Source: a virus
Virus record (IMG/VR): IMGVR_UViG_3300030119_000552
Coordinates: 11,803-75,802 of that record
Length of the DNA: 64,000 nt
Reading direction: 5' to 3' (one strand)
Shown here: piece after piece, positions 1 to 64,000 of the stretch
How positions within the stretch are numbered: the first letter of the stretch is position 1
Layout: each line of letters opens with the position of its first letter
Made by a program: the position numbers and the translations under genes
Notes under the pieces: generated by a model
The model's input: only the letters and a program-made list of their open reading frames with translations
Told to the model about the DNA's origin: nothing
Database searches by the model: none

Positions 1-2
1 TT

Positions 3-593
3 CTTGAAATATATAAAATTGAGAACTTTCTTTCAAATGATGAATGTGATGAACTTGTAAAACTCATAAAATCTAATATGAGAAAATCCCAAGTATCTAT
101 TGCAAGCAAGGCTAAAGGTTACGTCGATGATTCGGTTAGAACAAGTTCTACTTGTAATCTTACAACTTCTTTGTCTAACATAGTGGGTGAAATTGATGAA
201 CGCATATTGTCGTGTATTGGAATTCATTCAAGTAGAGGTGAGGCTATTCAAGGTCAGCACTATGACAAAACACAAGAATTCAAACAACACACCGATACCT
301 TTGCACCAAATTCCGATGAGTATGAATTGCATTGTACGACTACTGGTCAAAGAACATGGACATTCATGATTTACTTAAATGAAACGGAAGAAGGTGGTGA
401 AACCAAATTCAATATAACTAAAACTTCAAATAACGAAGATTTGGTGTTTTCTCCGAAGATGGGTTGTGCAGTTTTATGGAATAACTTGCTTCCAAATGGA
501 ATTCCGAACAAATATTCTTTGCACCAAGGATGTCCAGTAAAAAAAGGTGAGAAAACTATAATCACAAAATGGTTTAGAGAACGAAAACGATAA
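3..593 (+). CDS. 2OG-Fe(II) oxygenase, prolyl 4-hydroxylase-like (5'-truncated by window edge)
   Basis: Frame open from position 3 (LEIYKIENFLSNDECDELV...). HTD iron motif, TFMIYLN-GGET-F, distal H and KTIITKWFR typical of P4Hc. Confidence 0.9.
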   Translation, partial: LEIYKIENFLSNDECDELVKLIKSNMRKSQVSIASKAKGYVDDSVRTSSTCNLTTSLSNIVGEIDERILSCIGIHSSRGEAIQGQHYDKTQEFKQHTDTFAPNSDEYELHCTTTGQRTWTFMIYLNETEEGGETKFNITKTSNNEDLVFSPKMGCAVLWNNLLPNGIPNKYSLHQGCPVKKGEKTIITKWFRERKR

Positions 594-616
594 AATATAT
601 TTATATAAATATTCAT

Positions 617-648
617 AAAAAGACGAGAGTTTTCTCTCGTCTTTTTTT
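617..648. terminator. Intrinsic terminator (symmetric A/T tails)
   Basis: AAAAAGACGAGAG-TTTT-CTCTCGTCTTTTTTT perfect hairpin after the oxygenase gene. Confidence 0.85.
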
Positions 649-673
649 ATAAAAACTACTTTTTATAATATTT

Positions 674-877
674 ATGGACATGAAGAAGTATAACAAAATA
701 GATGTTATAAGAAGAATGGAAGACAGAGCATATCGTCTAAGACACCGAAGGAGTGAAGGATTTGACGATGAATCTTTAGTTTCTGAATGTATTATACAAG
801 AAATAAAATATTTATTTAGAATGCTAGATAAGCAAACTCAGAAAGAAGTATTAAACAAACCATGGCTAGATCAATAA
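674..877 (+). CDS. hypothetical protein
   Basis: 67-aa ORF overlapping the start of the next gene. Confidence 0.6.
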   Translation: MDMKKYNKIDVIRRMEDRAYRLRHRRSEGFDDESLVSECIIQEIKYLFRMLDKQTQKEVLNKPWLDQ

Positions 878-1560
878 ATTACGTATTTGATGTTGACGGA
901 ACTCTTACTCCCAGTAGATTAAGAATGGATAACGAGTTTAGAAAGTTTTTTAGAAACTGGATAAAAGACAAAAATGTTTACCTTTTAACTGGTTCAGACC
1001 ACGATAAAACAATAGAACAGGTAGGTGTAGATGTTTGGAGAGAAGTAACCGAGTCGCACCAATGTGGTGGTAATGTAGTATATAGACAAGGTGATTTAAT
1101 TGAAGTTAGTAAGTGGCAACCAAGTAAAAGTTTAATTGATACTTGTCAAAATCTGATTGATATTAGTAAATATCCTGTTAAAGCAGGTAATCACATAGAA
1201 GAACGTGTGGGTCTTCTTAATATTAGTGTAGTTGGTAGAAATTGTACACAAGAACAACGAATTGCCTACAATGAATGGGACAATTTGAATCGTGAACGTG
1301 AGTTTATATGTAAATCACTTACAACCATGTTTCCCGAATTAGAAGCAACTGCTGGTGGTCAAATAAGTATAGACATACATGAGTATGGAAAAAACAAATC
1401 TCAAATACGAAGAAAACTTGATGGTGTAATTTATTTCTTTGGAGATAAAACTGAGAAAGGTGGTAACGATTATCCAATTGCAAGTATACTAGAAGAACCA
1501 GACAAAGTATTCCAAGTAGATGATTGGGAGCATACATATAAGCTTTTAAAGGAAATTTAA
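862..1560 (+). CDS. Phosphomannomutase, HAD-IIB (eukaryotic PMM-like)
   Basis: FDVDGTLT, TGSD, GRNC, GGQISID, FFGDK-GGNDY motifs of the PMM family. Confidence 0.85.
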   Translation: MARSINYVFDVDGTLTPSRLRMDNEFRKFFRNWIKDKNVYLLTGSDHDKTIEQVGVDVWREVTESHQCGGNVVYRQGDLIEVSKWQPSKSLIDTCQNLIDISKYPVKAGNHIEERVGLLNISVVGRNCTQEQRIAYNEWDNLNREREFICKSLTTMFPELEATAGGQISIDIHEYGKNKSQIRRKLDGVIYFFGDKTEKGGNDYPIASILEEPDKVFQVDDWEHTYKLLKEI

Positions 1561-1562
1561 TT

Positions 1563-2012
1563 ATGGCAGAAAAACTTATTAAAGGATTTACTTGTGGAGC
1601 AATGGACGTATTTCATGCGGGTCATGTGCTTATGATGGAAGATTGTAAACGTCATTGTGATTATTTAATTGTAGGTCTTCATACAAATCCTCAATTAGAT
1701 CGTGCAGAAAAAAACAAACCAATTCAATCGGTTGTAGAAAGATATATACAACTTCGTGGAAGTAAGTTTGTTGATGAAATTATTCCATACGAAACCGAAT
1801 CGGACTTGATTGAGATACTAAAAGGAATTGATTACGATATTAGGTTTGTAGGTGACGATTGGAAAGATAAACCATTCACTGGACATGATTTACCTGGACA
1901 TCTTGATAAGGTAATGTATAATTCTCGTAAGCACGATTATAGTAGTTCTGCACTAAGACATAGAGTTGCTGAAGGTGAATTGAGAGAAAAGAAGTCTAAA
2001 AACAACAAGTAA
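1563..2012 (+). CDS. tagD: Glycerol-3-phosphate cytidylyltransferase-like
   Basis: GAMDVFHAGH (HxGH), LIVGL, VDEIIPY, GDDW, YSSS-LR. Confidence 0.8.
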   Translation: MAEKLIKGFTCGAMDVFHAGHVLMMEDCKRHCDYLIVGLHTNPQLDRAEKNKPIQSVVERYIQLRGSKFVDEIIPYETESDLIEILKGIDYDIRFVGDDWKDKPFTGHDLPGHLDKVMYNSRKHDYSSSALRHRVAEGELREKKSKNNK

Positions 2013-2077
2013 TAAACAATATATATTATACTTAATAATAACAAGGGTTATGTCAACTTCCTACAAGGAGATTGGTG

Positions 2078-2542
2078 ATGAGTCTTGTTATATTTATATG
2101 TCCAGAAAATCAGTATCTATCAAAGTATTGTGAAGCATTTTACAATTATATAAACTTTGGTTACATTAAAACACACTCATGGGCAAACCAATCTGGATCA
2201 TATGTATCACGCAAACGAGTTGCGATGTGTAGACTTCCAATGAAGAAAAACATTCCATCTAAAACTCAAATGAAAGCAAATGATGTTACACTTGAGAGAA
2301 TTTATAGAAAAGTTATAAGCAACGATTGTTATGATCACTCGTACTATAAGTTAGAAGAACAAGAATTAGAGGACAATGCAGTTGTTGTGTTTTTAACTGA
2401 CAATCGTAACCCTCAGAGTGTTCCCTCGTATTTAAGCAAAACTGATGTTATAGTTTGGAAGATGTCAAAAATAAATAATATAACCAATTCAAAATGGGAG
2501 TTGATTGAGAAACTGATAAGGAAAATGCTCAAGAAGGATTAG
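2078..2542 (+). CDS. hypothetical protein
   Basis: ORF; AAGGAG at 2065-2070 favours a start at 2075/2078. Confidence 0.55.
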   Translation: MSLVIFICPENQYLSKYCEAFYNYINFGYIKTHSWANQSGSYVSRKRVAMCRLPMKKNIPSKTQMKANDVTLERIYRKVISNDCYDHSYYKLEEQELEDNAVVVFLTDNRNPQSVPSYLSKTDVIVWKMSKINNITNSKWELIEKLIRKMLKKD

Positions 2543-2894
2543 ATGGTGTATATACTATTCTGTGTATACCTTCTATTTCCTTTCCCTTACCATCCAACTT
2601 CACAGTCTTGTCAGATATTCTTGCAACTTGTTTTATTTCAGTTGAACCTAATTCTTCTAGTTTTGTTTTTAGTGCTTGAGCAGGATTAATTGGATTTTCT
2701 CCACGGGCTGCTTTTCTTTTGCTGAGTGATTCGTTATGCTTTTTTGAAGTTTCATCTGCTGAAAAGTAGACTACTTCTTCTGCCAAGTCGTTAATTTTGT
2801 CTTCAAATATTGGCTCGGCAATTACGTGTGTAATTCCATTGTCTTTGAGATACTTTGCCAATCCCTCTTTTGTAAAGTAATGCATGATGTTCAT
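2529..2894 (-). CDS. hypothetical protein
   Basis: 121-aa ORF downstream of the 900-aa gene. Confidence 0.65.
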   Translation of the reverse strand: MNIMHYFTKEGLAKYLKDNGITHVIAEPIFEDKINDLAEEVVYFSADETSKKHNESLSKRKAARGENPINPAQALKTKLEELGSTEIKQVARISDKTVKLDGKGKEIEGIHRIVYTPSNPS

Positions 2895-2918
2895 GCGAAT
2901 ATATATGTATGTATTTTT

Positions 2919-5621
2919 CTAATCGTACAAATTGCCTACGATTTCACCAAAATTTCTCATAATAATACCAGCACAAGCATTTGCTTCGTTCTCAATGTCA
3001 CTTCCTGTTTGTCCACTATCCACTTCAAGAACACCTAATTCGTTTTGCTTTTGATGAACTAGTTCGTGTGCAATGCTTCTGCATATATCTGCATATGCTC
3101 TGCCTTTTGTATATATAGAAATCTCATTTGTGTTTGGGTCATAGCAAGCAGCCGTCATATTCTCATGTCTTTTTTCCAAAAGTTTTACCGATACCTTTTC
3201 TTTTAATTGCAATGCGTTTTTTGCAAACTTGATAAACTCATGAACATTGTCTTTGTTCATTGCGACTTCGTTTAATGCTTCTTTTATATATTTCATATCT
3301 GGATGTTTGGTATCTGAATTGTTTTTGGAAATTATTTTGTTGTTAGAAAAGGATTCCGCAGGAATATCATTGCCAAGATACATTGCTTTGAATTCCTTGA
3401 ACCATTGTTCAAATGTAAAGTCTCCGATTCGCAATCCATAGTCGTGGATAGTTTGTTCTTTAAAGTGATTTGCAACTCCACCTATAAAGTGATAATAACT
3501 TCCACTTTTTTGTACTTTGACATTTGGAAATCCTTTGTCTTTTAACATTTTGGAAACTTGTGCACCTGATTTAGGTGATGACTTCATATTGATTTCTTGT
3601 ATCTTCATTTCGTTTATATTTGCTCCACCTGTTCTAACAATTTCACGAAAGAACCAACGAGTCCACTCTCCGAGTTTACCGGGTCCTCTCACTATATATA
3701 GTTTAAATGCTTCTGCAAATGCTTCCTCTGCATTTGTATTTCCGTAACTTGTGATGTGTTCTATTGGTATTTCTTTACCGGGACCAACCCAACGATCACT
3801 TAACTTTGTTGCAACTTCTTCTCTGTTGTATGTTGAATAAACTGGTGTCATTTGTAATGCCTTGAACTTTGCTTTGGTCTCGGCGTTGGTTTCTTTTTTA
3901 TCAATGACTTTTAATCCTGCTTTTCTTTTGTAAAGTCTTTCTCCGTGTTTATTAAAATACTTTTTAACATACTCATCAACATCTTCAAAATCTATTGCTA
4001 CCTTTTTGCTTTTGATTGTATCTTGCCAATGTTTCTTTGCGTTAGATGGAAGTTCACGATACCAAAAACGATGACCGAGTTCATGTGTGAACGTATCTTG
4101 TGTCATTCCTGCTCCGTATAACTTGAGCATATCTTTGTTCATATAATACTCACCGCTTACCATATCTCCACCTTCACCCGTTAATCCGAAATCGATATCT
4201 ACGGTCAATCCTTCTATGCATTTTCCAAATCCTGCTTTTTGGATTTTCTTTGACCAACTTTTGATTCCATCTACAAGTTGCTTGAAACTTCTTTCACGAC
4301 TTGCTTCTCCTTGTTCACTTCCACCTTTTCTTTTGAAGTTATGAATAACCAACTTGACTGGTCCTATTTGTGCTTGCTCAATTGGTTTTTCTCGTTCTTG
4401 GTCACCATTAATTGCAATGTACTGAAGAAGTGCGTTTATACCTTCACGAAACGCCGCACGATACCTTCTAATATTTTTTTCTCGTTCTCTTGCAAGTATT
4501 TGTGGACTTACACGATGTTTTTTAGTTTGAAAGTCCCACATCTCTGGAAAGTTACCACCAAGACTTGTAACTGCTCTCCAGCATTTTTCACGAACTTCTT
4601 TTTCTTCCCAAGTTTCAACTCTTTCTTTTGAACCAATCCATTTGTATTGTAAAAAGAATTTGTAAACCCAATCTTCAAAGTTTTGCTGAAATGTACCAAA
4701 TGCTCTTCTTACTTTTTTAAAGTCTTTGATTGTTTGTGGGTCTTCACTATTATCACCGATTTGCTTATATGCTTTAGTAAGAACTCTTAAATCCTTCGAC
4801 CACTTTTTAATAGAGTTAGTATCAACCTTAATTGTGTCTTCCGAAATGATTTCCGATAGATTCCCTTTTTGTATATACATATATAAATTTGCCAATCGTT
4901 TTTTAAATTTCTTTAAATACTTTTTGTCGATATATGTTAGAAAGTCACGATCAAAGAATTGTACATCTATTACCCACGATTGAAATGCTTTGTAACTCTC
5001 CAAACGTTTCTTTTTAAAGTCATCTGGTAGATTTTTCCACATACGAACAATCTGATTTTGTCCTTCTTGGTAGTATGCATTAAATTCTTCAGGTGTATTG
5101 TAGTATCCTTCTATATCTTGTGTATCTAAGTACTTGGCACTTGTTTTGCTTAAACCACGACTACGATACCTTAAATGATCAAGAAAGTGTATATATTCGT
5201 GAATGAATGTATCCTTATCAAGACGAGTATCCATATACTTGCCATTATAATCACCAATTAGATTTGCATTTACAATTACACCTTTAAATGATATTCCACC
5301 GACTTTCAAACTTTTGTTTGTAAAACCACCGGCGATTGTTACTCCACCACGTGATGTACTTTTTGTTGGAATGAAAAATAATACCACTTCACTTAAAGAC
5401 GGAAAGTTTTTGTCTATGTCTGTTCCTCTAAGAGCAACACCTTTCCATTGTGTAAGTGGAATGAAAGGTTTATTTACTATACTATTCTCACCTTCACCTT
5501 CTAATTTATCTTTATGTTTAGTTAAAAACCGTACCACTTTATCATATGCTTTTTCGGCAATACCTGTATAATATAGGTCATTCTCTATATTTGCTTCTTT
5601 AATGTGGGTACTATTCATCAT
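2919..5621 (-). CDS. Large multidomain protein with three zincin-like HExxH metallopeptidase motifs (polyvalent/internal virion protein candidate)
   Basis: HEYIH..EEFNAY, HELGH..NAEEAFAEAF, HELVH..ENEANA. ATATTTAT motif upstream; start may be 5618. Confidence 0.7.
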   Translation of the reverse strand: MMNSTHIKEANIENDLYYTGIAEKAYDKVVRFLTKHKDKLEGEGENSIVNKPFIPLTQWKGVALRGTDIDKNFPSLSEVVLFFIPTKSTSRGGVTIAGGFTNKSLKVGGISFKGVIVNANLIGDYNGKYMDTRLDKDTFIHEYIHFLDHLRYRSRGLSKTSAKYLDTQDIEGYYNTPEEFNAYYQEGQNQIVRMWKNLPDDFKKKRLESYKAFQSWVIDVQFFDRDFLTYIDKKYLKKFKKRLANLYMYIQKGNLSEIISEDTIKVDTNSIKKWSKDLRVLTKAYKQIGDNSEDPQTIKDFKKVRRAFGTFQQNFEDWVYKFFLQYKWIGSKERVETWEEKEVREKCWRAVTSLGGNFPEMWDFQTKKHRVSPQILAREREKNIRRYRAAFREGINALLQYIAINGDQEREKPIEQAQIGPVKLVIHNFKRKGGSEQGEASRERSFKQLVDGIKSWSKKIQKAGFGKCIEGLTVDIDFGLTGEGGDMVSGEYYMNKDMLKLYGAGMTQDTFTHELGHRFWYRELPSNAKKHWQDTIKSKKVAIDFEDVDEYVKKYFNKHGERLYKRKAGLKVIDKKETNAETKAKFKALQMTPVYSTYNREEVATKLSDRWVGPGKEIPIEHITSYGNTNAEEAFAEAFKLYIVRGPGKLGEWTRWFFREIVRTGGANINEMKIQEINMKSSPKSGAQVSKMLKDKGFPNVKVQKSGSYYHFIGGVANHFKEQTIHDYGLRIGDFTFEQWFKEFKAMYLGNDIPAESFSNNKIISKNNSDTKHPDMKYIKEALNEVAMNKDNVHEFIKFAKNALQLKEKVSVKLLEKRHENMTAACYDPNTNEISIYTKGRAYADICRSIAHELVHQKQNELGVLEVDSGQTGSDIENEANACAGIIMRNFGEIVGNLYD

Positions 5622-5647
5622 CTATAAATATATACATTCTTATTAAA

Positions 5648-5676
5648 TTGACTATTTTAAGTGTGTATGTAATACT
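5648..5676 (+). promoter_or_regulatory. sigma70-like promoter
   Basis: TTGACT-17-AATACT, 6 nt before ATG 5683. Confidence 0.55.
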
Positions 5677-5682
5677 ATCATA

Positions 5683-6699
5683 ATGTCTGTTGATACTAAA
5701 CCTTTTTTTGAAGATATTACGATACCTTATCTTAATTCAATTGTTAATGGTGATTGTTATGAACTTTGTAAAGAACTTCCACCAAATTCCATTGATTGTG
5801 TCATTACGTCACCACCGTATTTTCAGCAAAGAGATTATGGAAGTAGTGTTGGTGAAGAGGAAACAATAGACGAATATATATACTCGTTAACCAAGGTTGT
5901 AAAAGAACTCGTAAGAGTTGTTAAACCAACAGGTAGTATTCTATATAATATCGGAGACAAGTATTTGCCCAACGATGGACTTCAACTTATTCCATATAAG
6001 TTTGCGGAACACATTAAAAATGAACTTAATTTATATTTGGTGAATGTTATTCAATGGCATAAAACGAACCCAACTCCTCATCAATGTAAAACAAGACTTG
6101 TTAATTCTACCGAACCTTTTTTTCACTTTGCATTAGAAAAAGGTTATTACTACAACAAAGATGAATATGAAAAAACTGATATTGATTTAAGTTGCAATCG
6201 GTCTGATACAAAAGGGCTAAAATATCTTGATATGCTGAGTGAATCTGATTTATCTAATTCTGAAAAGATATATGCTGAACAAGAAATCAATAAAGTTATC
6301 AATGAATATAGACAAGGTGAATTATACGACTTTCGTATAAAGATTCGTGGTGTTCATGCACCTGCTTATGGTGGTCAGCAAGGTGGAAGAACAAATCAAT
6401 TAAGAAACCAAGGATTCACCATTATTCGTATGCACGGACAAAAAATGAAAACAGATGTATTGAGTCACGCAGTTGGTAATCATAAAAATACAAATCATTC
6501 TGCGATGTATCCAAGTTCTTTGATTGAAAGAATCATTCCGTTGGTATGTCCTGAAAATGGTATTGTTATTGATCCTTATATGGGAAGTGGTAGTACGGCA
6601 ATTGCTTCTCAAAATCTAAATAGAAACTTTATTGGATTTGAACTTAACTCGGAGTACTGTGTGTTAGCCAATAATCGAATAAAAAAGAACCAACCCTAA
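5683..6699 (+). CDS. DNA methyltransferase, N4-C/N6-A beta class
   Basis: ITSPPY (motif IV) precedes HSAMYP and IDPYMGSGST (motif I). Confidence 0.92.
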   Translation: MSVDTKPFFEDITIPYLNSIVNGDCYELCKELPPNSIDCVITSPPYFQQRDYGSSVGEEETIDEYIYSLTKVVKELVRVVKPTGSILYNIGDKYLPNDGLQLIPYKFAEHIKNELNLYLVNVIQWHKTNPTPHQCKTRLVNSTEPFFHFALEKGYYYNKDEYEKTDIDLSCNRSDTKGLKYLDMLSESDLSNSEKIYAEQEINKVINEYRQGELYDFRIKIRGVHAPAYGGQQGGRTNQLRNQGFTIIRMHGQKMKTDVLSHAVGNHKNTNHSAMYPSSLIERIIPLVCPENGIVIDPYMGSGSTAIASQNLNRNFIGFELNSEYCVLANNRIKKNQP

Positions 6700-6711
6700 G
6701 ATTGGTTCTTT
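6684..6711. terminator. Bidirectional terminator between convergent genes
   Basis: AAAGAACCAA-8nt-TTGGTTCTTT. Confidence 0.6.
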
Positions 6712-6729
6712 AGAAGACTCTTTAAAGAA

Positions 6730-7686
6730 TTAAAGTGTCTGAACTATTTGTGCGATTGTAGATGCAAAGGTAATTTCCTTATCAACCACCAAACTATCGT
6801 GATAGGTTTGTTGGTCAAGAAGAATTACAATACTTGCACTTTTGCCCGATGCGTATTCATCTACATTATCAAACAAAAACTTATATACATCGGTGAAGTC
6901 GTTTATTTGCTCATCGGCAATTAGTTGTCGTGCATCTTTCCATGCAGTTTTTTTATCTTTGGATGCAGTTTTTAGAATGTCCAACAATTTTAGTTTATAG
7001 TCACCTTCAATAAGATCATCTTTGACAATCTCAAGTGTACCCTTAATACTATTTTGTTGTGCATTGTTGATTACCTTACGGATGTCTGGATAACCTTTAT
7101 TGACAAGCAATGCAATATCATCAGGTTGTGCTTTAACAGATTCCTTTGCAAGAATCTTTGCAAGATGAACTGCAACATCTTTACGATTGGGAGGAACGAT
7201 GTTGAATGTTTGGCAACGACTGACAATCGGTTCAATTATTTTTTCGTGGTAATTACAAGTAAGAATAAAACGAGTAGTAGCACTGAACTGCTCCATAAGA
7301 TTTCTTAAAGCAGCCTGTGCATTACCTGTAAGAAAGTCACACTCATCAAGTAGAATAATCTTGAGGTCATTGAAACCCATACTACTTGCGAAAGACTTAA
7401 TCTTTGTACGAACGGTATCTACATTGTTTTCGTCACTTGCGTTGATGTACAAATAATCACACGGAACTTGTTTGGTAATCAACTTACCTAAAGTTGTTTT
7501 ACCCGTACCTGCTTTGCCATACAAAAGCAAATGAGGAATATCTTTAGTTTCAATCCAAGATGCTACTCGTTTCTTAAGAGGTTCGTTCCCAATATAATCG
7601 GGTAAGTCTTTGGGTCTGTATTTTTCAACCCAAAGACTATTTTCCGATTCAACTGGAGACTGCGATGTTTCCTCTAAGAAATTCAT
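6730..7686 (-). CDS. Clamp loader AAA+ subunit (RFC-small/gp44-like)
   Basis: LWVEKYRP, GKAGTGKT, NASD, LDECD, SRC. Confidence 0.95.
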   Translation of the reverse strand: MNFLEETSQSPVESENSLWVEKYRPKDLPDYIGNEPLKKRVASWIETKDIPHLLLYGKAGTGKTTLGKLITKQVPCDYLYINASDENNVDTVRTKIKSFASSMGFNDLKIILLDECDFLTGNAQAALRNLMEQFSATTRFILTCNYHEKIIEPIVSRCQTFNIVPPNRKDVAVHLAKILAKESVKAQPDDIALLVNKGYPDIRKVINNAQQNSIKGTLEIVKDDLIEGDYKLKLLDILKTASKDKKTAWKDARQLIADEQINDFTDVYKFLFDNVDEYASGKSASIVILLDQQTYHDSLVVDKEITFASTIAQIVQTL

Positions 7687-8411
7687 TAATCGGTTGTTTG
7701 AACTTCAACCAAATAATAACTGCTACGAAAGTCACCCACTTCAAACTCAATGCTCGCAATTCCCTTGGAACTTACATTCAACACACTCTTTTCAGAGTCA
7801 CTGTTGGCATTTAGAATTTCCTTAAGATACTTTGCGGAAAAACTTATGGGATCATCAAGTGTTCCCTTACCTTCATTGATGGCACTAAGAGATACACGAT
7901 TGCTATTGATTGTAGAATAACCAATTACCAGTTGAATGCCGTCTTTATTAGGCACAATGGTAAATGTGTCACAATCACTCAACGCACTTGCTGAACGAAC
8001 GAACTTCTTTGCAAAGTCGTTGCTAAAAGGAATTTGCAAATCAAATTCTGGCAAATCCTTTAGAGCAGGAACATTGGGGATTACTGCTAAGTCAGCAAGC
8101 ATGAAGTTGACGCTAGTCGTGTCATCCGACACACCAATACTAACATTCTTTTCGTTCTTTTCAACGACTTCAACATTAATATCGTCACCAACAACAGACA
8201 GTAACTGCTTTAACTTTGCAGTATCATAAACTCCTACTTCACCTTCTCCCAGTTCAAAATCCTTTACAGATACTTGACCAAGAACACTCTTGTCATCAGT
8301 GATAAAGGTGGTTTCGCATACGTTGTCTCCGTTGGTTTCCCACTTAACTGCTTCTACGTTACCATTAAGATTGTAACGTGAAATGAATTGTAGTACTTTT
8401 TCTTTTTTCAT
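7686..8411 (-). CDS. DNA sliding clamp (gp45/PCNA-like)
   Basis: 241 aa, acidic, adjacent to clamp loader; GVYD...L and VSSKGIA...YYLV pattern. Confidence 0.8.
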   Translation of the reverse strand: MKKEKVLQFISRYNLNGNVEAVKWETNGDNVCETTFITDDKSVLGQVSVKDFELGEGEVGVYDTAKLKQLLSVVGDDINVEVVEKNEKNVSIGVSDDTTSVNFMLADLAVIPNVPALKDLPEFDLQIPFSNDFAKKFVRSASALSDCDTFTIVPNKDGIQLVIGYSTINSNRVSLSAINEGKGTLDDPISFSAKYLKEILNANSDSEKSVLNVSSKGIASIEFEVGDFRSSYYLVEVQTTD

Positions 8412-8418
8412 AATTTAT

Positions 8419-8447
8419 ATAATAGTTTTTTTTGGTTTGCTTGTCAA
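8419..8447 (-). promoter_or_regulatory. sigma70-like promoter (leaderless)
   Basis: TTGACA-17-TATTAT, 7 nt before ATG 8411. Confidence 0.75.
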
Positions 8448-8451
8448 CAAA

Positions 8452-8709
8452 TTAATCATCTGTTTCTTCAGAAGTTTTGATTGTTTCGTAACTATACCCA
8501 TCTGTGTTGTTTGCACATTTCATTACTAATTCATGTACATAATGATTCAAGTCTTCCACAGAAATCGTAGATACATTTTTTTCTTTCTTTATCATGTCAA
8601 TAAATTCATCATTGACTTCAAAAGTAAGTTCTGACTTGCCTTCTTCATCTGGTTCTACACTTAATACTTTAATGTGTGGTGTTTTATTTTCCGAGGTCGA
8701 TTTTTCCAT
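8452..8709 (-). CDS. hypothetical protein
   Basis: 85-aa ORF in the minus-strand run. Confidence 0.6.
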   Translation of the reverse strand: MEKSTSENKTPHIKVLSVEPDEEGKSELTFEVNDEFIDMIKKEKNVSTISVEDLNHYVHELVMKCANNTDGYSYETIKTSEETDD

Positions 8710-9070
8710 CTGTAACCATGCTCCTTAGTTGTGTGGGTAGTAATTTTATTTCTTTGTTCTTTGTATTTTTTAGTACAAGGTGATGACTATGAGTTTTTGC
8801 TTCCATGAAACTTTCAACATCAAAGAAATGAATGTCATCCAAGTAAGAAACTTCAAGTATTCGTTCACCTGGTTTCATGCTATTAATAGGATATAATATA
8901 TGTTCGTACATATGATTGTTTATCATGATAACATGGCAATTCATAAACGCAGAATACAACTTATAAAATCTTTTTTCTCGTTGAACTTCGTATATAGAGC
9001 CCATAGGTGGATTATACCTTTTGGGTTTATCGTATTCTTCTTCTATGTCAAATAAGTCTTCGTAAAACAT
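8684..9070 (-). CDS. hypothetical protein
   Basis: 128-aa ORF. Confidence 0.6.
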   Translation of the reverse strand: MFYEDLFDIEEEYDKPKRYNPPMGSIYEVQREKRFYKLYSAFMNCHVIMINNHMYEHILYPINSMKPGERILEVSYLDDIHFFDVESFMEAKTHSHHLVLKNTKNKEIKLLPTQLRSMVTDGKIDLGK

Positions 9071-9110
9071 ATGTATATATTATAGTATATATGTATATAA
9101 AAATCAACTA

Positions 9111-10229
9111 CTATTTTAGTAATTCATCTGGATTGAGTGGTATCAAATCACTCACCACAAACTCACCATCCTTACGAATAAGTTCATCGTCAAAGTAAAT
9201 TTCACCTCCACCATAATCTGGTCGTTGAATCTTCACCATATCCCAATGAACCTGTGAATCGTTTCCGTTGCTTGCATCGTCATAACATTGACCAGGTGTA
9301 AAGTGAAAACTTCCACCAATCTTTTCATCAAACAAAATGTCACGCATTGGGTGGACAACATAAGGATTAAATCCAATAGCAAACTCACCAATGTATCTTG
9401 CTCCGTCATCACTATCAAGAATCTCGTTTAGTGCTTCAGTGCTTGCATCATTATTTGCAGTTGCATTAATAATCTTTCCACTCTTGAATTCCAACCTAAT
9501 TCCGTCAAAGTCGCAACCACGATAAATTGTCGGAGCATTAAACTGAATGTGTCCTTCAACACTATTCTTTATAGGACAACTAAAAACTTCTCCGTCTGGA
9601 ATATTATGTGTACCACCACAAGCAACTGCGTTGATATCTTTGATGGAGAAACGCAAATCGGTGTCATCACCTTTGATGTGAACCTTGTCCGCGTTCTGCA
9701 TTCTTTTTTGTAGGTTGGTCATTCCAGGATTAAACTTGGCATAATCAAATGTACATACATCAAAGTAAAAGTTCTCAAATGCTTCGGTACTCATATTTGC
9801 TTGTTGTGCCATAGCAGGATGTGGCCATCTTAAAATACACCACTTGGTTTTGTTTACACGATAATCAAGATATGGTTTAGTAATCTTAGACATCATTGTT
9901 TTAATATCTGGATCAACATCACTTGTTTCGTATATATTATGAGAACCTGCGATAGCAATGTAAGCATCCATTTCTTGAATCTTGGGCATACTAAACTTCA
10001 TAAAAATTTCCATTTGCTCTTTGGTTGCGTGAAGCATAATTTCACGACCTATACGACTCTGTGATGTTTGTACAAAAGGTATTCCTTCGTATTCACGAAC
10101 TGCACGAACGAGTGCAATTGTCATATTTTCCGGCACTTCTGTGTTGTCTATTAATACCTTTTCTCCTTTCTGTAAAGACACACTATGTCTTACAAGAAGA
10201 TCTGCTAGTTTTGTATAATTTTGTTCCAT
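9111..10229 (-). CDS. Aminopeptidase, peptidase M29 (AmpS/aminopeptidase T family)
   Basis: [12 protein letters not shown]-like [35 protein letters not shown]. Confidence 0.93.
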
Positions 10230-10240
10230 AGTTTTCTTTA

Positions 10241-10834
10241 TTACACTAGATTATCAAAAAACCAAATATCCTGTGGTTCGTAATCGTCTTCGACATATAT
10301 AGAATAATTTTTATCTATCATATAATTTTTAAAATCTTGCTCGTCAATTCCGTGGGTGGGTGTGTGTATTATTTCCATTTTAATCTTTGACGGTCTGATT
10401 GAAAAATCGTAAGCATACAAAATTTTAGCATCTCTGCCTTCTATATCTATTTTTAGAAAATCAATGCTCTTTACATTATACTCTTCTATAATTGAATTTA
10501 ATGTTTTTACATTTACATCAAAAGTAATAGTAGGCCAATCTGGATTCAACTTCATGTTATTTGTATCAAGGTTTGTATTTCCTACTCCACGTTTCCACAT
10601 GAAATCACCTATTTCATTTTGCTCTAACCATTGTGCATCATAATTTATAAATTGAGTTGTTCCATTGTAATCTAATACTGCACTATTTTCATAAAAACAA
10701 TTTTCAAATCTTTTTAATTTAGATAGATACCAATTGTCTGGTTCTATGAATATACCTGACCAACCTTGTTCTGCTAAACCAACTAAAGTATTAAAATTAG
10801 AAGTTCCTATTTCTATAAAAAATTTACTAATCAT
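10241..10834 (-). CDS. FkbM-family methyltransferase
   Basis: [21 protein letters not shown]. Confidence 0.8.
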
Positions 10835-10871
10835 TTAGAATAGTTTATATAAATATGTAAATATATACAAG

Positions 10872-12302
10872 TTAAAAAGCAAAGAACTCTTTGCTTTTGT
10901 TTTTCTCGGAAGGTTGGTTTGGTGATTCTGCATCGTCAACTCTTGTTTTAGCAATGATAGCATAATCTTTTTCTTTTTCTATTCCGATATATTTTCTATC
11001 GAGCATTTTAGCCGCAATACAAGTTGTTCCACTTCCAACAAACGGATCAACAACAACATCATTTTCACGACTTCCAAGTGTTATTAAATAACTCATTAGT
11101 TCAATGGGTTTAACGGTTGGATGAACATTTTGTTTTTCCGTGACAAATCTACCAGTAACATCGTGGTCGATTTTGCTATTGCTCATATCTTCTGCATTTC
11201 TTCTTCCTGGCATTGAAGAACTTTTCTTTTTAGGAAGATGTTCAAGACCTTTGTTTTTTTCTGCTTTGCTTGCTTTTGCAACAATCATAAAAGGAAAAGT
11301 CTTTTGAACACTTTCGGGCAATTTGTGTATTTGTGATTTCCACCAAGAATCTAAATCGTAAAAACGAGAAAACGATCCTTCGTCTCCGTAAGTTCTTCCG
11401 GCGGGTTTGCCTGTGCTTTCTTGCCAAATACCACCCGATCCACTTCCACTATCTGTGTGTTTTCCTTTGCTTCGTTTTACTCCGTCATTAAGTACATCGT
11501 CTTGTATAATTAAATTGGCTGCGAATCTTCCGTCTGGTTGTTTATATTCACCTGCACCACCTCGTTCAAAGCACTTGGTTTCTTTTTTTCTGTCGGAAGT
11601 CCACATATCCTTTCCTTCACGTGGTGTTGGATTTTTTGCATATGCTCCACCATCTAAACTTTCGTCCGTTGGAATTCTACAATCGTCTAACCAAGTAATG
11701 CCTTTGCCATTTTTCATTGCTTGTTCAATATAAGATGATTCTTCAATAGGTTTCATTGCAACAAGCACAACTTCTACCGCAGGTTTAGGTTGATAACCTA
11801 CATAAGACCCATCAAGTTCTTTTGCTTCATCAGATGTTGCTTCAAACTTTTCATATTCCGATTTGAATGAATCCTCTTTTCGTCCTGCGAGTTTTCCATT
11901 CCATTCGGAGTTTTGTTTCCCCATTCCTTTGACTTTTCCTAAAGATTTTGCTTTTACTTTCAGTTTTTTATCAACTGCCCTACTAACATTTGTTGCTTTT
12001 GGAAATCCTGTTGCGTATGTCCAATAAATCGGAGTGAATCCAATATTGAATCCTGCGTCTTCTAAACGAACCATCATACGACTTTGTACATCTGAACGTG
12101 GTGCTGACATAACGAAACAGAATCCTCCTGGTTTCAAAACTCGTAAACACTCTTGCCAAATTTCTAATGCAGGAACTGCTTTGTCCCAATCACGATTCAT
12201 AAACGAGTATCCATAAGGTGGGTCTGTACAAACTAAGTCTACCGATTCGTCCTCAAGTTTCTTGAGAACTTTTAAACTATCTCCATTTATTATTTTATTC
12301 AT
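10872..12302 (-). CDS. DNA methyltransferase (DPPY, beta class)
   Basis: MNKIINGD start at 12302. TDPPY, HPTVKP, DPFVGSGTT. Confidence 0.92.
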   Translation of the reverse strand: MNKIINGDSLKVLKKLEDESVDLVCTDPPYGYSFMNRDWDKAVPALEIWQECLRVLKPGGFCFVMSAPRSDVQSRMMVRLEDAGFNIGFTPIYWTYATGFPKATNVSRAVDKKLKVKAKSLGKVKGMGKQNSEWNGKLAGRKEDSFKSEYEKFEATSDEAKELDGSYVGYQPKPAVEVVLVAMKPIEESSYIEQAMKNGKGITWLDDCRIPTDESLDGGAYAKNPTPREGKDMWTSDRKKETKCFERGGAGEYKQPDGRFAANLIIQDDVLNDGVKRSKGKHTDSGSGSGGIWQESTGKPAGRTYGDEGSFSRFYDLDSWWKSQIHKLPESVQKTFPFMIVAKASKAEKNKGLEHLPKKKSSSMPGRRNAEDMSNSKIDHDVTGRFVTEKQNVHPTVKPIELMSYLITLGSRENDVVVDPFVGSGTTCIAAKMLDRKYIGIEKEKDYAIIAKTRVDDAESPNQPSEKNKSKEFFAF

Positions 12303-13191
12303 AACTAAAAAACTTATTTGAGTTAACACGAAGTTTGTCTTGCTCACAATACTCAGGTATTTCATATTCACCTTGTTTGCGGAAAACCATAATATATTCG
12401 TGTATTTTACTTGTATATCTTTTGCTTGCTACTTTCGCACATTGAACATAAGCAAACGGACTAAGATTCTTCATAATGATTGTATCGTGATGAATCATTC
12501 CTTCATTTACAAATGCAGTAATCAAGTCCGAGTGAAATGAATGCAGTCCACTTCCATCTATAGCTCTCCAGTCTGCGACTACCCATACACAAAACGCACC
12601 TGGTTTCAAAACACGATTTACATTGCGACCACACTTTTGAATTTGATCCATAAAATCGTTGTAAGTTTCACATTCACTTAATTGATTTTTTGCGGTTTCA
12701 TACTTTTCAAGATTATGATACGGAGGACAAGTAAACACCAAATCAGCAGTTTCATTTTGTGTGTGAAGCATTTCTGTTCCATCACAATTAAAAAGTTTAG
12801 GGGATACCTTGAACTTTTCAAAATGCCTCGTACATCGTGTATATGTTTGTTGTGATACTTCATAACCTTGATAGTCACGACCTAGTTTACAAGCAACCAT
12901 AGCACGGGTAGCACGACCTGCAAATGGGTCTACAACTATACTTCCACGCATACTCCAATAATTAAGTATTTGTTCTGCTACACCCGCATGAAATTCACTG
13001 AATCTAAGACCAGGAAGATTCTCCGCATCTAAACTTCTTTTTCTTTCACAAATGCCATCGTCAAGATACGCTTCCGGCCACTGTTCACGATGATCACGAC
13101 TTGGTTCTAATACACTCAAAGGCAACCAACCGAATTGTTCATCAATTCTACAATCTTTTCTGATTGGAAGTATTTGATTATAGTTTGCCAT
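12295..13191 (-). CDS. DNA methyltransferase (motif I before motif IV)
   Basis: VVDPFAG...GYEV, then DLVFTCPPY and HEYIMVF. Confidence 0.85.
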   Translation of the reverse strand: MANYNQILPIRKDCRIDEQFGWLPLSVLEPSRDHREQWPEAYLDDGICERKRSLDAENLPGLRFSEFHAGVAEQILNYWSMRGSIVVDPFAGRATRAMVACKLGRDYQGYEVSQQTYTRCTRHFEKFKVSPKLFNCDGTEMLHTQNETADLVFTCPPYHNLEKYETAKNQLSECETYNDFMDQIQKCGRNVNRVLKPGAFCVWVVADWRAIDGSGLHSFHSDLITAFVNEGMIHHDTIIMKNLSPFAYVQCAKVASKRYTSKIHEYIMVFRKQGEYEIPEYCEQDKLRVNSNKFFSYE

Positions 13192-15698
13192 TAGAAAGCA
13201 AAAAACTTTTGAGCATTTGCAAGATTCTCACTTGCAAAGTCCCAACTAAGTGCATCATAAAAGTCACGCAACTTTCCTTCAAGTTCTCGTTCAAACAATT
13301 TATCTTTGTCTGCATACTTTTCAATGAACTCTAGTAACTCGGGTGGATCATCATAACCACGAAATGCAAGTGCATCTAAACCAAGTTCATTGTTCTTCAA
13401 ATAAATCCACTTGATTTTCTCACCATCACGAATTGGTTCACTTTGAATATTAAATTTTCTAAGAAACTGATTATGAATGATACTAGACTTAACGTGTGCG
13501 GGTGTGCTTTTTGCACACTCACCCATAACTGCACCTTTATCCATCATCTTTACATACTTGGATATATTCTTAACGGCACTTGTTTTTGCAATATCATCAA
13601 CTGATTCGTTCTTGACTTGCTTTTTGAGTGTAACAATCTTTTCATCAATTTCTTCTTTCGGTACATCCTTCAAAATATCTTTGAGGATTTCCGTCATAAA
13701 CTCACGAAACCTTGTTGGAAAACTACTACGCACAACATCAAGACCCTTTACTTCCAATTCGTCACAAGTAACACCATTGTTATTGATAATCCATTGTGCA
13801 TATCGTTTTTTTGCTAACCACATACTTGCTTTTGCAATCACTTCTTGTTTAATGTCATACCGATGCTCTTCAATATTAAAGAAACGTTTTGCCATTACAT
13901 CATAACTTTTATTAATGAAAGTTTGTACGTTATCTGCGACTTCAAGAATTGCGGTTGCCATTTCATTGTCATTTTTAACATCAACATGAGGCATCGTTTT
14001 TTCTACGATAGGCAATGCCGAAAAGAAAACTGAATCAGTATCAATGTAAATGCAATGATCTTCGGTGTCACCAAGAATTTTGTTGTAATAGTGATTGGCA
14101 ATTTTGCGACTGAACTTAATCACGGACACACCCGTGGTTGTAACTGCTTCTGCATTGTCCACGTCATAAAAACGAAAGATAGGCAAACCAAGAACACCAT
14201 ACAATGAATTAAGAAGAATCTTTTGAACGTGCTGACGTCGTTTGTAAAACACGTACTTGGCATCGTCACCTGCATTACCATACTCTTTCATTTTGTTCTT
14301 AAACTCAACCCGTTGATTGAACCATTGATCAAGAATCGCAGGAATAAGTCCGACCTTTTCTTTGGTATACATAACTCCATTACTGCTGATAGAAAGATTG
14401 TTATCTTTTAGAAATGTCTTGAACTCACCTGCTGAATATGTTTCACCACGAAATCCTACTTCAGTTTGCTCTCCGTCACAAAACTTTTCAGGACTCCAAT
14501 TATCAACAACACCCACTTTGGTTTCGGGTGAAATATTCGTGGACATAATAATAGATGGATACAGAGAAGTTAAATCCAAGTCAAACACCCACTTATATTT
14601 ACCAGGTGTCGGTGCAGCCACATACGCACCACTAAACTTCTTGGATTCGTCTCCTTTGATTTCATTGAATCGTTCACGGCCGTTTGGGTCTTTATTTGGT
14701 GCGACCAAATTGTGTCTGCGAAGATAAGTAAGCAACGCACCTTCAAGGTAACGAGAAGAAAATAATATATCTTCATACGGAACATGACCAACATGACAAA
14801 TACTACGAGTCAATTCAATGAGTTCCATTTTTTTGTCAATCTCAACAACAATCTTCACGTCATTCAAATTGTATTCAATAAACTTCTCAATATCTTTCGC
14901 AAACAAATCATCGAGGTTACCTTCATATTCAATTTTACCTAATCCAACTTCTTTGCGACCAATCGCATCCAAACGATAACTTGGTTCAACACTAAATGTA
15001 AAGTTCTTGTATAATGCAAGATAATCCAAGCAACTAACACCTGCAATTACAATTCGTTTCTTGAACTGATGATAATACGCATGACCAATTGGACTTAATC
15101 TGCTTGCTTCTTCTTGTCCTAAAACTCTTGCAAGTCTGCGATACAAATAAGGAACATCAAAGAAATCAATGTTCCAACCCGTCAAAATTGTCGGACTAAT
15201 CTCTTGGTAAAAATCAAGAAAGTGAGAAAGCATTGCTCGTTCATTATCATAAGAGTAAACTGAAACTTCTTCATTAGAATAGTCTGTGATTTTATCTTCT
15301 TTATCGAGAATCAGCACCACATAATTATTGGAACAACTATCGTGCCATGCGATAGAGGTAACGGGATTGTTTGCTTTCTCGGTGTCAGGCAATTCACCTT
15401 CCATGCTTACCTCAATATCAAAATTCATAACGCAATGACCGGTACTTGGTTCATCATCGTCTTCGTACAAATCAATTAAATTACGAGTCTCAACAGGAAC
15501 ATCAGATTCAAACAAACCTTCATCTTCATACCTATAACGAGTAACTTTCTCAAGTTTGTCACCATACATACTGCGATACATTCCGTGTGGAGATTTTTTG
15601 TATGCGTATGGTTTGTTCTTGAATGTTACCAACCCTTGTTTGTCATCCCACAGAAAAACCATGTTGTCTTTTTTACTTACAAAAATATTTTGATACAT
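13191..15698 (-). CDS. polB: DNA polymerase family B (gp43-like)
   Basis: Exo FDIE, GWNIDFFD, YNLND. Pol DLTSLYPS, KILLNSLYG, YIDTDS, KKRY. No intein seen. Confidence 0.97.
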   Translation of the reverse strand: MYQNIFVSKKDNMVFLWDDKQGLVTFKNKPYAYKKSPHGMYRSMYGDKLEKVTRYRYEDEGLFESDVPVETRNLIDLYEDDDEPSTGHCVMNFDIEVSMEGELPDTEKANNPVTSIAWHDSCSNNYVVLILDKEDKITDYSNEEVSVYSYDNERAMLSHFLDFYQEISPTILTGWNIDFFDVPYLYRRLARVLGQEEASRLSPIGHAYYHQFKKRIVIAGVSCLDYLALYKNFTFSVEPSYRLDAIGRKEVGLGKIEYEGNLDDLFAKDIEKFIEYNLNDVKIVVEIDKKMELIELTRSICHVGHVPYEDILFSSRYLEGALLTYLRRHNLVAPNKDPNGRERFNEIKGDESKKFSGAYVAAPTPGKYKWVFDLDLTSLYPSIIMSTNISPETKVGVVDNWSPEKFCDGEQTEVGFRGETYSAGEFKTFLKDNNLSISSNGVMYTKEKVGLIPAILDQWFNQRVEFKNKMKEYGNAGDDAKYVFYKRRQHVQKILLNSLYGVLGLPIFRFYDVDNAEAVTTTGVSVIKFSRKIANHYYNKILGDTEDHCIYIDTDSVFFSALPIVEKTMPHVDVKNDNEMATAILEVADNVQTFINKSYDVMAKRFFNIEEHRYDIKQEVIAKASMWLAKKRYAQWIINNNGVTCDELEVKGLDVVRSSFPTRFREFMTEILKDILKDVPKEEIDEKIVTLKKQVKNESVDDIAKTSAVKNISKYVKMMDKGAVMGECAKSTPAHVKSSIIHNQFLRKFNIQSEPIRDGEKIKWIYLKNNELGLDALAFRGYDDPPELLEFIEKYADKDKLFERELEGKLRDFYDALSWDFASENLANAQKFFAF

Positions 15699-15706
15699 TG
15701 CAAACT

Positions 15707-15735
15707 ATTATATCGGAAGTTATATAAAAAGTCAA
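15707..15735 (-). promoter_or_regulatory. sigma70-like promoter for polymerase-MTase operon
   Basis: TTGACT-17-TATAAT, 8 nt before ATG 15698. Confidence 0.8.
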
Positions 15736-16259
15736 GCACCAGTGCTTCCAAACCCACCAGTTCCTCTGTCTGTTTCCGACAAATCTTCTGCAATTTCAAA
15801 TTCAACAGAGTGCGTTTCGGCAACTACGAGTTGGGCAATTCTGTCTCCTTTTGAATAAATTTTGTCCATATTTACATTAGTGTACAACGGAATTGTTGCT
15901 TGGTGTCCATGAATTCTTGCATATACATCTTCTGGTTGTATAATATATTTGAAACGAACAAGCAATTCTCCACGATATCCTGCGTCAATTAAGCCAACTG
16001 AATTAGCAAGCATAAGATTTTTATTGCTGATACTGCTTCTTGGAAATATGTTAGTGTGATAAACTTTTTCATCTACGCATGGTTCAATATATAAATCCGT
16101 ATGATATTGTATATAGTCAATTCGTGACCATGCTTGCATCTCTTCATTGTATTCTCCTGCAATTGCTGGATGAGAGGATGCCACAATATCATATCCGACA
16201 TCGTATGACGTTAAATTTTTTGGTATAATACTTCCAGTATTTTTTACTTTAATTTTCAT
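15732..16259 (-). CDS. dut: dUTPase (trimeric)
   Basis: GYDI, PRSS, GLIDAGYRG, RIAQL, RGTGGFGSTG. Confidence 0.95.
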   Translation of the reverse strand: MKIKVKNTGSIIPKNLTSYDVGYDIVASSHPAIAGEYNEEMQAWSRIDYIQYHTDLYIEPCVDEKVYHTNIFPRSSISNKNLMLANSVGLIDAGYRGELLVRFKYIIQPEDVYARIHGHQATIPLYTNVNMDKIYSKGDRIAQLVVAETHSVEFEIAEDLSETDRGTGGFGSTGA

Positions 16260-16725
16260 TCAAATATGATACTGCATCTTCAAAGGAATGTACAACAAAA
16301 ATATCATTTTCTTTTGCTTCGTGTTCAAGCATATGTCTCCAAAACTTTATCGTTCCCCACATATGACCTTGGTTTATTTCCAATAAATTTTGCTTATGTC
16401 GTTCTTCATCAATAGTAACGAGGACATTGGGTTTTACATTCCATTCCCAAAAACTTCTTGCACTCCACACTTCAGGTATACTTAAAATTTTATCGTTATT
16501 TTTTAACCAAGATTCCAAAACTTTCCAAGAATCTTGTGAAAAAGAGACTGCAATGTCATGTTCATCTATGTAATTACAAGAATATGATTTATGCGAGAAT
16601 TCTTTTTTGTTAAAGTGTGGTGGCCACCCTAGTTCATTTGCTATGATTTCATCACAATCTGCAAATCCAAGTGTCTTACTATAATAGGTTTTTCCCGAAT
16701 GCCTAACTGCTGATATTACTTTCAT
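16249..16725 (-). CDS. P-loop kinase-like protein
   Basis: N-terminal VISAVRHSGKT followed by DCD, as in small NMP/shikimate-type kinases. Confidence 0.45.
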   Translation of the reverse strand: MKVISAVRHSGKTYYSKTLGFADCDEIIANELGWPPHFNKKEFSHKSYSCNYIDEHDIAVSFSQDSWKVLESWLKNNDKILSIPEVWSARSFWEWNVKPNVLVTIDEERHKQNLLEINQGHMWGTIKFWRHMLEHEAKENDIFVVHSFEDAVSYLNEN

Positions 16726-17062
16726 GGGAATAATACTTTTGAATTAATTTTACAAGAACATCTCCGTGGCATGGCTTTGGTTTACACCAACAACCGAGTA
16801 TTTTTCCTTTAAGTGTTTTTAATTCTTCTATGAGTTGGGGTTGAGATTCAATCCATTCTTCGTATTTTTTAATTGCCTCGGAAGTACTATCGACACGATA
16901 CTTTGCTATAGTCCCATCTTTTGATGAAAACGGATTTCCCCATAAAGAAGGCCTTCCGATGTAGATATCATATTCTGATTTCTTGCAATGGACTACTTTA
17001 GTTGTATTTGTGCTGATTTCTAAATTAGAATAAAATGATAAATTAACTTTTGGTTTTGTCAT
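16703..17062 (-). CDS. DUF4326-like protein
   Basis: YIGRPSLWGNPF and LGCWCKPKPCHGDVL. Confidence 0.85.
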   Translation of the reverse strand: MTKPKVNLSFYSNLEISTNTTKVVHCKKSEYDIYIGRPSLWGNPFSSKDGTIAKYRVDSTSEAIKKYEEWIESQPQLIEELKTLKGKILGCWCKPKPCHGDVLVKLIQKYYSHESNISS

Positions 17063-17384
17063 CCAAATCTATATCAGTATCTTTATCAAAATTTTCCATA
17101 TCGGAGAACAATTCTTTAACGAAGTCAAATTCTAACTGATTACCAGAAAACTCTGGTTCGTTGATGTGTGAATAATTTACATTAGTAGAATTGTTGTAGG
17201 CATCTACGAATTCAAGGTGTCCATCAAACTGAAAACCTGCTCCTTTCAGAAATAACTCAAACGCATTTAAAACTTCATCTAGAGTTTCTTCTGTTGTAGA
17301 GTGTCTTGTTCGTGATACAAGATTATCATCAGAATCCCTCCATGTGTAGTCAAATGTGAATTTTGCTGTATTATTGTATTTCAT
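17043..17384 (-). CDS. hypothetical protein
   Basis: ORF with FLKGAGF motif; ATATTTAT upstream. Confidence 0.65.
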   Translation of the reverse strand: MKYNNTAKFTFDYTWRDSDDNLVSRTRHSTTEETLDEVLNAFELFLKGAGFQFDGHLEFVDAYNNSTNVNYSHINEPEFSGNQLEFDFVKELFSDMENFDKDTDIDLDDKTKS

Positions 17385-17426
17385 ATATACATAAATATAT
17401 AGAAATATACTAGGTAAGTAAAGTCT

Positions 17427-17633
17427 TTATTTAGACTTCACACCTAATACTGCTGATTTTATGATTATCTGTAAGTAAAATTGTAAGAATATCGCAGCTG
17501 CCCAATTTGTTAGACTATACTCTATATTTGTTGCAAATAAGGTATTGATTGCCCAAATAATCCCGAGTGGCAGAAAAATTATTCCGATTATACCTAAAAC
17601 TAAAGCAAGCAAAGAAGTAGTTTTGACTTCCAT
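17427..17633 (-). CDS. small membrane protein
   Basis: Two hydrophobic segments. Confidence 0.65.
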   Translation of the reverse strand: MEVKTTSLLALVLGIIGIIFLPLGIIWAINTLFATNIEYSLTNWAAAIFLQFYLQIIIKSAVLGVKSK

Positions 17634-17635
17634 TT

Positions 17636-17923
17636 TTATTTTCTAATCTTGCAGATTTTTTCGTACAACAATTCCAAATCATCGTATGTCATCCCAAAAA
17701 TTGCTTCCACACCTTCTACCATTTTGTCAAACGAAATTATTGTCCCACACTCATCTGGATCACCTTCGGACTCTATAATTTTATATTTTATTTCCATTTC
17801 ATCGGAAAGTTCTTCAAGTTTACAAAGTGTCATGTGTTCATATAATGTAACAAAGTCATCAACTGAACAACTTGCTAGAAACTCTAGTGATTCTCTTTCC
17901 ATTGTGTTTTCGTCTGATTTCAT
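17636..17923 (-). CDS. hypothetical acidic protein
   Basis: 95-aa ORF. Confidence 0.55.
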   Translation of the reverse strand: MKSDENTMERESLEFLASCSVDDFVTLYEHMTLCKLEELSDEMEIKYKIIESEGDPDECGTIISFDKMVEGVEAIFGMTYDDLELLYEKICKIRK

Positions 17924-17982
17924 ATTTGAATGTTAGTTTGAGATTATGTATACATATAAATATATATTATAGAGACGGAATG

Positions 17983-19200
17983 TCAATTCTTTTTCCAAAT
18001 CCAAATTGGTTCTGCGAATGCAACATCTTTGGTTTCTTCGGTAATTTCCTTAAGGCCTTCCGAAAAATACTCACTCTTGGCATTTCCTGCACCACCTGAA
18101 TTAAATCGTTTCGTCATTTCCATTCCAATGCAACCAAGATATTCAAGACCTTGTGATTTAATAAAGTCATTCATTGGATTTGTAATTTCAACATAGTCGT
18201 TGATGGGAGCATTAAATACATCTGCGATATTGATTGCAAGAATACCACTCTTCTTTATTGTCGGAATTATCTTACCAAGTGTAGTGTGAAGAAACTTCTC
18301 GTTCCAATCATCTATTTTTTTATATCTCACCCAAGATTGCGTATCATCTTCCGAATACTTTTCTGTATTAAAATATGGTGGACTTGTAAACACCGTATCA
18401 AAGTAATTTTCGTATTGTGAGTAATCTACGTCTTCGGCAGGACTTTCTATTAGGTCTACTTTTCTATCTTGTTCAAAAAAGGTAGAATACTTTTCATAGA
18501 ACTGAATTTGCTTTTGGTAGTTAGGATGATTAAGTGTATTGGGATCGATTCCAACATAATGCTCTGTGGTTTCACCTGTATAAAATCCTGCTAGTCTATC
18601 ACCCCATCCTGCACTAAAGTCTAATATGTTCTTGCTTTGAAAGTGATCGTAAAATGCTTTTGCTACTGCCGGTTTGAATTGTGATGCGACATACTTGCGA
18701 AGAGTGGTAGCAACACGGAGAGTGTTAATATCGACTTGATTAAGAACTTTATCTAACGTCCAATAAGCACGAACGATTGTTTTGATTCCTTTTACTGTTT
18801 GCCAAGTTTTCCAACCACTTGGAGTTCTTGTCCAATCTACTTTCCAACGAGTTTCTACATGAAATGGATTGGAAGCATTATTACCAGAATTGTTTCTTTT
18901 CAACAGAAACTGAGAATCTTTGTAGTTAAGGTGGTAGTTGCTTTTTCTTTCATTGCGAGGAAACCACTTTTTTTCTACAAGTACATCATTGTGCTTTATT
19001 CCTTTTAACTTATTCAAACTATCAAGAGTTTGTTTATTTGTAATTTTAGGTAGTGGAGCGGGATATGTGTGTAATACTTTTGCCAATTCTTCTACAACAT
19101 CTTCTTTTTCATACTTTTGCATAATGTCTTTCCACTCATCCTCTTCAATGAGGAGATATGGTTTCATGTTGTAGAACTTTTTGAAATGCTCTTGTAGCAT
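17983..19200 (-). CDS. DNA methyltransferase-like (DFSAGWG / FTSPPY family)
   Basis: ILDFSAGWGDRL, YVGIDPN, FTSPPYF-EKY, C-terminal EPIWIW. Same family as the genes at 31.5-34.7 kb. Confidence 0.85.
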   Translation of the reverse strand: MLQEHFKKFYNMKPYLLIEEDEWKDIMQKYEKEDVVEELAKVLHTYPAPLPKITNKQTLDSLNKLKGIKHNDVLVEKKWFPRNERKSNYHLNYKDSQFLLKRNNSGNNASNPFHVETRWKVDWTRTPSGWKTWQTVKGIKTIVRAYWTLDKVLNQVDINTLRVATTLRKYVASQFKPAVAKAFYDHFQSKNILDFSAGWGDRLAGFYTGETTEHYVGIDPNTLNHPNYQKQIQFYEKYSTFFEQDRKVDLIESPAEDVDYSQYENYFDTVFTSPPYFNTEKYSEDDTQSWVRYKKIDDWNEKFLHTTLGKIIPTIKKSGILAINIADVFNAPINDYVEITNPMNDFIKSQGLEYLGCIGMEMTKRFNSGGAGNAKSEYFSEGLKEITEETKDVAFAEPIWIWKKN

Positions 19201-19205
19201 ACACC

Positions 19206-19814
19206 TTATTGAGACTCAGACTCTTCAGAAGTTTTGGCTTGTTCTTGTGCTTTTCGTTCAGCCTTTTTCTGATTATGAATAGCAAGTTGACGAGCAACTT
19301 CATCGTCTGTAATTTGTTGACCTTGTGAATATGTCGATTGTGGGGTGTTTACTTGTGGTGCATGAGGTGAATCGGGTGTAGATGAACTCGTTATATCGTG
19401 TATAGATGGTCTGTTATCTATTTTAGGGTAACCATCTTCGTATCGTAATTTAGAAACAGTTTGCTCTACCTCAATTTCTTCAGAAACCGTGTCTTGTTCC
19501 TTATTTAGCAATTTATCAATTTGCTCTTCCGAAACTTCATTTTGTGGTGACGGTGTTGGGTTTCCAATGACTGAGTTAGAAGTTAACTTAATAGTTTCAT
19601 ACTGACCTGATTCTGCTTTTTTTGGATCGCGATTTTTTAATTTTTCTTGAAACGCAGCTAAAAGACCAGTTAATCCTGGATTCTCGAATTTGGTTTCGTA
19701 CTTAACTTTTTCTTCAACTTCTTCTTGATTTAACTCTTCTTCTCGTTTGATGTCGGTCTTGCGAGGTGTTTGAGCAATCTTCTCAAATTTTTTATCTAAT
19801 TCTTCAAAGGACAT
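19206..19814 (-). CDS. hypothetical protein (charged, low complexity)
   Basis: 202-aa ORF with ATATTTAT 4 nt upstream. Confidence 0.65.
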   Translation of the reverse strand: MSFEELDKKFEKIAQTPRKTDIKREEELNQEEVEEKVKYETKFENPGLTGLLAAFQEKLKNRDPKKAESGQYETIKLTSNSVIGNPTPSPQNEVSEEQIDKLLNKEQDTVSEEIEVEQTVSKLRYEDGYPKIDNRPSIHDITSSSTPDSPHAPQVNTPQSTYSQGQQITDDEVARQLAIHNQKKAERKAQEQAKTSEESESQ

Positions 19815-19848
19815 AGTAATAAATATATATGTATGTATTTATATTTTA

Positions 19849-20076
19849 TTAAAAAAAGTCATCACCCAATGCAATAAAAGTATTTCCCTTGTAGGTTGCA
19901 ACCTGCGAATTATCATTACTTTTTATTTGAGCAATAGGACACATTTTGTCTTTTTTAAGATACCAAGTACCAAGAACCCAACCGTTTGTTTCGGTTTTTT
20001 CGGGTATATAAATGGTGTCTACTACTTGGTTTGTTGCGGTGTCTCTTACTTCGTATTCGTGGTGTAACTTACCCAT
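19849..20076 (-). CDS. hypothetical protein
   Basis: 75-aa ORF. Confidence 0.6.
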   Translation of the reverse strand: MGKLHHEYEVRDTATNQVVDTIYIPEKTETNGWVLGTWYLKKDKMCPIAQIKSNDNSQVATYKGNTFIALGDDFF

Positions 20077-20079
20077 TAA

Positions 20080-20337
20080 TTAGTTTGAGGTAGTTTCAAA
20101 CAGTAAGGTGGGTCTTCCAATCTCACCTTCAATCTTCCCAACAGATTTAATTGCTCCTGATTCAAGTGCTTTTTTTACTCTAAAACGAAGAGTAATGGGA
20201 ACTGCCGTGGGGTGTGTTCTTTCTAAATCAGCAATACTAAACTTTCCAGTTGGCCAATTAACTACCAACTTTTCCTTCTTTGGACGGACTTGAGTTTCTA
20301 CTCTGATTTCTTTTTTAATTTTATTTGTATCTGTCAT
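20080..20337 (-). CDS. putative winged-helix DNA-binding protein
   Basis: FSIADL...LRFRVKKALESG...GRPTLLF pattern. Confidence 0.5.
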   Translation of the reverse strand: MTDTNKIKKEIRVETQVRPKKEKLVVNWPTGKFSIADLERTHPTAVPITLRFRVKKALESGAIKSVGKIEGEIGRPTLLFETTSN

Positions 20338-20379
20338 AATTGTGTTGATTTATTTAGTTTTAAGATAAATCAAAGAGAA

Positions 20380-20565
20380 TTAACTCTTTGATTCCGCAAC
20401 CGATGCCTTTCTGTATTCGGTGGCCAACTTCTTGATTTCACCGATTGCCTTACGGGCACGTGTACCAGATGCCTTAGTTCCGGATTCTGCGTTTTGGGTA
20501 TGGTTTTCTTCAAATGCTTCGTACAAAGCTTTGATTTGTTCATATAGTTCTTTTGATGTAGCCAT
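20380..20565 (-). CDS. Histone H1-like (Hc1-type) small basic protein
   Basis: G-KASGTRARKAIGEIKKLATEYRKASV signature. Confidence 0.75.
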   Translation of the reverse strand: MATSKELYEQIKALYEAFEENHTQNAESGTKASGTRARKAIGEIKKLATEYRKASVAESKS

Positions 20566-20636
20566 ATTTAACCTTTCATGTTTTATTGTTATTAAAATAT
20601 ATAATATATCTTTTTTAATATTTTTGCAAGTAAAAT

Positions 20637-21056
20637 TTATGCGAAGAAAATTACATACGCATTATCATCAGTAGTCACATTCATGTGTCTAAACACCCAA
20701 CGTTCATTGTGCATTTGTTGAATTAAGTCTGCGTATGCCTCTGATGTTTTGTCGATTTTAACTACTTTACCTGCAACCGGTGTTGCTTGATGTCTACGAA
20801 CAAAGTCTGCCCAATTAAGTTCGGTTGAGTTATTTTCTATAAACTCATGGGTAAATAAATTAACATCGTTGGTGTTTTCTTCGTAGTGTTTTATTATATC
20901 ACCACGACAATCGCATCCAGGATCAACAGAGAAACTCAAAGCATGAGTTTCATTTGTTGGATATTTTTGGATATATGCGTTTAGAAACTTTTGAGAGGTT
21001 GTCAAAAGTTCTAGAATTGCTAATAGTGCGTATTTGTTAAACTCGTCTTGATTCAT
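20637..21056 (-). CDS. hypothetical protein
   Basis: Probable start MNQDEF at 21056; DPGCDCR motif. Confidence 0.55.
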   Translation of the reverse strand: MNQDEFNKYALLAILELLTTSQKFLNAYIQKYPTNETHALSFSVDPGCDCRGDIIKHYEENTNDVNLFTHEFIENNSTELNWADFVRRHQATPVAGKVVKIDKTSEAYADLIQQMHNERWVFRHMNVTTDDNAYVIFFA

Positions 21057-21155
21057 GCTAATTAAATATTTATTATAATTAAATACAATTATGAGCAATC
21101 TGTCAATCGGTATTTTTTTGTTGTAGAAATTAAGATTATCATTTAAAGTATCATC

Positions 21156-21764
21156 ATGTATCAATATGTTAGTTCCACCGAAAACTTGGTCCTACTACTT
21201 ACCCACTACTGGACTCCATTGAATGTTACATCCGTAAAAGAGGGTTTGAAAAAGTTAATGGGTGCTAAAGAAAGATTCCACAAAACAAGACCGAAAGTGA
21301 TGGCAGTTGCCAGTGATGGAACTACCTGTGACTGGAATACTTGGATTGAATATAAGCATGGGTTTTATCCAAACCAACCATTTGTTCGTTCGGTTAATCA
21401 CGTGATTCCCGTTCCTACAATTTTATTAACAACTGCAAATTTCACTTACAATGCTAAAAGGAAACCTTCCTTAAAATATCTGTACAAGAAGTACAACGGA
21501 ATGTGTCAAATATGCGGAGAACACTTTCCTCAAAATAAATTGACCATAGAACACATAAAACCAAAAAGCAAAGGTGGTGATAACGATTATTTCAATTTGA
21601 CATTAACTTGCGTAAAGTGTAATTCACGAAAAGGAAGTATATTTCCATACTACGATTACAAAGGTGATGTGTTGAAGGCAACTCCACCAAAACCTTTTTA
21701 TGAAGTGGGTGGTGCTGGTCGTGAAGAATGGAAACCATATCTATTTAAAAATTCTTCTTTTTAA
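21156..21764 (+). CDS. HNH endonuclease
   Basis: CQICG, LTIEHIKPKSKGG, NL-CVKCNSRKG. Confidence 0.9.
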   Translation: MYQYVSSTENLVLLLTHYWTPLNVTSVKEGLKKLMGAKERFHKTRPKVMAVASDGTTCDWNTWIEYKHGFYPNQPFVRSVNHVIPVPTILLTTANFTYNAKRKPSLKYLYKKYNGMCQICGEHFPQNKLTIEHIKPKSKGGDNDYFNLTLTCVKCNSRKGSIFPYYDYKGDVLKATPPKPFYEVGGAGREEWKPYLFKNSSF

Positions 21765-21767
21765 TTG

Positions 21768-21796
21768 TTGACATTTCTTATAATAACAAGTATAGT
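21768..21796 (+). promoter_or_regulatory. sigma70-like promoter of tRNA array
   Basis: TTGACA-17-TATAGT. Confidence 0.75.
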
Positions 21797-21897
21797 GGTG
21801 GCACAATTAATTCTTCCTATGTAGGAAACATAGGCATAACGGCCGATAAGGGGTGTCCAAACCATTCGCAATGAGAGGGGCAAAACATTTCTTTCAC

Positions 21898-21973
21898 GCA
21901 TCGGTGGCTCGAATGGTTAGGCAAGGGACTGCAAATCCCTATTATGCAGGTTCAAGTCCTGTCCGATGCTCCA
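21898..21973 (+). tRNA. trnC: tRNA-Cys(GCA)
   Basis: Acceptor GCATCGG/CCGATGC, anticodon arm AGGGA-CTGCAAA-TCCCT, T arm, encoded CCA. Confidence 0.93.
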
Positions 21974-21987
21974 TAAACAATTTTTAT

Positions 21988-22063
21988 GCCACCTTAGCTC
22001 AGTTGGTAGAGCACCTCACTTGTAATGAGGATGTCGTCAGTTCGAATCTGACAGGTGGCTCCA
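21988..22063 (+). tRNA. trnT: tRNA-Thr(UGU)
   Basis: GCCACCT/AGGTGGC, CCTCA-CTTGTAA-TGAGG, TTCGAAT, CCA. Confidence 0.95.
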
Positions 22064-22074
22064 TTTTAATGTGT

Positions 22075-22151
22075 CGGGGTATAGCGTAGCCTGGTATCGC
22101 GCTTGCTTTGGGAGCAAGAGGTCGCAGGTTCAAATCCTGCTATCCCGACCA
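22075..22151 (+). tRNA. trnP: tRNA-Pro(UGG)
   Basis: CGGGGTA/TATCCCG, CTTGC-TTTGGGA-GCAAG, CCA. Confidence 0.95.
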
Positions 22152-22154
22152 TGT

Positions 22155-22231
22155 GTCCACATCGTCTAGTCAGGTTAGGACACCGGGTTTTCATCCCGGC
22201 AACCGGAGTTCGAATCTCCGTGTGGATGCCA
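22155..22231 (+). tRNA. trnE: tRNA-Glu(UUC)
   Basis: GTCCACA/TGTGGAT, CCGGG-TTTTCAT-CCCGG, CCA. Confidence 0.93.
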
Positions 22232-22250
22232 TTTTGATTCAAAACACAAT

Positions 22251-22291
22251 AGGGTCGGATAAGTTTTATTCTTATTCGACCCTTCTTTTTT
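22251..22291 (+). terminator. Hairpin/terminator inside tRNA array
   Basis: AGGGTCGGATAAG-7nt-CTTATTCGACCCT followed by TCTTTTTT, directly before tRNA-Val. Confidence 0.6.
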
Positions 22292-22368
<77 letters not shown>

Positions 22369-22400
22369 TTTTTAGTTTAAAGTTATATTTATATATTCAC

Positions 22401-23132
22401 ATGGAAACAACAGAACTTAAACAATTGATAAAAACTTGTATTTCTGAACTATTATCTGAGGAAGGTGGGTTTAAATATAATGTAGCAAATTTAAGTTTAG
22501 ATAAAGCAAGAGATTATGCTGAATCCGAGTTTATTAATGCAGGACAAACATTAAACGAAGTAATTCCAGATTTTGATAAAAATTACATGAATCTTCAAAA
22601 GGCGTGTAAATCTGCTTTAGATATTCCACGAATTGATATGCCTGTTATTGAACCGACTGATATGAAGTTATTCACCAAAAAACTTGCTCTTGGTCATATT
22701 GATATTTTTAAACCTTACAAAATTGATTCTTTTATTGGTAGATTTCCAAAAGGATTGAATAAAAAAGTAGGTAAGCAATGGGTAAATCTCGGAATGCAAG
22801 ATGGCAACCCAAAAGATGATGTTATCAAAGGTAAATGGACAAAGTTTCCTGCAAAGAATTTAAAACCAACTCAAAGTCAAATTTGGTTGGAAAAACTCGT
22901 TGGTAATATCATTCAATTTGGTGTACCATTAGATGGTTCTCCTATTACCAAAGCATCTGTTATTGCTTCACAAGAAGGTTATATATTAGACGGACATCAC
23001 CGTTATGGACAGGCAATGCTTGCTAACCCACCATTAAAGTTGTCAGCACTTTATATACCATTAGACATTAAAACACTACTTGCAATGGGTAGGTCATACG
23101 GTAATGCAATAGGCAATAAACAAAAAGGTTAA
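22401..23132 (+). CDS. ParB/Srx-like domain protein
   Basis: LKPTQSQI...ILDGHHR. N-terminal LKQLIK...LLSE leader; ATATTTAT upstream. Confidence 0.7.
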   Translation: METTELKQLIKTCISELLSEEGGFKYNVANLSLDKARDYAESEFINAGQTLNEVIPDFDKNYMNLQKACKSALDIPRIDMPVIEPTDMKLFTKKLALGHIDIFKPYKIDSFIGRFPKGLNKKVGKQWVNLGMQDGNPKDDVIKGKWTKFPAKNLKPTQSQIWLEKLVGNIIQFGVPLDGSPITKASVIASQEGYILDGHHRYGQAMLANPPLKLSALYIPLDIKTLLAMGRSYGNAIGNKQKG

Positions 23133-23201
23133 TTCACCTTTATCATTTTTTATATAAATGTATATGTATATTCAATGGATATATATACATATATTTTAAT
23201 T

Positions 23202-23277
23202 GGGGCTGTAGCTCAGCTGGAAGAGCATCTGATTTGCATTCAGAAGGTCATCGGTTCGATCCCGTTCAGCTCCACCA
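23202..23277 (+). tRNA. trnA: tRNA-Ala(UGC)
   Basis: GGGGCTG/CAGCTCC with G3:U70, TCTGA-TTTGCAT-TCAGA, CCA. Confidence 0.95.
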
Positions 23278-23296
23278 ATTTTAAAGGAGCATCGTT

Positions 23297-23482
23297 ATGA
23301 AAGTAGAAATAGACAAAGAAACCAACGAAGTAGTTATTCGTTTGCCAATAGAAAAAGAACCAAAAGACTCTGCAAGTGGTAAAACAAAAATCATTGCATC
23401 GTCAAGTGGAAGAAATGTTACAACCGAGTCATATGAAGGAAAGCAGTTGATGGTAACTGCTAGTGTTTATTATAAACCATAA
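23297..23482 (+). CDS. hypothetical protein
   Basis: AAGGAG Shine-Dalgarno; SASGKT-IIASS-G motif. Confidence 0.7.
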   Translation: MKVEIDKETNEVVIRLPIEKEPKDSASGKTKIIASSSGRNVTTESYEGKQLMVTASVYYKP

Positions 23483-23513
23483 CTTTTTTGTAATAGATAT
23501 ATATTTATTATAC

Positions 23514-24656
23514 ATGAAGTCCGAAAATATTGTTTGTGAAGAGTGGAAGGGGTATCGTCCCAATATGCCTGTTCAAGTTGTTGGTGTAAAAAACGGAAAG
23601 ATTACATCCAATGGTGGTGGAGTTGAAGTATTTAAAAATCTCAAGGATGCACAGAAAAAGTATTCAGACCTTGATCATGAAGAAAATTCAAAGAGATTCA
23701 CTTGGGTTATGCGAGGAGAGGTCAATGGAAAAGATGCCGGACGATTTGAAACATGGCAAGCAAATAAAATGTATTCTATGGAAGAGCAAACATTCCAAGA
23801 TACAATGAAAGAAGCAAAATTTAATTCTCGTATTCTACCTGCTAATGTGGAAGACCTTGAAATGAAAACTTTAATTGTTGCAATCGGAAGTGCAGTTGTT
23901 GGGTTGCTAGATAAAATAAAAAAGAACACGGGATCAAATGCTAATCCAGTAAGTTTGCAAGTTATCAAAGGTGGAGATGCTATTAAATCTGCACTAAAAA
24001 GTCAAATGGATTTGAAAGGTAAAGATGCTCTTGTTGCGTTCTTCAAAGAAACAAATAAACACTTTGATGCGTCTGCTCCTGTTATATCAAGTATAGTGAG
24101 GAAATATAAATTGAAATCAGATAAGTATAGTGGTAAGGTATTCGCAGAACAAGAAACAAAATTACGTGAACTTGTTCGTGGTTATTTAAAAAAGATGTCA
24201 GAAAAGGTAGATGTAAACATTCCTGATAACATAGTTGATTTACAGGATCGTATTGCCCAAAAGAAGAACGATGTTTTTTGGTGGGAAAAGCAATTACAGA
24301 AATCAAGAAAGAATAGTTTAATTGCGATGCGGTCAATGCACCACCAACAAGCAAAGAAAGATTTAAAAGATTTGGAAAAAGCACTTAAAAAAGCACAAAA
24401 GAACGAGTCAACCGAAGAACCGATTGAAGAAGCAAAGAAAAGTAAAATGATTCCTATGGAAAAGTACGGAGCTGCCTTTATGGTTGATAATGGAGTTCTT
24501 TTATCTGTTCCTATGTTGCGTGATGGTGGGTTTGAAACCTTTGGTGGAGAACTTGATTGGGGTGAAGTAACTGCTCCGGAATCTCAAAAATTTCTTGATG
24601 ACATCAACAAAAAATTTAAGACGAAGTTCAAAATGAATGACTTCGCAGGTAGATAA
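23514..24656 (+). CDS. hypothetical segmented protein (internal virion protein candidate)
   Basis: Start at 23514 after ATATTTAT; Lys-rich segments separated by Glu-rich linkers. Confidence 0.6.
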   Translation: MKSENIVCEEWKGYRPNMPVQVVGVKNGKITSNGGGVEVFKNLKDAQKKYSDLDHEENSKRFTWVMRGEVNGKDAGRFETWQANKMYSMEEQTFQDTMKEAKFNSRILPANVEDLEMKTLIVAIGSAVVGLLDKIKKNTGSNANPVSLQVIKGGDAIKSALKSQMDLKGKDALVAFFKETNKHFDASAPVISSIVRKYKLKSDKYSGKVFAEQETKLRELVRGYLKKMSEKVDVNIPDNIVDLQDRIAQKKNDVFWWEKQLQKSRKNSLIAMRSMHHQQAKKDLKDLEKALKKAQKNESTEEPIEEAKKSKMIPMEKYGAAFMVDNGVLLSVPMLRDGGFETFGGELDWGEVTAPESQKFLDDINKKFKTKFKMNDFAGR

Positions 24657-24985
24657 TGTATAAATTGGGTGAATCCAACATTCACGGGCATGGTTTAATT
24701 GCTACTGAAGATATTGAACCAAATGTAGATATTGGATTAAGTCATATTGGTATTGGTTTGGTGAATGGAAAAGTTGTTGCCGGTGAAGCAACCGATATAG
24801 GCAATTTTCAAAATCATAGCAATACACCAAATTGTGTTAATAGGATTGTAGACAAAGACCTACATATGGTTACCACACAAACAGTAAAATGTGGAGACGA
24901 ATTGACTGTAAATTTTTACGAAAATACAAATATTTGTGTTAACATAGAAAACTCCGAAAGTTGGAATAAAAGTCAATTTTTATAA
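24656..24985 (+). CDS. SET-domain protein (lysine methyltransferase-like)
   Basis: S-IHGHGLIATEDI, NHSNTPNC, GDELTVNF. Confidence 0.85.
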   Translation: MYKLGESNIHGHGLIATEDIEPNVDIGLSHIGIGLVNGKVVAGEATDIGNFQNHSNTPNCVNRIVDKDLHMVTTQTVKCGDELTVNFYENTNICVNIENSESWNKSQFL

Positions 24986-24999
24986 TATTTATAGATGTT

Positions 25000-25329
25000 A
25001 TGGGAAATAAAAAAGAATTTAGTGGGAAACCTTTTACAAAAGAAGATCGTGAACAATCACTTCAAGATATTCTTCCGTGTGAGATGGATGATAAAAGAAC
25101 CGTGTGCAATGTTGTTAGATTAATTTATCAATCTGCACAAGATGAAGCATATAATCTTGGTGCTATTCGTGAACTTGCCTTAGAAGCAATGTGGATGGGA
25201 AAACGAATGAATGATAAGTTAGAAAAAAATCGTCAAGAACAAATGTACGAAGAGTATATAAACCAAGACGAAAGTGATCTCAACTATAATTCTGATATGT
25301 ACGATCTTGCTCAAGGAAACTGGGATTAA
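25000..25329 (+). CDS. hypothetical protein
   Basis: 109-aa ORF; ATATTTAT upstream. Confidence 0.65.
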   Translation: MGNKKEFSGKPFTKEDREQSLQDILPCEMDDKRTVCNVVRLIYQSAQDEAYNLGAIRELALEAMWMGKRMNDKLEKNRQEQMYEEYINQDESDLNYNSDMYDLAQGNWD

Positions 25330-25360
25330 ATAGTTATCGTTCTGATATGTATATATTGGA

Positions 25361-26914
25361 ATGACTAAACCAACTTGCTCAGACGAAACTTGCTCATATC
25401 CAGAGACGTGTGACTGGAATAATATGTGTATGGCAGACCAATTAGAAATAGGTAATGAAGTAAGAATGTATGAAACCTCAATTGATAAGATTGGGGTTCT
25501 TTTGTGTCATGGTTTTTTATCAAAGCACGAACAGATGGTCCCACTCAGCAATTATATATACGAAACACTTGGTTGGGAAACAAGTTTGGTTGAACTAACT
25601 GGACATGGTTATGATGAAGAAAATATTACAAGTGCAACTTGGTCTGATTGGGTGGATGACGTAAAAACCAAGTATTTGAATCTCAAACAAAGATGCGATA
25701 AAGTTTACATGATTGGATTTTCGTTGGGTGGTTGTATATCTGCATATGTTGCAAGTTTGAAAAGCATCAAACCCGAAGGACTGATAATCATAAACGGAGT
25801 GTTTGGTGTAAAGAATGTTTTCAATAAACTTCTTCCTGGTGTTATGATATATAATAAAGTTTGCAAAAAGTTAAAACTACAAAAGATTATGTTGGAATCC
25901 ATTACCAATGATAGTGAGGCACCTGATTTGAACCAACCTCTTGTCAATTTATATGCTACAAACGAACTTCGTAAGATGTCCAAAATTACAGGCACTATAT
26001 TGAAAGACATAAGATGTCCCACTTTCTTGATTCAGGAATATAACGATCCAACTGTATTTTATGGAAGTGGGAAACGAGCATTTAAAAAATTGGGTGCAAC
26101 CTTCAAAAGATTTCACACAACAAAACTGAATACCCACCTTACCATTTACGACAAAGGAATGGAGTGTAATGTATTTTGTAAAATTTTGGAGTTTCTGAAA
26201 GATGTTGAAAAAGACACATTTCTAAATATTGCTCACCGTGGTGCAAGTGGTGATTTTACCGAAAACACATTACAGGCATTTGAGGAAGCAATTCGACGTG
26301 GGTGCGATGCTATTGAATTTGATGTACAACCAATTGGTAATCAATTCCGAGTATTTCACGATGATAACTTTAAAAGAATGTTTGGTGTTGATAAAGATTC
26401 AAATAAAATAAAAGAAAGTGAAGTAACCAAGTTGGTTTACCCAAATTTAGAAAAAATACCCACACTACAAGAAGCACTTGATTGTATTGCAGGTAGAGTT
26501 CACATAAACATTGAGATAAAGAGTTCAGAAGTTGCTACAAACATTGCTAATATTACAAGAACTTATCTTAAAAAACCAGAGTGGAACAACAAAGACATAG
26601 TACTTTCAAGTTTCAGTAATGCCACTGTTAATATGCTAAGAAGACATTACAAGGAATTAAAGTTATCGTACTTGGTTTACGATCACTATTGTAATTTAAA
26701 AGATATGAAAGTTTTGAAAAGCAATTACTTTAGATATAATCTTCATTCTCTGAATCTTCCGTTGGAAGGTATTACACCTGAAATTGTAGAGTATTGCAAC
26801 AAAGATAATATACAGATATATGTATATACCGTAAATGAAACTAAACAAATTCGTTATTTAAGAGAACTTGGTGTAAGTGGAGTATTTACTGACTTTCCAA
26901 GATTGATACGATAA
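25361..26914 (+). CDS. alpha/beta-hydrolase (esterase/lipase) fused to glycerophosphodiester phosphodiesterase
   Basis: N-terminal LLCHGF, GHG, GFSLGG, D..H. C-terminal IAHRGAS, ENTL, IEFDV, HDD, NIEIK, YTVN, GVFTDFP. Confidence 0.9.
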   Translation: MTKPTCSDETCSYPETCDWNNMCMADQLEIGNEVRMYETSIDKIGVLLCHGFLSKHEQMVPLSNYIYETLGWETSLVELTGHGYDEENITSATWSDWVDDVKTKYLNLKQRCDKVYMIGFSLGGCISAYVASLKSIKPEGLIIINGVFGVKNVFNKLLPGVMIYNKVCKKLKLQKIMLESITNDSEAPDLNQPLVNLYATNELRKMSKITGTILKDIRCPTFLIQEYNDPTVFYGSGKRAFKKLGATFKRFHTTKLNTHLTIYDKGMECNVFCKILEFLKDVEKDTFLNIAHRGASGDFTENTLQAFEEAIRRGCDAIEFDVQPIGNQFRVFHDDNFKRMFGVDKDSNKIKESEVTKLVYPNLEKIPTLQEALDCIAGRVHINIEIKSSEVATNIANITRTYLKKPEWNNKDIVLSSFSNATVNMLRRHYKELKLSYLVYDHYCNLKDMKVLKSNYFRYNLHSLNLPLEGITPEIVEYCNKDNIQIYVYTVNETKQIRYLRELGVSGVFTDFPRLIR

Positions 26915-26941
26915 AGTTGTTTTAATATATATTTATTTCGT

Positions 26942-28498
26942 ATGGATGTTGTCCAACACTATTTGTCGGGATTTGATTTGCACGAAGTTACTTCTAATTT
27001 AAAAGAATTATTGCACGAAGCTGCCACTACAAATGCTTCGGATGCCGAGGTTGCTATTTGTGTTGCGTACAACATCAAACAAGGTAAAAAAGAAGCAGAT
27101 GCTCTTAAATCAGCAGGTGTAGACAAAGCAACTTGGAAAAAGATTAAAGCAAACAAAGCAGTATACAATGCAGGTAAAAAAGTTGCGAAAGGATTAAAAA
27201 ACATCGGTGGATCATTAACATGGTCTGGTAAAACATCTGCTACTACATTTTACAAAAGTGGAAAAAAAGAAGCAGGTAAAGCAGATATAATTGGTAATAA
27301 TCGCAATAGACTTTCTGTAAAACAAGCAAGCAGTTCTGCAAAAAGTGCTCAACTTGTTAGTGGTACGTCTGGTGAAGCAGTTGGATTATTCGAATATGCG
27401 GTAAAGCATTTAGAAGCAAGTGGAAGAAAACTTGCAAATGATTCCGAGTTAAAAGATTTATTTGACATACTTGAAAAAGAAATGGCAAAAGCAGTTCGCA
27501 ATGACATCAATGTTGAAGTTGGAAAGGGTAAAAAAGATTTTCGTGATTGGGTAATTGCCGACAGTGGAAGGTATGATGAAGTTAAAGCAAAAGCAAAAAA
27601 TGCGACTGACGAAGAAATCAAAAGACATATTCGTGCAGAACTTGCGGTTGCAAATGCTATATCTAATGCCGATGCTCCAAAACTTGAAGGTGATTATATA
27701 AAAGGAGTTAAACCTATTACTCAAAAGCAGATTTCTAAAATGAGAGCAGATTATATTGGTTCGGATATGAAGATTGGTGATGTTACTATTGCAAAAGACT
27801 ATCTCGAAAAAGCAAATGTTCCGTCTGAATTATTAACCAAAGAAGCACTTAGAACACAAATAATGGATTTGATTGATGTGGCATTAAAAGCAGATTCTTG
27901 GAAAAATCGTATTCGTGAAATTATACAAAACAACTCGGAACTTAAAAAGTGGATCGTTTACGAGGCTGCAAGTGGTCTTGGAAAGTTTACAGGTAAAGCA
28001 TCTAAAGGTGGAAATTATTTTGGTGATAATGTTGCAGTTGCAAATAAAATACTCGTATTTGATGCTAATGGTGTAAAAAAAGTACATGACCTGTACAAAT
28101 GGTCGCAAAGCAACGGAGATTTGTGTAATAATGTTGATATAAGTTTCAAAGGAAGTGGAAGACGTAAATTTGTAAAATTTGGATTGGCTGCTGAATCAAT
28201 AGAAAATGATATTAGTAATATCATCAATGAACAATATTTTGAATTTGAAAAACAACTTAAAGTTTTGAACGAAGGAAAAGTTTGGGATACCATAAAAAGT
28301 GGTTTTGATTCTGCTTCGTCTTGGGTAAAATCTTCTTATGAAAAAATAGAAGCATTAATTTTACAATTCTATGAAAGTGTAATAAAGAAAGTTCTTGATT
28401 ACTTTTGGGAACTATTTCAAAAAGGATTAAGTCCAGTTTTAGAAAAAATGGGATATATTATGGAAGGAGTTGTTTCTTTATCTGTTCCCATTTGGTGA
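26942..28498 (+). CDS. Putative PD-(D/E)XK-fold nuclease 1 (D...SxK variant) with leader and amphipathic tail
   Basis: AEVAI...KADII...LSVKQ...QLVSG...EA, VYEAASG..KF; paralog of the next gene. Confidence 0.55.
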   Translation: MDVVQHYLSGFDLHEVTSNLKELLHEAATTNASDAEVAICVAYNIKQGKKEADALKSAGVDKATWKKIKANKAVYNAGKKVAKGLKNIGGSLTWSGKTSATTFYKSGKKEAGKADIIGNNRNRLSVKQASSSAKSAQLVSGTSGEAVGLFEYAVKHLEASGRKLANDSELKDLFDILEKEMAKAVRNDINVEVGKGKKDFRDWVIADSGRYDEVKAKAKNATDEEIKRHIRAELAVANAISNADAPKLEGDYIKGVKPITQKQISKMRADYIGSDMKIGDVTIAKDYLEKANVPSELLTKEALRTQIMDLIDVALKADSWKNRIREIIQNNSELKKWIVYEAASGLGKFTGKASKGGNYFGDNVAVANKILVFDANGVKKVHDLYKWSQSNGDLCNNVDISFKGSGRRKFVKFGLAAESIENDISNIINEQYFEFEKQLKVLNEGKVWDTIKSGFDSASSWVKSSYEKIEALILQFYESVIKKVLDYFWELFQKGLSPVLEKMGYIMEGVVSLSVPIW

Positions 28499-28526
28499 TA
28501 AACTTTTAAAGTATATATTTATTGTC

Positions 28527-30152
28527 GTGGACATTGTAGAGCATTTTATCAAAAATATTGATTCATCTTTTGAGGTAGATGATATTTTATGCGAACTTGC
28601 ATTACATGATTTATTCAAAAGAGACAATAAACAAAGGTTTATTGATAAGGTTGATAACAACGAAATGCTTGATGATAAAAATAATCCACTTAAACTAAAA
28701 AGTGGAACTACATCTTTATGGAATGATATGAAAAAACAACTTTTATCTGCGAAAGATAAAGACGGAATATCTGATTGGGGTGGTCGTGGTGATACTAAAA
28801 TAAAACAACTATTTGGTGTACCTATCAGTAAAATAGGCAAATCACAGAATGATATGAGTGGTGGTGCTAGTAGTGGAAATCCAAGTGGTGAAGATTGGGA
28901 AGCAATGATTGCTATTGGACTTGCCACTATTGAAAACAAAGACCCGTCAAAAGAAGTGCCAGATGAATGGTCACGAATAGAAAGAAAAGGTTTTTGGAAT
29001 AGTGATTTTAATCGTGACATTGCCGAAAAACTTGCAACTGCATTTAAAAAGAATGGATACAATCCAATTTCTCAAACAGGAAGTGGAAAGGGTGGTGCTG
29101 GTGTATCAGGTGAGTGGGGAGATATTTATAAAGAATACGGAAGTGGTTCTATGAACAAAACTCCGAAGACTGACATTAAAGGTGGGTCAAAGAAAATCTC
29201 TTTAAAGAAAGCAGGTGGTTCTCAAGCAATGAGTGCCAAGCAAGCAGAAGCAGCCGCAACATTTGGAGCAGCCGTTAGAATGTATGGCAAGAATTATCCA
29301 AGTAGTGTTAATACTATTTTAGATAAATTTAAAACTTCTGTGTTGGATTTATCTGATAGTAATTATCGTGGAAGCATTGATGCTCTTGAAAAAGATATTA
29401 AAAGTAGTCAAGGTGATCCAAAGAAAATGAGAAATTTAAAACCCGTGATCGACAATTTAAAACAAGCACGTGACGATGGTAAGTTTATTACTTCGGAAAT
29501 GAATCGTGTATTTTTGTCTGATTCTAAGTTCAAAAATTTATTTGTATTTGAAGCAGCCACCGGTTCTGTTAAATTTGGTGATACATCAGAAAGTCGTGCT
29601 GATACAATGGTTGAAATTGATACTGATAGTGGTAAGATTACATCTCAATATAAAATGGACACACCAAATGACATTTCTTCTCTTGCCAATCAATACAAGT
29701 TTTATTTGTCATTCAAAACAAGTGGTAATAGTGTTCCTTATATGGCACTGCGAGGGAATATGGAACAAGACCCAAAGAAGGTTACGGGTTGGATGAAAAA
29801 TCAACTAATGGAAAATAAAAACTTTTCAACGATATGTCCAACTTTTTTCAACATCATTAAAGAAGGATTTGAACAAGATGCTTTTGGTAAAAGACTTTTA
29901 AATGAATCAAGTTTTCAAAATCTAAACGAGTGGCAAATGCTAAAAAAAGTTCGTGACGGAATTACTTCTGTTAGCAACAAAGTAAAAGACCGTTTTGTTA
30001 AAATTTGGAATTGGATTTCTGAAAGAATATCCAAGGCATTTGATTGGATCAAAAAACAAGGTGCAAGAGCATTAGAATATTTGCAAAAGTTTTTTGGAAT
30101 CAAACTTGACAAGTGTGGAATAAGTGGAAAGTTAGAACTCTTTTCAAAATGA
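28527..30152 (+). CDS. Putative PD-(D/E)XK-fold nuclease 2
   Basis: GTG start 4 nt after ATATTTAT. WEAMI...PKTDI...ISLKK...SQAMS...EA, VFEAATG..KF. Confidence 0.6.
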   Translation: MDIVEHFIKNIDSSFEVDDILCELALHDLFKRDNKQRFIDKVDNNEMLDDKNNPLKLKSGTTSLWNDMKKQLLSAKDKDGISDWGGRGDTKIKQLFGVPISKIGKSQNDMSGGASSGNPSGEDWEAMIAIGLATIENKDPSKEVPDEWSRIERKGFWNSDFNRDIAEKLATAFKKNGYNPISQTGSGKGGAGVSGEWGDIYKEYGSGSMNKTPKTDIKGGSKKISLKKAGGSQAMSAKQAEAAATFGAAVRMYGKNYPSSVNTILDKFKTSVLDLSDSNYRGSIDALEKDIKSSQGDPKKMRNLKPVIDNLKQARDDGKFITSEMNRVFLSDSKFKNLFVFEAATGSVKFGDTSESRADTMVEIDTDSGKITSQYKMDTPNDISSLANQYKFYLSFKTSGNSVPYMALRGNMEQDPKKVTGWMKNQLMENKNFSTICPTFFNIIKEGFEQDAFGKRLLNESSFQNLNEWQMLKKVRDGITSVSNKVKDRFVKIWNWISERISKAFDWIKKQGARALEYLQKFFGIKLDKCGISGKLELFSK

Positions 30153-31258
30153 AAAATATAATTGAGCACTTCTTAGAAAAAAATGTATCTGAGGCATATA
30201 ATATTGTTCCAAATTCTGTGGAAGAAATTGATTCACTCAAAAATACCGCAGTTGATATTGAAACTATAAAGTCGGTTTATTCTTATATATTTTCTAAAAA
30301 CTCTTCACTTGCAAACCCTATTGCAGTTAGTTCCAATTCGAAAGAAAAACACATAAAAGTTGCAAGAGACATTGCGGACGATTTCGATTTAAATTCACTA
30401 TCTAAAAAGTTCGGAGTTAAGTTAACGGCAGGTGACGGTTCACGTGGTCGCCGTGGTTCAAATAACCAAGGAACTGGGTTTGAGAAGGATCTTGTAGACG
30501 ATATAAATCTATTCATCGAAGAGGGAATTGAGTCAACGTCGTTCAAGTATCCATCTTTAATACAAGACTTGTATAAAGACATACTTTCCAAACACAAAAG
30601 CATTCAAGTTAATTTAGAGGGAGGTGCTAACACAAAACGACCACTTGAATTTACCGAGATAGGTGCTGTTATAGGTGGTACTGCAATTAACGTTGGTCAC
30701 GTGGTTACTGATGTTACTATAATCGGTGACGGAACTACATACTACTATTTATCTCTAAAAAGCTCAGGTACCGTCACCTTTTTCAATTGTGGTGTCAGAA
30801 AAATTTTAACAAAAGACCAATTTGAAAATGGAAAAATTACTAACAAAAATGGAAAAACAATTTTAGATATGTTTGGTATTGACGAGAAAAAATTTATTAA
30901 CATTTTTCAATCATATAAAGGTAAAACAAAAAAACGTAGTAAAAAAGAAACCGAGGATGTTACTTCCAAGGTAAACAAAAGATCTCTTCACAGAATGTTG
31001 CTCACTGGAATTGGATATGGATATTATATGCTTCATAAACGAGGAAAGAATGTTGAATACTATAAAATGAATGTGGCAAATCTTAAAAAATCTGTAAAAG
31101 TTAAGAAGGTGGTGATTCTATGGCCTGCTCCAGGTTCTGCAAAAAGAATTGATATTCAGATTTTAACTGACAAGTATGTGTTTAAGGTAAATATAAGAAA
31201 TAAACAGGGTGGTTTATATCCTACTCACATTATGTGTGATTATAGGTATATACAATAA
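30149..31258 (+). CDS. Putative PD-(D/E)XK-fold nuclease 3
   Basis: ATGA overlap with the previous gene. GFEKDL...VTDVTI...YLSLKS, C-terminal VNIRNKQGGLYPTHIMCDY. Confidence 0.6.
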   Translation: MKNIIEHFLEKNVSEAYNIVPNSVEEIDSLKNTAVDIETIKSVYSYIFSKNSSLANPIAVSSNSKEKHIKVARDIADDFDLNSLSKKFGVKLTAGDGSRGRRGSNNQGTGFEKDLVDDINLFIEEGIESTSFKYPSLIQDLYKDILSKHKSIQVNLEGGANTKRPLEFTEIGAVIGGTAINVGHVVTDVTIIGDGTTYYYLSLKSSGTVTFFNCGVRKILTKDQFENGKITNKNGKTILDMFGIDEKKFINIFQSYKGKTKKRSKKETEDVTSKVNKRSLHRMLLTGIGYGYYMLHKRGKNVEYYKMNVANLKKSVKVKKVVILWPAPGSAKRIDIQILTDKYVFKVNIRNKQGGLYPTHIMCDYRYIQ

Positions 31259-31288
31259 TTACTTTTTGTAAAACACAAAGATAGGTTC
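31259..31288 (-). pseudogene. Remnant 3' end of MTase gene (EPIFVFYKK*)
   Basis: Encodes the same last 9 residues plus stop as both MTases (31508, 33082); DNA nearly identical. Confidence 0.75.
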
Positions 31289-31291
31289 TGT

Positions 31292-31462
31292 CTATGAAGT
31301 TTGAGTTTCTAATTGAACTCTGACATACGGTTCACCCGTTTCCTCTTCATCTATATCGGCAATGTTGCAATTTACCAACTTTAAGGGTAATTTTTCAACC
31401 GACCCATCTACCTCAAACGAACATAGATCGTTTCCAAAGTAATCTTCTATTTTAATTTTCAT
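31292..31462 (-). CDS. small hypothetical protein (56 aa, not in ORF track)
   Basis: MKIKIEDYFGNDLCSFEVDG...VQLETQTS*; own promoter TTGACT-17-TATATT at 31469-31497. Confidence 0.65.
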   Translation of the reverse strand: MKIKIEDYFGNDLCSFEVDGSVEKLPLKLVNCNIADIDEEETGEPYVRVQLETQTS

Positions 31463-31507
31463 ATATATAATATAATATTATTATTATAATAAGTCAAGGT
31501 ATTTATA

Positions 31508-33085
31508 TTATTTTTTGTAAAACACAAAGATTGGTTCGTACTTGTGCAACTCTCCGTTTATTTGACAACAATTTTTGATTGTGGTTCTATCTCCACGCAT
31601 TGTTGCCATAAGCATTTTAAGAGTTTCAACATACTCAAGACCGTATTCTTGTAAAATGTTTTTGCTATCTTCTTCAAGTGGTATATATCCACCATCGTGA
31701 GTGATGTCCGCAATATTCCACAATAAATACCTGTCGTTTCTTAAATATTGAGATGCAGTTTTTAATGTGGGACGAAGAAAGTTTTCTTTCCAATCTTCGT
31801 ATGATGGAAACTTCTTGAAACTTTGTGTGTCATCTGATGAATATTGTTCACGATTAAAATAAGGTGGACTTGTAAATACTAAATCAAATGTTCCTTTATA
31901 CTTTTCAAATTCTTTGTTTCGGTGAATAACCTCACTTCCTTCTTGAAACAAGTCGTATGTATTGCGATGACCAAAGAACGGATTACCACCATTTGTTTTG
32001 TCGTTGAAAAAATCTGCTACATATTCGTATCTTGATTTGTTAAGTTCATTTATATAGTTGTCTGTATTTGGGTCTGTTCCAACATAATGTATTTGACGAT
32101 CATCTATGCTCATAGCACCAAGTATTCTTCCTCCCCATCCTGCACTTGGATCATATACAGTGAGATCATTTTTGTTTTCAATGTGGTCTGTATATTTTTG
32201 ATAAACGAATTTTGCAGTTAATGGTGGAAAGTTTACGGCAGGATGTCTTCCGAGTCCAAGACGAAGTGCTTCCATGGCCGATGGAAAGATAGTTGATGTT
32301 TTGTCGTAGTAACGAACACTAAATTTATATTGAGTTTCATCAAGTGTATCAAGTTTATCAAAGTCTGTATTAAAGTCTGTTGTTTTTTCTAAATTGCTGA
32401 TATTGTTGTGTTCAAGAAGGCCTTCTTTATACAACCGAAGTATTTGTTGAGCAGATAACAATAAATGATTTTCTTCATAGTCTTCAAACTTTCTTTCGGT
32501 GAAAAGTTCAATAATCCAAAAGTCATTGTCGGGATATAAATGTTTTTCTGCTATAAAGTTTCTAATCCAAGTTTCTCCATCGTTCGTTGGATATGGTACT
32601 TCATCATCGTTTTTTCTGATTGTTTTTCCGTGAGCAAAAAAAGCATCTCGTCTAATTGTTCTTCTCATTGTGACGTGGAAACTATCTCTTTTATCTGGAT
32701 CAACAAAATAGTCGTAAATGCTTTCTGAATGTGTACCGGTTTGCAATGCCATTTTCGTTTTAAGCATTGTTGGAAAAAACTGATCAATAACCGTTGCGAA
32801 CTTGTTAAAGTTTTTTATGATTGTGTTTGTTTTGTCAAGTTCATCAATATGTAAAAACTTGCTAACATCATATCTTTGTAGTTTATTAAATTGTGCAATA
32901 ATATCTTTTTCGATTTTACCACTTCTTGGTGGAATTCCTTTTTCATTCCAAGTAGTAACAATATAATCTCTTAAATCATCCAACCAAATTTCAAGTTCCT
33001 CTTTGCTTTTTAAAAGTAACTGATGGAAGGTTGTGTTTTGCTCCCAATCTACGAGGTTGTTTTTCTCGTAAAAATATTTCTTCAT
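31508..33085 (-). CDS. DNA methyltransferase-like paralog B
   Basis: Start MKKYFYEKNN (ATGA overlap). VNFPP, YDPSAGWGGRILG, GTDPN, FTSPPYF. Confidence 0.85.
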   Translation of the reverse strand: MKKYFYEKNNLVDWEQNTTFHQLLLKSKEELEIWLDDLRDYIVTTWNEKGIPPRSGKIEKDIIAQFNKLQRYDVSKFLHIDELDKTNTIIKNFNKFATVIDQFFPTMLKTKMALQTGTHSESIYDYFVDPDKRDSFHVTMRRTIRRDAFFAHGKTIRKNDDEVPYPTNDGETWIRNFIAEKHLYPDNDFWIIELFTERKFEDYEENHLLLSAQQILRLYKEGLLEHNNISNLEKTTDFNTDFDKLDTLDETQYKFSVRYYDKTSTIFPSAMEALRLGLGRHPAVNFPPLTAKFVYQKYTDHIENKNDLTVYDPSAGWGGRILGAMSIDDRQIHYVGTDPNTDNYINELNKSRYEYVADFFNDKTNGGNPFFGHRNTYDLFQEGSEVIHRNKEFEKYKGTFDLVFTSPPYFNREQYSSDDTQSFKKFPSYEDWKENFLRPTLKTASQYLRNDRYLLWNIADITHDGGYIPLEEDSKNILQEYGLEYVETLKMLMATMRGDRTTIKNCCQINGELHKYEPIFVFYKK

Positions 33086-34671
33086 TTCTTGTAAAACACG
33101 AAGATAGGTTCGTACTTTTGTAACTCTCCGTCTATCTTGCAACAATTCTTAACCGTTTCTGCTTTAACACCACGCATTGTTGTCATAAGCATTTTAAGAG
33201 TTTCAACATACTCAAGTCCGTATTCCGCAAGAATATCACGACTATCTTTTTCTAATGGCATAAATCCATCTCCATCTGCAATGTCTGCGATATTCCAAAG
33301 CAAGTATCTATCGTTCTTCAAATATTCGGCAGCCGTCTTCAAAGTAGGACGAAGAAAGTTATCTCTCCAATCTTCATACTCTGGAAACTTTTTGAAACTC
33401 TGAGATTCATCTGCTGAATATTGTTCACGATTAAAATATGGTGGACTCGTAAAAACCAAATCAAGTTTGCCTTTGTATTTTTGGAAACTTGGATTTTTGG
33501 AAATTTCCTCACTTCCGTCTTGGTAAACATCATAAGTGTTACGGTGACCAAAGAACGGATTACCTCCGTTTGTTTTATCATTAAAAAAGTCGGCAAGATA
33601 TTCATAACGACTTTTACCAAGTTCATCAATATAGTTGTCGGTGTTCGGATCAGTTCCTATATAGTGAATTTGCCTATCATGTACTGACATAGCACCAAGA
33701 ATACGACCACCCCAACCTGCACTTGGATCATATATATGAAGATTGTTTTTGTCTTCAATGTGGTCTGTGTATTTTTGGTATATATATTTTGCAGTCAACG
33801 GAGGAAAGTTTACTGCTGGTTGACTAAGACCCAACTTAAATGCTTCCATTGCCGATGGAAAAATTCTTGAGTTCTTGTTATAGTAACGAATGCTGAAACG
33901 AAATTCTACTTCTTTGTCATCTTCAAGTATAACATCATTTATATTTTCAATATCATCACCAAAGTTTGCAGTTCTTTCTAGATTTCTGATGTTATTGATT
34001 TCAAGCAAACCTTCTTTGTGAAGTTTTTTAATTTGCTTTGCGGTGAGCATCAAACTACTTTCTTCATATGAATCAAACTTCTTTTCGGTGAATAACTCAA
34101 TGATCCAAAAGTCGTTGTTTGGGTGTAGGTGTTTTTCTTTTACAAAATTCCTAACCCACTCTTCTCCGTCTTCGGTTGGACAAGGAACATCATAATCATT
34201 TTTCTTGATTGTTTTACCGTGTGCATAAAACGAATCTCGTCTTACCGTTCGTCTCATGCAGGTGTGAAAACTTTCTCGTTTCTCTGAATTGGCAAAGCAA
34301 TCATATACACTCCACGACGTGTGTTTGCTTGAACCTATTTTTGTTTTAAGCATGGTTGGAAAAAACTGGTCTACTACCGTTGCAAACTTGTTGAAGTTTT
34401 TAACGATTGTCATTGTTCCGTCCATTTCATCTTTGTGTAAAAACTTATAGGTTTTATATCCTGCTAACTTGTTGAAGTTGGCAATTATGTCTTTTTCGTT
34501 TTTACCTGTTCGTGGAGGAAGACCTTCTTTATCCCATGTTTCAACTATATAGTTTCTGAGTTCATCTATCCACTCTTCTAACTCTAAACCATTCTTTTGT
34601 AAAAGTTCGTGGAATGTAATATTAACCTTACACTCTGTTAAATTGTTTTTCTCGTAAAAATATTTTTTCAT
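33082..34671 (-). CDS. DNA methyltransferase-like paralog A
   Basis: Same motifs; colinear and highly similar to paralog B along its full length. Confidence 0.85.
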   Translation of the reverse strand: MKKYFYEKNNLTECKVNITFHELLQKNGLELEEWIDELRNYIVETWDKEGLPPRTGKNEKDIIANFNKLAGYKTYKFLHKDEMDGTMTIVKNFNKFATVVDQFFPTMLKTKIGSSKHTSWSVYDCFANSEKRESFHTCMRRTVRRDSFYAHGKTIKKNDYDVPCPTEDGEEWVRNFVKEKHLHPNNDFWIIELFTEKKFDSYEESSLMLTAKQIKKLHKEGLLEINNIRNLERTANFGDDIENINDVILEDDKEVEFRFSIRYYNKNSRIFPSAMEAFKLGLSQPAVNFPPLTAKYIYQKYTDHIEDKNNLHIYDPSAGWGGRILGAMSVHDRQIHYIGTDPNTDNYIDELGKSRYEYLADFFNDKTNGGNPFFGHRNTYDVYQDGSEEISKNPSFQKYKGKLDLVFTSPPYFNREQYSADESQSFKKFPEYEDWRDNFLRPTLKTAAEYLKNDRYLLWNIADIADGDGFMPLEKDSRDILAEYGLEYVETLKMLMTTMRGVKAETVKNCCKIDGELQKYEPIFVFYKK

Positions 34672-34672
34672 A

Positions 34673-35494
34673 TCAAGCACCAACATTCCAAAACAAAGCA
34701 CCTGGTTTTGCGTGTTCTTTTACAAATTTCCATGCCTTCGCATCATAAGTTGGAGCAGATGGAAATGGTGGCATTTCGTTTTCTTTTATTGCTTTATCAA
34801 ATGAATAATCTGACCTGTAATATGTTGCTCGTCCTATTTCTCTTTCATTCATTTTATGTCCAACAGATACTACACTAACAGGTATCTCAGGAAATGCAAG
34901 TTGTAAACCACGACTAATCGTTCCACTTGAACCAACACTCCATATTTCACTCGGAGGGTTTTTTGATAATGCGTTTCGTGCAACTTTTATAATACTTGCA
35001 ACAACCGTTGGGTGTTCTAACCCAATTGGAAACTCCATTCTGTTTTCTGGATCTTCAGCTACATATTTTTTTGCTCTTGATTTGGTTACTGATAGCATTC
35101 CCATGTTAACCCATTCGTAAATAGCACCAAGTTTCATTCCCCTTTTTTGATATTCGTGGTAGTTCTCTGGATTTCGTTTTGCCATGAACAATATGACCTT
35201 TTTATCATACTTTTTTGCTACAGCAGGTAAAGATATTTGTGCATATCCCGTTGCGGGACAACAACCGAATACTATTTCTTTTGCGGTTGTTTCTTTTATG
35301 AATTTATCAACGAATCTAATTTTGCTTCCGTGGTTTAAAAGGTCATCTCTGACTACATCAATACCATCATAGTTGATAATAACTGGATCTGGATTTGGGT
35401 CTTCCCAATTATCTACCAATTCAAGAAGTTGGTCTTCACTCCACATATTTCCTGTGTTGTCTTCGTATATTGATTCTATAAATTGTGATAACAT
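34673..35494 (-). CDS. PLP-dependent enzyme (fold type II, Trp-synthase-beta/cysteine desulfhydrase-like)
   Basis: VVRDDLL-GSKIR (Schiff-base Lys), GYAQ, VGSSGT-GL, PTYDAKAW, LFWNVG. Confidence 0.8.
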   Translation of the reverse strand: MLSQFIESIYEDNTGNMWSEDQLLELVDNWEDPNPDPVIINYDGIDVVRDDLLNHGSKIRFVDKFIKETTAKEIVFGCCPATGYAQISLPAVAKKYDKKVILFMAKRNPENYHEYQKRGMKLGAIYEWVNMGMLSVTKSRAKKYVAEDPENRMEFPIGLEHPTVVASIIKVARNALSKNPPSEIWSVGSSGTISRGLQLAFPEIPVSVVSVGHKMNEREIGRATYYRSDYSFDKAIKENEMPPFPSAPTYDAKAWKFVKEHAKPGALFWNVGA

Positions 35495-35964
35495 TACCAT
35501 TCCTTTGTGTTTACTTTTTTAGCTCGGGTTTCACTTAGTTCAACTCCCATTAGTTTTCCAAGCAACCTAGTTCTTTGGGAAGGACCTGGATTGCCTTGAG
35601 TGTTGTACATAAAATAACATTTTTTTGCTTGTGTGTAATCAATGTCTTCAAAGTTGGGAAACTGGTCAACTGCCAAATCGACTATTGAATAATCTGGCCA
35701 CATTATGAAACGATGCAATCCATCGTCTCCTGGTATTCCAGGTAGTTTGTATGGTTTAGAACCTCTTGGTGACAAATAGTAATACACGAACTCGGCAATT
35801 ACATAGCAATAGTTTTTGGTTGGGTTGTCTTCTGACCAAGATTCTTTCATTAACTTTGTTTTAAGATGTTGTGTTCCCATACACCTAAGTGATTTGTGTA
35901 ATCTTTCTTTGGTTACACCTGCTAATTTATACATTTCTTGAAGTCGTTCTTCCGAAATTTTCAT
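35494..35964 (-). CDS. hypothetical protein with possible Cys-His-Asp triad
   Basis: NYCYVIAE...LHRFI...IVDLAVDQF. Confidence 0.55.
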   Translation of the reverse strand: MKISEERLQEMYKLAGVTKERLHKSLRCMGTQHLKTKLMKESWSEDNPTKNYCYVIAEFVYYYLSPRGSKPYKLPGIPGDDGLHRFIMWPDYSIVDLAVDQFPNFEDIDYTQAKKCYFMYNTQGNPGPSQRTRLLGKLMGVELSETRAKKVNTKEW

Positions 35965-37247
35965 TCAATATAATCGTCTGCTTCTTTTGTTGGTGGGTAC
36001 AATGTACTACTTTCCACTAACCAATCTCTGAAGTTCTGATTTGCTTTTAGGTCGACAACTAGATGGTATCTATCTTCCGTTCCACCATTGAATGCAGTGT
36101 GTGGTTTTCTCATATCAAGATACCACAACTCACCTTCTTTCATTTTGTCTACCGTTTTAGAACCATCTGTATTCCACAATGTGAATTGAACCTTTGGGTT
36201 TGTTCTGATGGGAAAGTGTACTCTTGCCCATTGATTGTCTGATATACCTGCGTCTTTATCTTGTCGGTCTGTATGACGTTGAAGTTCACCTTCTCCACCT
36301 GCAAGTTTAAGAATTCTGATTCTTTCAAACTCATATGGAAGTAATTTTAAGTACTCTTCTACTGCCGGAAGTTTTTCACGCAACGGAGTGTCTTGAACTT
36401 TCCACTTTAGTTTTTCTGGATTTTCTTTTCTCCATTTGTTGTTCATTTCACTTGGTTTGATGATAAAGTCCCACTCACCTCCGTATCCTGATATGGTGAT
36501 ACCCGACCAAGAATCACTTTTGTTGTAATTAGAATAGTGATTTGAGAAATCTGAATTTACCTTATCTAGTTGTTCCATAATATTCTTTGGATTTGGAATC
36601 TTGGGCATGGCAAGTCTTTGTAAAGCAATTTCCTGTGCAGGATCTATATGTGGGTGTTCTCCACCCTTGAACCAAAATCCGTACATATCTGCGAAACTCG
36701 AAATTAAATTATCTTTGCGTTTGTAACCTATTGACTCAAGAAGTTCACGGATTCTTTTCAACTGCATATCGCATTCTATTACTGTAGTTCCGTCTTCAAA
36801 GAAGTTTCCTTTTGCTTCGTGTTTTTGTATGAGTTTTCCTAACCATTCTTCGTATCCCGGATAACACGCAACTTCTTGTATATAAGAATCGTTGGAACTC
36901 AATGTAATTTCTCTACCGGTGAAACTTACAATTTTCTTTTTCTTGGAGTGCATCTTAGGTATATCGAAGTATAAGATACAGGCTCGTATTTTTCCGTCTG
37001 TATCTTCTACCCAATCAACTTTTTCGTATGTATCTTCTTTATGACCAAGAAGTTTTTGGTTGGTCATGTTGTTTATTTTTCTGAATGGGTCTCTTAAACG
37101 AGGGGAATCTTTAAAAGAATCTTCTGGATGTTGTGTTTCCCAAAAACAACTTAAAAGGTTTTCGTATATAGGACTATCTTCATAAACCCACTTCTTTCCA
37201 TTGTGAAATGGTTTTGGGTATTCGAGTTCGTATTTTCTAAAATTCAT
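35961..37247 (-). CDS. GNAT-like domain fused to Asp/Asn beta-hydroxylase-like 2OG-Fe(II) domain
   Basis: C-terminal RIRILKL, HTD, RVHFPI, GELWYLD-RKPH, RYHLVVD (confident). N-terminal YIQEVAC...LESIGY (GNAT-like, weak). Confidence 0.7.
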   Translation of the reverse strand: MNFRKYELEYPKPFHNGKKWVYEDSPIYENLLSCFWETQHPEDSFKDSPRLRDPFRKINNMTNQKLLGHKEDTYEKVDWVEDTDGKIRACILYFDIPKMHSKKKKIVSFTGREITLSSNDSYIQEVACYPGYEEWLGKLIQKHEAKGNFFEDGTTVIECDMQLKRIRELLESIGYKRKDNLISSFADMYGFWFKGGEHPHIDPAQEIALQRLAMPKIPNPKNIMEQLDKVNSDFSNHYSNYNKSDSWSGITISGYGGEWDFIIKPSEMNNKWRKENPEKLKWKVQDTPLREKLPAVEEYLKLLPYEFERIRILKLAGGEGELQRHTDRQDKDAGISDNQWARVHFPIRTNPKVQFTLWNTDGSKTVDKMKEGELWYLDMRKPHTAFNGGTEDRYHLVVDLKANQNFRDWLVESSTLYPPTKEADDYIE

Positions 37248-37253
37248 CCATAT

Positions 37254-37282
37254 ATTATATGGATTATTTTACTTTCCGTCAA
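37254..37282 (-). promoter_or_regulatory. sigma70-like promoter of five-gene modification operon
   Basis: TTGACG-17-TATAAT, 6 nt before ATG 37247. Confidence 0.8.
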
Positions 37283-38174
37283 CAATTTTTTTAATGTAAT
37301 CTTCCAACTTAATTTTTGCTTGCCAACCAAGATGTTGGTACGTTAAAGAAGGAATTGCTTTTCCGTAAAATCGTTCACCACGACGTTCTGGAATCATAAT
37401 GTGCTTATGATTAAACATTTTTGCCACATCAATTATTTTATGTGGAACACCAGTACCAAGTGGGTACTCTCCTTGTTGTCCTTTTTCGGCTGCTAATACA
37501 ACTCCACTTACGATGTCTTTGATGTGAGTAAAATCTCTTGATTGTTCTCCCGGTTCTACAACCGTAAGTGGTTCTCCGTTTGCATATTGCTCTTCAAAGA
37601 TTCCTATCACGGTCGCGTAGTCACCTGTTCTTACTTGTCCAGGACCATACGCATTATAGAAGTATGTGATTTCAAATTTAAGACCAAACCAATCTGCGTA
37701 ATTGTTGATAAGTTCAACCATTTTTGCTTTCATCCATGCATACGGAGAAAGGTTTTCATCTTTACCATCATTACCGAATTTACTTGAACTTGCTGAATAA
37801 ATTAACTTTGCTTTTTTTGCGACACAATAATCAAGAACCATTTTTGTTCCTTGCATATTAAAGTCCCAACAATTATCGAAAGCATCAAAGCTCGTTACGA
37901 TTCGTGAAAACTCCCCAAAGTGAAATACAACATCTGGTTCAAACGCATCTGCAATATCCATCTTGGTATTGTTTACGTCAAATTTTTTTGGAATCAAAGT
38001 CTGAGTGTCTTTGTTAAGATAAGTTACTTTTTTACTTTTGATGTGATTGCTTTTACAACCACTACTATAATTGTCAATACTTACTATTTCTATACTCGGA
38101 TACTTTTTGAGTAGTCTTTTAATTAGTGCAGTACCAACGAATCCTGCTCCACCTGTGATTAACACTTTATTCAT
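37269..38174 (-). CDS. NAD-dependent nucleotide-sugar epimerase/dehydratase (extended SDR)
   Basis: VLITGGAGFVG, SASSS, YAWMK, FYNAYGP, RDFTH. Confidence 0.92.
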   Translation of the reverse strand: MNKVLITGGAGFVGTALIKRLLKKYPSIEIVSIDNYSSGCKSNHIKSKKVTYLNKDTQTLIPKKFDVNNTKMDIADAFEPDVVFHFGEFSRIVTSFDAFDNCWDFNMQGTKMVLDYCVAKKAKLIYSASSSKFGNDGKDENLSPYAWMKAKMVELINNYADWFGLKFEITYFYNAYGPGQVRTGDYATVIGIFEEQYANGEPLTVVEPGEQSRDFTHIKDIVSGVVLAAEKGQQGEYPLGTGVPHKIIDVAKMFNHKHIMIPERRGERFYGKAIPSLTYQHLGWQAKIKLEDYIKKIVDGK

Positions 38175-38196
38175 TATCAATAAATATTATGTAAAC

Positions 38197-38604
38197 CTAC
38201 TTCCTCTCTTTTAGACCAGTTAAATCACTTGAACTACGTATTTTATCGCCGAGACCATCAATCATTTCAATTCCATGTTTCTTGCAAACAACACTTTCTG
38301 GAACTTCACCCACACTTCTATCTCCACCATTTGCAAAGATGTTGGGTTTTATTGCATCAAGAGAAGCACACACACTTTTGTCTTCATCAATACTGAGAAA
38401 TGCTTCATCTACTATTCCGAGTGCTTCTACGATTTTTACTCGGTCTGCTTCGTCCATAAATGGTTTGCCTTTTTTAAGAACACATTGATGGTTGTTGTTT
38501 ACGATAACGACAAGACGATCACCGAGTTGTTTTGCCAATTCAAGATATTCCAAATGCCCTACGTGAATTGGATCAAAGTATCCACTAACTGCTACTGTTT
38601 TCAT
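38197..38604 (-). CDS. Cytidylyltransferase-like (HxGH) nucleotidyltransferase
   Basis: SGYFDPIHVGH, FANGGDR, KIRSSS. Confidence 0.88.
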   Translation of the reverse strand: MKTVAVSGYFDPIHVGHLEYLELAKQLGDRLVVIVNNNHQCVLKKGKPFMDEADRVKIVEALGIVDEAFLSIDEDKSVCASLDAIKPNIFANGGDRSVGEVPESVVCKKHGIEMIDGLGDKIRSSSDLTGLKERK

Positions 38605-38608
38605 AATG

Positions 38609-38980
38609 TTACTCCGATTCGTGTTTTTCTGGACGATCATAGTCATCTTGAACTCGGACAATGTCATCTTCACCAAAATAAGTTCCTGTTTGAACTTCCA
38701 CCAAAATCATATCTTCTGAATCACTTGGGTTTGCCATACGATGTTTTGCTTCAAGTGGAATCAATACGGTTTCACCTGGTTTGTAATCTTCCGTGACATC
38801 ATCCAAGGTTATTCTTGCAACACCACTAACAACTGTCCATGCTTCTTGTCGTTTGTGATGATACTGATAACTTAGTCTTTGTCCTGGTTTTACAAAGATG
38901 CGTTTAACTTTGCAGTATTCTGCGTCTAGGAGAATTTCATAATTTCCCCAAGGTCTAATGCTTTCGTCTTGTTTACTCAT
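38609..38980 (-). CDS. Cupin, mannose-6-phosphate isomerase type II C-terminal-like
   Basis: RPWG, RLSYQYHHKRQEAW, EVQTGTYFGEDDIVR. Confidence 0.9.
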   Translation of the reverse strand: MSKQDESIRPWGNYEILLDAEYCKVKRIFVKPGQRLSYQYHHKRQEAWTVVSGVARITLDDVTEDYKPGETVLIPLEAKHRMANPSDSEDMILVEVQTGTYFGEDDIVRVQDDYDRPEKHESE

Positions 38981-38984
38981 AAAT

Positions 38985-39236
38985 TTATCCCCACCTATCA
39001 GCCAAATCTTGTTCAGAAATGTCGGACTTTGTTTCTACTGATTTTATTTCCATATCAAGTTCTAATGTATCTATAATTCCATTTGCGGTATTTACCAAGT
39101 CTTCACATACTTGTTTTGGGTCTGACCACAACTTCAAATCGTGCATCATGGTAATATCATCACCGATTCCGTATGTACGAAAATCAAACTTTAGAACTAT
39201 CTGGTCGTTTTCTATTTTAACATCTGATAATTTCAT
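38985..39236 (-). CDS. hypothetical protein
   Basis: 83-aa ORF. Confidence 0.55.
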   Translation of the reverse strand: MKLSDVKIENDQIVLKFDFRTYGIGDDITMMHDLKLWSDPKQVCEDLVNTANGIIDTLELDMEIKSVETKSDISEQDLADRWG

Positions 39237-39242
39237 ATATAT

Positions 39243-39872
39243 TTAAATATCTTTCTTGGGAACAGGACCACACGTATAATTGAATTTTTCTATTGATTTT
39301 CTGTGTCGTTGAGCAACAATTGCTCCTGAATGATAGTTGTAGTATTTCCAGTATTCTTCGTTTTTCTTTTTAAATGGAAATGTTCCAATTTTCCTTAGAC
39401 TTTTGTATTCAATGTTTAACTTTTCACATAAAGTTTTATAGTCTTCGTCAAGATTCTCAAATCGCATATAATGATCCATTGTAGGACTACCTTTTTTATC
39501 AAAGTAAAATGGTTGGTTGAAGTGAGTATAATTTCCAATCCACCTTGCAAACTGCTCTTTGAATTCATAACCATCAAATTTCATTTTTAAAAGTTTATCA
39601 ATGTTCTCTCTGTGATTTTTTCCAACTAAACCACCATCTTGCCACCAAAAATAAGAAACCATACGATCCCAAGGATTTCGTGTAATTGTAAACTTAAAAT
39701 AATTGTTGAACTTTTTTTTGCCTACTATGTGTAGTGTATCTTTGGGGTTTCTGTGAGTGGTGTCTATAACATCTTTATCACCACACTGCTCAATCAAATT
39801 GTGTTCAACACTATTACCACCGACCTTCCAAGGTTTGAAAAATATAAACTTGTGTTTGTGAGATATAATCAT
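39243..39872 (-). CDS. Sulfotransferase family 2
   Basis: FIFFKPWKVGGNS (5'-PSB-like), FTITRNPWDRMVSYF (3'-PB), RFENL. Confidence 0.85.
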   Translation of the reverse strand: MIISHKHKFIFFKPWKVGGNSVEHNLIEQCGDKDVIDTTHRNPKDTLHIVGKKKFNNYFKFTITRNPWDRMVSYFWWQDGGLVGKNHRENIDKLLKMKFDGYEFKEQFARWIGNYTHFNQPFYFDKKGSPTMDHYMRFENLDEDYKTLCEKLNIEYKSLRKIGTFPFKKKNEEYWKYYNYHSGAIVAQRHRKSIEKFNYTCGPVPKKDI

Positions 39873-40822
39873 TTTCCATACACTTCTTTAAATTTTTCTA
39901 TGAACTGATTTAACTCCGATATAGGTAATTCGTTTACACCCGCTGCTTTCTCACGACCACCACCTGTTGGGAATTGCAATGCAAGTTTGCTTGCTCCAAA
40001 TGGATTGGTTTTTGGTGACCGAATACTTACACGATAGTTTTCTTCGTCTACCAATGTTAAAATCGCGAAGGCTTTGTTTGGATTATCAGTAGTTTGTTGA
40101 TTACTATATATTCCCGAATAACGGATTGATGCTTTGGTGTCGGGAAGTAGTATCACTTTACCTTTGTCTGTATCGTGTAAAATCTCAGAAGAACTTAGTT
40201 CTGCTTTATCTGAAATCATTTGCGTATAAATTTTGTTAAAGATTTCCGATTTTTTTCTGTATTGAAACGGAGATTCATATTGATGTAAATCAAGATACAC
40301 GTCTTTCGGATCAACTGTTAAATCCGATAATTCATTTCCGTATCCATTGTAGTTTAGTGTTTCACCAATTTCTTTTAGTTGACTCATAGAACTTTCATTG
40401 AAGCAAGGATTTAGTTTTTCTGCTTGTTCGTGTAAATTATCTCCATAAGCACCACATATTGTCCACGGACGATACAATCCTTCAAGAAAATTATCTACAA
40501 GAATGTTGGTGCAACAATTTGGGTCTGCGTCTACTTTTATTGAAAAGTTATCACCAAGTTCAGTTTCACCTGGTTCGTGGTGATCAAACCATCTTACTAT
40601 GTTATTGTTATTTAGTATTTCATCTATGTAGTCTTTGTTAGACAATAATGAAATATCAAAAACAGAAAGAGTTGAGTTTTTAAAACTGACTGCGTGTCTT
40701 AAAAGTTTTACATCTCGTTTTACTCCTGTGAAAACTTCACTTTCTTGTGGAAAATGCAAACGATATTGATGCAAACTGATTATACCATCTGCATCTCCAT
40801 TGAAGAAATCGTAGTACTTCAT
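39869..40822 (-). CDS. DHH-family phosphoesterase
   Basis: NGDADG, FDIS, FDHH, VSIRS, GGGR-AAG. Confidence 0.85.
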   Translation of the reverse strand: MKYYDFFNGDADGIISLHQYRLHFPQESEVFTGVKRDVKLLRHAVSFKNSTLSVFDISLLSNKDYIDEILNNNNIVRWFDHHEPGETELGDNFSIKVDADPNCCTNILVDNFLEGLYRPWTICGAYGDNLHEQAEKLNPCFNESSMSQLKEIGETLNYNGYGNELSDLTVDPKDVYLDLHQYESPFQYRKKSEIFNKIYTQMISDKAELSSSEILHDTDKGKVILLPDTKASIRYSGIYSNQQTTDNPNKAFAILTLVDEENYRVSIRSPKTNPFGASKLALQFPTGGGREKAAGVNELPISELNQFIEKFKEVYGK

Positions 40823-40823
40823 T

Positions 40824-41666
40824 TTATTCCTCGGCAACTGCACGACCTTTGTCTGCTTTCCAATCCTGCTCTGGTCGATCTATTTCTTCATTTCTTTTAA
40901 TTACTGCATCTAAAATTGGTGATTCAATTCCATTTTCTTTTGCAAAATTGGCCAATGCGTTTGTGTCTTTTGGAAAACAAGTTCCTCCAAACCCACGATG
41001 ACCATCGTGTCCTGGTACTTTGGTATGACCTGTTCCGATTCGTTTATCTTGTGTAGCAATACAACGAACATTTTCATAATCAATACCAAGCTCCGAACAT
41101 ATGCTTTCAAGTTCGTTAAAGAATCCAACCTTAACACTTAAAAACACATTCTTCAAGTACTTGATCATTTCTGCTTCACTTGGTTTGCATTGAATAACTT
41201 CTTTATTGACAACCGAACCATTTCCATTATTATATGCCAATTCAAACATACGTTTTGTTTTTTCATATAAAAAAGGATCAGTAGAACCAAGTATCCATTG
41301 ATCGCAATTCTTAAAATCTTCTTCCCAATTTTTCTCGGTAAGAAATTCTGGCATGAAGTTTACGTCAAGTTCTTCACTTGTTCCAGGTGGAATTGTGGAA
41401 CGTAACACGATATATTTGCTATCATCTATTTCTTGAATTTCTTCACATACTGCACGAACAATATCAAGATTTGCACTTCCGTCTGAATTCATTGGTGTGG
41501 GAACTGCAACGAAAATAATTTCGGACTCCTCTACAAATGTTTCAATATCCAATGTTTTAGGGTCTCTTTTTTCGGGAACTACATCCCATACCAATACTTC
41601 TACGTGTGGTCTAAGCAATGTCATTGCATGACCCACGAAACCATTACCAACTACTCCAATTTTCAT
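40824..41666 (-). CDS. ugd: UDP-glucose/GDP-mannose dehydrogenase family (lacks C-terminal domain)
   Basis: GVVGNGFVG, AVPTP, RSTIPPG, PEFL, GFGGTCFPKD. Confidence 0.88.
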   Translation of the reverse strand: MKIGVVGNGFVGHAMTLLRPHVEVLVWDVVPEKRDPKTLDIETFVEESEIIFVAVPTPMNSDGSANLDIVRAVCEEIQEIDDSKYIVLRSTIPPGTSEELDVNFMPEFLTEKNWEEDFKNCDQWILGSTDPFLYEKTKRMFELAYNNGNGSVVNKEVIQCKPSEAEMIKYLKNVFLSVKVGFFNELESICSELGIDYENVRCIATQDKRIGTGHTKVPGHDGHRGFGGTCFPKDTNALANFAKENGIESPILDAVIKRNEEIDRPEQDWKADKGRAVAEE

Positions 41667-41733
41667 ATAACGCAATCTCCATTTAATTAATGCGATATAA
41701 CCTTTTATAATAAATATGTAATAGATTGCTTTA

Positions 41734-42546
41734 TTACTTGAATTTGCGTTTTATTCTATCAATTACATTTTTATCAGAAGCATTTGTTGAGTTTCCTAAC
41801 GAAGACCCAAATATACTCAATACCTCATTTTTGGATAACTTTTTATCATCGTCAACTGCACGGATTTTTTCTTTAGCATCGTGGACACCCTTGATGATAT
41901 TTGATGTCATTTGACTGCTTGTGATCCCCAACCAAGATATTAGTCCTGGTATTTTACCCACCAACCAAGCTATGAATTGTGTGATAATCGGCAATAACGC
42001 AGGACCCGCTATAATACAAACTGCTATTGCTCCAAGCAAACCGAATGTTCCTGTCAACCATGCCCATAACGATGAAAAGAATCCATCTTTGTTTTCTTTT
42101 GCTTTCAACTCACCTAAACTGATTAGTTTTTCTTCGGTGTCTTTTAAGTCATGTCCGAGAATTTCTTTGCGTCTACTTAATTCAACCACGTCTTTATCTC
42201 TGTCTGCTATATTCTTCACTGCAATTTCATTGTTACTTATCACATCTTCTACGTGGATTTTATCACCAGGTTGCGGTAGTCCAACTATCTCTTGTGCTTT
42301 TTGAGCAAACGACAATGCCACTAAATCTTCTCTGGACTTGTCTTCTGATAAAGATAAAGCATCTACGGTTCCTGATACGAATGCTCTTGTGTGACGATTA
42401 AGTTCTCCTTCTTTTCTTGCAATCTCACCAGCAATTTCTTGTCGTTGTTCTTTTAGACCCCATGTTACATTAAAGCAACCTTGGTTCGTGGTAGTTACAA
42501 ATAATACAAATGTTGTGGTTAGGATATGTCGCAGTTTCATATCCAT
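41734..42546 (-). CDS. putative lipoprotein/membrane protein
   Basis: Signal-like N-terminus ending in GC, coiled coil, hydrophobic segment. Confidence 0.55.
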   Translation of the reverse strand: MDMKLRHILTTTFVLFVTTTNQGCFNVTWGLKEQRQEIAGEIARKEGELNRHTRAFVSGTVDALSLSEDKSREDLVALSFAQKAQEIVGLPQPGDKIHVEDVISNNEIAVKNIADRDKDVVELSRRKEILGHDLKDTEEKLISLGELKAKENKDGFFSSLWAWLTGTFGLLGAIAVCIIAGPALLPIITQFIAWLVGKIPGLISWLGITSSQMTSNIIKGVHDAKEKIRAVDDDKKLSKNEVLSIFGSSLGNSTNASDKNVIDRIKRKFK

Positions 42547-42559
42547 ATATATGTAGTTT

Positions 42560-43420
42560 TTATAGTTTTCCTCGAAATGCAGAAACTTCTGTTGCGAATT
42601 GCTTGTTGCAGTTTGCTCTGAAATCTTGTGTGTTGGTTTTCAATGTCGTACTTGATTTTATGGGTTGTCTATTTTCAACAACTACCATGTTCGTTAGTAT
42701 ATATTGTTGTATATTTTTATTGTGTGTTTTCATAATCTTACAACACTCCATAACAAAGGTGTCATCGGGACCGTATCCAACAAATGATTTGGGTATGCCT
42801 ATGTATTTTAATAGATTTGCAGAAATTGCATTAAACCAACCACCACCCCATTTAAATGTATCATTGGGTTTCAAACCAACAGGTCCATAGTTGGTATTTG
42901 CTATTTCGTGTGCATTTGCAGTCTTATAGTAATCGTGAGATTTTTTTAAGAAATTGTGATTTACAATGCAATCCCACGTATTGTCCCACAACTTTATTAT
43001 TTGAGGTGTTATTATGTAGTATTCGTTTATATGCTTAACGTGTTCAACTGCATTTAATTGGTTTGCCAATAAAGTTTCATCAAAGTGTAAATCCGAGTCG
43101 AGAAATATAATGGTGTCTGAGTCGTTTGAATTTTTTATGGTGATTCGTCTGTGTTCGTTTACACCCAAAAACATTTCGTTGTTGTGAATATTGCAGTTTG
43201 ACTTTACTGAAATTTTGCTACACACACCTTTGAATGAATTTACTATATTGTCGTGTGTTTCGCTTTTCCAATCAATTAAGGTTGGGTTTGTGTTCAACGA
43301 TACATCGAGTAAAATATCAGAAGTATCGTCTAGGTACTTGATAGAGTTTTCAAAAGTTTCAACGATACCTTGAAATCTTTTTATTTCATGTGGAAAAATG
43401 TGAATTGAAATTATTATCAT
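42560..43420 (-). CDS. Glycosyltransferase (GT-A)
   Basis: IFLDSD DxD motif; GYGPDD. Confidence 0.7.
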   Translation of the reverse strand: MIIISIHIFPHEIKRFQGIVETFENSIKYLDDTSDILLDVSLNTNPTLIDWKSETHDNIVNSFKGVCSKISVKSNCNIHNNEMFLGVNEHRRITIKNSNDSDTIIFLDSDLHFDETLLANQLNAVEHVKHINEYYIITPQIIKLWDNTWDCIVNHNFLKKSHDYYKTANAHEIANTNYGPVGLKPNDTFKWGGGWFNAISANLLKYIGIPKSFVGYGPDDTFVMECCKIMKTHNKNIQQYILTNMVVVENRQPIKSSTTLKTNTQDFRANCNKQFATEVSAFRGKL

Positions 43421-45153
43421 GTTAATATCAACTCCCAACTTCTATTGATGTAATCTGCTTCTTCTGAATCGTGTAGGTTTATCAAACGACCATGAAGTGT
43501 TTCGTAAAATGCTTTTTCTTTTTTTAATATACAATCCCTACCCACAAAAAAAGAATTGTTTATATTGTATCGGAGTTGTACACCATCGTGGATTACCACA
43601 TTATTTGTTTTCTTTCCTATGGTTCTTTTTAGTAATGTGACTGACTGAGTTGGTATATATTTGGTAACCCAATTTATATAGTTATGATGACTGTCAACTA
43701 CATTGTGTTTTTCATAATCTTTGATGTGGGTATCATCATTAACATAAAAGTTTTTAAATCCAGTTGTAATGTATGTTAATCTAGTTTCGTTGGTGGCATC
43801 TGTTATTAAAGTGTTTATAGTTTTTTGATACGAATTATCTGAAATCTTCAGTTTATCCGAGAGGAACACCACCACATCGGGTATGTTGTCGTAATTGGTT
43901 ACTATAAAATTCAAATATGTTTCTGCGTCACCAGAGCCTATGTTTGATATTAAAGTTGAACTATTCGGATGAGGTGACTTATCAACTACCACATGAAAAT
44001 CGGCGACTATTCGTTTGATTGCAAAATACTCTTCTTTTGTTTTTGATGCAACTATTCCAACTTTCAAATTTTTATTTATTTTTGGCATTCTCGATGTAAT
44101 TTGTTTTTTGAGTTGCAGTTCGTGTAAGTTGTCGGTTTCAAGTTTTGTAACATCGTATTCTGGATTTTTTTTCAATATTAGTTTTAATATTTTATTTCTA
44201 TAAGATAAGTTTTTATTTATCACTCCAATGAAACCATCCTCGTCTCTTGTTTTAAAGTATGTTCTTATTTCTGATTTAAGTTCTTTGTTATTTAATGTAT
44301 ACAAACCCGAGGAAGTTGGTAATAGGTCTTTTTTTGGGTTGTACATTGTTCGTTTTATTATAGATTCTCTTGACTGATATTTTCTTTTGGTAAAAGTCCC
44401 ATGATATTCGACATATATTGTATTTGGTGCAAACGAAACTTTATTTATTTTTGTGTAATTCCGATCAACCCAATCTAGGTAATCATTTAAAAATTCTGAT
44501 GTAGTTCCTTTGAAAAATCTATCGTCTTTGATAGTTGGTATTAACTCATCCTTTGAATAAACACAGCCGAGTAAATTCAAGAAATCTCCTGTTCCAACTA
44601 TTGCGTTCTCGTATAAATAAAAATGTTCAAGGACATCTCGGTGGTATCCATATGCATATCCTGGCTCACCAGGTCGCTTCAAAATTTTGTGTAGTTCGGG
44701 TTTGGTATTATTAAAATAATAACTCGTAGATTTCATAACACAACTTTTGTTTGATGGTAGTAACTTTATGCAAGTTTCAAACAACTGAACCACTTTGTGC
44801 TTCTTGATGGATTTAATTGACTTGGTCACCCAATCGTGGTTGGAGAATAAAATGTCTGCATCAACCCATGCGATATACTTGTATCCACGTTTGTATAAAT
44901 CACGAATTCCTATATTAAGTAATTGCTCTTTTTGCCAATACACCTCGTTTGATTGGAGTGAGATTGTGTTTTTGTGAATGTTTGATGCTCTATACTTTGC
45001 ATCATCAGAATACGATTCAACTACGACAAGTTCTATATCGTCTTGTTCTGATATTTTTTGGTGGAATGATACAAAATTAATATATCTAGACAAATAGTTG
45101 CACGGATTGAAATAACAACACACCACACCAAGTTTATCATCTTTGAGTTCCAT
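43417..45153 (-). CDS. Glycosyltransferase-like, two-domain
   Basis: WQKEQLLNIG, IAWVDAD, GTGD. C-terminal E-YLNFIVTNYDNIPD..F (DUF3431-like). Confidence 0.65.
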   Translation of the reverse strand: MELKDDKLGVVCCYFNPCNYLSRYINFVSFHQKISEQDDIELVVVESYSDDAKYRASNIHKNTISLQSNEVYWQKEQLLNIGIRDLYKRGYKYIAWVDADILFSNHDWVTKSIKSIKKHKVVQLFETCIKLLPSNKSCVMKSTSYYFNNTKPELHKILKRPGEPGYAYGYHRDVLEHFYLYENAIVGTGDFLNLLGCVYSKDELIPTIKDDRFFKGTTSEFLNDYLDWVDRNYTKINKVSFAPNTIYVEYHGTFTKRKYQSRESIIKRTMYNPKKDLLPTSSGLYTLNNKELKSEIRTYFKTRDEDGFIGVINKNLSYRNKILKLILKKNPEYDVTKLETDNLHELQLKKQITSRMPKINKNLKVGIVASKTKEEYFAIKRIVADFHVVVDKSPHPNSSTLISNIGSGDAETYLNFIVTNYDNIPDVVVFLSDKLKISDNSYQKTINTLITDATNETRLTYITTGFKNFYVNDDTHIKDYEKHNVVDSHHNYINWVTKYIPTQSVTLLKRTIGKKTNNVVIHDGVQLRYNINNSFFVGRDCILKKEKAFYETLHGRLINLHDSEEADYINRSWELILT

Positions 45154-45769
45154 CTGCGTTGTAATTCCTATCGTATCTGTCGTTGTTTGCAACTTGCCCT
45201 TCTATATCTTTTATATGAAGTATATCAAGACCTACATTACCAGGAAGTCTTCCAAATGTGACATGACCTTCTATGTATTCATGTAAGGGTCTTACCCATT
45301 TTATTTCGTTAGAGTTTTTATATATACGACCTTGATAATCTGGATAATTAATTCGTTGTTTTTCATCACATACCCAATTCCACTTTGTTAAATGATGTTG
45401 TTGTATACCGTGAACTATATTCTCTCTTGGAACGAGTAACAAATCGACTTTGTTTGCATTTATTATTTCTTTAATATTGTGCAATAATAACTCGGTTGGT
45501 AATTCGTCTGCATCTAATTGGAATATGTACTCTTTGGTACACAACCTGTTAAGGTTGTTTTTATGTTCTGCGTAATTACCGGTGAACTTTGATGAGTGTA
45601 CATTTTTACATAAATTTAATGTTTTTAAAGTATGCGTATTTGTAGAATAATCATCTAATATAATCAACTCATCGTCTGTATCTATATACTGATTTATTCG
45701 GTTTACCAACTTTTCAAAAGAAATTGTTTCGTTGTGTGTGGTTATTGCATAACTGATTGATGTTGTCAT
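45137..45769 (-). CDS. Glycosyltransferase family 2
   Basis: ISYAITTHNE, LDDYS, FQLDADE, YPDYQGR, LHE. Confidence 0.85.
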   Translation of the reverse strand: MTTSISYAITTHNETISFEKLVNRINQYIDTDDELIILDDYSTNTHTLKTLNLCKNVHSSKFTGNYAEHKNNLNRLCTKEYIFQLDADELPTELLLHNIKEIINANKVDLLLVPRENIVHGIQQHHLTKWNWVCDEKQRINYPDYQGRIYKNSNEIKWVRPLHEYIEGHVTFGRLPGNVGLDILHIKDIEGQVANNDRYDRNYNADGTQR

Positions 45770-46488
45770 TTTAGTAAATCGTCTATTTCATTCATGTCAG
45801 TTGTGGATGTTTCATCTATATACTTTTCAATATCAAGCACCGCCTCCACGAAATTATCAACACTTCCAAATCTTGATAAAATTAATTTTGTAAATATATC
45901 ATCTTTTAATTTCATCGTATTAACATTTACAACTTCATTTAAAACCCTTACCTCATCTTGTATGTCTTTTAATGTTTCTTGTTTACTGATTAATAAGTCT
46001 CTTGCTTTTTTATTAGAAGGAGGGAATAGTGTGGCATAATTTAATGTTCCCACCTTGGGTTGTTTTATTAAGTGAGTAAAATAAGTACGGTAGCAAGGAT
46101 AAGTTCCTAAATAAGTTTGTATATATTTTTGATAAAAAGTCTTAGGCCTGTCAATTATCTCAGTAATCGGTGCTTTCATTTCATATCTTCTTTTTATCAA
46201 AGTAAGTGTGTCTTGAGTAATCAATCTCTTAAGAAAAGTTCTGAATTCCAACCAAGGTACATGGGATAAATTTAATCCATGAAGTAATCTACCTCCACCT
46301 GCTGGATTTAATCTCTGATTTAATACGAATACTAATCTAGGTACAGTACCAGTTCCACTTGATTTCCGTCGACTTCTTTCTTCTGGATATCTGAATGTTA
46401 TTAATTGACCACGTTTAACTTTGGGAATGGAAGTTGGGAGGAATCCCGCAACCATTTTGTTTCGGTATGCAGGGAAATAGGTTTTCAT
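45766..46488 (-). CDS. hypothetical protein (weakly T4 gp2 DNA-end-protector-like)
   Basis: GQLITFRY...PRLVFVL...GLNL...YRTY. Confidence 0.35.
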   Translation of the reverse strand: MKTYFPAYRNKMVAGFLPTSIPKVKRGQLITFRYPEERSRRKSSGTGTVPRLVFVLNQRLNPAGGGRLLHGLNLSHVPWLEFRTFLKRLITQDTLTLIKRRYEMKAPITEIIDRPKTFYQKYIQTYLGTYPCYRTYFTHLIKQPKVGTLNYATLFPPSNKKARDLLISKQETLKDIQDEVRVLNEVVNVNTMKLKDDIFTKLILSRFGSVDNFVEAVLDIEKYIDETSTTDMNEIDDLLK

Positions 46489-46489
46489 G

Positions 46490-47731
46490 TCAAGGAAGTT
46501 TTTTGATAGTAGGTAGTTTTATTTCAACACATTCTGCTTTTTGTGGGATGTACTTGTTGAATATATTGTCATATATATTAAATATTGATGTCTTACTAAA
46601 CTTATCAACATTGATTTCCGCAAGAACCTTTGCCCTTTTAAGATGCTTATCGTAGTTACTGAATACGTCAATCATCAATTCACGACTTCTGTTTTCATCT
46701 ACATTAAACCACTTTGCTCCTTGGCAGAATAATGAATTAACCACACCGACCTCCGTTAGTTTTCCAGGAATCAAAGATGAATGTTTCTTTGGCAGAAAGT
46801 CCAAATGGCCTGACCACTTTGATGCTATTACTGGTTTCCCACTCAAAGATGCTTCCAACAAGGGTCTACCAAAACCCTCTCCCTTTGTATGACTGATGTG
46901 ACATTTTATTTTTGAATGATTATATAAAGTTGCCATTTCCGATTCGGTTAAATCTCCGTGGAGTAGGTACACACTAGGTGGATTATTTATCTCACCTACA
47001 CACTCTCTGATTCTTTTTTCAATATCAACTTGGTCAATTAAACTGAAACCCGTGCCACTTGTTTTTAATATAAGTGCTGGTTTGTTTTCATCTGCATCAA
47101 ATGTAGATGTGAATGTTTGAATTAGTGACTTTATGTTTTTTCTACCACCATCATCTGATGTAGATGTTATCCATTGACCGACAAACAGAAAACAAAACTC
47201 TTCTTGTATAGAATCGAGTTTAGAGTTTATAGTCTCACTGTTTGGTTGATTTTTGTAATAGAAATTTTCACTAACGGATTCTGGTATTACTTCAATTGGT
47301 GTTGTACATTTTATCTGTTCACCCTCATGTGAGTATTGTGAGTTTGTTAATGTTTCTTTTGTAAACTCCGATGGAACTAAAACCAAGTCCATTTTGTTAC
47401 ACCCTTCTATAAATTGAAGTGGGCATATATTTGTTTCTACTCCGGCGGTTATTCCGACATTATATTTTCCAAGTGTCTTAAATTCTGTTGGTAAACCAAG
47501 GTGAATGCATACGTCGTACTCACCACTCGTTGCCGATGGTTGTATACGTTCTATTAATTTTTTGGTAACAGACAACTCATTATCCAAGGCATTCATTGGA
47601 TTGCTCCCCCAATTCGTGACTACAAATGAAGAATCCCAATCACATAAATACTCACCAACTTCACGTGCGTGTTCTCCATATCCACTTCTAGATGCAAGTG
47701 GTGAAATGAATATTGTTTTATTATTTTTCAT
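46490..47731 (-). CDS. Glycosyltransferase (GT-B, GT4-like)
   Basis: SRSGYG, FLFVGQW, RKNI, GEGFGRPLLEA. Confidence 0.9.
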   Translation of the reverse strand: MKNNKTIFISPLASRSGYGEHAREVGEYLCDWDSSFVVTNWGSNPMNALDNELSVTKKLIERIQPSATSGEYDVCIHLGLPTEFKTLGKYNVGITAGVETNICPLQFIEGCNKMDLVLVPSEFTKETLTNSQYSHEGEQIKCTTPIEVIPESVSENFYYKNQPNSETINSKLDSIQEEFCFLFVGQWITSTSDDGGRKNIKSLIQTFTSTFDADENKPALILKTSGTGFSLIDQVDIEKRIRECVGEINNPPSVYLLHGDLTESEMATLYNHSKIKCHISHTKGEGFGRPLLEASLSGKPVIASKWSGHLDFLPKKHSSLIPGKLTEVGVVNSLFCQGAKWFNVDENRSRELMIDVFSNYDKHLKRAKVLAEINVDKFSKTSIFNIYDNIFNKYIPQKAECVEIKLPTIKKLP

Positions 47732-48990
47732 TACACTACCTTAATACATTTGAAACTTTCACGTGGAGTATGGGTTTCTATTGCCGTTTCAATTCCTCTG
47801 TATACACCTTCACACATATCTTCAAGTGTATATCCATTGTTTAATATAAAATCTCTACCAAGCAATCCCATTGCTTTTCGTTCATCATAGTTTTTTTCAT
47901 ATAGTTCGTTTATGGCAGTTGCTACTTCTTCTGCACAACATATATCATCGTATATATAAGGCACATTAGGACTTCCTATCAAGTTGCGAACTTTGGGTGA
48001 TATACCAATTCCCCATGAATTATCTGAATCAATTTGCTCTGACAATCCTCCTGTTTTGTTAACGATAATTGGTGTTCCTGCGGATAACGATTCTAAGGTG
48101 GAAAGACCAAATCCTTCGTTTGATGCTAAGTTGATGGTAACATCTGCTGAATTATACATTTGATTTAACGTTTCGTCCGAAACGACTTGGTTTGAAAATA
48201 TTATGTTTCGATTAGGATATAATTCATTAACGAGTGTATGTAAGTTTGAACCATATGGGTTTTCGGGATTCGTATGAACCAATAAAGCAACATTTTCGGC
48301 ATCGGATGCTTTCAAGTTTCCACAAAATTTATCAAACGCATCAAATGTGAGTAATAATTGCTTTCGTCTTATATTCGTATTATTTGCAAACACCATAAAT
48401 TTACATGAGTTTTCTAGAATGTTCTCACGACATCTTATTGAGTTTGATTCGTTAAGTGGACTATAAACTTTTGTATCAACTCCGTGGGGAACATATGAAT
48501 GATTTTCAAAGCTACTCGTACTTTTTACACATTCATGTGTCAACTTGCTTATACACCCAATCCAATCACATGAGTCATATATAGTCTTATTATACATTGG
48601 AACTGGATCATTATCCCATACATGATAATAACACAGTGGAATGGTTTGTCTGATTTCGTTTTCCATTCTATACATCCATTCCCAATTCCTTGGATCGGTT
48701 ATGTGTAATATTGCATCGGGATTTTCTTGACTAATAACTTGTCTTAAAATAGAAGGACTTCCATAACCAGATGTACAATATAATCTTACATACGAGTTTT
48801 TGCAATTAACTAAATTATTAACAGACTCAGATACGTCTACTACATTACCATCATCAGGATTTGTTTTTTGAGCAGCTATTTGAATCCAATCATATTTTTC
48901 TACACCCGACAAAACAAGTTGTTTGCATACGCGGGACACACCTGATATAACTCGAATATCGTCCCCTAGAAGCAATATTTTTTTCTTCAT
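47731..48990 (-). CDS. Glycosyltransferase (GT-B, GT4-like)
   Basis: VPHGVD, NIRRKQ, NEGFGLSTLES, GGLSEQ. Confidence 0.9.
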   Translation of the reverse strand: MKKKILLLGDDIRVISGVSRVCKQLVLSGVEKYDWIQIAAQKTNPDDGNVVDVSESVNNLVNCKNSYVRLYCTSGYGSPSILRQVISQENPDAILHITDPRNWEWMYRMENEIRQTIPLCYYHVWDNDPVPMYNKTIYDSCDWIGCISKLTHECVKSTSSFENHSYVPHGVDTKVYSPLNESNSIRCRENILENSCKFMVFANNTNIRRKQLLLTFDAFDKFCGNLKASDAENVALLVHTNPENPYGSNLHTLVNELYPNRNIIFSNQVVSDETLNQMYNSADVTINLASNEGFGLSTLESLSAGTPIIVNKTGGLSEQIDSDNSWGIGISPKVRNLIGSPNVPYIYDDICCAEEVATAINELYEKNYDERKAMGLLGRDFILNNGYTLEDMCEGVYRGIETAIETHTPRESFKCIKVV

Positions 48991-48996
48991 ACAAAA

Positions 48997-49025
48997 ACAA
49001 TACTAAGTAATTGCACGAAAGTCAA
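48997..49025 (-). promoter_or_regulatory. sigma70-like promoter
   Basis: TTGACT-17-TATTGT, 6 nt before ATG 48990. Confidence 0.6.
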
Positions 49026-49223
49026 TCAATACTTTTTATTGTTTGTGATTGGGGCAGCCTCGTCGAGTTGTTTCTTAAAATCAGACTCACTAAGATATAA
49101 ATGAATAGCACGATTAACAAGTTTTTGCAAAGTCATATCAGAATTTAATGTTTTCATTTTAAATTCGGAGTAGTTTTCTGATAACACTTTAACCGTGGTC
49201 AGTTTGTAATTGGCATCGTTCAT
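49026..49223 (-). CDS. small ribbon-helix-helix-like protein
   Basis: LTTVKV strand followed by two helices (TLQKLVNRAIHLYL). Confidence 0.5.
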   Translation of the reverse strand: MNDANYKLTTVKVLSENYSEFKMKTLNSDMTLQKLVNRAIHLYLSESDFKKQLDEAAPITNNKKY

Positions 49224-49290
49224 TTAATGATAAATATACATGAAAAACACTTTTCGCACAATCTTCCAAAAAATGATAGAGTTTTTATAA

Positions 49291-49686
49291 TCATACCACG
49301 TCCCACTTAGGTGGGTTTAATGGACACCGACTTGTTGCAAGAAGTAATTTTCCACTACTACAGCCGCATTTTTTACATCTAGCTATATTGGTAGTACCTA
49401 CTTCTTGCCAAAACTCGCAACTTCTACAAATTATAATTCTCTCATTCCATTGTTCTGAAGTGACCACTGGACGGCCTGCTTTTTGCCACGCAATTAATGA
49501 TGTAGTTAAATTCTTTGCCAATCCAAAAAAACCCAACCTTTCAGCATTTGATTGCGTGGGTTCATTTTGTAAAGTGCTATCTTTTTTAGTAACGGGCGTT
49601 GGAGTTGATTTTATCGTTTCCTTTAATATTGGTGCAGGAGTAGGTGTATCGTCTTCTTTTTTATATCTTTTAAAAATTTTACCCAT
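49291..49686 (-). CDS. Cys-rich hypothetical protein
   Basis: R..ICRSC...CKKCGC...CP..KW. Confidence 0.65.
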   Translation of the reverse strand: MGKIFKRYKKEDDTPTPAPILKETIKSTPTPVTKKDSTLQNEPTQSNAERLGFFGLAKNLTTSLIAWQKAGRPVVTSEQWNERIIICRSCEFWQEVGTTNIARCKKCGCSSGKLLLATSRCPLNPPKWDVV

Positions 49687-49733
49687 TTGACTGAGAACCT
49701 TTGTAAAATTAAATCTATCCTAAATACTTATAT

Positions 49734-50066
49734 ATGATGAGTGCAAACATTTTAGTAATCCCGAAGGAGAACGATGAATTGAATGCTGATATAAAAGCAA
49801 ACAAGGAAAAATATATGAAGCATATTTTAAAATGTTTTTCAGAACTTGTCAAAGATTCTCTTATTCCATCGAAAATTTCTTTATTTAAGTTTAGAAATAC
49901 TAACCTTGAAATAGTGGTCAAACAAGAAAGTTACATTCCCAACTTGCAAAATTTACTAGACTATTATATAGAATTAGAGAAATATGAAAATTGTACTATT
50001 ATAAAAGACATTATAAAAAAAATAGAAAATATTAATAATAAAGACGAACCAGTTGAACAAGACTAA
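49734..50066 (+). CDS. hypothetical protein (UVR-like C-terminal motif)
   Basis: YYIELEKYENCTIIKD. Confidence 0.55.
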   Translation: MMSANILVIPKENDELNADIKANKEKYMKHILKCFSELVKDSLIPSKISLFKFRNTNLEIVVKQESYIPNLQNLLDYYIELEKYENCTIIKDIIKKIENINNKDEPVEQD

Positions 50067-50107
50067 TTAAACAGTAGACTCACGTCATAATAAACAGGAA
50101 ACTCATC

Positions 50108-50851
50108 ATGTCAAGCAAGAAATCAAAAACAGTTACAAAAAACTTAATTCACGATTGTCACTTGCAAGATAATATGAGAAGCAATCAACTTACTCGGAAA
50201 TTGCAAATCAAGCATAAACCGTTTACAGACAAACAAAAAGCATTCATTGATATAGCTTTAAATGAGAATACAAAAATGATGTTTATTCAAGGTCCTGCTG
50301 GATGTGCGAAAACCTATTTAAGTGTATATTGTGGTCTTGAGTTGATAAGTAATGCAAAAGTTAGTGAACTTGTTTATATTAGAAGTGCAGTAGAAAGTGC
50401 TGATTCCAAGTTAGGATTCCTTCCGGGAGCACAAGAAGACAAGATGGCTCCTTATTTAGAACCATTTAAAGATAAACTTGAAGAATTTCTATCAGCAGTT
50501 GATGTAAGGTATTTACAAGAAGAAGAAAGAATTTATGGAATTCCTGTGGGATTTCTAAGAGGTGCAAGTTGGACAGATAAGTTCGTTATATTAGATGAAG
50601 CACAGAATATGACAGAAAAAGAACTTATAACTACTATGACAAGAATAGGTGAAAACACTAAAGTTTTTATATGTGGTGATGTCATGCAAAGTGACATTGG
50701 AAACAAAGGAGGATTGAAAAATATAATTGATCTTTTCTCCGATGATGAATCAAAAAGTAAGGGAATTTTTAACTTTGAATTTGACGAAGAAGACATAATT
50801 CGGTCAGAACTAGTAAAATTCATAGTCAAGAAGATAAAAAGTTTAAGGTAG
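50108..50851 (+). CDS. phoH: PhoH-family ATPase
   Basis: GPAGCAKT, LGFLPG, FLRG, ILDEAQN, TRIG, GD-QSD, IIRS. Confidence 0.95.
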   Translation: MSSKKSKTVTKNLIHDCHLQDNMRSNQLTRKLQIKHKPFTDKQKAFIDIALNENTKMMFIQGPAGCAKTYLSVYCGLELISNAKVSELVYIRSAVESADSKLGFLPGAQEDKMAPYLEPFKDKLEEFLSAVDVRYLQEEERIYGIPVGFLRGASWTDKFVILDEAQNMTEKELITTMTRIGENTKVFICGDVMQSDIGNKGGLKNIIDLFSDDESKSKGIFNFEFDEEDIIRSELVKFIVKKIKSLR

Positions 50852-50915
50852 ACAATATTTATGAAAATATAAAAATATATGTATATTTATTATATATATT
50901 GTTAGCACACAAGGT

Positions 50916-52796
50916 ATGGCCAACCAAAAAATAACAGATTTAAACAAGATGCAGAAGCTGTCCAAATCGGATTTGCTTATTGTAGTGGACACAGATGCCT
51001 CTGGGTTATCGGGTTCTCCAACAGGTGAAACGATGGCAATTGAGGCAAACACACTTGCTTCACAACTTGCAGAAATCCAACAGGGTGATGTAGGTATAAG
51101 TTTACCATCTTTGTCAGATGTCCCTAATGATTACACTGGATGGGGTGGAGGATATCTGCAAATTAATGAATCAGAAGATGGTGTATCATTTACAGACTCA
51201 CCTGGTGCATCTGAGTTATCAATACCCATTGCAAATGAAGATGGAATTTTAAACTTTTATGTTCCTGCGGGATCTTCACCTGAAGCAGAATATCAAGTAG
51301 GTAATGTATTAACACGCAACGGAACTAAATACAGAAAAGCATCATCAGTTTATCGGTCGGACGAATTAAATGCAGTTGTTGATGATACACTCATGGAAGT
51401 TGTCGGAGTAATTCGTAAAATAAAAAGAGAAGATGTATCTGATGCTAATTCTAAGATAGAGTATATAAACATTGCATTCGGAGGTCATGTTCAATTTGAA
51501 GGTGCTGACGGCAAACCTATAAAACCACATACATCAGAAATAGTTGATTCAGACGGAAATCCACAACCTACAGCTTTGGCAGATGGAGCAACATACTTTT
51601 TATCTTCCGACAATTTAAACGGAAATGAGGGTATGTTAAGCAGAAGTGACCCGTCACAATCATTTTCAGATGCGTTGAGTCATGTTTCAAAACCTGTGCT
51701 AGTGGCAACAAGTGAATCATCAGGTGTATTAGTAAATTACCGAGGACTAATATGTGAAAGTGGAGAAGAACCACATAAGTTCGTAATTGAAGTTGATGCA
51801 TCTTGTAGTAATGTTAAAGTTGGTGATGTTGTGCGTCTTAAACGAAAAATTACAAGAAATCTAGATGGTTCGTTTGGAATAGATCCAACTGGTCCATTTG
51901 AAGAAGTAAACGAGGGTGCTAAACCTGCGTATTTAGATGTGGTTATTGATGGTAATCATATAATGTCAAATGCAAGAGCAGCTAGTGGAGTACTTAATGA
52001 AAAAGACAAAGCATATTACGCAGATGTTCTTGGAATTGTTATTGTGTCAACATCGGACTACTTTCAAGTTCAAACAGCGGGAATGGTAAATTTTGAAAAA
52101 CCAGCTGGTATTTTGAATGTTGGAAATAATCAAAACAGAACAAACGCAATTTTCAAACAAGGATACACCTATTACTTGGATGCGTTTGAACCCGAAACAG
52201 TACAAAGTGAGTTTAGTCGTGCAAGATTATCTCAAACTATATATGATTATACTGAACAAGAATACGAAGATGCTTATCAAAACGGGATGGAATCAGCTAC
52301 ATGGGCAGACACCGACATGATGGAGGTTACTACAGGAATTAGACCTTTCAGAAATACTACAATACACAACCCTTTTAGGCGAGATGATAATACAGGTGCG
52401 GTTACTGTGTATGAAAAAGCAGTATTTTATGCAGTGAGTGATACACAAATTTTATTATTAAACTCACCTGCGTATCCTTCACCAGTAGACCAATGCAATG
52501 CAACAAACCCAAATCCGTCATCATCTACTTTTTGTGGAGCAGGAGGAAGAACAACGAATTTAACTACGACAGAAGCACCTTATACAAGTATAACTGCAAA
52601 CGCATTCATAAATTCTGCATTACCAAACTCGCAAGAAAATGATCATGTATTTATTACTCACACAGGATGGCAAGGAACGGACACCTTTCAAGCAATTGAG
52701 GGTCAATATGTAACAGAAAATTGGTACTTACCTGCGGATAGCAATACTGCAACTGCGACTGGAGTTTGGACTTTAATAAATAGGACATCAACATAA
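50916..52796 (+). CDS. putative tail fibre/structural protein
   Basis: MANQKITDL N-terminus; repeated VG(N/D)V...GV/GI...G.V.F...G.TY.L module. Confidence 0.55.
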   Translation: MANQKITDLNKMQKLSKSDLLIVVDTDASGLSGSPTGETMAIEANTLASQLAEIQQGDVGISLPSLSDVPNDYTGWGGGYLQINESEDGVSFTDSPGASELSIPIANEDGILNFYVPAGSSPEAEYQVGNVLTRNGTKYRKASSVYRSDELNAVVDDTLMEVVGVIRKIKREDVSDANSKIEYINIAFGGHVQFEGADGKPIKPHTSEIVDSDGNPQPTALADGATYFLSSDNLNGNEGMLSRSDPSQSFSDALSHVSKPVLVATSESSGVLVNYRGLICESGEEPHKFVIEVDASCSNVKVGDVVRLKRKITRNLDGSFGIDPTGPFEEVNEGAKPAYLDVVIDGNHIMSNARAASGVLNEKDKAYYADVLGIVIVSTSDYFQVQTAGMVNFEKPAGILNVGNNQNRTNAIFKQGYTYYLDAFEPETVQSEFSRARLSQTIYDYTEQEYEDAYQNGMESATWADTDMMEVTTGIRPFRNTTIHNPFRRDDNTGAVTVYEKAVFYAVSDTQILLLNSPAYPSPVDQCNATNPNPSSSTFCGAGGRTTNLTTTEAPYTSITANAFINSALPNSQENDHVFITHTGWQGTDTFQAIEGQYVTENWYLPADSNTATATGVWTLINRTST

Positions 52797-53260
52797 TGGG
52801 TTCGTTATATGACATAGGAAATATGCGATACAAGCATTTTACGTTTTATTCACGTGGAGAAGCAAGTGACTATACTCCGTTAGATGCAGAGTTTCCTGGT
52901 GTAACTGAGTTCCCAAATAATATTATTACAGACCAACAAAAAGCAGAGTACACAACACAACAGGCAAATCAACACCAAGTTGCTTACGACAAATTAATTG
53001 ATGAGTTAAAAGATTTTCTTGAAGCAGTATGGCCACTTGATGCCATATTTGGATATAATGCAGAAGACGATACAGCGTATGTTACATATATAAAACAATC
53101 AAGTGATGGTACAATCGTAATTGAAAATATATACACATTTAGGCGTTCAACTCCTAAACTTGGAGGTACTGCACAATGGATGTTGGCTCTTGCTCCGATA
53201 AAGTCGGTAAATCCAGAAGATTACATCACTACAAATACTAACACGGAAGGAGGTTACTAA
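52796..53260 (+). CDS. hypothetical protein (structural module)
   Basis: Translationally coupled between two putative structural genes. Confidence 0.6.
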   Translation: MGSLYDIGNMRYKHFTFYSRGEASDYTPLDAEFPGVTEFPNNIITDQQKAEYTTQQANQHQVAYDKLIDELKDFLEAVWPLDAIFGYNAEDDTAYVTYIKQSSDGTIVIENIYTFRRSTPKLGGTAQWMLALAPIKSVNPEDYITTNTNTEGGY

Positions 53261-53261
53261 A

Positions 53262-55328
53262 ATGGCAGGTTCCACTTTTAATTTAAGAGGATGTTCAAGT
53301 GTAGGAGGTTCTGCCGGAAATGGTGGTGGATGTGGAATAAACGTTAGCGTTCCTGCTATTACAGGTACACCTGAATCATCCGCAACTGAAATTGCAACTA
53401 GAGCAACAACATTACTCAGAGAATCTATTTCAAGAGAGATAAGAGAACACTTGGCAGATACAGGTATTGATAGCAGAAGAATTGCATTTGAAACTATACT
53501 TACATATGATTGCCCTAAAGTTGGTGATGTAGTTCGTTGGGATAAAAAAAGAGGAACATATGATAAAGCATATGCAAAATACGATTTGACACCTGGAATT
53601 CACGATAGAGAACATTTAACTGAAGTGATTGGTGTAGTTGAGAGAGTAGAAACAATTTGTGATGGAAGTGCAACGCAACCAACTGGTATTAACACTAACG
53701 CAACAATTGTTATGTTTGGTCATATTAGATTCGAGGGTATTGATTTGGATAACAATGCTTTAGAACCAGGTACTACATATTTTTTATGGGATCAAACTTT
53801 TCCAGAACACATTTCATTTGCAAGCAACTTATCAACAAGAGAACCTGCAATAAGCAAACCAATTTTACTTGCAACCGGTCCATCCGAAGGAATTATACAA
53901 CATTATAGACCCATGACAGGATCATCCTCTGGTGGTCAAACTGAACTTGAAGAATACGTAATCACACCTACACTCATAGAAGGTGGGTGGCAAGTTGAGA
54001 TACAAAACATAGGTTCTATGTCAAGTCGATTCCCACTTGTAGTAGAAGTGCATTACAATCGTTTGTTGGGTGGTGATGATTATATAATGTATAAAGAAAT
54101 TGGTGCGTTGAGAAGTAGTGAACAAGCAATTGTTTTAAATGACGAATCAAATAAATTTACATTTAATGTCACCAAAGATTCAAGTGAATTCGGAATTGTA
54201 TCTGGTGACGATGCAATTAGAGAAAACGGTGTCAACGGTGTCGGTGAGATTACTGTGAAAGTAAAAACAACAAACGGAGACAATTGGAGTAAATCATCAA
54301 TTAGAGACACAATCCCATTTGCAACAAGTGCAAAAGTACGTTCCATACCTAATCTACAAATTACAGGTCGTTGTGCTGAAGCACAGCAGGTTGACATAGA
54401 AGATAAGGTTGTAGGACCTGGTGGGCAAATAAACGAATCTCTTACAGAGGGTGCTATGTATGAAATCCGACTAGAAGAGGGAGTAGGTGGTTCAACAAAC
54501 ACAACACCACTTGGATTTGAAATTGATATGGCAACTGATTTGTATGTTGAAATGCGATGGACAAACGATAATTCAGAAATCGAATCAGTCATCACAAACT
54601 TCTCTTTGCCAAGTGATGGAGATAATGCAGTTGAGATTTTCCCAGCAAATGAGTCAAATGGTGGCATAACAGAAAGGCAGGTAACACTTCGTATTAAAAC
54701 TTCAAACGGTGAAGACCTTCCATCTAATCACTGGGCACAATACTTAACACAAGATTTATATCCAATTCTGTGTAGTGATGAAATGTGTTGTGGTTCTGAC
54801 AGAGCAATCATCAGCAGTAACTCAGGAAATTCAGTTTCCATAAGTGAACTTCTCGATAATACCGACAATACATTAATAAACAATCCAAACAATGCAAGGT
54901 TGTACACAATGGCAGATGGAAGCAACATAATATGGCCAACCGGTCAAAAACCCGTAGATGCTCTTGAAGTTTCGTGGAAAAATGTTAGAGAAGACATTCA
55001 AATTTGTTATCCTGTAGGAGTCAAGAGTGGCTCAGAACCTGCATTTATGACCATTTATGCAAATGAAGCAAGACCTTTTGTACCAGGTCAGAGCATGGAT
55101 TCATTTACATACGATCCAAGATACATACTTGCCGAAATAGGAGCACAAGAAACACTGAACGGACAAATTGTCAAAATGACAATAAACTACGGAACATCAC
55201 GTCAAGAGTGTTGCTTCTCAATTCAGTTTAACGGAACACTAGAAGGAACACACTATACAATAGCAGAACTGTGTGAATCAGGTCTTCTTATAGGTTCTAC
55301 ATTAGGTTGTCCACAATCTTGTGGTTAA
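53262..55328 (+). CDS. putative tail fibre/structural protein
   Basis: Same module (KVGDVVR...EVIGVV...FGHI...GTTYFL...ISKPILLAT) as 50916. Confidence 0.55.
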   Translation: MAGSTFNLRGCSSVGGSAGNGGGCGINVSVPAITGTPESSATEIATRATTLLRESISREIREHLADTGIDSRRIAFETILTYDCPKVGDVVRWDKKRGTYDKAYAKYDLTPGIHDREHLTEVIGVVERVETICDGSATQPTGINTNATIVMFGHIRFEGIDLDNNALEPGTTYFLWDQTFPEHISFASNLSTREPAISKPILLATGPSEGIIQHYRPMTGSSSGGQTELEEYVITPTLIEGGWQVEIQNIGSMSSRFPLVVEVHYNRLLGGDDYIMYKEIGALRSSEQAIVLNDESNKFTFNVTKDSSEFGIVSGDDAIRENGVNGVGEITVKVKTTNGDNWSKSSIRDTIPFATSAKVRSIPNLQITGRCAEAQQVDIEDKVVGPGGQINESLTEGAMYEIRLEEGVGGSTNTTPLGFEIDMATDLYVEMRWTNDNSEIESVITNFSLPSDGDNAVEIFPANESNGGITERQVTLRIKTSNGEDLPSNHWAQYLTQDLYPILCSDEMCCGSDRAIISSNSGNSVSISELLDNTDNTLINNPNNARLYTMADGSNIIWPTGQKPVDALEVSWKNVREDIQICYPVGVKSGSEPAFMTIYANEARPFVPGQSMDSFTYDPRYILAEIGAQETLNGQIVKMTINYGTSRQECCFSIQFNGTLEGTHYTIAELCESGLLIGSTLGCPQSCG

Positions 55329-55334
55329 TTTTAA

Positions 55335-56063
55335 GTGAACACTATATCAGTAGTAATACCGATATACAAACTTACCGGTTTTAGATTAAACAACTTTGAG
55401 TTTGTTCTAAAACAACTTCTAAAAATAAAGTGTAATATCGTTGTATACGAACAACACAGCGAATACACCAAAACCGACTTGGAGTCTCGTTTCTGTGTGA
55501 CTCATATAATAGATAATATAGATTCAGAAAACGTAATCCATAAATCCAAATTAATTAATCGTGCAGCCGAACGAATAAAGTCCAAGTACATATGGATGGT
55601 TGATGCAGATTTTTTTACTGACTATAAAGGTGTATTGAATTATGTAAACAAAAACACTCACGATTTAATAAGACCCTTTAGTTCTGTTTTGTTTTTAAAT
55701 GAATACGAAACCAATCAACTAATATCATCGGCCGGAGTTTCGTTGAACGGAGACTATTCCGCAAATAACCAAACTGGTAAGTTTTCCTTTATTGTTAATC
55801 GTGATCTTTTTTTGTCAGTTGGTGGCATGAACGAAGATTTTATAGGTTGGGGGTTTCAAGACTTGGATTTTATAGAAAACAGACTTCCATCAAATGTGTC
55901 GTTGGGTATAGTAAATCAGACGGGATATCATTTATACCACGATAGAGCATCTCAAAAATATGCTGATGCTAATTACAGAATGTACTCAAATACACGAAAA
56001 GAAAAAAAGTTAATAAAATCACAAGATACTGAAATAGAATATAGTGGTAAAAATTTTACTTGA
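55335..56063 (+). CDS. Glycosyltransferase GT2/GT7-C-like
   Basis: ISVVIP, VDAD, GGMNEDFIGWGFQD, HLYH. Confidence 0.85.
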   Translation: MNTISVVIPIYKLTGFRLNNFEFVLKQLLKIKCNIVVYEQHSEYTKTDLESRFCVTHIIDNIDSENVIHKSKLINRAAERIKSKYIWMVDADFFTDYKGVLNYVNKNTHDLIRPFSSVLFLNEYETNQLISSAGVSLNGDYSANNQTGKFSFIVNRDLFLSVGGMNEDFIGWGFQDLDFIENRLPSNVSLGIVNQTGYHLYHDRASQKYADANYRMYSNTRKEKKLIKSQDTEIEYSGKNFT

Positions 56064-56088
56064 CGAATTTTCTTCGGTATTATATTAT
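56060..56088 (+). promoter_or_regulatory. sigma70-like promoter (leaderless)
   Basis: TTGACG-17-TATTAT, 6 nt before ATG 56095. Confidence 0.7.
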
Positions 56089-56094
56089 AGTAGT

Positions 56095-56763
56095 ATGAAA
56101 AAATATACCGAATCCGAATTAGAGACAAACTATACAAACTTTATAAAATTCATTGAAGAAACCTTCACAGGTGAACGACAAGAAAAACTACTACATTTAT
56201 ATGGAACAGACGATGGATGTTTTGGTTTACGTGCATTAATTGCACCTGCAAGTGGAACTACGCACTACCACAACGCATACGATGGTGGGTACATTGACCA
56301 TGTTATGAATGTATGTAAAGCTGCAAGAGGTCAAAAAGTTCTACTTCAAAGTTTGGGAGCCAGAATTGATTTTACAGACGATGAGTTGATGTTCTCTGCT
56401 CTGAATCACGATTTAGGGAAATTGGGTTCACTTGATGGAGAACAATATCAACCGAACGATAGTGAATGGCATATTAAAAACCAAGGGAAAGTTTACAAAA
56501 TGAACACAGACATTCAATGGATGAGTGTAACTGATAGATCCGTTTTTATTCTACAACACTTTGGCATTACTTATTCTGAAAAAGAGTTTCTTGCAATTAA
56601 ACTTTCGGACGGAATGTACGATGACTCCAACATTCAGTATCTAAAGTCTTTCAATCCAGATAACGGCCTTAGAACAGAATTACCAAGAGTGATTCATTGG
56701 GCAGACCACATGGCCTGTGTGCTTGAAAAGTCTTTGACAGACGAGAACTTTAAATTTGATTAA
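56095..56763 (+). CDS. HD-domain phosphohydrolase
   Basis: APAS..HYHNAYDGGYIDH, LNHDLGK, HWAD. Confidence 0.85.
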   Translation: MKKYTESELETNYTNFIKFIEETFTGERQEKLLHLYGTDDGCFGLRALIAPASGTTHYHNAYDGGYIDHVMNVCKAARGQKVLLQSLGARIDFTDDELMFSALNHDLGKLGSLDGEQYQPNDSEWHIKNQGKVYKMNTDIQWMSVTDRSVFILQHFGITYSEKEFLAIKLSDGMYDDSNIQYLKSFNPDNGLRTELPRVIHWADHMACVLEKSLTDENFKFD

Positions 56764-56873
56764 TTTTACAAATTTGATAGTTTTCGTTATATTTATAATT
56801 TAGAACAATGCTCAAATGAGGTTGTTCAACGGATGCCCAAAACGGGATTCGTAACTAAAATAGGAAAAATAAA

Positions 56874-57371
56874 ATGAAAAACTACGGATATAACAAGTCC
56901 AATGGAACAGGACTTAATAAACACGTTCCATCACTACGAGACGAATTTTTAACTCCATTCGACTCTATTTTTGATAAAATGGTAAATCAAGCATTCCCAA
57001 ACTTCGGGCAAGAATTCGGAGTAAACTTTTTTGGGAATAGTTCATACCCAAGGGTTAATGTTGCTGACACACACAATGAAGTTCGTATAGAAGCAGAAAT
57101 CGCAGGATTGGATAAAAACGATGTTTCTGTTGAATATGAGGATGGACTACTAACAATTTCAGGTGACAAAAAAACTGAGATTGAAGATCCAGACGTTAAG
57201 TATGTATACAAAGAACTTAAACGTTCTTCTTTTAAACGTTCTTTTAAGGTGGATGATTCAACATTAGAAGTGGGAAAAATTTCTGCCAAGTTTGACAACG
57301 GAATACTAAATGTAGTAATTCCAAAGAAAAAGGTAATAGAATCCAAAGCAAAGAAGGTTAAAATTCTTTAA
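56874..57371 (+). CDS. hsp20: Small heat-shock protein Hsp20
   Basis: YPRVNV, AGLDK, LTISG, SFKRSF, A-FDNGIL-V-IPK. Confidence 0.95.
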   Translation: MKNYGYNKSNGTGLNKHVPSLRDEFLTPFDSIFDKMVNQAFPNFGQEFGVNFFGNSSYPRVNVADTHNEVRIEAEIAGLDKNDVSVEYEDGLLTISGDKKTEIEDPDVKYVYKELKRSSFKRSFKVDDSTLEVGKISAKFDNGILNVVIPKKKVIESKAKKVKIL

Positions 57372-57394
57372 GAAACACGATAGATAGTTATCGG

Positions 57395-57427
57395 AACGGG
57401 TGTATGTAAAAATACACCCGTTTTTTT
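57395..57427 (+). terminator. Intrinsic terminator
   Basis: AACGGGTGTAT-6nt-ATACACCCG then T7. Confidence 0.85.
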
Positions 57428-57493
57428 ATAATTATATTATATTTATACAAGGTGATACTAATTAAATAAACTGATGGGAGGATATATATTATT

Positions 57494-58594
57494 ATGAAGA
57501 TGTTTACGGCAATTGTAGGTCTGTTGGCACTTGCGGTGGCAGGAACGGCAGCTTTCTTTTCGGTTTGGGGAATTAGTTTATTGTTCGCAGGAGCATCTAT
57601 CGCAGCTATGGTAATGGCTGGAGTTCTTGAGGCTGGTAAGTTGGTAATGACATCCTTTTTGTATAGATATTGGGACAGAGTTCCACGTATGCTACGAATA
57701 TATTCTACTGCGGCGGTTATTACTTTAGTAGGCATCACCTCGCTTGGTATTTATGGATTTCTAAGTGATGCATATGACGATACCCGTGCAAAAGTTGAAA
57801 TGCACAACAATAATATCGTGCAAATACAAGCAGAAAACGATCATATTAAGGGTGAAATGGAATCACTCAAGCAATCATCTGATACGGTTGACAATAAATC
57901 TACGGAAACTATTGCTGGATTTCAAAAAATATACGATGATTTCGTCAAAGATAGACGTGACCGACAAACATCTCTCTCAGACAGATATAAATCAGACTCT
58001 GAAACACGTCAAACACGCAGACAACAATTACTAGATAGGCTTGAGGTACTTGATAAGGCAAGAAGTGAATTGGAGGCCTCCGGTGGGGGATTATTCTCAA
58101 ACAAGAAGAAAAAACTAGAAGAACTTTCAACCGCACAGGCACCAGAAAGAACATCTATTGCAGAATCTATGAAAAAAATAGATGCAGAGGAGACCGAGGC
58201 AACCACGACTTATAACAATCAAATAAATGCTATTGATTCCGAAATTGAAAAAGAATATGAGGTGTTCGTTGGTAAGGTTAATAATTTACGTGATGAATCA
58301 AACAAGATTGATAATACATCTACTATTGAAGAAAACTTTGAAAAACTAAGAAAGAACGAAGAAAGAATTCTTGCAGAAAAAGATGCTATTAGAAATACTG
58401 ATATTGGCAGTTTTAAGTTTATTGCTGAGTCATTTAATGCAGAACTAGATCAAGTTGTAAAGTGGTTTATTATTGTAATCGTTATAGTATTTGACCCACT
58501 TGCAATTGCTTTAGTATTAGCATATAATATTATTTCCGGTGGAAAGTTGACACGTGATGACGAAATAGACGCACCGAAAAAAAAAATTGGATAG
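57494..58594 (+). CDS. Membrane-anchored coiled-coil protein (0-frame product)
   Basis: N-terminal TM helices, LEAGK, long coiled coil, C-terminal TM with FDPLA; ends 8 nt after an A10 run. Confidence 0.8.
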
Positions 58595-59283
58595 ATAATC
58601 TACCGTTTGCCAAGAAGTATCAAGACAATGGAGAGTTTGAAGAACCAACTCCAACGCCTACCCCAACTCCAACTCCAAACCCAACGCCTACTCCGACACC
58701 AACTCCAACTCCAACCCCAACTCCGACACCAACTCCAACCCCAACTCCAACACCGACGCCGACGCCTACTCCAACTCCAACACCGACGCCGACGCCGACG
58801 CCTACTCCAACACCGACACCTACTCCTACTCCGACACCAACTCCCACTCCAACACCGACGCCGACGCCTACTCCAACTCCAACTCCAACACCGACGCCGA
58901 CGCCTACTCCAACACCTACTCCTACTCCGACACCAACTCCAACTCCAACTCCAACACCGACGCCGACGCCTACTCCAACACCGACACCTACTCCTACACC
59001 AACTCCAAAAAAAGTGGAAGATGATAATGTTATATCAACTCCGATGTATGATAACAAGGAAGAGTGGGAAGAATATGTAAGGGTAAATCAATTAGATCCA
59101 CGTGGGTTCAATAAAGGACCTTATTATGTTCCGTGGAAAGAAACTTCAATGAAAGCATACGAGGAATATATTATACGCAAGAGATACAAACGAGACAGAG
59201 AATATATACCAGGAAGTACACTCGGTAATATGCCTACAAAAAAAGAATCGGACAAAAAAGACGATACAAAAAAAGATAACTAA
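58561..59283 (+). CDS. -1 frame extension of 57494 gene: NWIDNLPF...(PT)~60...C-terminal domain
   Basis: Frame open 58561-59283 with no ATG/GTG/TTG before 59014; joined by -1 shift at A10 (58577-58586). Confidence 0.7.
58645..59007 (+). repeat. (CCN ACN)n hexamer repeat encoding Pro-Thr
   Basis: 121 codons of alternating P/T (one N); variation almost confined to third positions in this frame. Confidence 0.95.
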
Positions 59284-59312
59284 TAATTTATTTTGTTGAC
59301 ATATAAATATAT

Positions 59313-59606
59313 ATGTATTATATAACACCTATGTATGAAACGTATTTTATTGTTGCGTTGGCAATTTCGTGGCTAATTTTTATACCTACACTGGTATATA
59401 TTATAAGAAATTTATATATTAAAAATAATGTATATGAAACTTGGGTTGTGGAAACAAAAGACGCAGTTTCTAAACTAAATAATGATATTAAGGATATTGA
59501 TTCTAAAGAATTATTTGAAAGTGACGATGAAGTAGGGGTAGTATACACTGGTATACGAGATTTGATACGTGAACTTGACAATAAAATTAACGAGGACGAT
59601 ATATGA
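59313..59606 (+). CDS. small membrane protein
   Basis: N-terminal TM; FESDDEVG motif. Confidence 0.65.
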   Translation: MYYITPMYETYFIVALAISWLIFIPTLVYIIRNLYIKNNVYETWVVETKDAVSKLNNDIKDIDSKELFESDDEVGVVYTGIRDLIRELDNKINEDDI

Positions 59607-60412
59607 GAGCAAATGCCAAGACCGAAGCAAATAAAAAAACAAAGACAACCACAAAGACCAAAGCAAATGCCACGGATGAAGAACAACCATTACCAAAGAA
59701 AAGAAGACGTCGTAGGTCAAAAACTAAAAAGAAAATGTATTTCACACAGGAGACCGAAGATGCAATTGTTGCGTACAATGAGTCGGAAGATCCCAAGTTG
59801 AGAAATGACATATATAATGAAAAAATAAGTTATGCGTTTGATAAACTTGCTGAAAACATTCTTAATACATTTAAATTTTCTTATTTTCAATGCAGTCACG
59901 AAGATGTGCAACGGGAAACTGTAAGCAATTTAGTAAGTAACATTCACAAATACAAACAAGAAAATGGTAAAGCATTTTCATACTTCAGTATTATTGCGAA
60001 AAACTTTCTTATATTATATAATAACGGAAACTATAAAAAGTTCAAAAGACACACAAGTGTGGATGACGATGAAATTATATACGAACAAAAAGAGCTTACT
60101 GTAACTCCGAAAACAGAAATCAAGAAAAAAGAACTAAACGAATTTATAAGATTAATGATAGATTATTGGGATGAAAACCTTGAAAAGTTTTTTAAAAAAC
60201 CACAAGAAATTCAAATCGCAGCTGCGGTTGTTGAGATTTTTAGAAGACGTGATTCTATTGAAAACTTTAATAAGAAAGCATTATATTTGTATATAAGAGA
60301 AATGACGGATTGCAAAACTCAAAATATAACAAAAGTTGTCAATAAAATGAAAGACACCCAAACAGCTCTACACCGAAAATATTTAGATGAGGGTAGAATT
60401 GATTTAGACTGA
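59603..60412 (+). CDS. Phage late-transcription sigma factor (gp55-like)
   Basis: YF...AI..Y...KLAEN...FSYF...KAFSYFSIIAKN resembles the sigma region-2 core of gp55. Confidence 0.65.
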   Translation: MRANAKTEANKKTKTTTKTKANATDEEQPLPKKRRRRRSKTKKKMYFTQETEDAIVAYNESEDPKLRNDIYNEKISYAFDKLAENILNTFKFSYFQCSHEDVQRETVSNLVSNIHKYKQENGKAFSYFSIIAKNFLILYNNGNYKKFKRHTSVDDDEIIYEQKELTVTPKTEIKKKELNEFIRLMIDYWDENLEKFFKKPQEIQIAAAVVEIFRRRDSIENFNKKALYLYIREMTDCKTQNITKVVNKMKDTQTALHRKYLDEGRIDLD

Positions 60413-60452
60413 GTTATTGTAAAAAACATATATACATTCATATTTATATTTT

Positions 60453-60875
60453 ATGGATTCTGACCCTGAAATATTCGAAGGAAAAACTTTTTCGTCACTT
60501 GCCCGAGACATATATAGTAATTCTTCGCACAAGAGAGAACAAATAAATCAAATCATCAAAGATTTACACACGATGGTTAAGGATGTTGGTTCCGCCACTG
60601 TCGTTGCTCCTATGATAAAAGACTACCTTGATGTTGGAGTTAAAAATGACGATCAACTTATTAAATTATCAGCAGTATTACAACGAGTCATCAACTCAGG
60701 ATCATCAGAGTCGGATTTTTCAACAGGTGGGTTATCGGATGCAGAAAAAGAAGACCTACTAAATAGTGTAAGGGACGAGTTGTCAGAAACGGTCGAACAA
60801 GAAAAGAAAATAACAAAAGAACTCGATTCCCTCAAAGAACAAACAGACGAGGTAGAGAGTTCCGATGGCGTATAG
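60453..60875 (+). CDS. hypothetical helical protein
   Basis: PMIKDYLDVGVKNDDQLIKL; ATATTTAT 5 nt upstream. Confidence 0.65.
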   Translation: MDSDPEIFEGKTFSSLARDIYSNSSHKREQINQIIKDLHTMVKDVGSATVVAPMIKDYLDVGVKNDDQLIKLSAVLQRVINSGSSESDFSTGGLSDAEKEDLLNSVRDELSETVEQEKKITKELDSLKEQTDEVESSDGV

Positions 60876-63800
60876 TACATACACTAAAAAAGATGTAACA
60901 AGGGAGATATCAACCAATGCGGTTGCCACGTTACGAAGTTTAAAATTAGAAACACCAGACACAGTTCAGTTTTATGAACTAGAACCTGCGGTGGTGTTTG
61001 ATGTAATTCAAGACGAAAATCACCCAATCTTCAAGGACGGCGGTCAACAACCAAAAGTAGTTGAAACTGAATGGCCAATTGGATACAATAATCCCGAAAA
61101 ACCAGACTATTCATATATAGGACGAATAAAAGCACGTGCAGTTAATAGCCAACTGCAAACTCCGTGGAGTGAAATTGATTGGTTAACACCCATTGATAGT
61201 ACAATTAAAGAGTGGCCATTGATAAACGAAATGGTTGTCGTAGTAAAATACTTAGATGGATGGTATTACCATAGAAAAATTAACACAAGAAACTTCATGA
61301 ATAACTCTGGTGACTATAGATGGGAACGTAGATATGGTCAATCGGGTCCTATCACAAAAACAAAAACACCTGCACTAAAGGGTGCGAGAAATGCGTCTAA
61401 TATAAATCAAGAATGTAATTCAATACCATCGTTCTTGGGAAGGTATTTTAAAGCAAACACAGAAGTACGTCCACTCAGACACTATGAAGGTGACACAATA
61501 ATCGAGAGTAGATTTGGTTCAAGTGTTAGATTTGGTTGTTATGAAGATAATCCTACATTTGATATAGGAACATCTGAAGGAGACGGTAAAGATTATTCCG
61601 ATAATTTGGGAAATCCTATGATTCTGATAAGAAATCGTCAACGACCACTTAAACCACCAACGGATGACGATGTCAGCAACGAAAGAATTTTACAACATAC
61701 AATATTAGAAGACATCAACAATGATGGTTCTTCAATTCAAATTACATCAGGAAAAACAATTTCAAAATTTAAGCATACACTCGGTGGGTCTAGTGGTTCG
61801 TCAGGTTCTAGTTCACCACCAAAAAAGAAAGGTGGATTGGCAGGATTGTCTAATTTATCAAAATCAGAGGTAGGAACAGGCGAAATTAAGAGCATATCAG
61901 AACCTAGACTTAATACGACACGAACGAAGGGCAGTGCGACTGACAAAGCAGGAAAAACATACGCAGAAACCGCATATGCACCACAGGTAGCAGCTGCAAA
62001 CGCAGCTTCAAACTCGGATTTAGGGGGTGCAATGACCGCAAATCTAAGTGCAGCGGTTGGCCCTGAAAACGGAAAGGCGGTGGGTAAAAGGTTTGATGGA
62101 ATGTCCACAACAACCGCAGCTAAGTTCATAGACACAGGCGCACCCTCACAGGCACTTACAAGTGGTGCATCGGGAAGTGCCGGAATATCTGCTTCGGTGG
62201 GATCATCTGGTGCAAGTTCTCAATTCATGTCTTCGGTCGGCCGGGGTGAGTTCACATTAAATCCAACATTTGAGACTGGTATCATAAGTTCAATAAAATC
62301 AGGAACCTCGGCCGGAAAAAGTTCATTACTATCATCAAAGTCTGGTCCTGGAATATCTGCGGCCAATGCACTCGGAATTGACATACCCGGTGCAGCTGCT
62401 ATGGGAATGACACCAAACGATAGTCCTATGTTTAAAATTTTTAAATTAGCATCGTTTGGAATTCAATCAATATGTGCAGGTTTAAAAGGAAAAACTCACG
62501 GATCACGCACCGAAAACGAACTTGGTTGGTTGTTATCACTTTCAATAAACTTAGAACTACTTGCAATCCTTGCGGCTATATTTGCAAGACTTCGCAATCT
62601 TAAATTCAACTTTGGTCTTCTTGCGGGTTTTGACTTGAATAACCTATTGTTTGATTTATGTGATTGGGTAAACCAGATTGAGTATGGTTCAAGTCTTGCC
62701 GACACATTTAAAAGTGAAGCAACAAAAATGCTTAATCCAAAAGAGTTAACCTTGTTCGCAGGAAACAAATTAACTCAAGATGGAAACTATGATACTTACG
62801 CAAGAGGAAATCCTGACTTTGATATGCAGTACAAATCATTGATAGGAGACGGTTCTGCCTTGAAAGCAGCTGCTGGTTCGTTCGGACAAACATCCTTATC
62901 ATTAAATAAAGGTTCATCACAAGTAGCAACTATGTCATTTGACCCAATATCTGGTTTATATAGAGAGACACCAACAATGACATCGGTTTCAGCATCGGCA
63001 AGTTTAGAAACAACAATGAATCCTAATATGGGTGCGATTTCATATGACACAAATCCCGAATCGGGCATTCAATTTTCAGGAAACGCAACTTTATCAACCG
63101 GTACAACTAATACAACCACAACAACATCTAATGCAGGTGATTCTGAAATAGCTACAACATCACCAACACCAACTGCAAGTCCAACACCAACTACAAGTCC
63201 AACACCAACTGCAAGTCCAACCCAACCTGCAAGTACAACCTCAACTCCATCTACCGAAACAGAACCTGAAACTGTTACTCCGACTCCGACTCCACCTGCT
63301 ACTCCTTCTTCGTCTCAAGTGAAAACATCACAAGGAGAAGTTCCACAAAATCCAGACAAAGTTAAGAATTTCCACAATGGAGAGGAAATATCACGTGAAG
63401 ATTTAAAGGGTACGCACCTTGAAAATGCAGACATGAATGCGGTGTCACTACTTCATCCAGAAGACTTAGAATCCTTAAAAGACACAAAGCAAGTTAACAA
63501 AGATTTGGAAAAAGCAAAAAAAGCAAAAAATAACTCATTTAATAAAACAATGGATTCGGTGGAAAAGAAAGTGAAAGAAGAATCATCAGCAGCGACAGTC
63601 ATGTTTGGAAAGCAACTACCTCAGTTAGATGGAAACCAAATAGTAATTAATTCTGAACGAATTATTGTTTCCGCAAAAACAAAAGAGATGGTGCATTATG
63701 CAAAAGGAAAATATGGAGTGGCAACAGACGATGAAATAACAATGAATTGTATTGATAGGTTTGTAACAGAAACAAAAACACATACTTCGGTTATTTCACC

Positions 63801-64000
63801 TACAATTCACCTCGGAGCATATATAACAAGAAGACATCCTGTTTTAAAAGGAGATGTAACAACTGCTTGGTTGGGAAGCTTGTGCGGTTGGTTGAGTAGT
63901 CATGTGCATCATGACCCATATATTACCACTTCTGCTCCGGCTCAACAAGGAAGTTTAGCAGGTTTAAGGGCAAGATTGCCAACATTATTAAGTACCAGAG
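60865..64000 (+). CDS. Baseplate central spike, gp5/VgrG-like (3'-truncated; not in ORF track)
   Basis: ATG 60865 and no stop seen to the window end. YIGRIK, PLINEMV, EGDTIIESRFGSSVRFG, QIVINSERII, IHLG, PVLKGD, C-terminal HVH. Confidence 0.75.
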   Translation, partial: MAYSTYTKKDVTREISTNAVATLRSLKLETPDTVQFYELEPAVVFDVIQDENHPIFKDGGQQPKVVETEWPIGYNNPEKPDYSYIGRIKARAVNSQLQTPWSEIDWLTPIDSTIKEWPLINEMVVVVKYLDGWYYHRKINTRNFMNNSGDYRWERRYGQSGPITKTKTPALKGARNASNINQECNSIPSFLGRYFKANTEVRPLRHYEGDTIIESRFGSSVRFGCYEDNPTFDIGTSEGDGKDYSDNLGNPMILIRNRQRPLKPPTDDDVSNERILQHTILEDINNDGSSIQITSGKTISKFKHTLGGSSGSSGSSSPPKKKGGLAGLSNLSKSEVGTGEIKSISEPRLNTTRTKGSATDKAGKTYAETAYAPQVAAANAASNSDLGGAMTANLSAAVGPENGKAVGKRFDGMSTTTAAKFIDTGAPSQALTSGASGSAGISASVGSSGASSQFMSSVGRGEFTLNPTFETGIISSIKSGTSAGKSSLLSSKSGPGISAANALGIDIPGAAAMGMTPNDSPMFKIFKLASFGIQSICAGLKGKTHGSRTENELGWLLSLSINLELLAILAAIFARLRNLKFNFGLLAGFDLNNLLFDLCDWVNQIEYGSSLADTFKSEATKMLNPKELTLFAGNKLTQDGNYDTYARGNPDFDMQYKSLIGDGSALKAAAGSFGQTSLSLNKGSSQVATMSFDPISGLYRETPTMTSVSASASLETTMNPNMGAISYDTNPESGIQFSGNATLSTGTTNTTTTTSNAGDSEIATTSPTPTASPTPTTSPTPTASPTQPASTTSTPSTETEPETVTPTPTPPATPSSSQVKTSQGEVPQNPDKVKNFHNGEEISREDLKGTHLENADMNAVSLLHPEDLESLKDTKQVNKDLEKAKKAKNNSFNKTMDSVEKKVKEESSAATVMFGKQLPQLDGNQIVINSERIIVSAKTKEMVHYAKGKYGVATDDEITMNCIDRFVTETKTHTSVISPTIHLGAYITRRHPVLKGDVTTAWLGSLCGWLSSHVHHDPYITTSAPAQQGSLAGLRARLPTLLSTR
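63163..63234 (+). repeat. 4 x 18-bp tandem repeat (PTPTAS-like)
   Basis: CCAACACCAACTGCAAGT units inside the spike gene. Confidence 0.85.

What the first reader, a model, noticed from the sequence alone, without database searches (positions are those of the whole stretch)
26929..37282. Candidate temporally split restriction/modification system: putative late nuclease trio facing a putative early five-gene DNA-modification operon
Seen: three tandem + strand nuclease-like genes converge exactly on a - strand operon. Two of them have ATATTTAT 4-5 nt before the start and the third is coupled by ATGA. The operon starts at a TTGACG-17-TATAAT promoter; its five genes overlap or are 1 nt apart (GNAT-like/2OG hydroxylase, C-H-D protein, PLP enzyme, MTase A, MTase B). 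Known: R-M genes cluster; T4-like phages package internal proteins that the prohead protease matures after Glu; chloroviruses package restriction enzymes. Inference: the phage modifies its own DNA early, then makes nucleases late, loads them in the head and injects them to cut unmodified host or competitor DNA.
Basis: partly seen in the sequence, partly recalled or inferred. Interest (0 to 1): 0.88.

Follow-up and report, generated by a model that had tools for sequence, protein, structure and literature searches.

The report
Head-tagged nuclease genes beside methylase operon
A marine T4-like phage has three restriction-enzyme-like genes that all start with a T4-style "load me into the head" tag, next to a DNA methylase and PLP-enzyme operon, but comparison with relatives does not show that the two blocks form one matched restriction-modification system.

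Summary
The gene layout is real. N1 (26942-28498), N2 (28527-30152) and N3 (30149-31258) face a packed five-gene minus-strand block, but a 56-codon ORF lies between them, and that block continues an 18-kb minus-strand sugar and glycosyltransferase cluster.

N3 folds as a HinP1I/MspI-type monomeric restriction endonuclease (pLDDT 85, Z 10.0), with invariant E112, D188, S202 and K204. N1 and N2 are paralogues in a large unnamed phage family (732 clusters). That family carries an invariant E..D..SxK..E signature, but its fold was not resolved.

Only these three proteins on the contig share the leader M(D/K)x(I/V)(I/V)(E/Q)H(F/Y)(I/L). Relatives start MKTFKQYVLAE, close to T4's MKTYQEFIAE. Close relatives encode a gp21-type head protease. 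Packaging is therefore plausible but unmeasured.

The methylase-PLP link holds independently, because the two are fused in Erythrobacter phages.

Across 12 relatives, nuclease variants, methylase number and tailoring cassette assort independently. Elsewhere these nuclease families sit before DUF6267, not beside a methylase. A cognate, temporally split R-M system is not shown.

Other readers in this scan noted the same family and similar capsid tags on other DNA.

The parts
26928..26936 (+). TATATTTAT motif, ends 5 nt before the N1 start
   Evidence: The motif is over-represented: 15 copies against 1.9 expected.
26942..28498 (+). N1, 518 aa. Paralogue of N2. Leader MDVVQHYL...LLHE precedes the conserved mature part. 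Motifs: E36, D-x9-S-V-K.
   Evidence: hhalign against the N2 family gives 98.8% probability, E 1.3e-16. In distant homologues the 10-11-residue leaders (MKRFSKFLVE, MKTFKQYVLAE) end at E just before the part that aligns with N1. No Pfam or PDB relative. Absent from several clade relatives.
28514..28522 (+). TATATTTAT motif, ends 4 nt before the N2 GTG start
   Evidence: The GTG start is conserved in relatives.
28527..30152 (+). N2, 541 aa. Member of a large unnamed family of T4-like phages. Conserved E125, D216, S225-x-K227, E241, E342, G346, K349, F350 and K397. Conserved LNE site before a Trp/Phe-rich C-terminal tail.
   Evidence: The AF2 model was poor (pLDDT 58) and fold searches were uninformative. 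ESM features point weakly to HaeIII/MspI-type enzymes.
30149..31258 (+). N3, 369 aa. HinP1I/MspI-like monomeric restriction-endonuclease fold at residues 106-369, a small N-terminal domain, and the leader MKNIIEHFLE. Start coupled to N2 by ATGA.
   Evidence: AF2 pLDDT 85. Foldseek HinP1I E 2.3e-4, prob 0.99. VIA Z 10.0, 8.5 and 5.5 against 4.2 for the next fold. Invariant E112, D188, S202 and K204 in 29 homologues. phrog_8438. Absent from all close relatives, but the N2-N3 junction is present in the contigs of three other marine runs, each from a different study.
31259..31291 (-). Orphan copy of the methylase 3' end (TEPIFVFYKK*), in frame behind the TAG of the 56-codon ORF. Direct repeat of 31508-31540.
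   Evidence: Read from the sequence and from the MTB and MTA C-termini.
31292..31462 (-). 56-codon ORF with its own TTGACT-17-TATATT site (31497-31469).
   Evidence: Conserved at 93% identity in two relatives' contigs.
31508..33085 (-). MTB, amino-methyltransferase-like protein. Probable ATG at 33085, inside an ATGA overlap with the MTA stop. Motif I is DPSAGWGGR and motif IV is TSPPYF. Has a ~290-aa N-terminal domain of unknown function.
   Evidence: Pfam N6_N4_Mtase scores 22.9 bits, below the 26.7 cut-off. phrog_12517, phrog_498 and phrog_67. Present or absent among relatives. One metagenome contig joins 31606 to 33184, which gives an MTB-less form.
33082..34671 (-). MTA, paralogue of MTB (about 69% identity). 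The one methylase always found next to the nuclease slot in the clade.
34673..35500 (-). PALP-type (fold type II) PLP-enzyme-like protein, with SKIR lysine and GSSGT loop motifs
   Evidence: phrog_7093, E 1.7e-39. Homologues are fused to, or overlap, N6_N4 methylase genes in Erythrobacter phages ZS04 and R6L and in Microcystis phage Mae-JY30, and they match Pfam PALP.
35494..35964 (-). 156-aa protein of unknown function
   Evidence: Only a sub-threshold YunG match. It travels with the PLP-AspH cassette in relatives.
35961..37247 (-). 428-aa protein with a C-terminal AspH-type cupin oxygenase domain (residues 234-401)
   Evidence: Pfam Asp_Arg_Hydrox, 37.7 bits. A distant homologue sits in the alternative cassette of relatives.
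37254..37282 (-). TTGACG-17-TATAAT promoter-like site. The -35 hexamer lies inside the end of the epimerase gene.
   Evidence: Both hexamers are invariant and the spacer is variable in four relatives.

Best explanation
The stretch is the junction of two convergent, highly variable modules of a marine T4-like myovirus.

Module 1 (+ strand) is an internal-protein-like cargo locus.
- N3 is a monomeric type II restriction-endonuclease-like enzyme with a HinP1I/MspI fold.
- N1 and N2 are paralogues in a large uncharacterised family of T4-like phages. Their invariant E..D..SxK..E pattern suggests the same nuclease superfamily, but the fold is not shown.
- All three begin with one shared leader peptide that resembles the T4 capsid-targeting sequence and contains (L/I/V)xE sites.

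Inferred mechanism for module 1: the proteins are made from TATATTTAT sites that also precede structural genes, loaded into the prohead, trimmed by the gp21-type protease and delivered with the DNA. In the cell they cut DNA that lacks the phage's own modification pattern. The window alone encodes five methylase-like genes.

Module 2 (- strand) holds two SPPY amino-methyltransferase paralogues, a PALP-type PLP enzyme, a small protein and an AspH-type oxygenase. It lies at the end of a long, probably host-polymerase-read sugar-nucleotide cluster. The methylase-PLP association is conserved by gene fusion in unrelated phages. This module therefore probably makes a DNA base modification more elaborate than a methyl group.

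The two modules are constant neighbours in the clade, but their variants assort independently. Self-protection by this particular operon is possible but not demonstrated.
For: Nuclease identity:
- N3 fold. Catalytic-position residues are invariant. The HhaI paper (PMC7026639) describes HinP1I, MspI and HhaI as monomeric enzymes of the PD-(D/E)XK superfamily, and HhaI as having D at the start of beta2 and K at the end of beta3. The N3 model places D188 before strand 189-193 and S202-x-K204 in strand 197-205.
- N1 is homologous to N2.
- The family has 732 clusters with an invariant E125, S225, K227, E241 set and near-invariant D216.

Leader and packaging:
- The leader is unique to N1, N2 and N3 on the 76-kb contig, and to the same slot in two relatives of 152 and 170 kb.
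- Family leaders such as MKTFKQYVLAE and MQGFKTFLSE compare closely with T4 IPII/IPIII MKTYQEFIAE and IPI MKTFKEF....
- The T4 review describes internal proteins as diverse, with only the targeting sequence conserved (PMC3012670).
- A gp21-type protease is present in three clade relatives.
- TATATTTAT precedes the large terminase and other structural-module genes.

Locus behaviour:
- The slot is hypervariable between well-conserved flanks.
- The N3-bearing genotype is present in the contigs of three other marine runs, each from a different study.

Modification module:
- Methylase-PALP fusion or adjacency in other phages.
- Both cassette variants keep PALP plus AspH next to MTA.
- The CmoX/CmoY system (PMC12783734) is a precedent for a methylase homologue followed by tailoring enzymes.
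Against: - There is no expression, virion or cleavage data.
- The N1/N2 fold is unresolved: pLDDT 58, and searches found only helical matches.
- N1/N2 and N3 show no profile similarity to each other.
- N3 matches no Pfam restriction-enzyme family by sequence.
- The second acidic residue of the classic motif is Ser in all three proteins.
- In isolates and other contigs these families lie in the replication region after the gp41 helicase and before DUF6267. That position fits an intracellular DNA-metabolism role equally well.
- Many N3 homologues lack a T4-like leader.
- The contig itself is about 40% complete and shows no protease gene.
- The PLP/AspH cassette adjoins sugar-nucleotide genes and could serve glycan synthesis rather than DNA.
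Confidence: 0.5

Rival explanations
1. One reading: a dedicated, temporally split restriction-modification system. The adjacent five-gene operon makes the specific modification that protects phage DNA from N1-N3, which are packaged and injected.
For: - The nuclease slot and MTA are tail-to-tail neighbours in every clade contig examined.
- N3 has a restriction-enzyme fold.
- The window holds five methylase-like genes.
- The upstream promoter-like site is conserved.
Against: - There is no covariation. The same N2 type occurs with either cassette. The divergent N2 types occur with the PLP cassette, the alternative cassette or none. N1 occurs with or without MTB. N3 was gained with no change in the methylase set on the contig.
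- Outside the clade, N-family genes have no related methylase within 3 kb, and most N1/N2 homologues are followed by DUF6267.
Confidence: 0.2
2. N1-N3 are intracellular DNA replication, recombination or repair nucleases that normally work with the DUF6267 protein. They are not packaged. The shared N-terminus is an ordinary helix or an interaction peptide.
For: - The gene order gp43, uvsX, gp41, N-family, DUF6267 is conserved in S-RSM4, S-CAM1, HTVC008M, Melnitz and many uncultured contigs.
- N2-type and N3-type genes are positional analogues at that site.
Against: - The leader is shared by unrelated folds within one phage, and differs between phages for the same fold. This is the behaviour the T4 review describes for the capsid-targeting sequence (PMC3012670).
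- The slot is hypervariable, which is unlike core replication genes.
- The window's clade keeps N genes although no DUF6267 was found in three contigs estimated 66-84% complete.
Confidence: 0.15
3. The PLP, p156 and AspH genes (and the alternative PALP-AspH-dehydrogenase-AsnB cassette) tailor a sugar or glycan made by the adjoining epimerase, cytidylyltransferase and glycosyltransferase cluster. MTA and MTB are then plain DNA methylases that merely lie at the end of that cluster.
For: - The genes are contiguous and co-oriented with about 12 kb of sugar-nucleotide, sulfotransferase and glycosyltransferase genes.
- One relative has MTA directly next to the epimerase with no cassette.
- No thymidylate-synthase-type hydroxymethylase was found in the clade contigs.
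Against: - PALP homologues are fused to, or overlap, N6_N4 methylase genes in phages that show no glycan cluster in the 5-9 kb regions examined.
- In the 12 clade contigs, whichever cassette variant is present, the PALP gene is the one directly beside MTA.
Confidence: 0.25

Closest known systems
T4 internal proteins IPI, IPII and IPIII with the capsid-targeting sequence, processed by the gp21 prohead protease
   Same: - A short N-terminal leader is shared by otherwise unrelated proteins in a hypervariable locus.
- The leaders are alike: MKTYQEFIAE and MKTFKEF... in T4 against MKTFKQYVLAE, MQGFKTFLSE and MKNIIEHFLE here and in relatives.
- There are Glu-ending sites before the conserved mature part.
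- A gp21-type protease is present in the clade.
   Different: - The cargo here is 370-540 aa and enzyme-like, and N3 has a restriction-endonuclease fold. The T4 internal proteins read here (ipI, ipII, ipIII) are only about 95-195 aa, and IPI* is a nuclease inhibitor.
- The window's own leader (MD(I/V)VEHY) is a diverged version.
- Packaging and cleavage have not been measured.
Monomeric type IIP restriction endonucleases HinP1I, MspI and HhaI
   Same: - The N3 model (residues 106-369) aligns with HinP1I at Z 10.0 (192 residues, rmsd 3.9), MspI at Z 8.5 and HhaI at Z 5.5.
- An Asp lies at the start of one strand and x-K in the next, as described for HhaI.
   Different: - There is no sequence-level membership: Pfam Endonuc-MspI, R-HINP1I and RE_HaeIII give no match.
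- N3 has an extra N-terminal domain and a leader.
- Ser takes the place of the second acidic or polar residue.
- It is phage-encoded, has no demonstrably cognate methylase, and its recognition sequence is unknown.
Virion-associated restriction endonucleases of chloroviruses (recalled from memory, not checked here)
   Same: The idea is the same: a virus carries a restriction-type nuclease in its particle to attack host DNA, while its own DNA is methylated.
   Different: Those are eukaryotic algal viruses with classical R-M gene pairs. Here the virus is a tailed phage, loading would go through a T4-type leader, and no matched methylase has been identified.
CmoA/CmoX/CmoY carboxymethylcytosine hypermodification of Synechococcus phage S-B43 (PMC12783734)
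   Same: In both, a DNA methyltransferase homologue sits next to tailoring enzymes. The alternative cassette in clade relatives includes an asparagine-synthetase homologue, as CmoY is.
   Different: - The methylases here are amino-methyltransferase type (SPPY), not C5 type.
- None of the genes annotated here resembles CmoA (the family was not searched for specifically).
- The conserved partner here is a PALP-type PLP enzyme plus an AspH-type oxygenase.
- The chemistry is unknown.

Membership tests
PD-(D/E)XK restriction endonuclease, HinP1I/MspI structural group (N3) | Alpha-beta-beta-beta-alpha-beta core fold shared with HinP1I and MspI | tested here: met
   AF2 pLDDT 85. Foldseek E 2.3e-4, prob 0.99. 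VIA Z 10.0, 8.7 and 8.5, against 4.2 for the next fold.
PD-(D/E)XK restriction endonuclease, HinP1I/MspI structural group (N3) | Conserved catalytic residues: Glu in helix 1, Asp at the start of beta2, and (D/E/Q/N)xK in beta3 | tested here: inconclusive
   E112, D188 and K204 are invariant and lie in the expected secondary-structure elements. The middle residue is Ser202. I could not superpose side chains on the solved active sites.
PD-(D/E)XK restriction endonuclease, HinP1I/MspI structural group (N3) | Sequence membership of Pfam Endonuc-MspI, R-HINP1I or RE_HaeIII | tested here: not met
   No match on the contig, even at E <= 10. No PDB sequence relative either.
PD-(D/E)XK nuclease superfamily (N1 and N2) | Core fold | tested here: inconclusive
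   The model has pLDDT 58, and Foldseek and VIA-wide found only helical matches. ESM features point to HaeIII/MspI-type clusters at 0.82-0.91, which is a lead only.
PD-(D/E)XK nuclease superfamily (N1 and N2) | Conserved E..D..(D/E/S)xK pattern | tested here: met
   E125, S225, K227 and E241 are invariant and D216 is near-invariant in 52 diverse members. The low-confidence model places D216 before a strand, SxK in the next strand and E241 in the following helix.
T4-type capsid-targeted internal proteins | N-terminal leader resembling the T4 capsid-targeting sequence and shared by unrelated proteins | tested here: met
T4-type capsid-targeted internal proteins | gp21-type prohead protease in the same phage | tested here: inconclusive
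   Peptidase_S77 was found in three close relatives (92-97 bits), but not on this contig, which is about 40% complete.
T4-type capsid-targeted internal proteins | Presence of the processed protein in virions and its ejection | not testable with these tools
   There is no isolate or proteome for this clade.
Type II restriction-modification system (nuclease with cognate methylase) | Nuclease and methylase genes co-inherited and co-varying | tested here: not met
   Variants assort independently in 12 clade contigs, and homologues elsewhere have no related methylase nearby.
N6/N4 amino DNA methyltransferases (MTA and MTB) | SAM-binding motif I, catalytic (D/N/S)PP(Y/F) motif IV, and the Pfam N6_N4_Mtase threshold | tested here: inconclusive
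   DPSAGWGGR and TSPPYF are present. Pfam scores 22.9 bits against a cut-off of 26.7. PHROG methylase families match at E 1e-10 to 1e-14.
PALP (fold type II PLP enzymes) for the 275-aa protein | Match to the family profile, with the Lys and Gly-loop motifs | tested here: inconclusive
   The window protein matches phrog_7093 (E 1.7e-39) but not Pfam PALP directly. Its homologues at 34-36% identity do match PALP at 40-46 bits. SKIR and GSSGT motifs were seen by eye.

The most novel reading that the evidence does not exclude
A tailed phage packages active restriction-type endonucleases in its head through a T4-type targeting leader and injects them with its genome, so host or rival DNA is cut before any phage gene is expressed. 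The phage's own DNA would be shielded by a new methylase-plus-PLP-enzyme base hypermodification. The nuclease slot would then be an exchangeable 'warhead' locus found across marine T4-like phages (732 family clusters).
Probability: 0.2. Interest if true: 0.85.

Novelty: new variant of a known kind. Interest (0 to 1): 0.6.

Why it matters
If the tagged proteins are loaded and active, marine T4-like phages deliver ready-made restriction-type nucleases with their DNA. That would be a new class of injected cargo for tailed phages. It would also assign a role to a large family that has no name today, with members in Pelagibacter and Methylophilales phages; the N3-type family at the same slot has members in cyanophages.

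Separately, the methylase-PALP pairing recurs in unrelated phages, as a gene fusion in the Erythrobacter phages and as overlapping genes in Microcystis phage Mae-JY30. This is a concrete lead to an undescribed DNA modification.

Both ideas can be tested directly with cultured relatives, using virion proteomics, nucleoside LC-MS and cleavage assays.

Tried and rejected
- Megablast of the region against isolate phages found nothing.
- tblastn of N2 against isolate phages found nothing. A shorter family member reached only HTVC008M and Melnitz.
- phmmer and profile searches of N1, N2 and N3 against PDB sequences gave only chance-level hits.
- A Pfam scan of 52 family members found no shared family.
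- Profile-profile comparison of N1/N2 with N3 showed no relation.
- The N2 structure prediction had low confidence. Foldseek and VIA-wide matched only its helical hairpin region.
- The ESM Atlas held no structure for either query.
- Pfam restriction-enzyme families gave no match on the contig at E <= 10.
- No thymidylate-synthase homologue was found in four clade contigs, all incomplete.
- The DUF6267 protein against PDB sequences gave nothing, and no paper mentions DUF6267.
- No RNA holder was listed among public runs, so timing and transcript starts could not be examined. Contigs cannot show transcript starts or ends either.
- I did not check the claims in earlier scan notes that tagged relatives appear in published cyanophage virion proteomes.
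- No complex-prediction job was sent, because I make no binding claim.


Full report
**Context**

The window is 64 kb of a 75.8-kb viral contig estimated at about 40% complete. It carries a T4-type DNA polymerase, a clamp loader, six tRNAs and PhoH. The nearest isolate by polymerase is Microcystis phage Mel-JY01 at 47% identity. Near-identical DNA occurs in marine metagenomes from several studies.

**Observation**

- TATATTTAT is strongly over-represented: 15 copies against 1.9 expected.
- Ten of the 18 copies on the whole contig sit 2-25 nt before a called start codon on the coding strand; the other eight have no ORF of 30 aa or more starting within 30 nt.
- In a 152-kb relative the motif precedes the large terminase and other genes of the structural module. 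A late-promoter role is therefore plausible. At this spacing the mRNAs would be nearly leaderless.

Three points differ from the description.
- A 56-codon - strand ORF (31292-31462), flanked by a direct repeat of the methylase 3' end, lies between the two blocks.
- TTGACG-17-TATAAT exists and is conserved, with a variable spacer, in relatives. However, it sits 21 nt behind the end of an epimerase gene.
- The - strand block runs on through about 12 kb of sugar-nucleotide, sulfotransferase and glycosyltransferase genes, up to promoter-like sites near 49.9-50.1 kb.

**What the + strand proteins are**

*N3.* With a 29-sequence alignment, N3 gave a confident model (pLDDT 85).
- The best solved matches are the monomeric restriction endonucleases HinP1I, MspI and HhaI.
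- Foldseek gives E 2.3e-4 and prob 0.99 for HinP1I. VIA gives Z 10.0, 8.5 and 5.5, against 4.2 for the next fold.
- E112, D188, S202 and K204 are invariant. They lie where this group has its catalytic residues (PMC7026639).
- N3 is not a sequence-level member of the Pfam MspI, HinP1I or HaeIII families.

*N1 and N2.* These two are homologous over nearly their whole length (hhalign 98.8%, E 1.3e-16).
- They belong to a family of 732 clusters at 50% identity, with no Pfam model and no solved relative.
- Conserved positions are E125, D216, S225-x-K227, E241, E342, G346, K349, F350 and K397.
- The K-to-E spacing of 14 residues recalls the Cfr10I/NgoMIV active-site variant. That comparison is from my memory and was not tested.
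- The N2 model was too poor to classify. Language-model features point weakly to HaeIII/MspI-type enzymes.
- I therefore regard the nuclease assignment as shown at fold level for N3 and as probable for N1 and N2.

**The leader**

Only N1, N2 and N3 on the contig begin with M(D/K)x(I/V)(I/V)(E/Q)H(F/Y)(I/L). The same holds for the same slot in relatives of 152 and 170 kb.
- N3 is unrelated in fold family to N1 and N2, and was gained recently, yet it carries the local leader. Its homologues elsewhere carry other N-termini.
- N1/N2-family members elsewhere start MKTFKQYVLAE, MKRFSKFLVE, MQGFKTFLSE or MRSFNQYQEYLAE. Conservation of the mature protein begins right after the Glu.
- T4 IPII and IPIII start MKTYQEFIAE, and IPI starts MKTFKEF....
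- The T4 review states that the internal proteins are diverse, with only the capsid-targeting sequence conserved (PMC3012670).
- Three clade relatives encode a gp21-type protease.

Packaging is therefore a well-founded inference, not an observation. Other follow-ups in this scan reached the same reading for tagged enzymes in other marine T4-like phages. I did not verify the virion-proteome citations given in those notes.

**Synteny**

Across 12 clade contigs the flanking genes are well conserved: GDPD-hydrolase at 60-81% identity and MTA at 90-95%. The slot between them varies.
- It holds N1 plus N2, or N2 alone, or N2 variants at 42%, 40% or 30% identity.
- N3 occurs only in this genotype. 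Contigs from three other marine runs, each from a different study, nevertheless bridge the N2-N3 junction at 99-100% identity.
- MTB is present or absent. One metagenome contig shows an MTB-less recombinant.
- Next to MTA lies one of three arrangements: PLP-p156-AspH; an alternative cassette of PALP, AspH, 2-hydroxyacid dehydrogenase and asparagine synthetase; or nothing.

These states combine freely. Gaining N3 did not change the methylase set on the contig.

Outside the clade the picture is different.
- N1/N2 homologues are followed by a DUF6267 gene in 11 of 12 loci with room.
- N3 homologues are followed by DUF6267 in 11 of 43 loci.
- The pair typically sits after the gp41 helicase.
- No related methylase lies within 3 kb.
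- Some N2 homologues carry an extra N-terminal PAP2-like phosphatase domain.

A cognate R-M pairing is therefore not supported.

**The - strand genes**

- MTA and MTB have motif I (DPSAGWGGR) before motif IV (TSPPYF), plus a 290-aa N-terminal domain of unknown function.
- The 275-aa protein is PALP-like.
- Its homologues are fused to an N6_N4 methylase in Erythrobacter phage ZS04 gp7 and lie under a large 'DNA modification methylase' gene in R6L. In Microcystis phage Mae-JY30 the homologue overlaps the preceding methylase gene.
- This is independent evidence that the PLP enzyme works with a DNA methylase.
- Together with the AspH-type oxygenase, and the asparagine-synthetase homologue in the alternative cassette, it resembles the logic of 'methylase homologue installs a handle, neighbours tailor it' shown for CmoX and CmoY (PMC12783734).
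- The chemistry here is unknown.
- The rival reading, glycan tailoring, is not excluded.

**Verdict**

Its central claim, one matched and temporally split R-M system, is not supported by the comparative data.

Noticed in passing
window 31259-31540: A 30-nt direct repeat of the methylase 3' end (coding EPIFVFYKK*) flanks the 56-codon ORF. The orphan copy is in frame behind that ORF's TAG. One marine metagenome contig joins 31606 to 33184, giving a form without MTB (recombination between the MTA and MTB paralogues).
   Followed up: partly
whole window, e.g. 5624-5632 (-), 19819-19827 (-), 22384-22392 (+), 23500-23508 (+), 50882-50890 (+): TATATTTAT occurs 15 times against 1.9 expected. About half the copies sit 2-25 nt before a called start codon on the coding strand. 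In a relative it precedes the large terminase, while neighbouring genes without it have AGGA-type ribosome sites. This suggests late promoters that give nearly leaderless mRNAs.
   Followed up: partly
L022, L024, L025, L026, L030 (N2 homologues); alignment A2 columns 100-300: In cyanophage-like contigs the N2-family protein carries an extra N-terminal domain with PSYPSGH and SRxxGGVHYPSD motifs, typical of PAP2-type phosphatases. It sits behind an MKRFxxxxxE leader, so the cargo protein has multiple domains.
   Followed up: no
L001 7998-10351; L082 5734-8017; L083 5989-8314; L084: In Kyanoviridae isolates (S-RSM4, S-CAM1, HTVC008M, Melnitz) the gene after the gp41 helicase is either an N2-type or an N3-type protein, always followed by DUF6267 and often by a cytidylyltransferase. 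The two nuclease-like families are positional analogues.
   Followed up: partly
window 25361-26914: An alpha/beta-hydrolase fused to a glycerophosphodiester phosphodiesterase lies directly upstream of the nuclease slot in all clade relatives. It has no capsid-targeting-like leader.
   Followed up: no
window 24656-24985: A 109-aa SET-domain protein (Pfam SET, E 1.5e-7), present in only some relatives.
   Followed up: no
window 5683-6699, 10872-12371, 17983-19200, 31508-34701: There are five methylase-like genes in 64 kb. A 170-kb relative that has only one divergent N2 gene lacks two of them (MT338 and MTB). That record is incomplete, so the correlation is untested.
   Followed up: partly
N1 residues ~440-518; N2 residues ~466-541: The N1/N2 family has a conserved L-(N/D)-E site followed by a Trp/Phe-rich helical tail (invariant L466, E468, W496, F505, F522 and F523 in the N2 alignment). 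This could be a second protease site or an oligomerisation or membrane segment.
   Followed up: no
L004 14799-19419: The alternative cassette next to MTA in several relatives encodes a PALP enzyme, an AspH-type oxygenase, a 2-hydroxyacid dehydrogenase and a glutamine-dependent asparagine synthetase homologue.
   Followed up: partly
window 9111-10229 and 2919-5621: An M29 aminopeptidase homologue sits inside the replication module. A 900-aa protein with a weak reprolysin-type metalloprotease match is preceded by TATATTTAT.
   Followed up: no

Follow-up and report, generated by a model that had tools for sequence, protein, structure and literature searches.

Leader-bearing, restriction-endonuclease-like proteins of a marine T4-like phage as predicted cargo of the phage head

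Introduction

In the head-loading tag of bacteriophage T4, MKTYQEFIAE, residues 4 and 7 are required for targeting and residues 8 and 10 for processing, the latter being carried out by the prohead protease gp21 through cleavage behind L/I-x-E. The internal proteins of T4 (IPI, IPII, IPIII and Alt) are basic, Alt is trimmed at both ends, and the cargo comprises small proteins without a known fold, an inhibitor (IPI) and an ADP-ribosyltransferase. EcoRI and staphylococcal nuclease fused to the tag were packaged and delivered by engineered T4 (Black laboratory; reviewed in PMC9026906 and PMC3012670).

Here we describe three neighbouring genes, P1, P2 and P3, from an uncultured marine T4-like myovirus, located in a window of 64,000 nucleotides (the whole stretch of DNA analysed). 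Their leaders resemble the T4 tag and their predicted fold is closest to that of monomeric type IIP restriction endonucleases (MspI, HinP1I and HhaI).

Results

The three genes lie on the + strand, with the following features in and around them.

26928-26936, + strand: TATATTTAT motif before P1, 5 nt upstream of the start codon
26942-28498, + strand: P1 gene, ORF of 518 aa
26942-27019, + strand: P1 leader, predicted capsid-targeting propeptide of 26 aa (MDVVQHYL...LLHE, final L-H-E)
27020-28273, + strand: P1 mature region, predicted restriction-endonuclease-like core (invariant residues, homology to the P2 core)
28274-28495, + strand: helical C-terminus of P1, a tail of 74 aa preceded by L-N-E
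28514-28522, + strand: TATATTTAT motif before P2, 4 nt upstream of its start
28527-30152, + strand: P2 gene, 541 aa, GTG start
28527-28595, + strand: P2 leader, 23 aa ((M)DIVEHFI...ILCE, final L-C-E)
28596-29906, + strand: P2 mature region, N-terminal helical domain and restriction-endonuclease-like core in the AlphaFold2 model
29907-30149, + strand: helical C-terminus of P2, a tail of 81 aa preceded by two L-N-E sites
30149-31258, + strand: P3 gene, 369 aa, start overlapping the P2 stop in ATGA
30149-30193, + strand: P3 leader, 15 aa, MKNIIEHFLEKNVSE
30194-31255, + strand: P3 mature region, restriction-endonuclease fold in the AlphaFold2 model
31258-31288, no strand given: 31-nt copy of the 3' end of a methyltransferase gene, directly at the P3 stop

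The leader, core and tail features described in the original prediction were all present at these positions, and its P2 leader was confirmed, but with GTG at 28527 instead of ATG as the start codon; several public gene calls likewise start with V-D-I-V. The TATATTTAT motif is also placed 4-8 nt ahead of the start codons of P2, of the predicted large terminase and of further large genes in the relative G002. It may thus represent a shared (late?) promoter or initiation signal, and its occurrence before both P1/P2 and a predicted large terminase would support a reading of the products as packaged proteins.

Searches yielded 461 homologs for P3, the family of which comprises 796 clusters at 50% identity, 367 for P2, some of them fused to PAP2, and 57 for P1, every one of the latter from metagenomes or viral contigs; neither P1 nor P2 was found in a cultured phage. 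P3 matched phrog_8438 (E 9e-68), a PHROG without an assigned function. P1 had no match in Pfam, NCBIfam or PADLOC, a Pfam search at E up to 1 was empty for P1 and P3 and gave weak unrelated matches only for P2, and none of the three proteins matched Endonuc-MspI (PF09208) or R-HINP1I (PF11463) by sequence. P1 and P2 are paralogs, with true homology in core and tail according to hhalign (probability 99.9, E 4e-32), whereas sequence kinship of P3 to either was undetected (probability 1%).

The fold was analysed on AlphaFold2 models of P2 (pLDDT 84.4) and P3 (pLDDT 90.2), that of P1 being assigned through its homology to P2. Foldseek gave MspI as the best match of P2, and HinP1I (E 2.4e-3, probability 0.96) followed by MspI for P3. 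With VIA-align, P3 matched HinP1I (Z 9.0, 174 residues aligned) and MspI (Z 8.5, 200 residues), with the next match at 5.3, and P2 matched, over model residues 112-415, MspI (Z 7.9, 184 residues), HinP1I (Z 7.7, 181 residues) and HhaI (Z 6.2, 157 residues), values of 7.7-9.0 being middling on the scale of VIA-align itself. Both models, separately, therefore led to the same structures with the two programs, the matches covering most of the enzyme chains. In addition, the language-model neighbours of P3 included clusters with Endonuc-MspI, R-HINP1I or RE_HaeIII on 10-19% of their members, the share being 10% for Endonuc-MspI and R-HINP1I.

The E...D...SxK core proposed from the window proved to be invariant in the three family alignments. 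The invariant residues were E36, K113, D115, S125, K127, E341 and K348 in P1 (n = 39), E125, K214, D216, S225, K227, E241, E342 and K349 in P2 (full-length numbering, n = 118) and E112, D188, S202 and K204 in P3 (n = 49), with catalytic-type pairs D115/S125-x-K127, D216/S225-x-K227 and D188/S202-x-K204, respectively. According to DSSP, E112 of the P3 model is in a helix, D188 opens a strand and S202-x-K204 is in the following strand, an arrangement that fits the canonical core topology, and D216 and S225-x-K227 of P2 are placed as expected for the fold. The three proteins are thus predicted to be enzymes of the PD-(D/E)xK restriction-endonuclease fold with a D...SxK variant of the active site, in agreement with the nuclease-like fold originally proposed.

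P1-P3 have in common with MspI, HinP1I and HhaI that the strand after the Asp carries x-Lys behind a non-acidic residue, although this residue is Ser here instead of Asn or Gln, and the spacing between Asp and SxK is shorter (8-13 residues). P1-P3 also differ from these enzymes in their extra N-terminal domains, leader and tail and in being phage-encoded, and the usual adjacent cognate methyltransferase was not seen. The original prediction had pointed instead to Cfr10I and NgoMIV, which share D...SxK and, in the helix after it, a conserved Glu. This D...SxK...E pattern is present in P1 and P2, and in P2 K227 and E241 are 14 residues apart, the Lys-to-Glu spacing of Cfr10I and NgoMIV. However, neither enzyme was among the best 50 matches of the P2 or P3 model, so that no specific kinship to them is shown.

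The leaders are acidic (pI 4-5.6; 5.0 in P1), whereas the mature proteins are basic (pI 9.1-9.6; 9.4 in P1). When the whole 75.8-kb record was scanned in six frames, only the starts of P1, P2 and P3 and of one spurious ORF showed the core leader motif ahead of a long open frame. As the leader codons of the three genes differ at synonymous sites, their likeness reflects conservation at the protein level and not a recent DNA duplication.

The end of the leader is strongly conserved. All 46 leaders of the P1 family end in [L/I]-x-E right before the conserved mature N-terminus (A-x-T..A..E-x-A-I), and in the P2 family hydrophobic-x-E is found in all 114 sequences that are occupied at the alignment column of the leader end. 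In the PAP2-fused homologs among them, this site separates the PAP2 domain from the P2 core. Among 108 representatives of the P3 family, 16 have no leader, such leaderless orthologs occurring in cyanophages, and the leaders of the other 92 are 6-34 aa long, with a final Glu in 89 and L, F, I, V or M two residues earlier in 90 of the 92.

Many homolog leaders match MKTYQEFIAE at its four mapped positions, and the three families include 10-mers close to it (MKTFSKFLVE, MQTFYEHLKE, MKSFTNFVSE), the strict 10-mer being found on just 1-3 ORFs per genome of ~150 kb. In the window, the P3 leader follows the T4 pattern with a one-residue shift (MKNIIEHFLE, then KNVSE). P1 orthologs read MDVVQHYLSE..., whereas P1 itself has Gly for Glu at position 10 and L-H-E at 26, and the final L-C-E of P2 is at 23. 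Leaders are also modular: depending on the homolog, the same mature N-terminus is preceded by a 10-mer, a longer variant or no leader; cargo of one kind carries different leaders or none, and different cargo of one phage, including adjacent unrelated genes, carries leaders of a common style.

The C-terminal tails are likewise conserved. That of P1 is kept throughout its family, with a terminus TPSW or PIW, and its junction is L-x-E (E444), extended as L-x-E-G, in 39 of 39 sequences. In the P2 family, 117 of 118 sequences have L-x-E at the positions of E460 and E468, and the P2 tail, modelled as a helix followed by a 40-residue helix, aligns with that of P1 (hhalign). The IINE/IIKE...LNE sites and helical tail noted as common to P1 and P2 are thus family-wide features.

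A protease of the gp21 family (Peptidase_S77) scored above the cut-off in G001 and G002 (94.6 bits), two close relatives whose P1 is 86% identical to that of the window, and is also present in G006, G007 and G009. None was found in the 75.8-kb record of the phage itself; this record covers only ~40% of the genome and the head module is missing from it, which explains why the protease is seen only in relatives.

The above results bear on an alternative in which P1, P2 and P3 are unpackaged, cytoplasmic phage nucleases, acting as degraders of host DNA or, paired with the neighbouring methyltransferases, in a restriction-modification-like manner, with an autoinhibitory or regulatory leader and tail. 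The restriction-endonuclease fold with its invariant catalytic-type residues would be expected in that case, the three genes adjoin a convergent methyltransferase-like/hydroxylase operon, which in relatives stays beside P2, and the leaderless cyanophage orthologs of P3 evidently function without a leader. Nevertheless, leaders are exchanged among unrelated cargo families and follow the phage lineage and not the enzyme, which is unexpected for a peptide fitted to one active site; they also agree with the T4 tag where its functional residues were mapped, terminating in the gp21 cleavage motif, and no Glu-specific protease of another type was indicated. In the P2 and P3 models, the leaders are low-confidence helices undocked from the active site. 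We consider this alternative unlikely. With respect to the zymogen first proposed for these proteins, removal of the leader appears likely and that of the tail possible, given the conserved hydrophobic-x-Glu boundaries, but no sign of inhibition by either was found. Because leaders are interchangeable, may be missing from orthologs and fit MKTYQEFIAE, a T4-type capsid-targeting propeptide seems a better reading of them than a zymogen peptide.

A second alternative accepts packaging but not cutting, the fold serving to bind DNA or a host factor for condensation, protection of DNA ends or an anti-defence decoy role like that of IPI. The pI of the mature proteins is as for the T4 internal proteins, IPI itself is an inhibitor rather than an enzyme, and Ser replaces the classic acidic residue of (D/E)xK. 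However, active MspI, HinP1I and Cfr10I likewise have N, Q or S at this position, and Glu/Asp/Ser-x-Lys is invariant over hundreds of diverged sequences of both families, so that we find a purely non-cutting role decidedly improbable.

P3 is missing from the five closest relatives of the phage, and the 31-nt copy at its stop is 94% identical to 31507-31537, which form the 3' end of the methyltransferase gene next to it; P3 therefore appears to be an insertion between P2 and this gene. In a third alternative, this insertion and the third VIA-align match of P3 (I-Ssp6803I, a PD-(D/E)xK homing endonuclease, Z 5.3) would mark P3, if not the other genes, as coding for a selfish, free-standing endonuclease of the homing type with an incidental leader. 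This is very improbable, as the large size and uniform length of its family and its synteny with DUF6267 in most loci are unlike those of typical homing endonuclease genes, and the leader junction is clearly under selection.

Besides the restriction-fold nucleases, the leader-bearing proteins observed included PAP2 phosphatase fusions, DUF6267 proteins, kinases and nucleotidyltransferases. The proteins that bear such leaders in related marine phages include an adenylate kinase, a protein resembling cytidylyltransferases and an ATP-grasp enzyme, unusual cargo that could point to another role of the leader.

Discussion

As their leaders resemble the head-loading tag of T4, P1, P2 and P3 are probably injected into the host with the DNA. 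We propose, with a probability of about 0.6 for the reading as a whole, that the locus is a variant of the T4 internal-protein system in which the head takes up the predicted nucleases, the prohead protease trims them, and they leave together with the DNA on ejection.

For packaging, cleavage, DNase activity, target and self-protection we infer the following course. The acidic leader, like the T4 capsid-targeting sequence, would draw each protein into the core of the assembling prohead, where a gp21-family protease would cleave behind the leader-terminal hydrophobic-x-Glu and, in P1 and P2, possibly also at the L-x-E before the tail, as in the two-ended trimming of Alt. The basic mature enzymes would remain on the packaged DNA and enter the host at infection, their most likely target being host or other foreign DNA, ahead of phage gene expression. 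The phage genome itself would be spared via modification (by the adjacent methyltransferase/hydroxylase operon), site avoidance or both, although the Pfam matches of the neighbouring methyltransferase are under the cut-off (22.9 vs 26.7 bits).

The likeness to IPI, IPII, IPIII and Alt includes the short acidic leader, which is hydrophobic near positions 4 and 7-8 and ends in hydrophobic-x-Glu, the basic mature proteins, the side-by-side genes and the gp21-family protease in the lineage; the clustering of the genes and the presence or absence of P3 in near relatives look as in a variable internal-protein locus. In contrast to the T4 cargo, the proteins described here would be enzymes of 350-440 residues with a restriction-endonuclease fold, and the leaders of P1 and P2, at 23-26 aa, are longer than the T4 tag and have a second site. 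The arrangement also recalls the engineered T4 with tag-fused EcoRI or staphylococcal nuclease, where an N-terminal targeting leader carries the nuclease into the head for delivery along with the DNA; those were laboratory constructs, whereas here the arrangement is apparently natural and evolved repeatedly in uncultured marine phages.

More tentatively, and with somewhat less than even confidence, marine T4-like phages might preload their heads with a changeable toolkit of leader-tagged enzymes that are injected and act before phage gene expression. As part of such a toolkit, P1, P2 and P3 would be the natural equivalent of the engineered tag-EcoRI phage and would perhaps cut host or rival DNA at infection, with the phage genome protected by modification or site avoidance, a suggestion that we make equally guardedly.

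If the proposed packaging is correct, T4 head loading would be a widespread and evolvable form of enzyme delivery, beyond a few small proteins of E. coli phages, and a function would be provided for three large unannotated viral families (796 clusters for P3, 367 homologs for P2 and 57 for P1). P1, P2 and P3 would also be the first natural case of restriction-type nucleases inside a phage head, and the leaders could be usable as portable packaging tags.

Finally, DUF6267 adjoins the P3-family gene in 61 of 80 viral loci and both are fused in some proteins, which hints at a break-and-join or repair role of P3 rather than the destruction of host DNA.

Gene organization and sequence conservation

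P1, P2 and P3 are arranged head to tail on the plus strand of the window, as follows.

25361-26914: alpha/beta-hydrolase (Hydrolase_4)-GDPD phosphodiesterase fusion gene, directly upstream of P1
26942-28498, + strand: P1, 518 aa
28527-30152, + strand: P2, 541 aa, GTG start
30149-31258, + strand: P3, 369 aa, its start overlapping the P2 stop

The Hydrolase_4-GDPD gene has no leader and was syntenic with P1 and P2 in five of five close relatives. Downstream of P3, the opposite strand encodes two methylase-like paralogs, a PLP-type enzyme, an Asp/Asn-hydroxylase-like protein and sugar enzymes. The 75.8-kb record, about 40% complete according to CheckV, also encodes a T4-type DNA polymerase (phrog_262), by which the closest cultured relative is Microcystis phage Mel-JY01 (47% identity), followed by T4-like cyanophages (about 33%).

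The original prediction had inferred that the three proteins would be zymogen-like nucleases activated by removal of a leader and a tail; every sequence feature it listed was present. When the six frames of the whole record were scanned, the shared leader core (I/V)(I/V/E)(E/Q)H(F/Y)(L/I) preceded a long open frame only at the starts of P1, P2 and P3 and at one spurious ORF. The residues of the E...D...SxK core, whose Asp and Lys are D115 and K127 in P1, D216 and K227 in P2 and D188 and K204 in P3, were invariant in alignments of 39 (P1), 118 (P2) and 49 (P3) homologs. The LNE-delimited tail was likewise kept across the whole P1 family, always preceded by L-x-E-G (39/39), and the P2 family has two L-x-E sites ahead of the tail, each present in 117 of 118 sequences.

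P1 and P2 are paralogous both in the core and in the C-terminal tail (hhalign probability 99.9, E 4e-32). No sequence-level kinship of P3 with P1 or P2 was detected by hhalign, and therefore the predicted fold is the sole link between them. None of the three proteins gave a usable match in Pfam, NCBIfam or PADLOC, nor any match in profile searches of the PDB, and only P3 fell in a named PHROGs family (phrog_8438, of unknown function). In tblastn searches of 50,697 phage records, P1 and P2 had no match and P3 matched only cyanophage genes without a leader. A P3-family profile run against 1.84 billion representatives provided no bridge to named restriction enzymes, as only strong family members were among the matches listed.

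Leader types and predicted cleavage junctions

The decisive evidence on the nature of the leader came from the homologs. In all three families, a conserved mature N-terminus is preceded by several interchangeable kinds of leader.

Leader kinds in the P1, P2 and P3 families
Kind 1, 10 residues: MKTFSKFLVE, MQTFYEHLKE, MKSFTNFVSE, MLKFKEFLSE
Kind 2, 15-26 residues: MD(I/V)(I/V)(E/Q)HY..., the kind in the window
Kind 3, 20-34 residues: MSLQKYVRQLRP...QSFLTE
Kind 4, 40 residues

P3 homologs are often leaderless, including cyanophage orthologs that start M-A-F-N-S-I-P; among 108 representatives of the family, 92 had a leader and 16 had none. The junctions were strongly conserved, with a final Glu in 89 of the 92 P3-family leaders and L/F/I/V/M two residues before it in 90. 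P1-family leaders ended in [L/I]-x-E in all cases (46/46). In the window, P3 starts with MKNIIEHFLE, followed by KNVSE. Cleavage behind the predicted Glu would leave mature proteins beginning AATTNASD..., LALHDLFK... and AYNIVPNS.... The leaders are acidic and the mature P1, P2 and P3 are basic (pI 9.1-9.6).

Unrelated neighbouring genes of one phage have a common, phage-specific leader style, as in four adjacent genes (L090-L092) that start MI(K/S)L..(I/F)L.E. The strict 10-mer pattern was found in only 1-3 ORFs per genome of about 150 kb, and thus the leader is not a general feature of these genomes. This low count, together with the synonymous codon differences among the three leaders, ruled out that the leader is a feature of the DNA or of translation. 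The close relatives G001 and G002 encode a protease of the gp21 family (Peptidase_S77), as do three other phages with P3 homologs.

In one locus (L086), two adjacent genes (1043-2455 and 2500-3699), one of them a P3 homolog, have a common 40-residue N-terminal region (MDTLDKLIQEWSWRTEKGYPDL...DLTE), and some members of the P2 family (P0172, P0173, P0180) begin with a similar one. The predicted major capsid protein of G002 (108309-109733) begins with MSEIGKLLKE..., in agreement with the strict 10-mer pattern; another M-S-E site is located at residue 21.

Comparison with the T4 internal proteins

In T4, the capsid-targeting sequence is MKTYQEFIAE (PMC8442874), in which positions 4 and 7 count for targeting and positions 8 and 10 for processing, and the prohead protease gp21 cleaves after L/I-x-E (PMC9026906). 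The marine 10-mer leaders fit all four mapped positions. As in P1, P2 and P3, basic mature proteins are joined to acidic leaders in T4 (PMC8442874), and the T4 protein Alt is trimmed at both ends (PMC9026906). We propose that the system of P1-P3 probably works in like manner to the T4 internal-protein and capsid-targeting system.

The T4 system was already considered a means for T4-like phages to load proteins of varied kinds (PMC9026906), and the nearest precedent is engineered T4 carrying tagged EcoRI or staphylococcal nuclease (PMC9026906, PMC3012670). New with respect to T4 are the cargo with a predicted restriction-endonuclease fold, the leader variants and the breadth among uncultured marine phages; we found no report in the literature of marine T4-like phages with capsid-targeting leaders.

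Predicted fold of P2 and P3

The AlphaFold2 model of P3 had a pLDDT of 90.2. Foldseek placed HinP1I first (E 2.4e-3, probability 0.96) and MspI second, and an exhaustive VIA-align search gave Z 9.0 for HinP1I (174 residues aligned) and Z 8.5 for MspI (200 aligned), the following matches, several of them other PD-(D/E)xK nucleases, reaching Z 5.3 at most. For the P2 model (pLDDT 84.4), MspI was the top Foldseek match, and VIA-align aligned model residues 112-415 with MspI (Z 7.9), HinP1I (Z 7.7) and HhaI (Z 6.2). The P2 tail matched only generic helical bundles in VIA-align, and the leaders were of low confidence in the AlphaFold2 models.

Despite Z scores of 8-9 being rated as middling by VIA-align, a restriction-endonuclease fold was accepted as the predicted fold of P2 and P3, because both models point to the same three enzymes although no similarity between the two sequences is detectable, the alignments span most of the target chains, a clear gap separates the top matches from the next and the invariant residues fit the fold, with Glu in a helix, Asp at a strand start and Ser-x-Lys in the next strand. 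Independently, a language-model neighbour search set P3 close to clusters with 10-19% of their members carrying Endonuc-MspI, R-HINP1I or RE_HaeIII.

P3 insertion and association with DUF6267

The five closest relatives (L003-L007) lack both P3 and the 219 bp that follow it, and their P2 borders directly on the methyltransferase gene. In the window, the P3 stop coincides with a 31-nt duplicate (31258-31288; 94% identity) of the 3' end of the methyltransferase gene (31507-31537), an arrangement that looks like an insertion scar. Therefore, P3 is an accessory insertion.

Elsewhere, 61 of the 80 viral loci with P3-family genes (L016-L095) have a DUF6267 gene within 3.5 kb, and some proteins (P0433, P0436) are P3-DUF6267 fusions, one also with a cytidylyltransferase-like domain. 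Because of this adjacency and these fusions, P3 may belong to a break-and-join or repair pathway; no DUF6267 was found in the available sequence of the window's phage lineage. DUF6267 has a K-x-D-G motif that may be ligase-like, and in many marine phages carries a 10-mer leader itself. It had no sequence match in the PDB, and no paper on it was found.

Putative role and self-protection

Under the capsid-targeting reading, the leader would carry each of P1, P2 and P3 into the prohead core, where the prohead protease would cut it off and, in P1 and P2, perhaps remove the tail as well. The basic predicted nucleases would then remain with the DNA and be ejected at infection. Cleavage of host or rival DNA after injection would be the simplest reading, this being the least secure step of the proposal.

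Self-protection could come from DNA modification by the adjoining methylase-like operon, whose Pfam matches are below cut-off and which is also next to P2 in relatives, or from site avoidance. Several palindromes were strongly avoided in the whole record (observed/expected: ACATGT 0/12, CTGCAG 0/15, GGATCC 0/8, GCGC 2/17 and TCGA 75/240, the latter with z -15), and avoidance in G002 was similar. In a further phage genome (G006), CGCG was observed 0 times against 143 expected. All of these palindromes may be sites recognized by nucleases of the host or of the phage; host restriction would yield the same pattern.

Other leader-bearing proteins and upstream motif

In many P2 homologs (P0088-P0179), about 720-760 aa long, a PAP2 phosphatase domain separates the P2 core from a T4-like 10-mer leader, with a conserved L-x-E site at the internal junction, as if they were a two-part cargo to be cut apart. 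T4-like 10-mer leaders also precede adenylate kinase and other P-loop kinases, a RimK-type ATP-grasp enzyme, a cytidylyltransferase-like/DUF5824 protein and small very basic proteins, often clustered, in loci including L018, L029, L080, L084 and L027.

A 243-aa protein of the window (22401-23132) starts METTELKQLIKTCISELLSEE, and small proteins encoded on either side of the prohead protease gene in G002 (102501-106801) start with similar helices (MKKSNLKDIIRTILQELEEE, MNKEISKLIKSTILEVLKEE). Starts of this type are possibly a second head-core assembly motif.

P1 and P2 have in common the motif TATATTTAT, located 4-5 nt before the start codon. It was found at the following positions, among others.

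Window: 26928-26936, 28514-28522, 22384-22392, 23500-23508
G002: 97417, 109813, 80312

Many start codons have the motif 2-8 nt upstream, among them, in G002, those of the predicted large terminase and further large genes. The motif may act either as an initiation signal or as a late promoter whose mRNAs would be near-leaderless.
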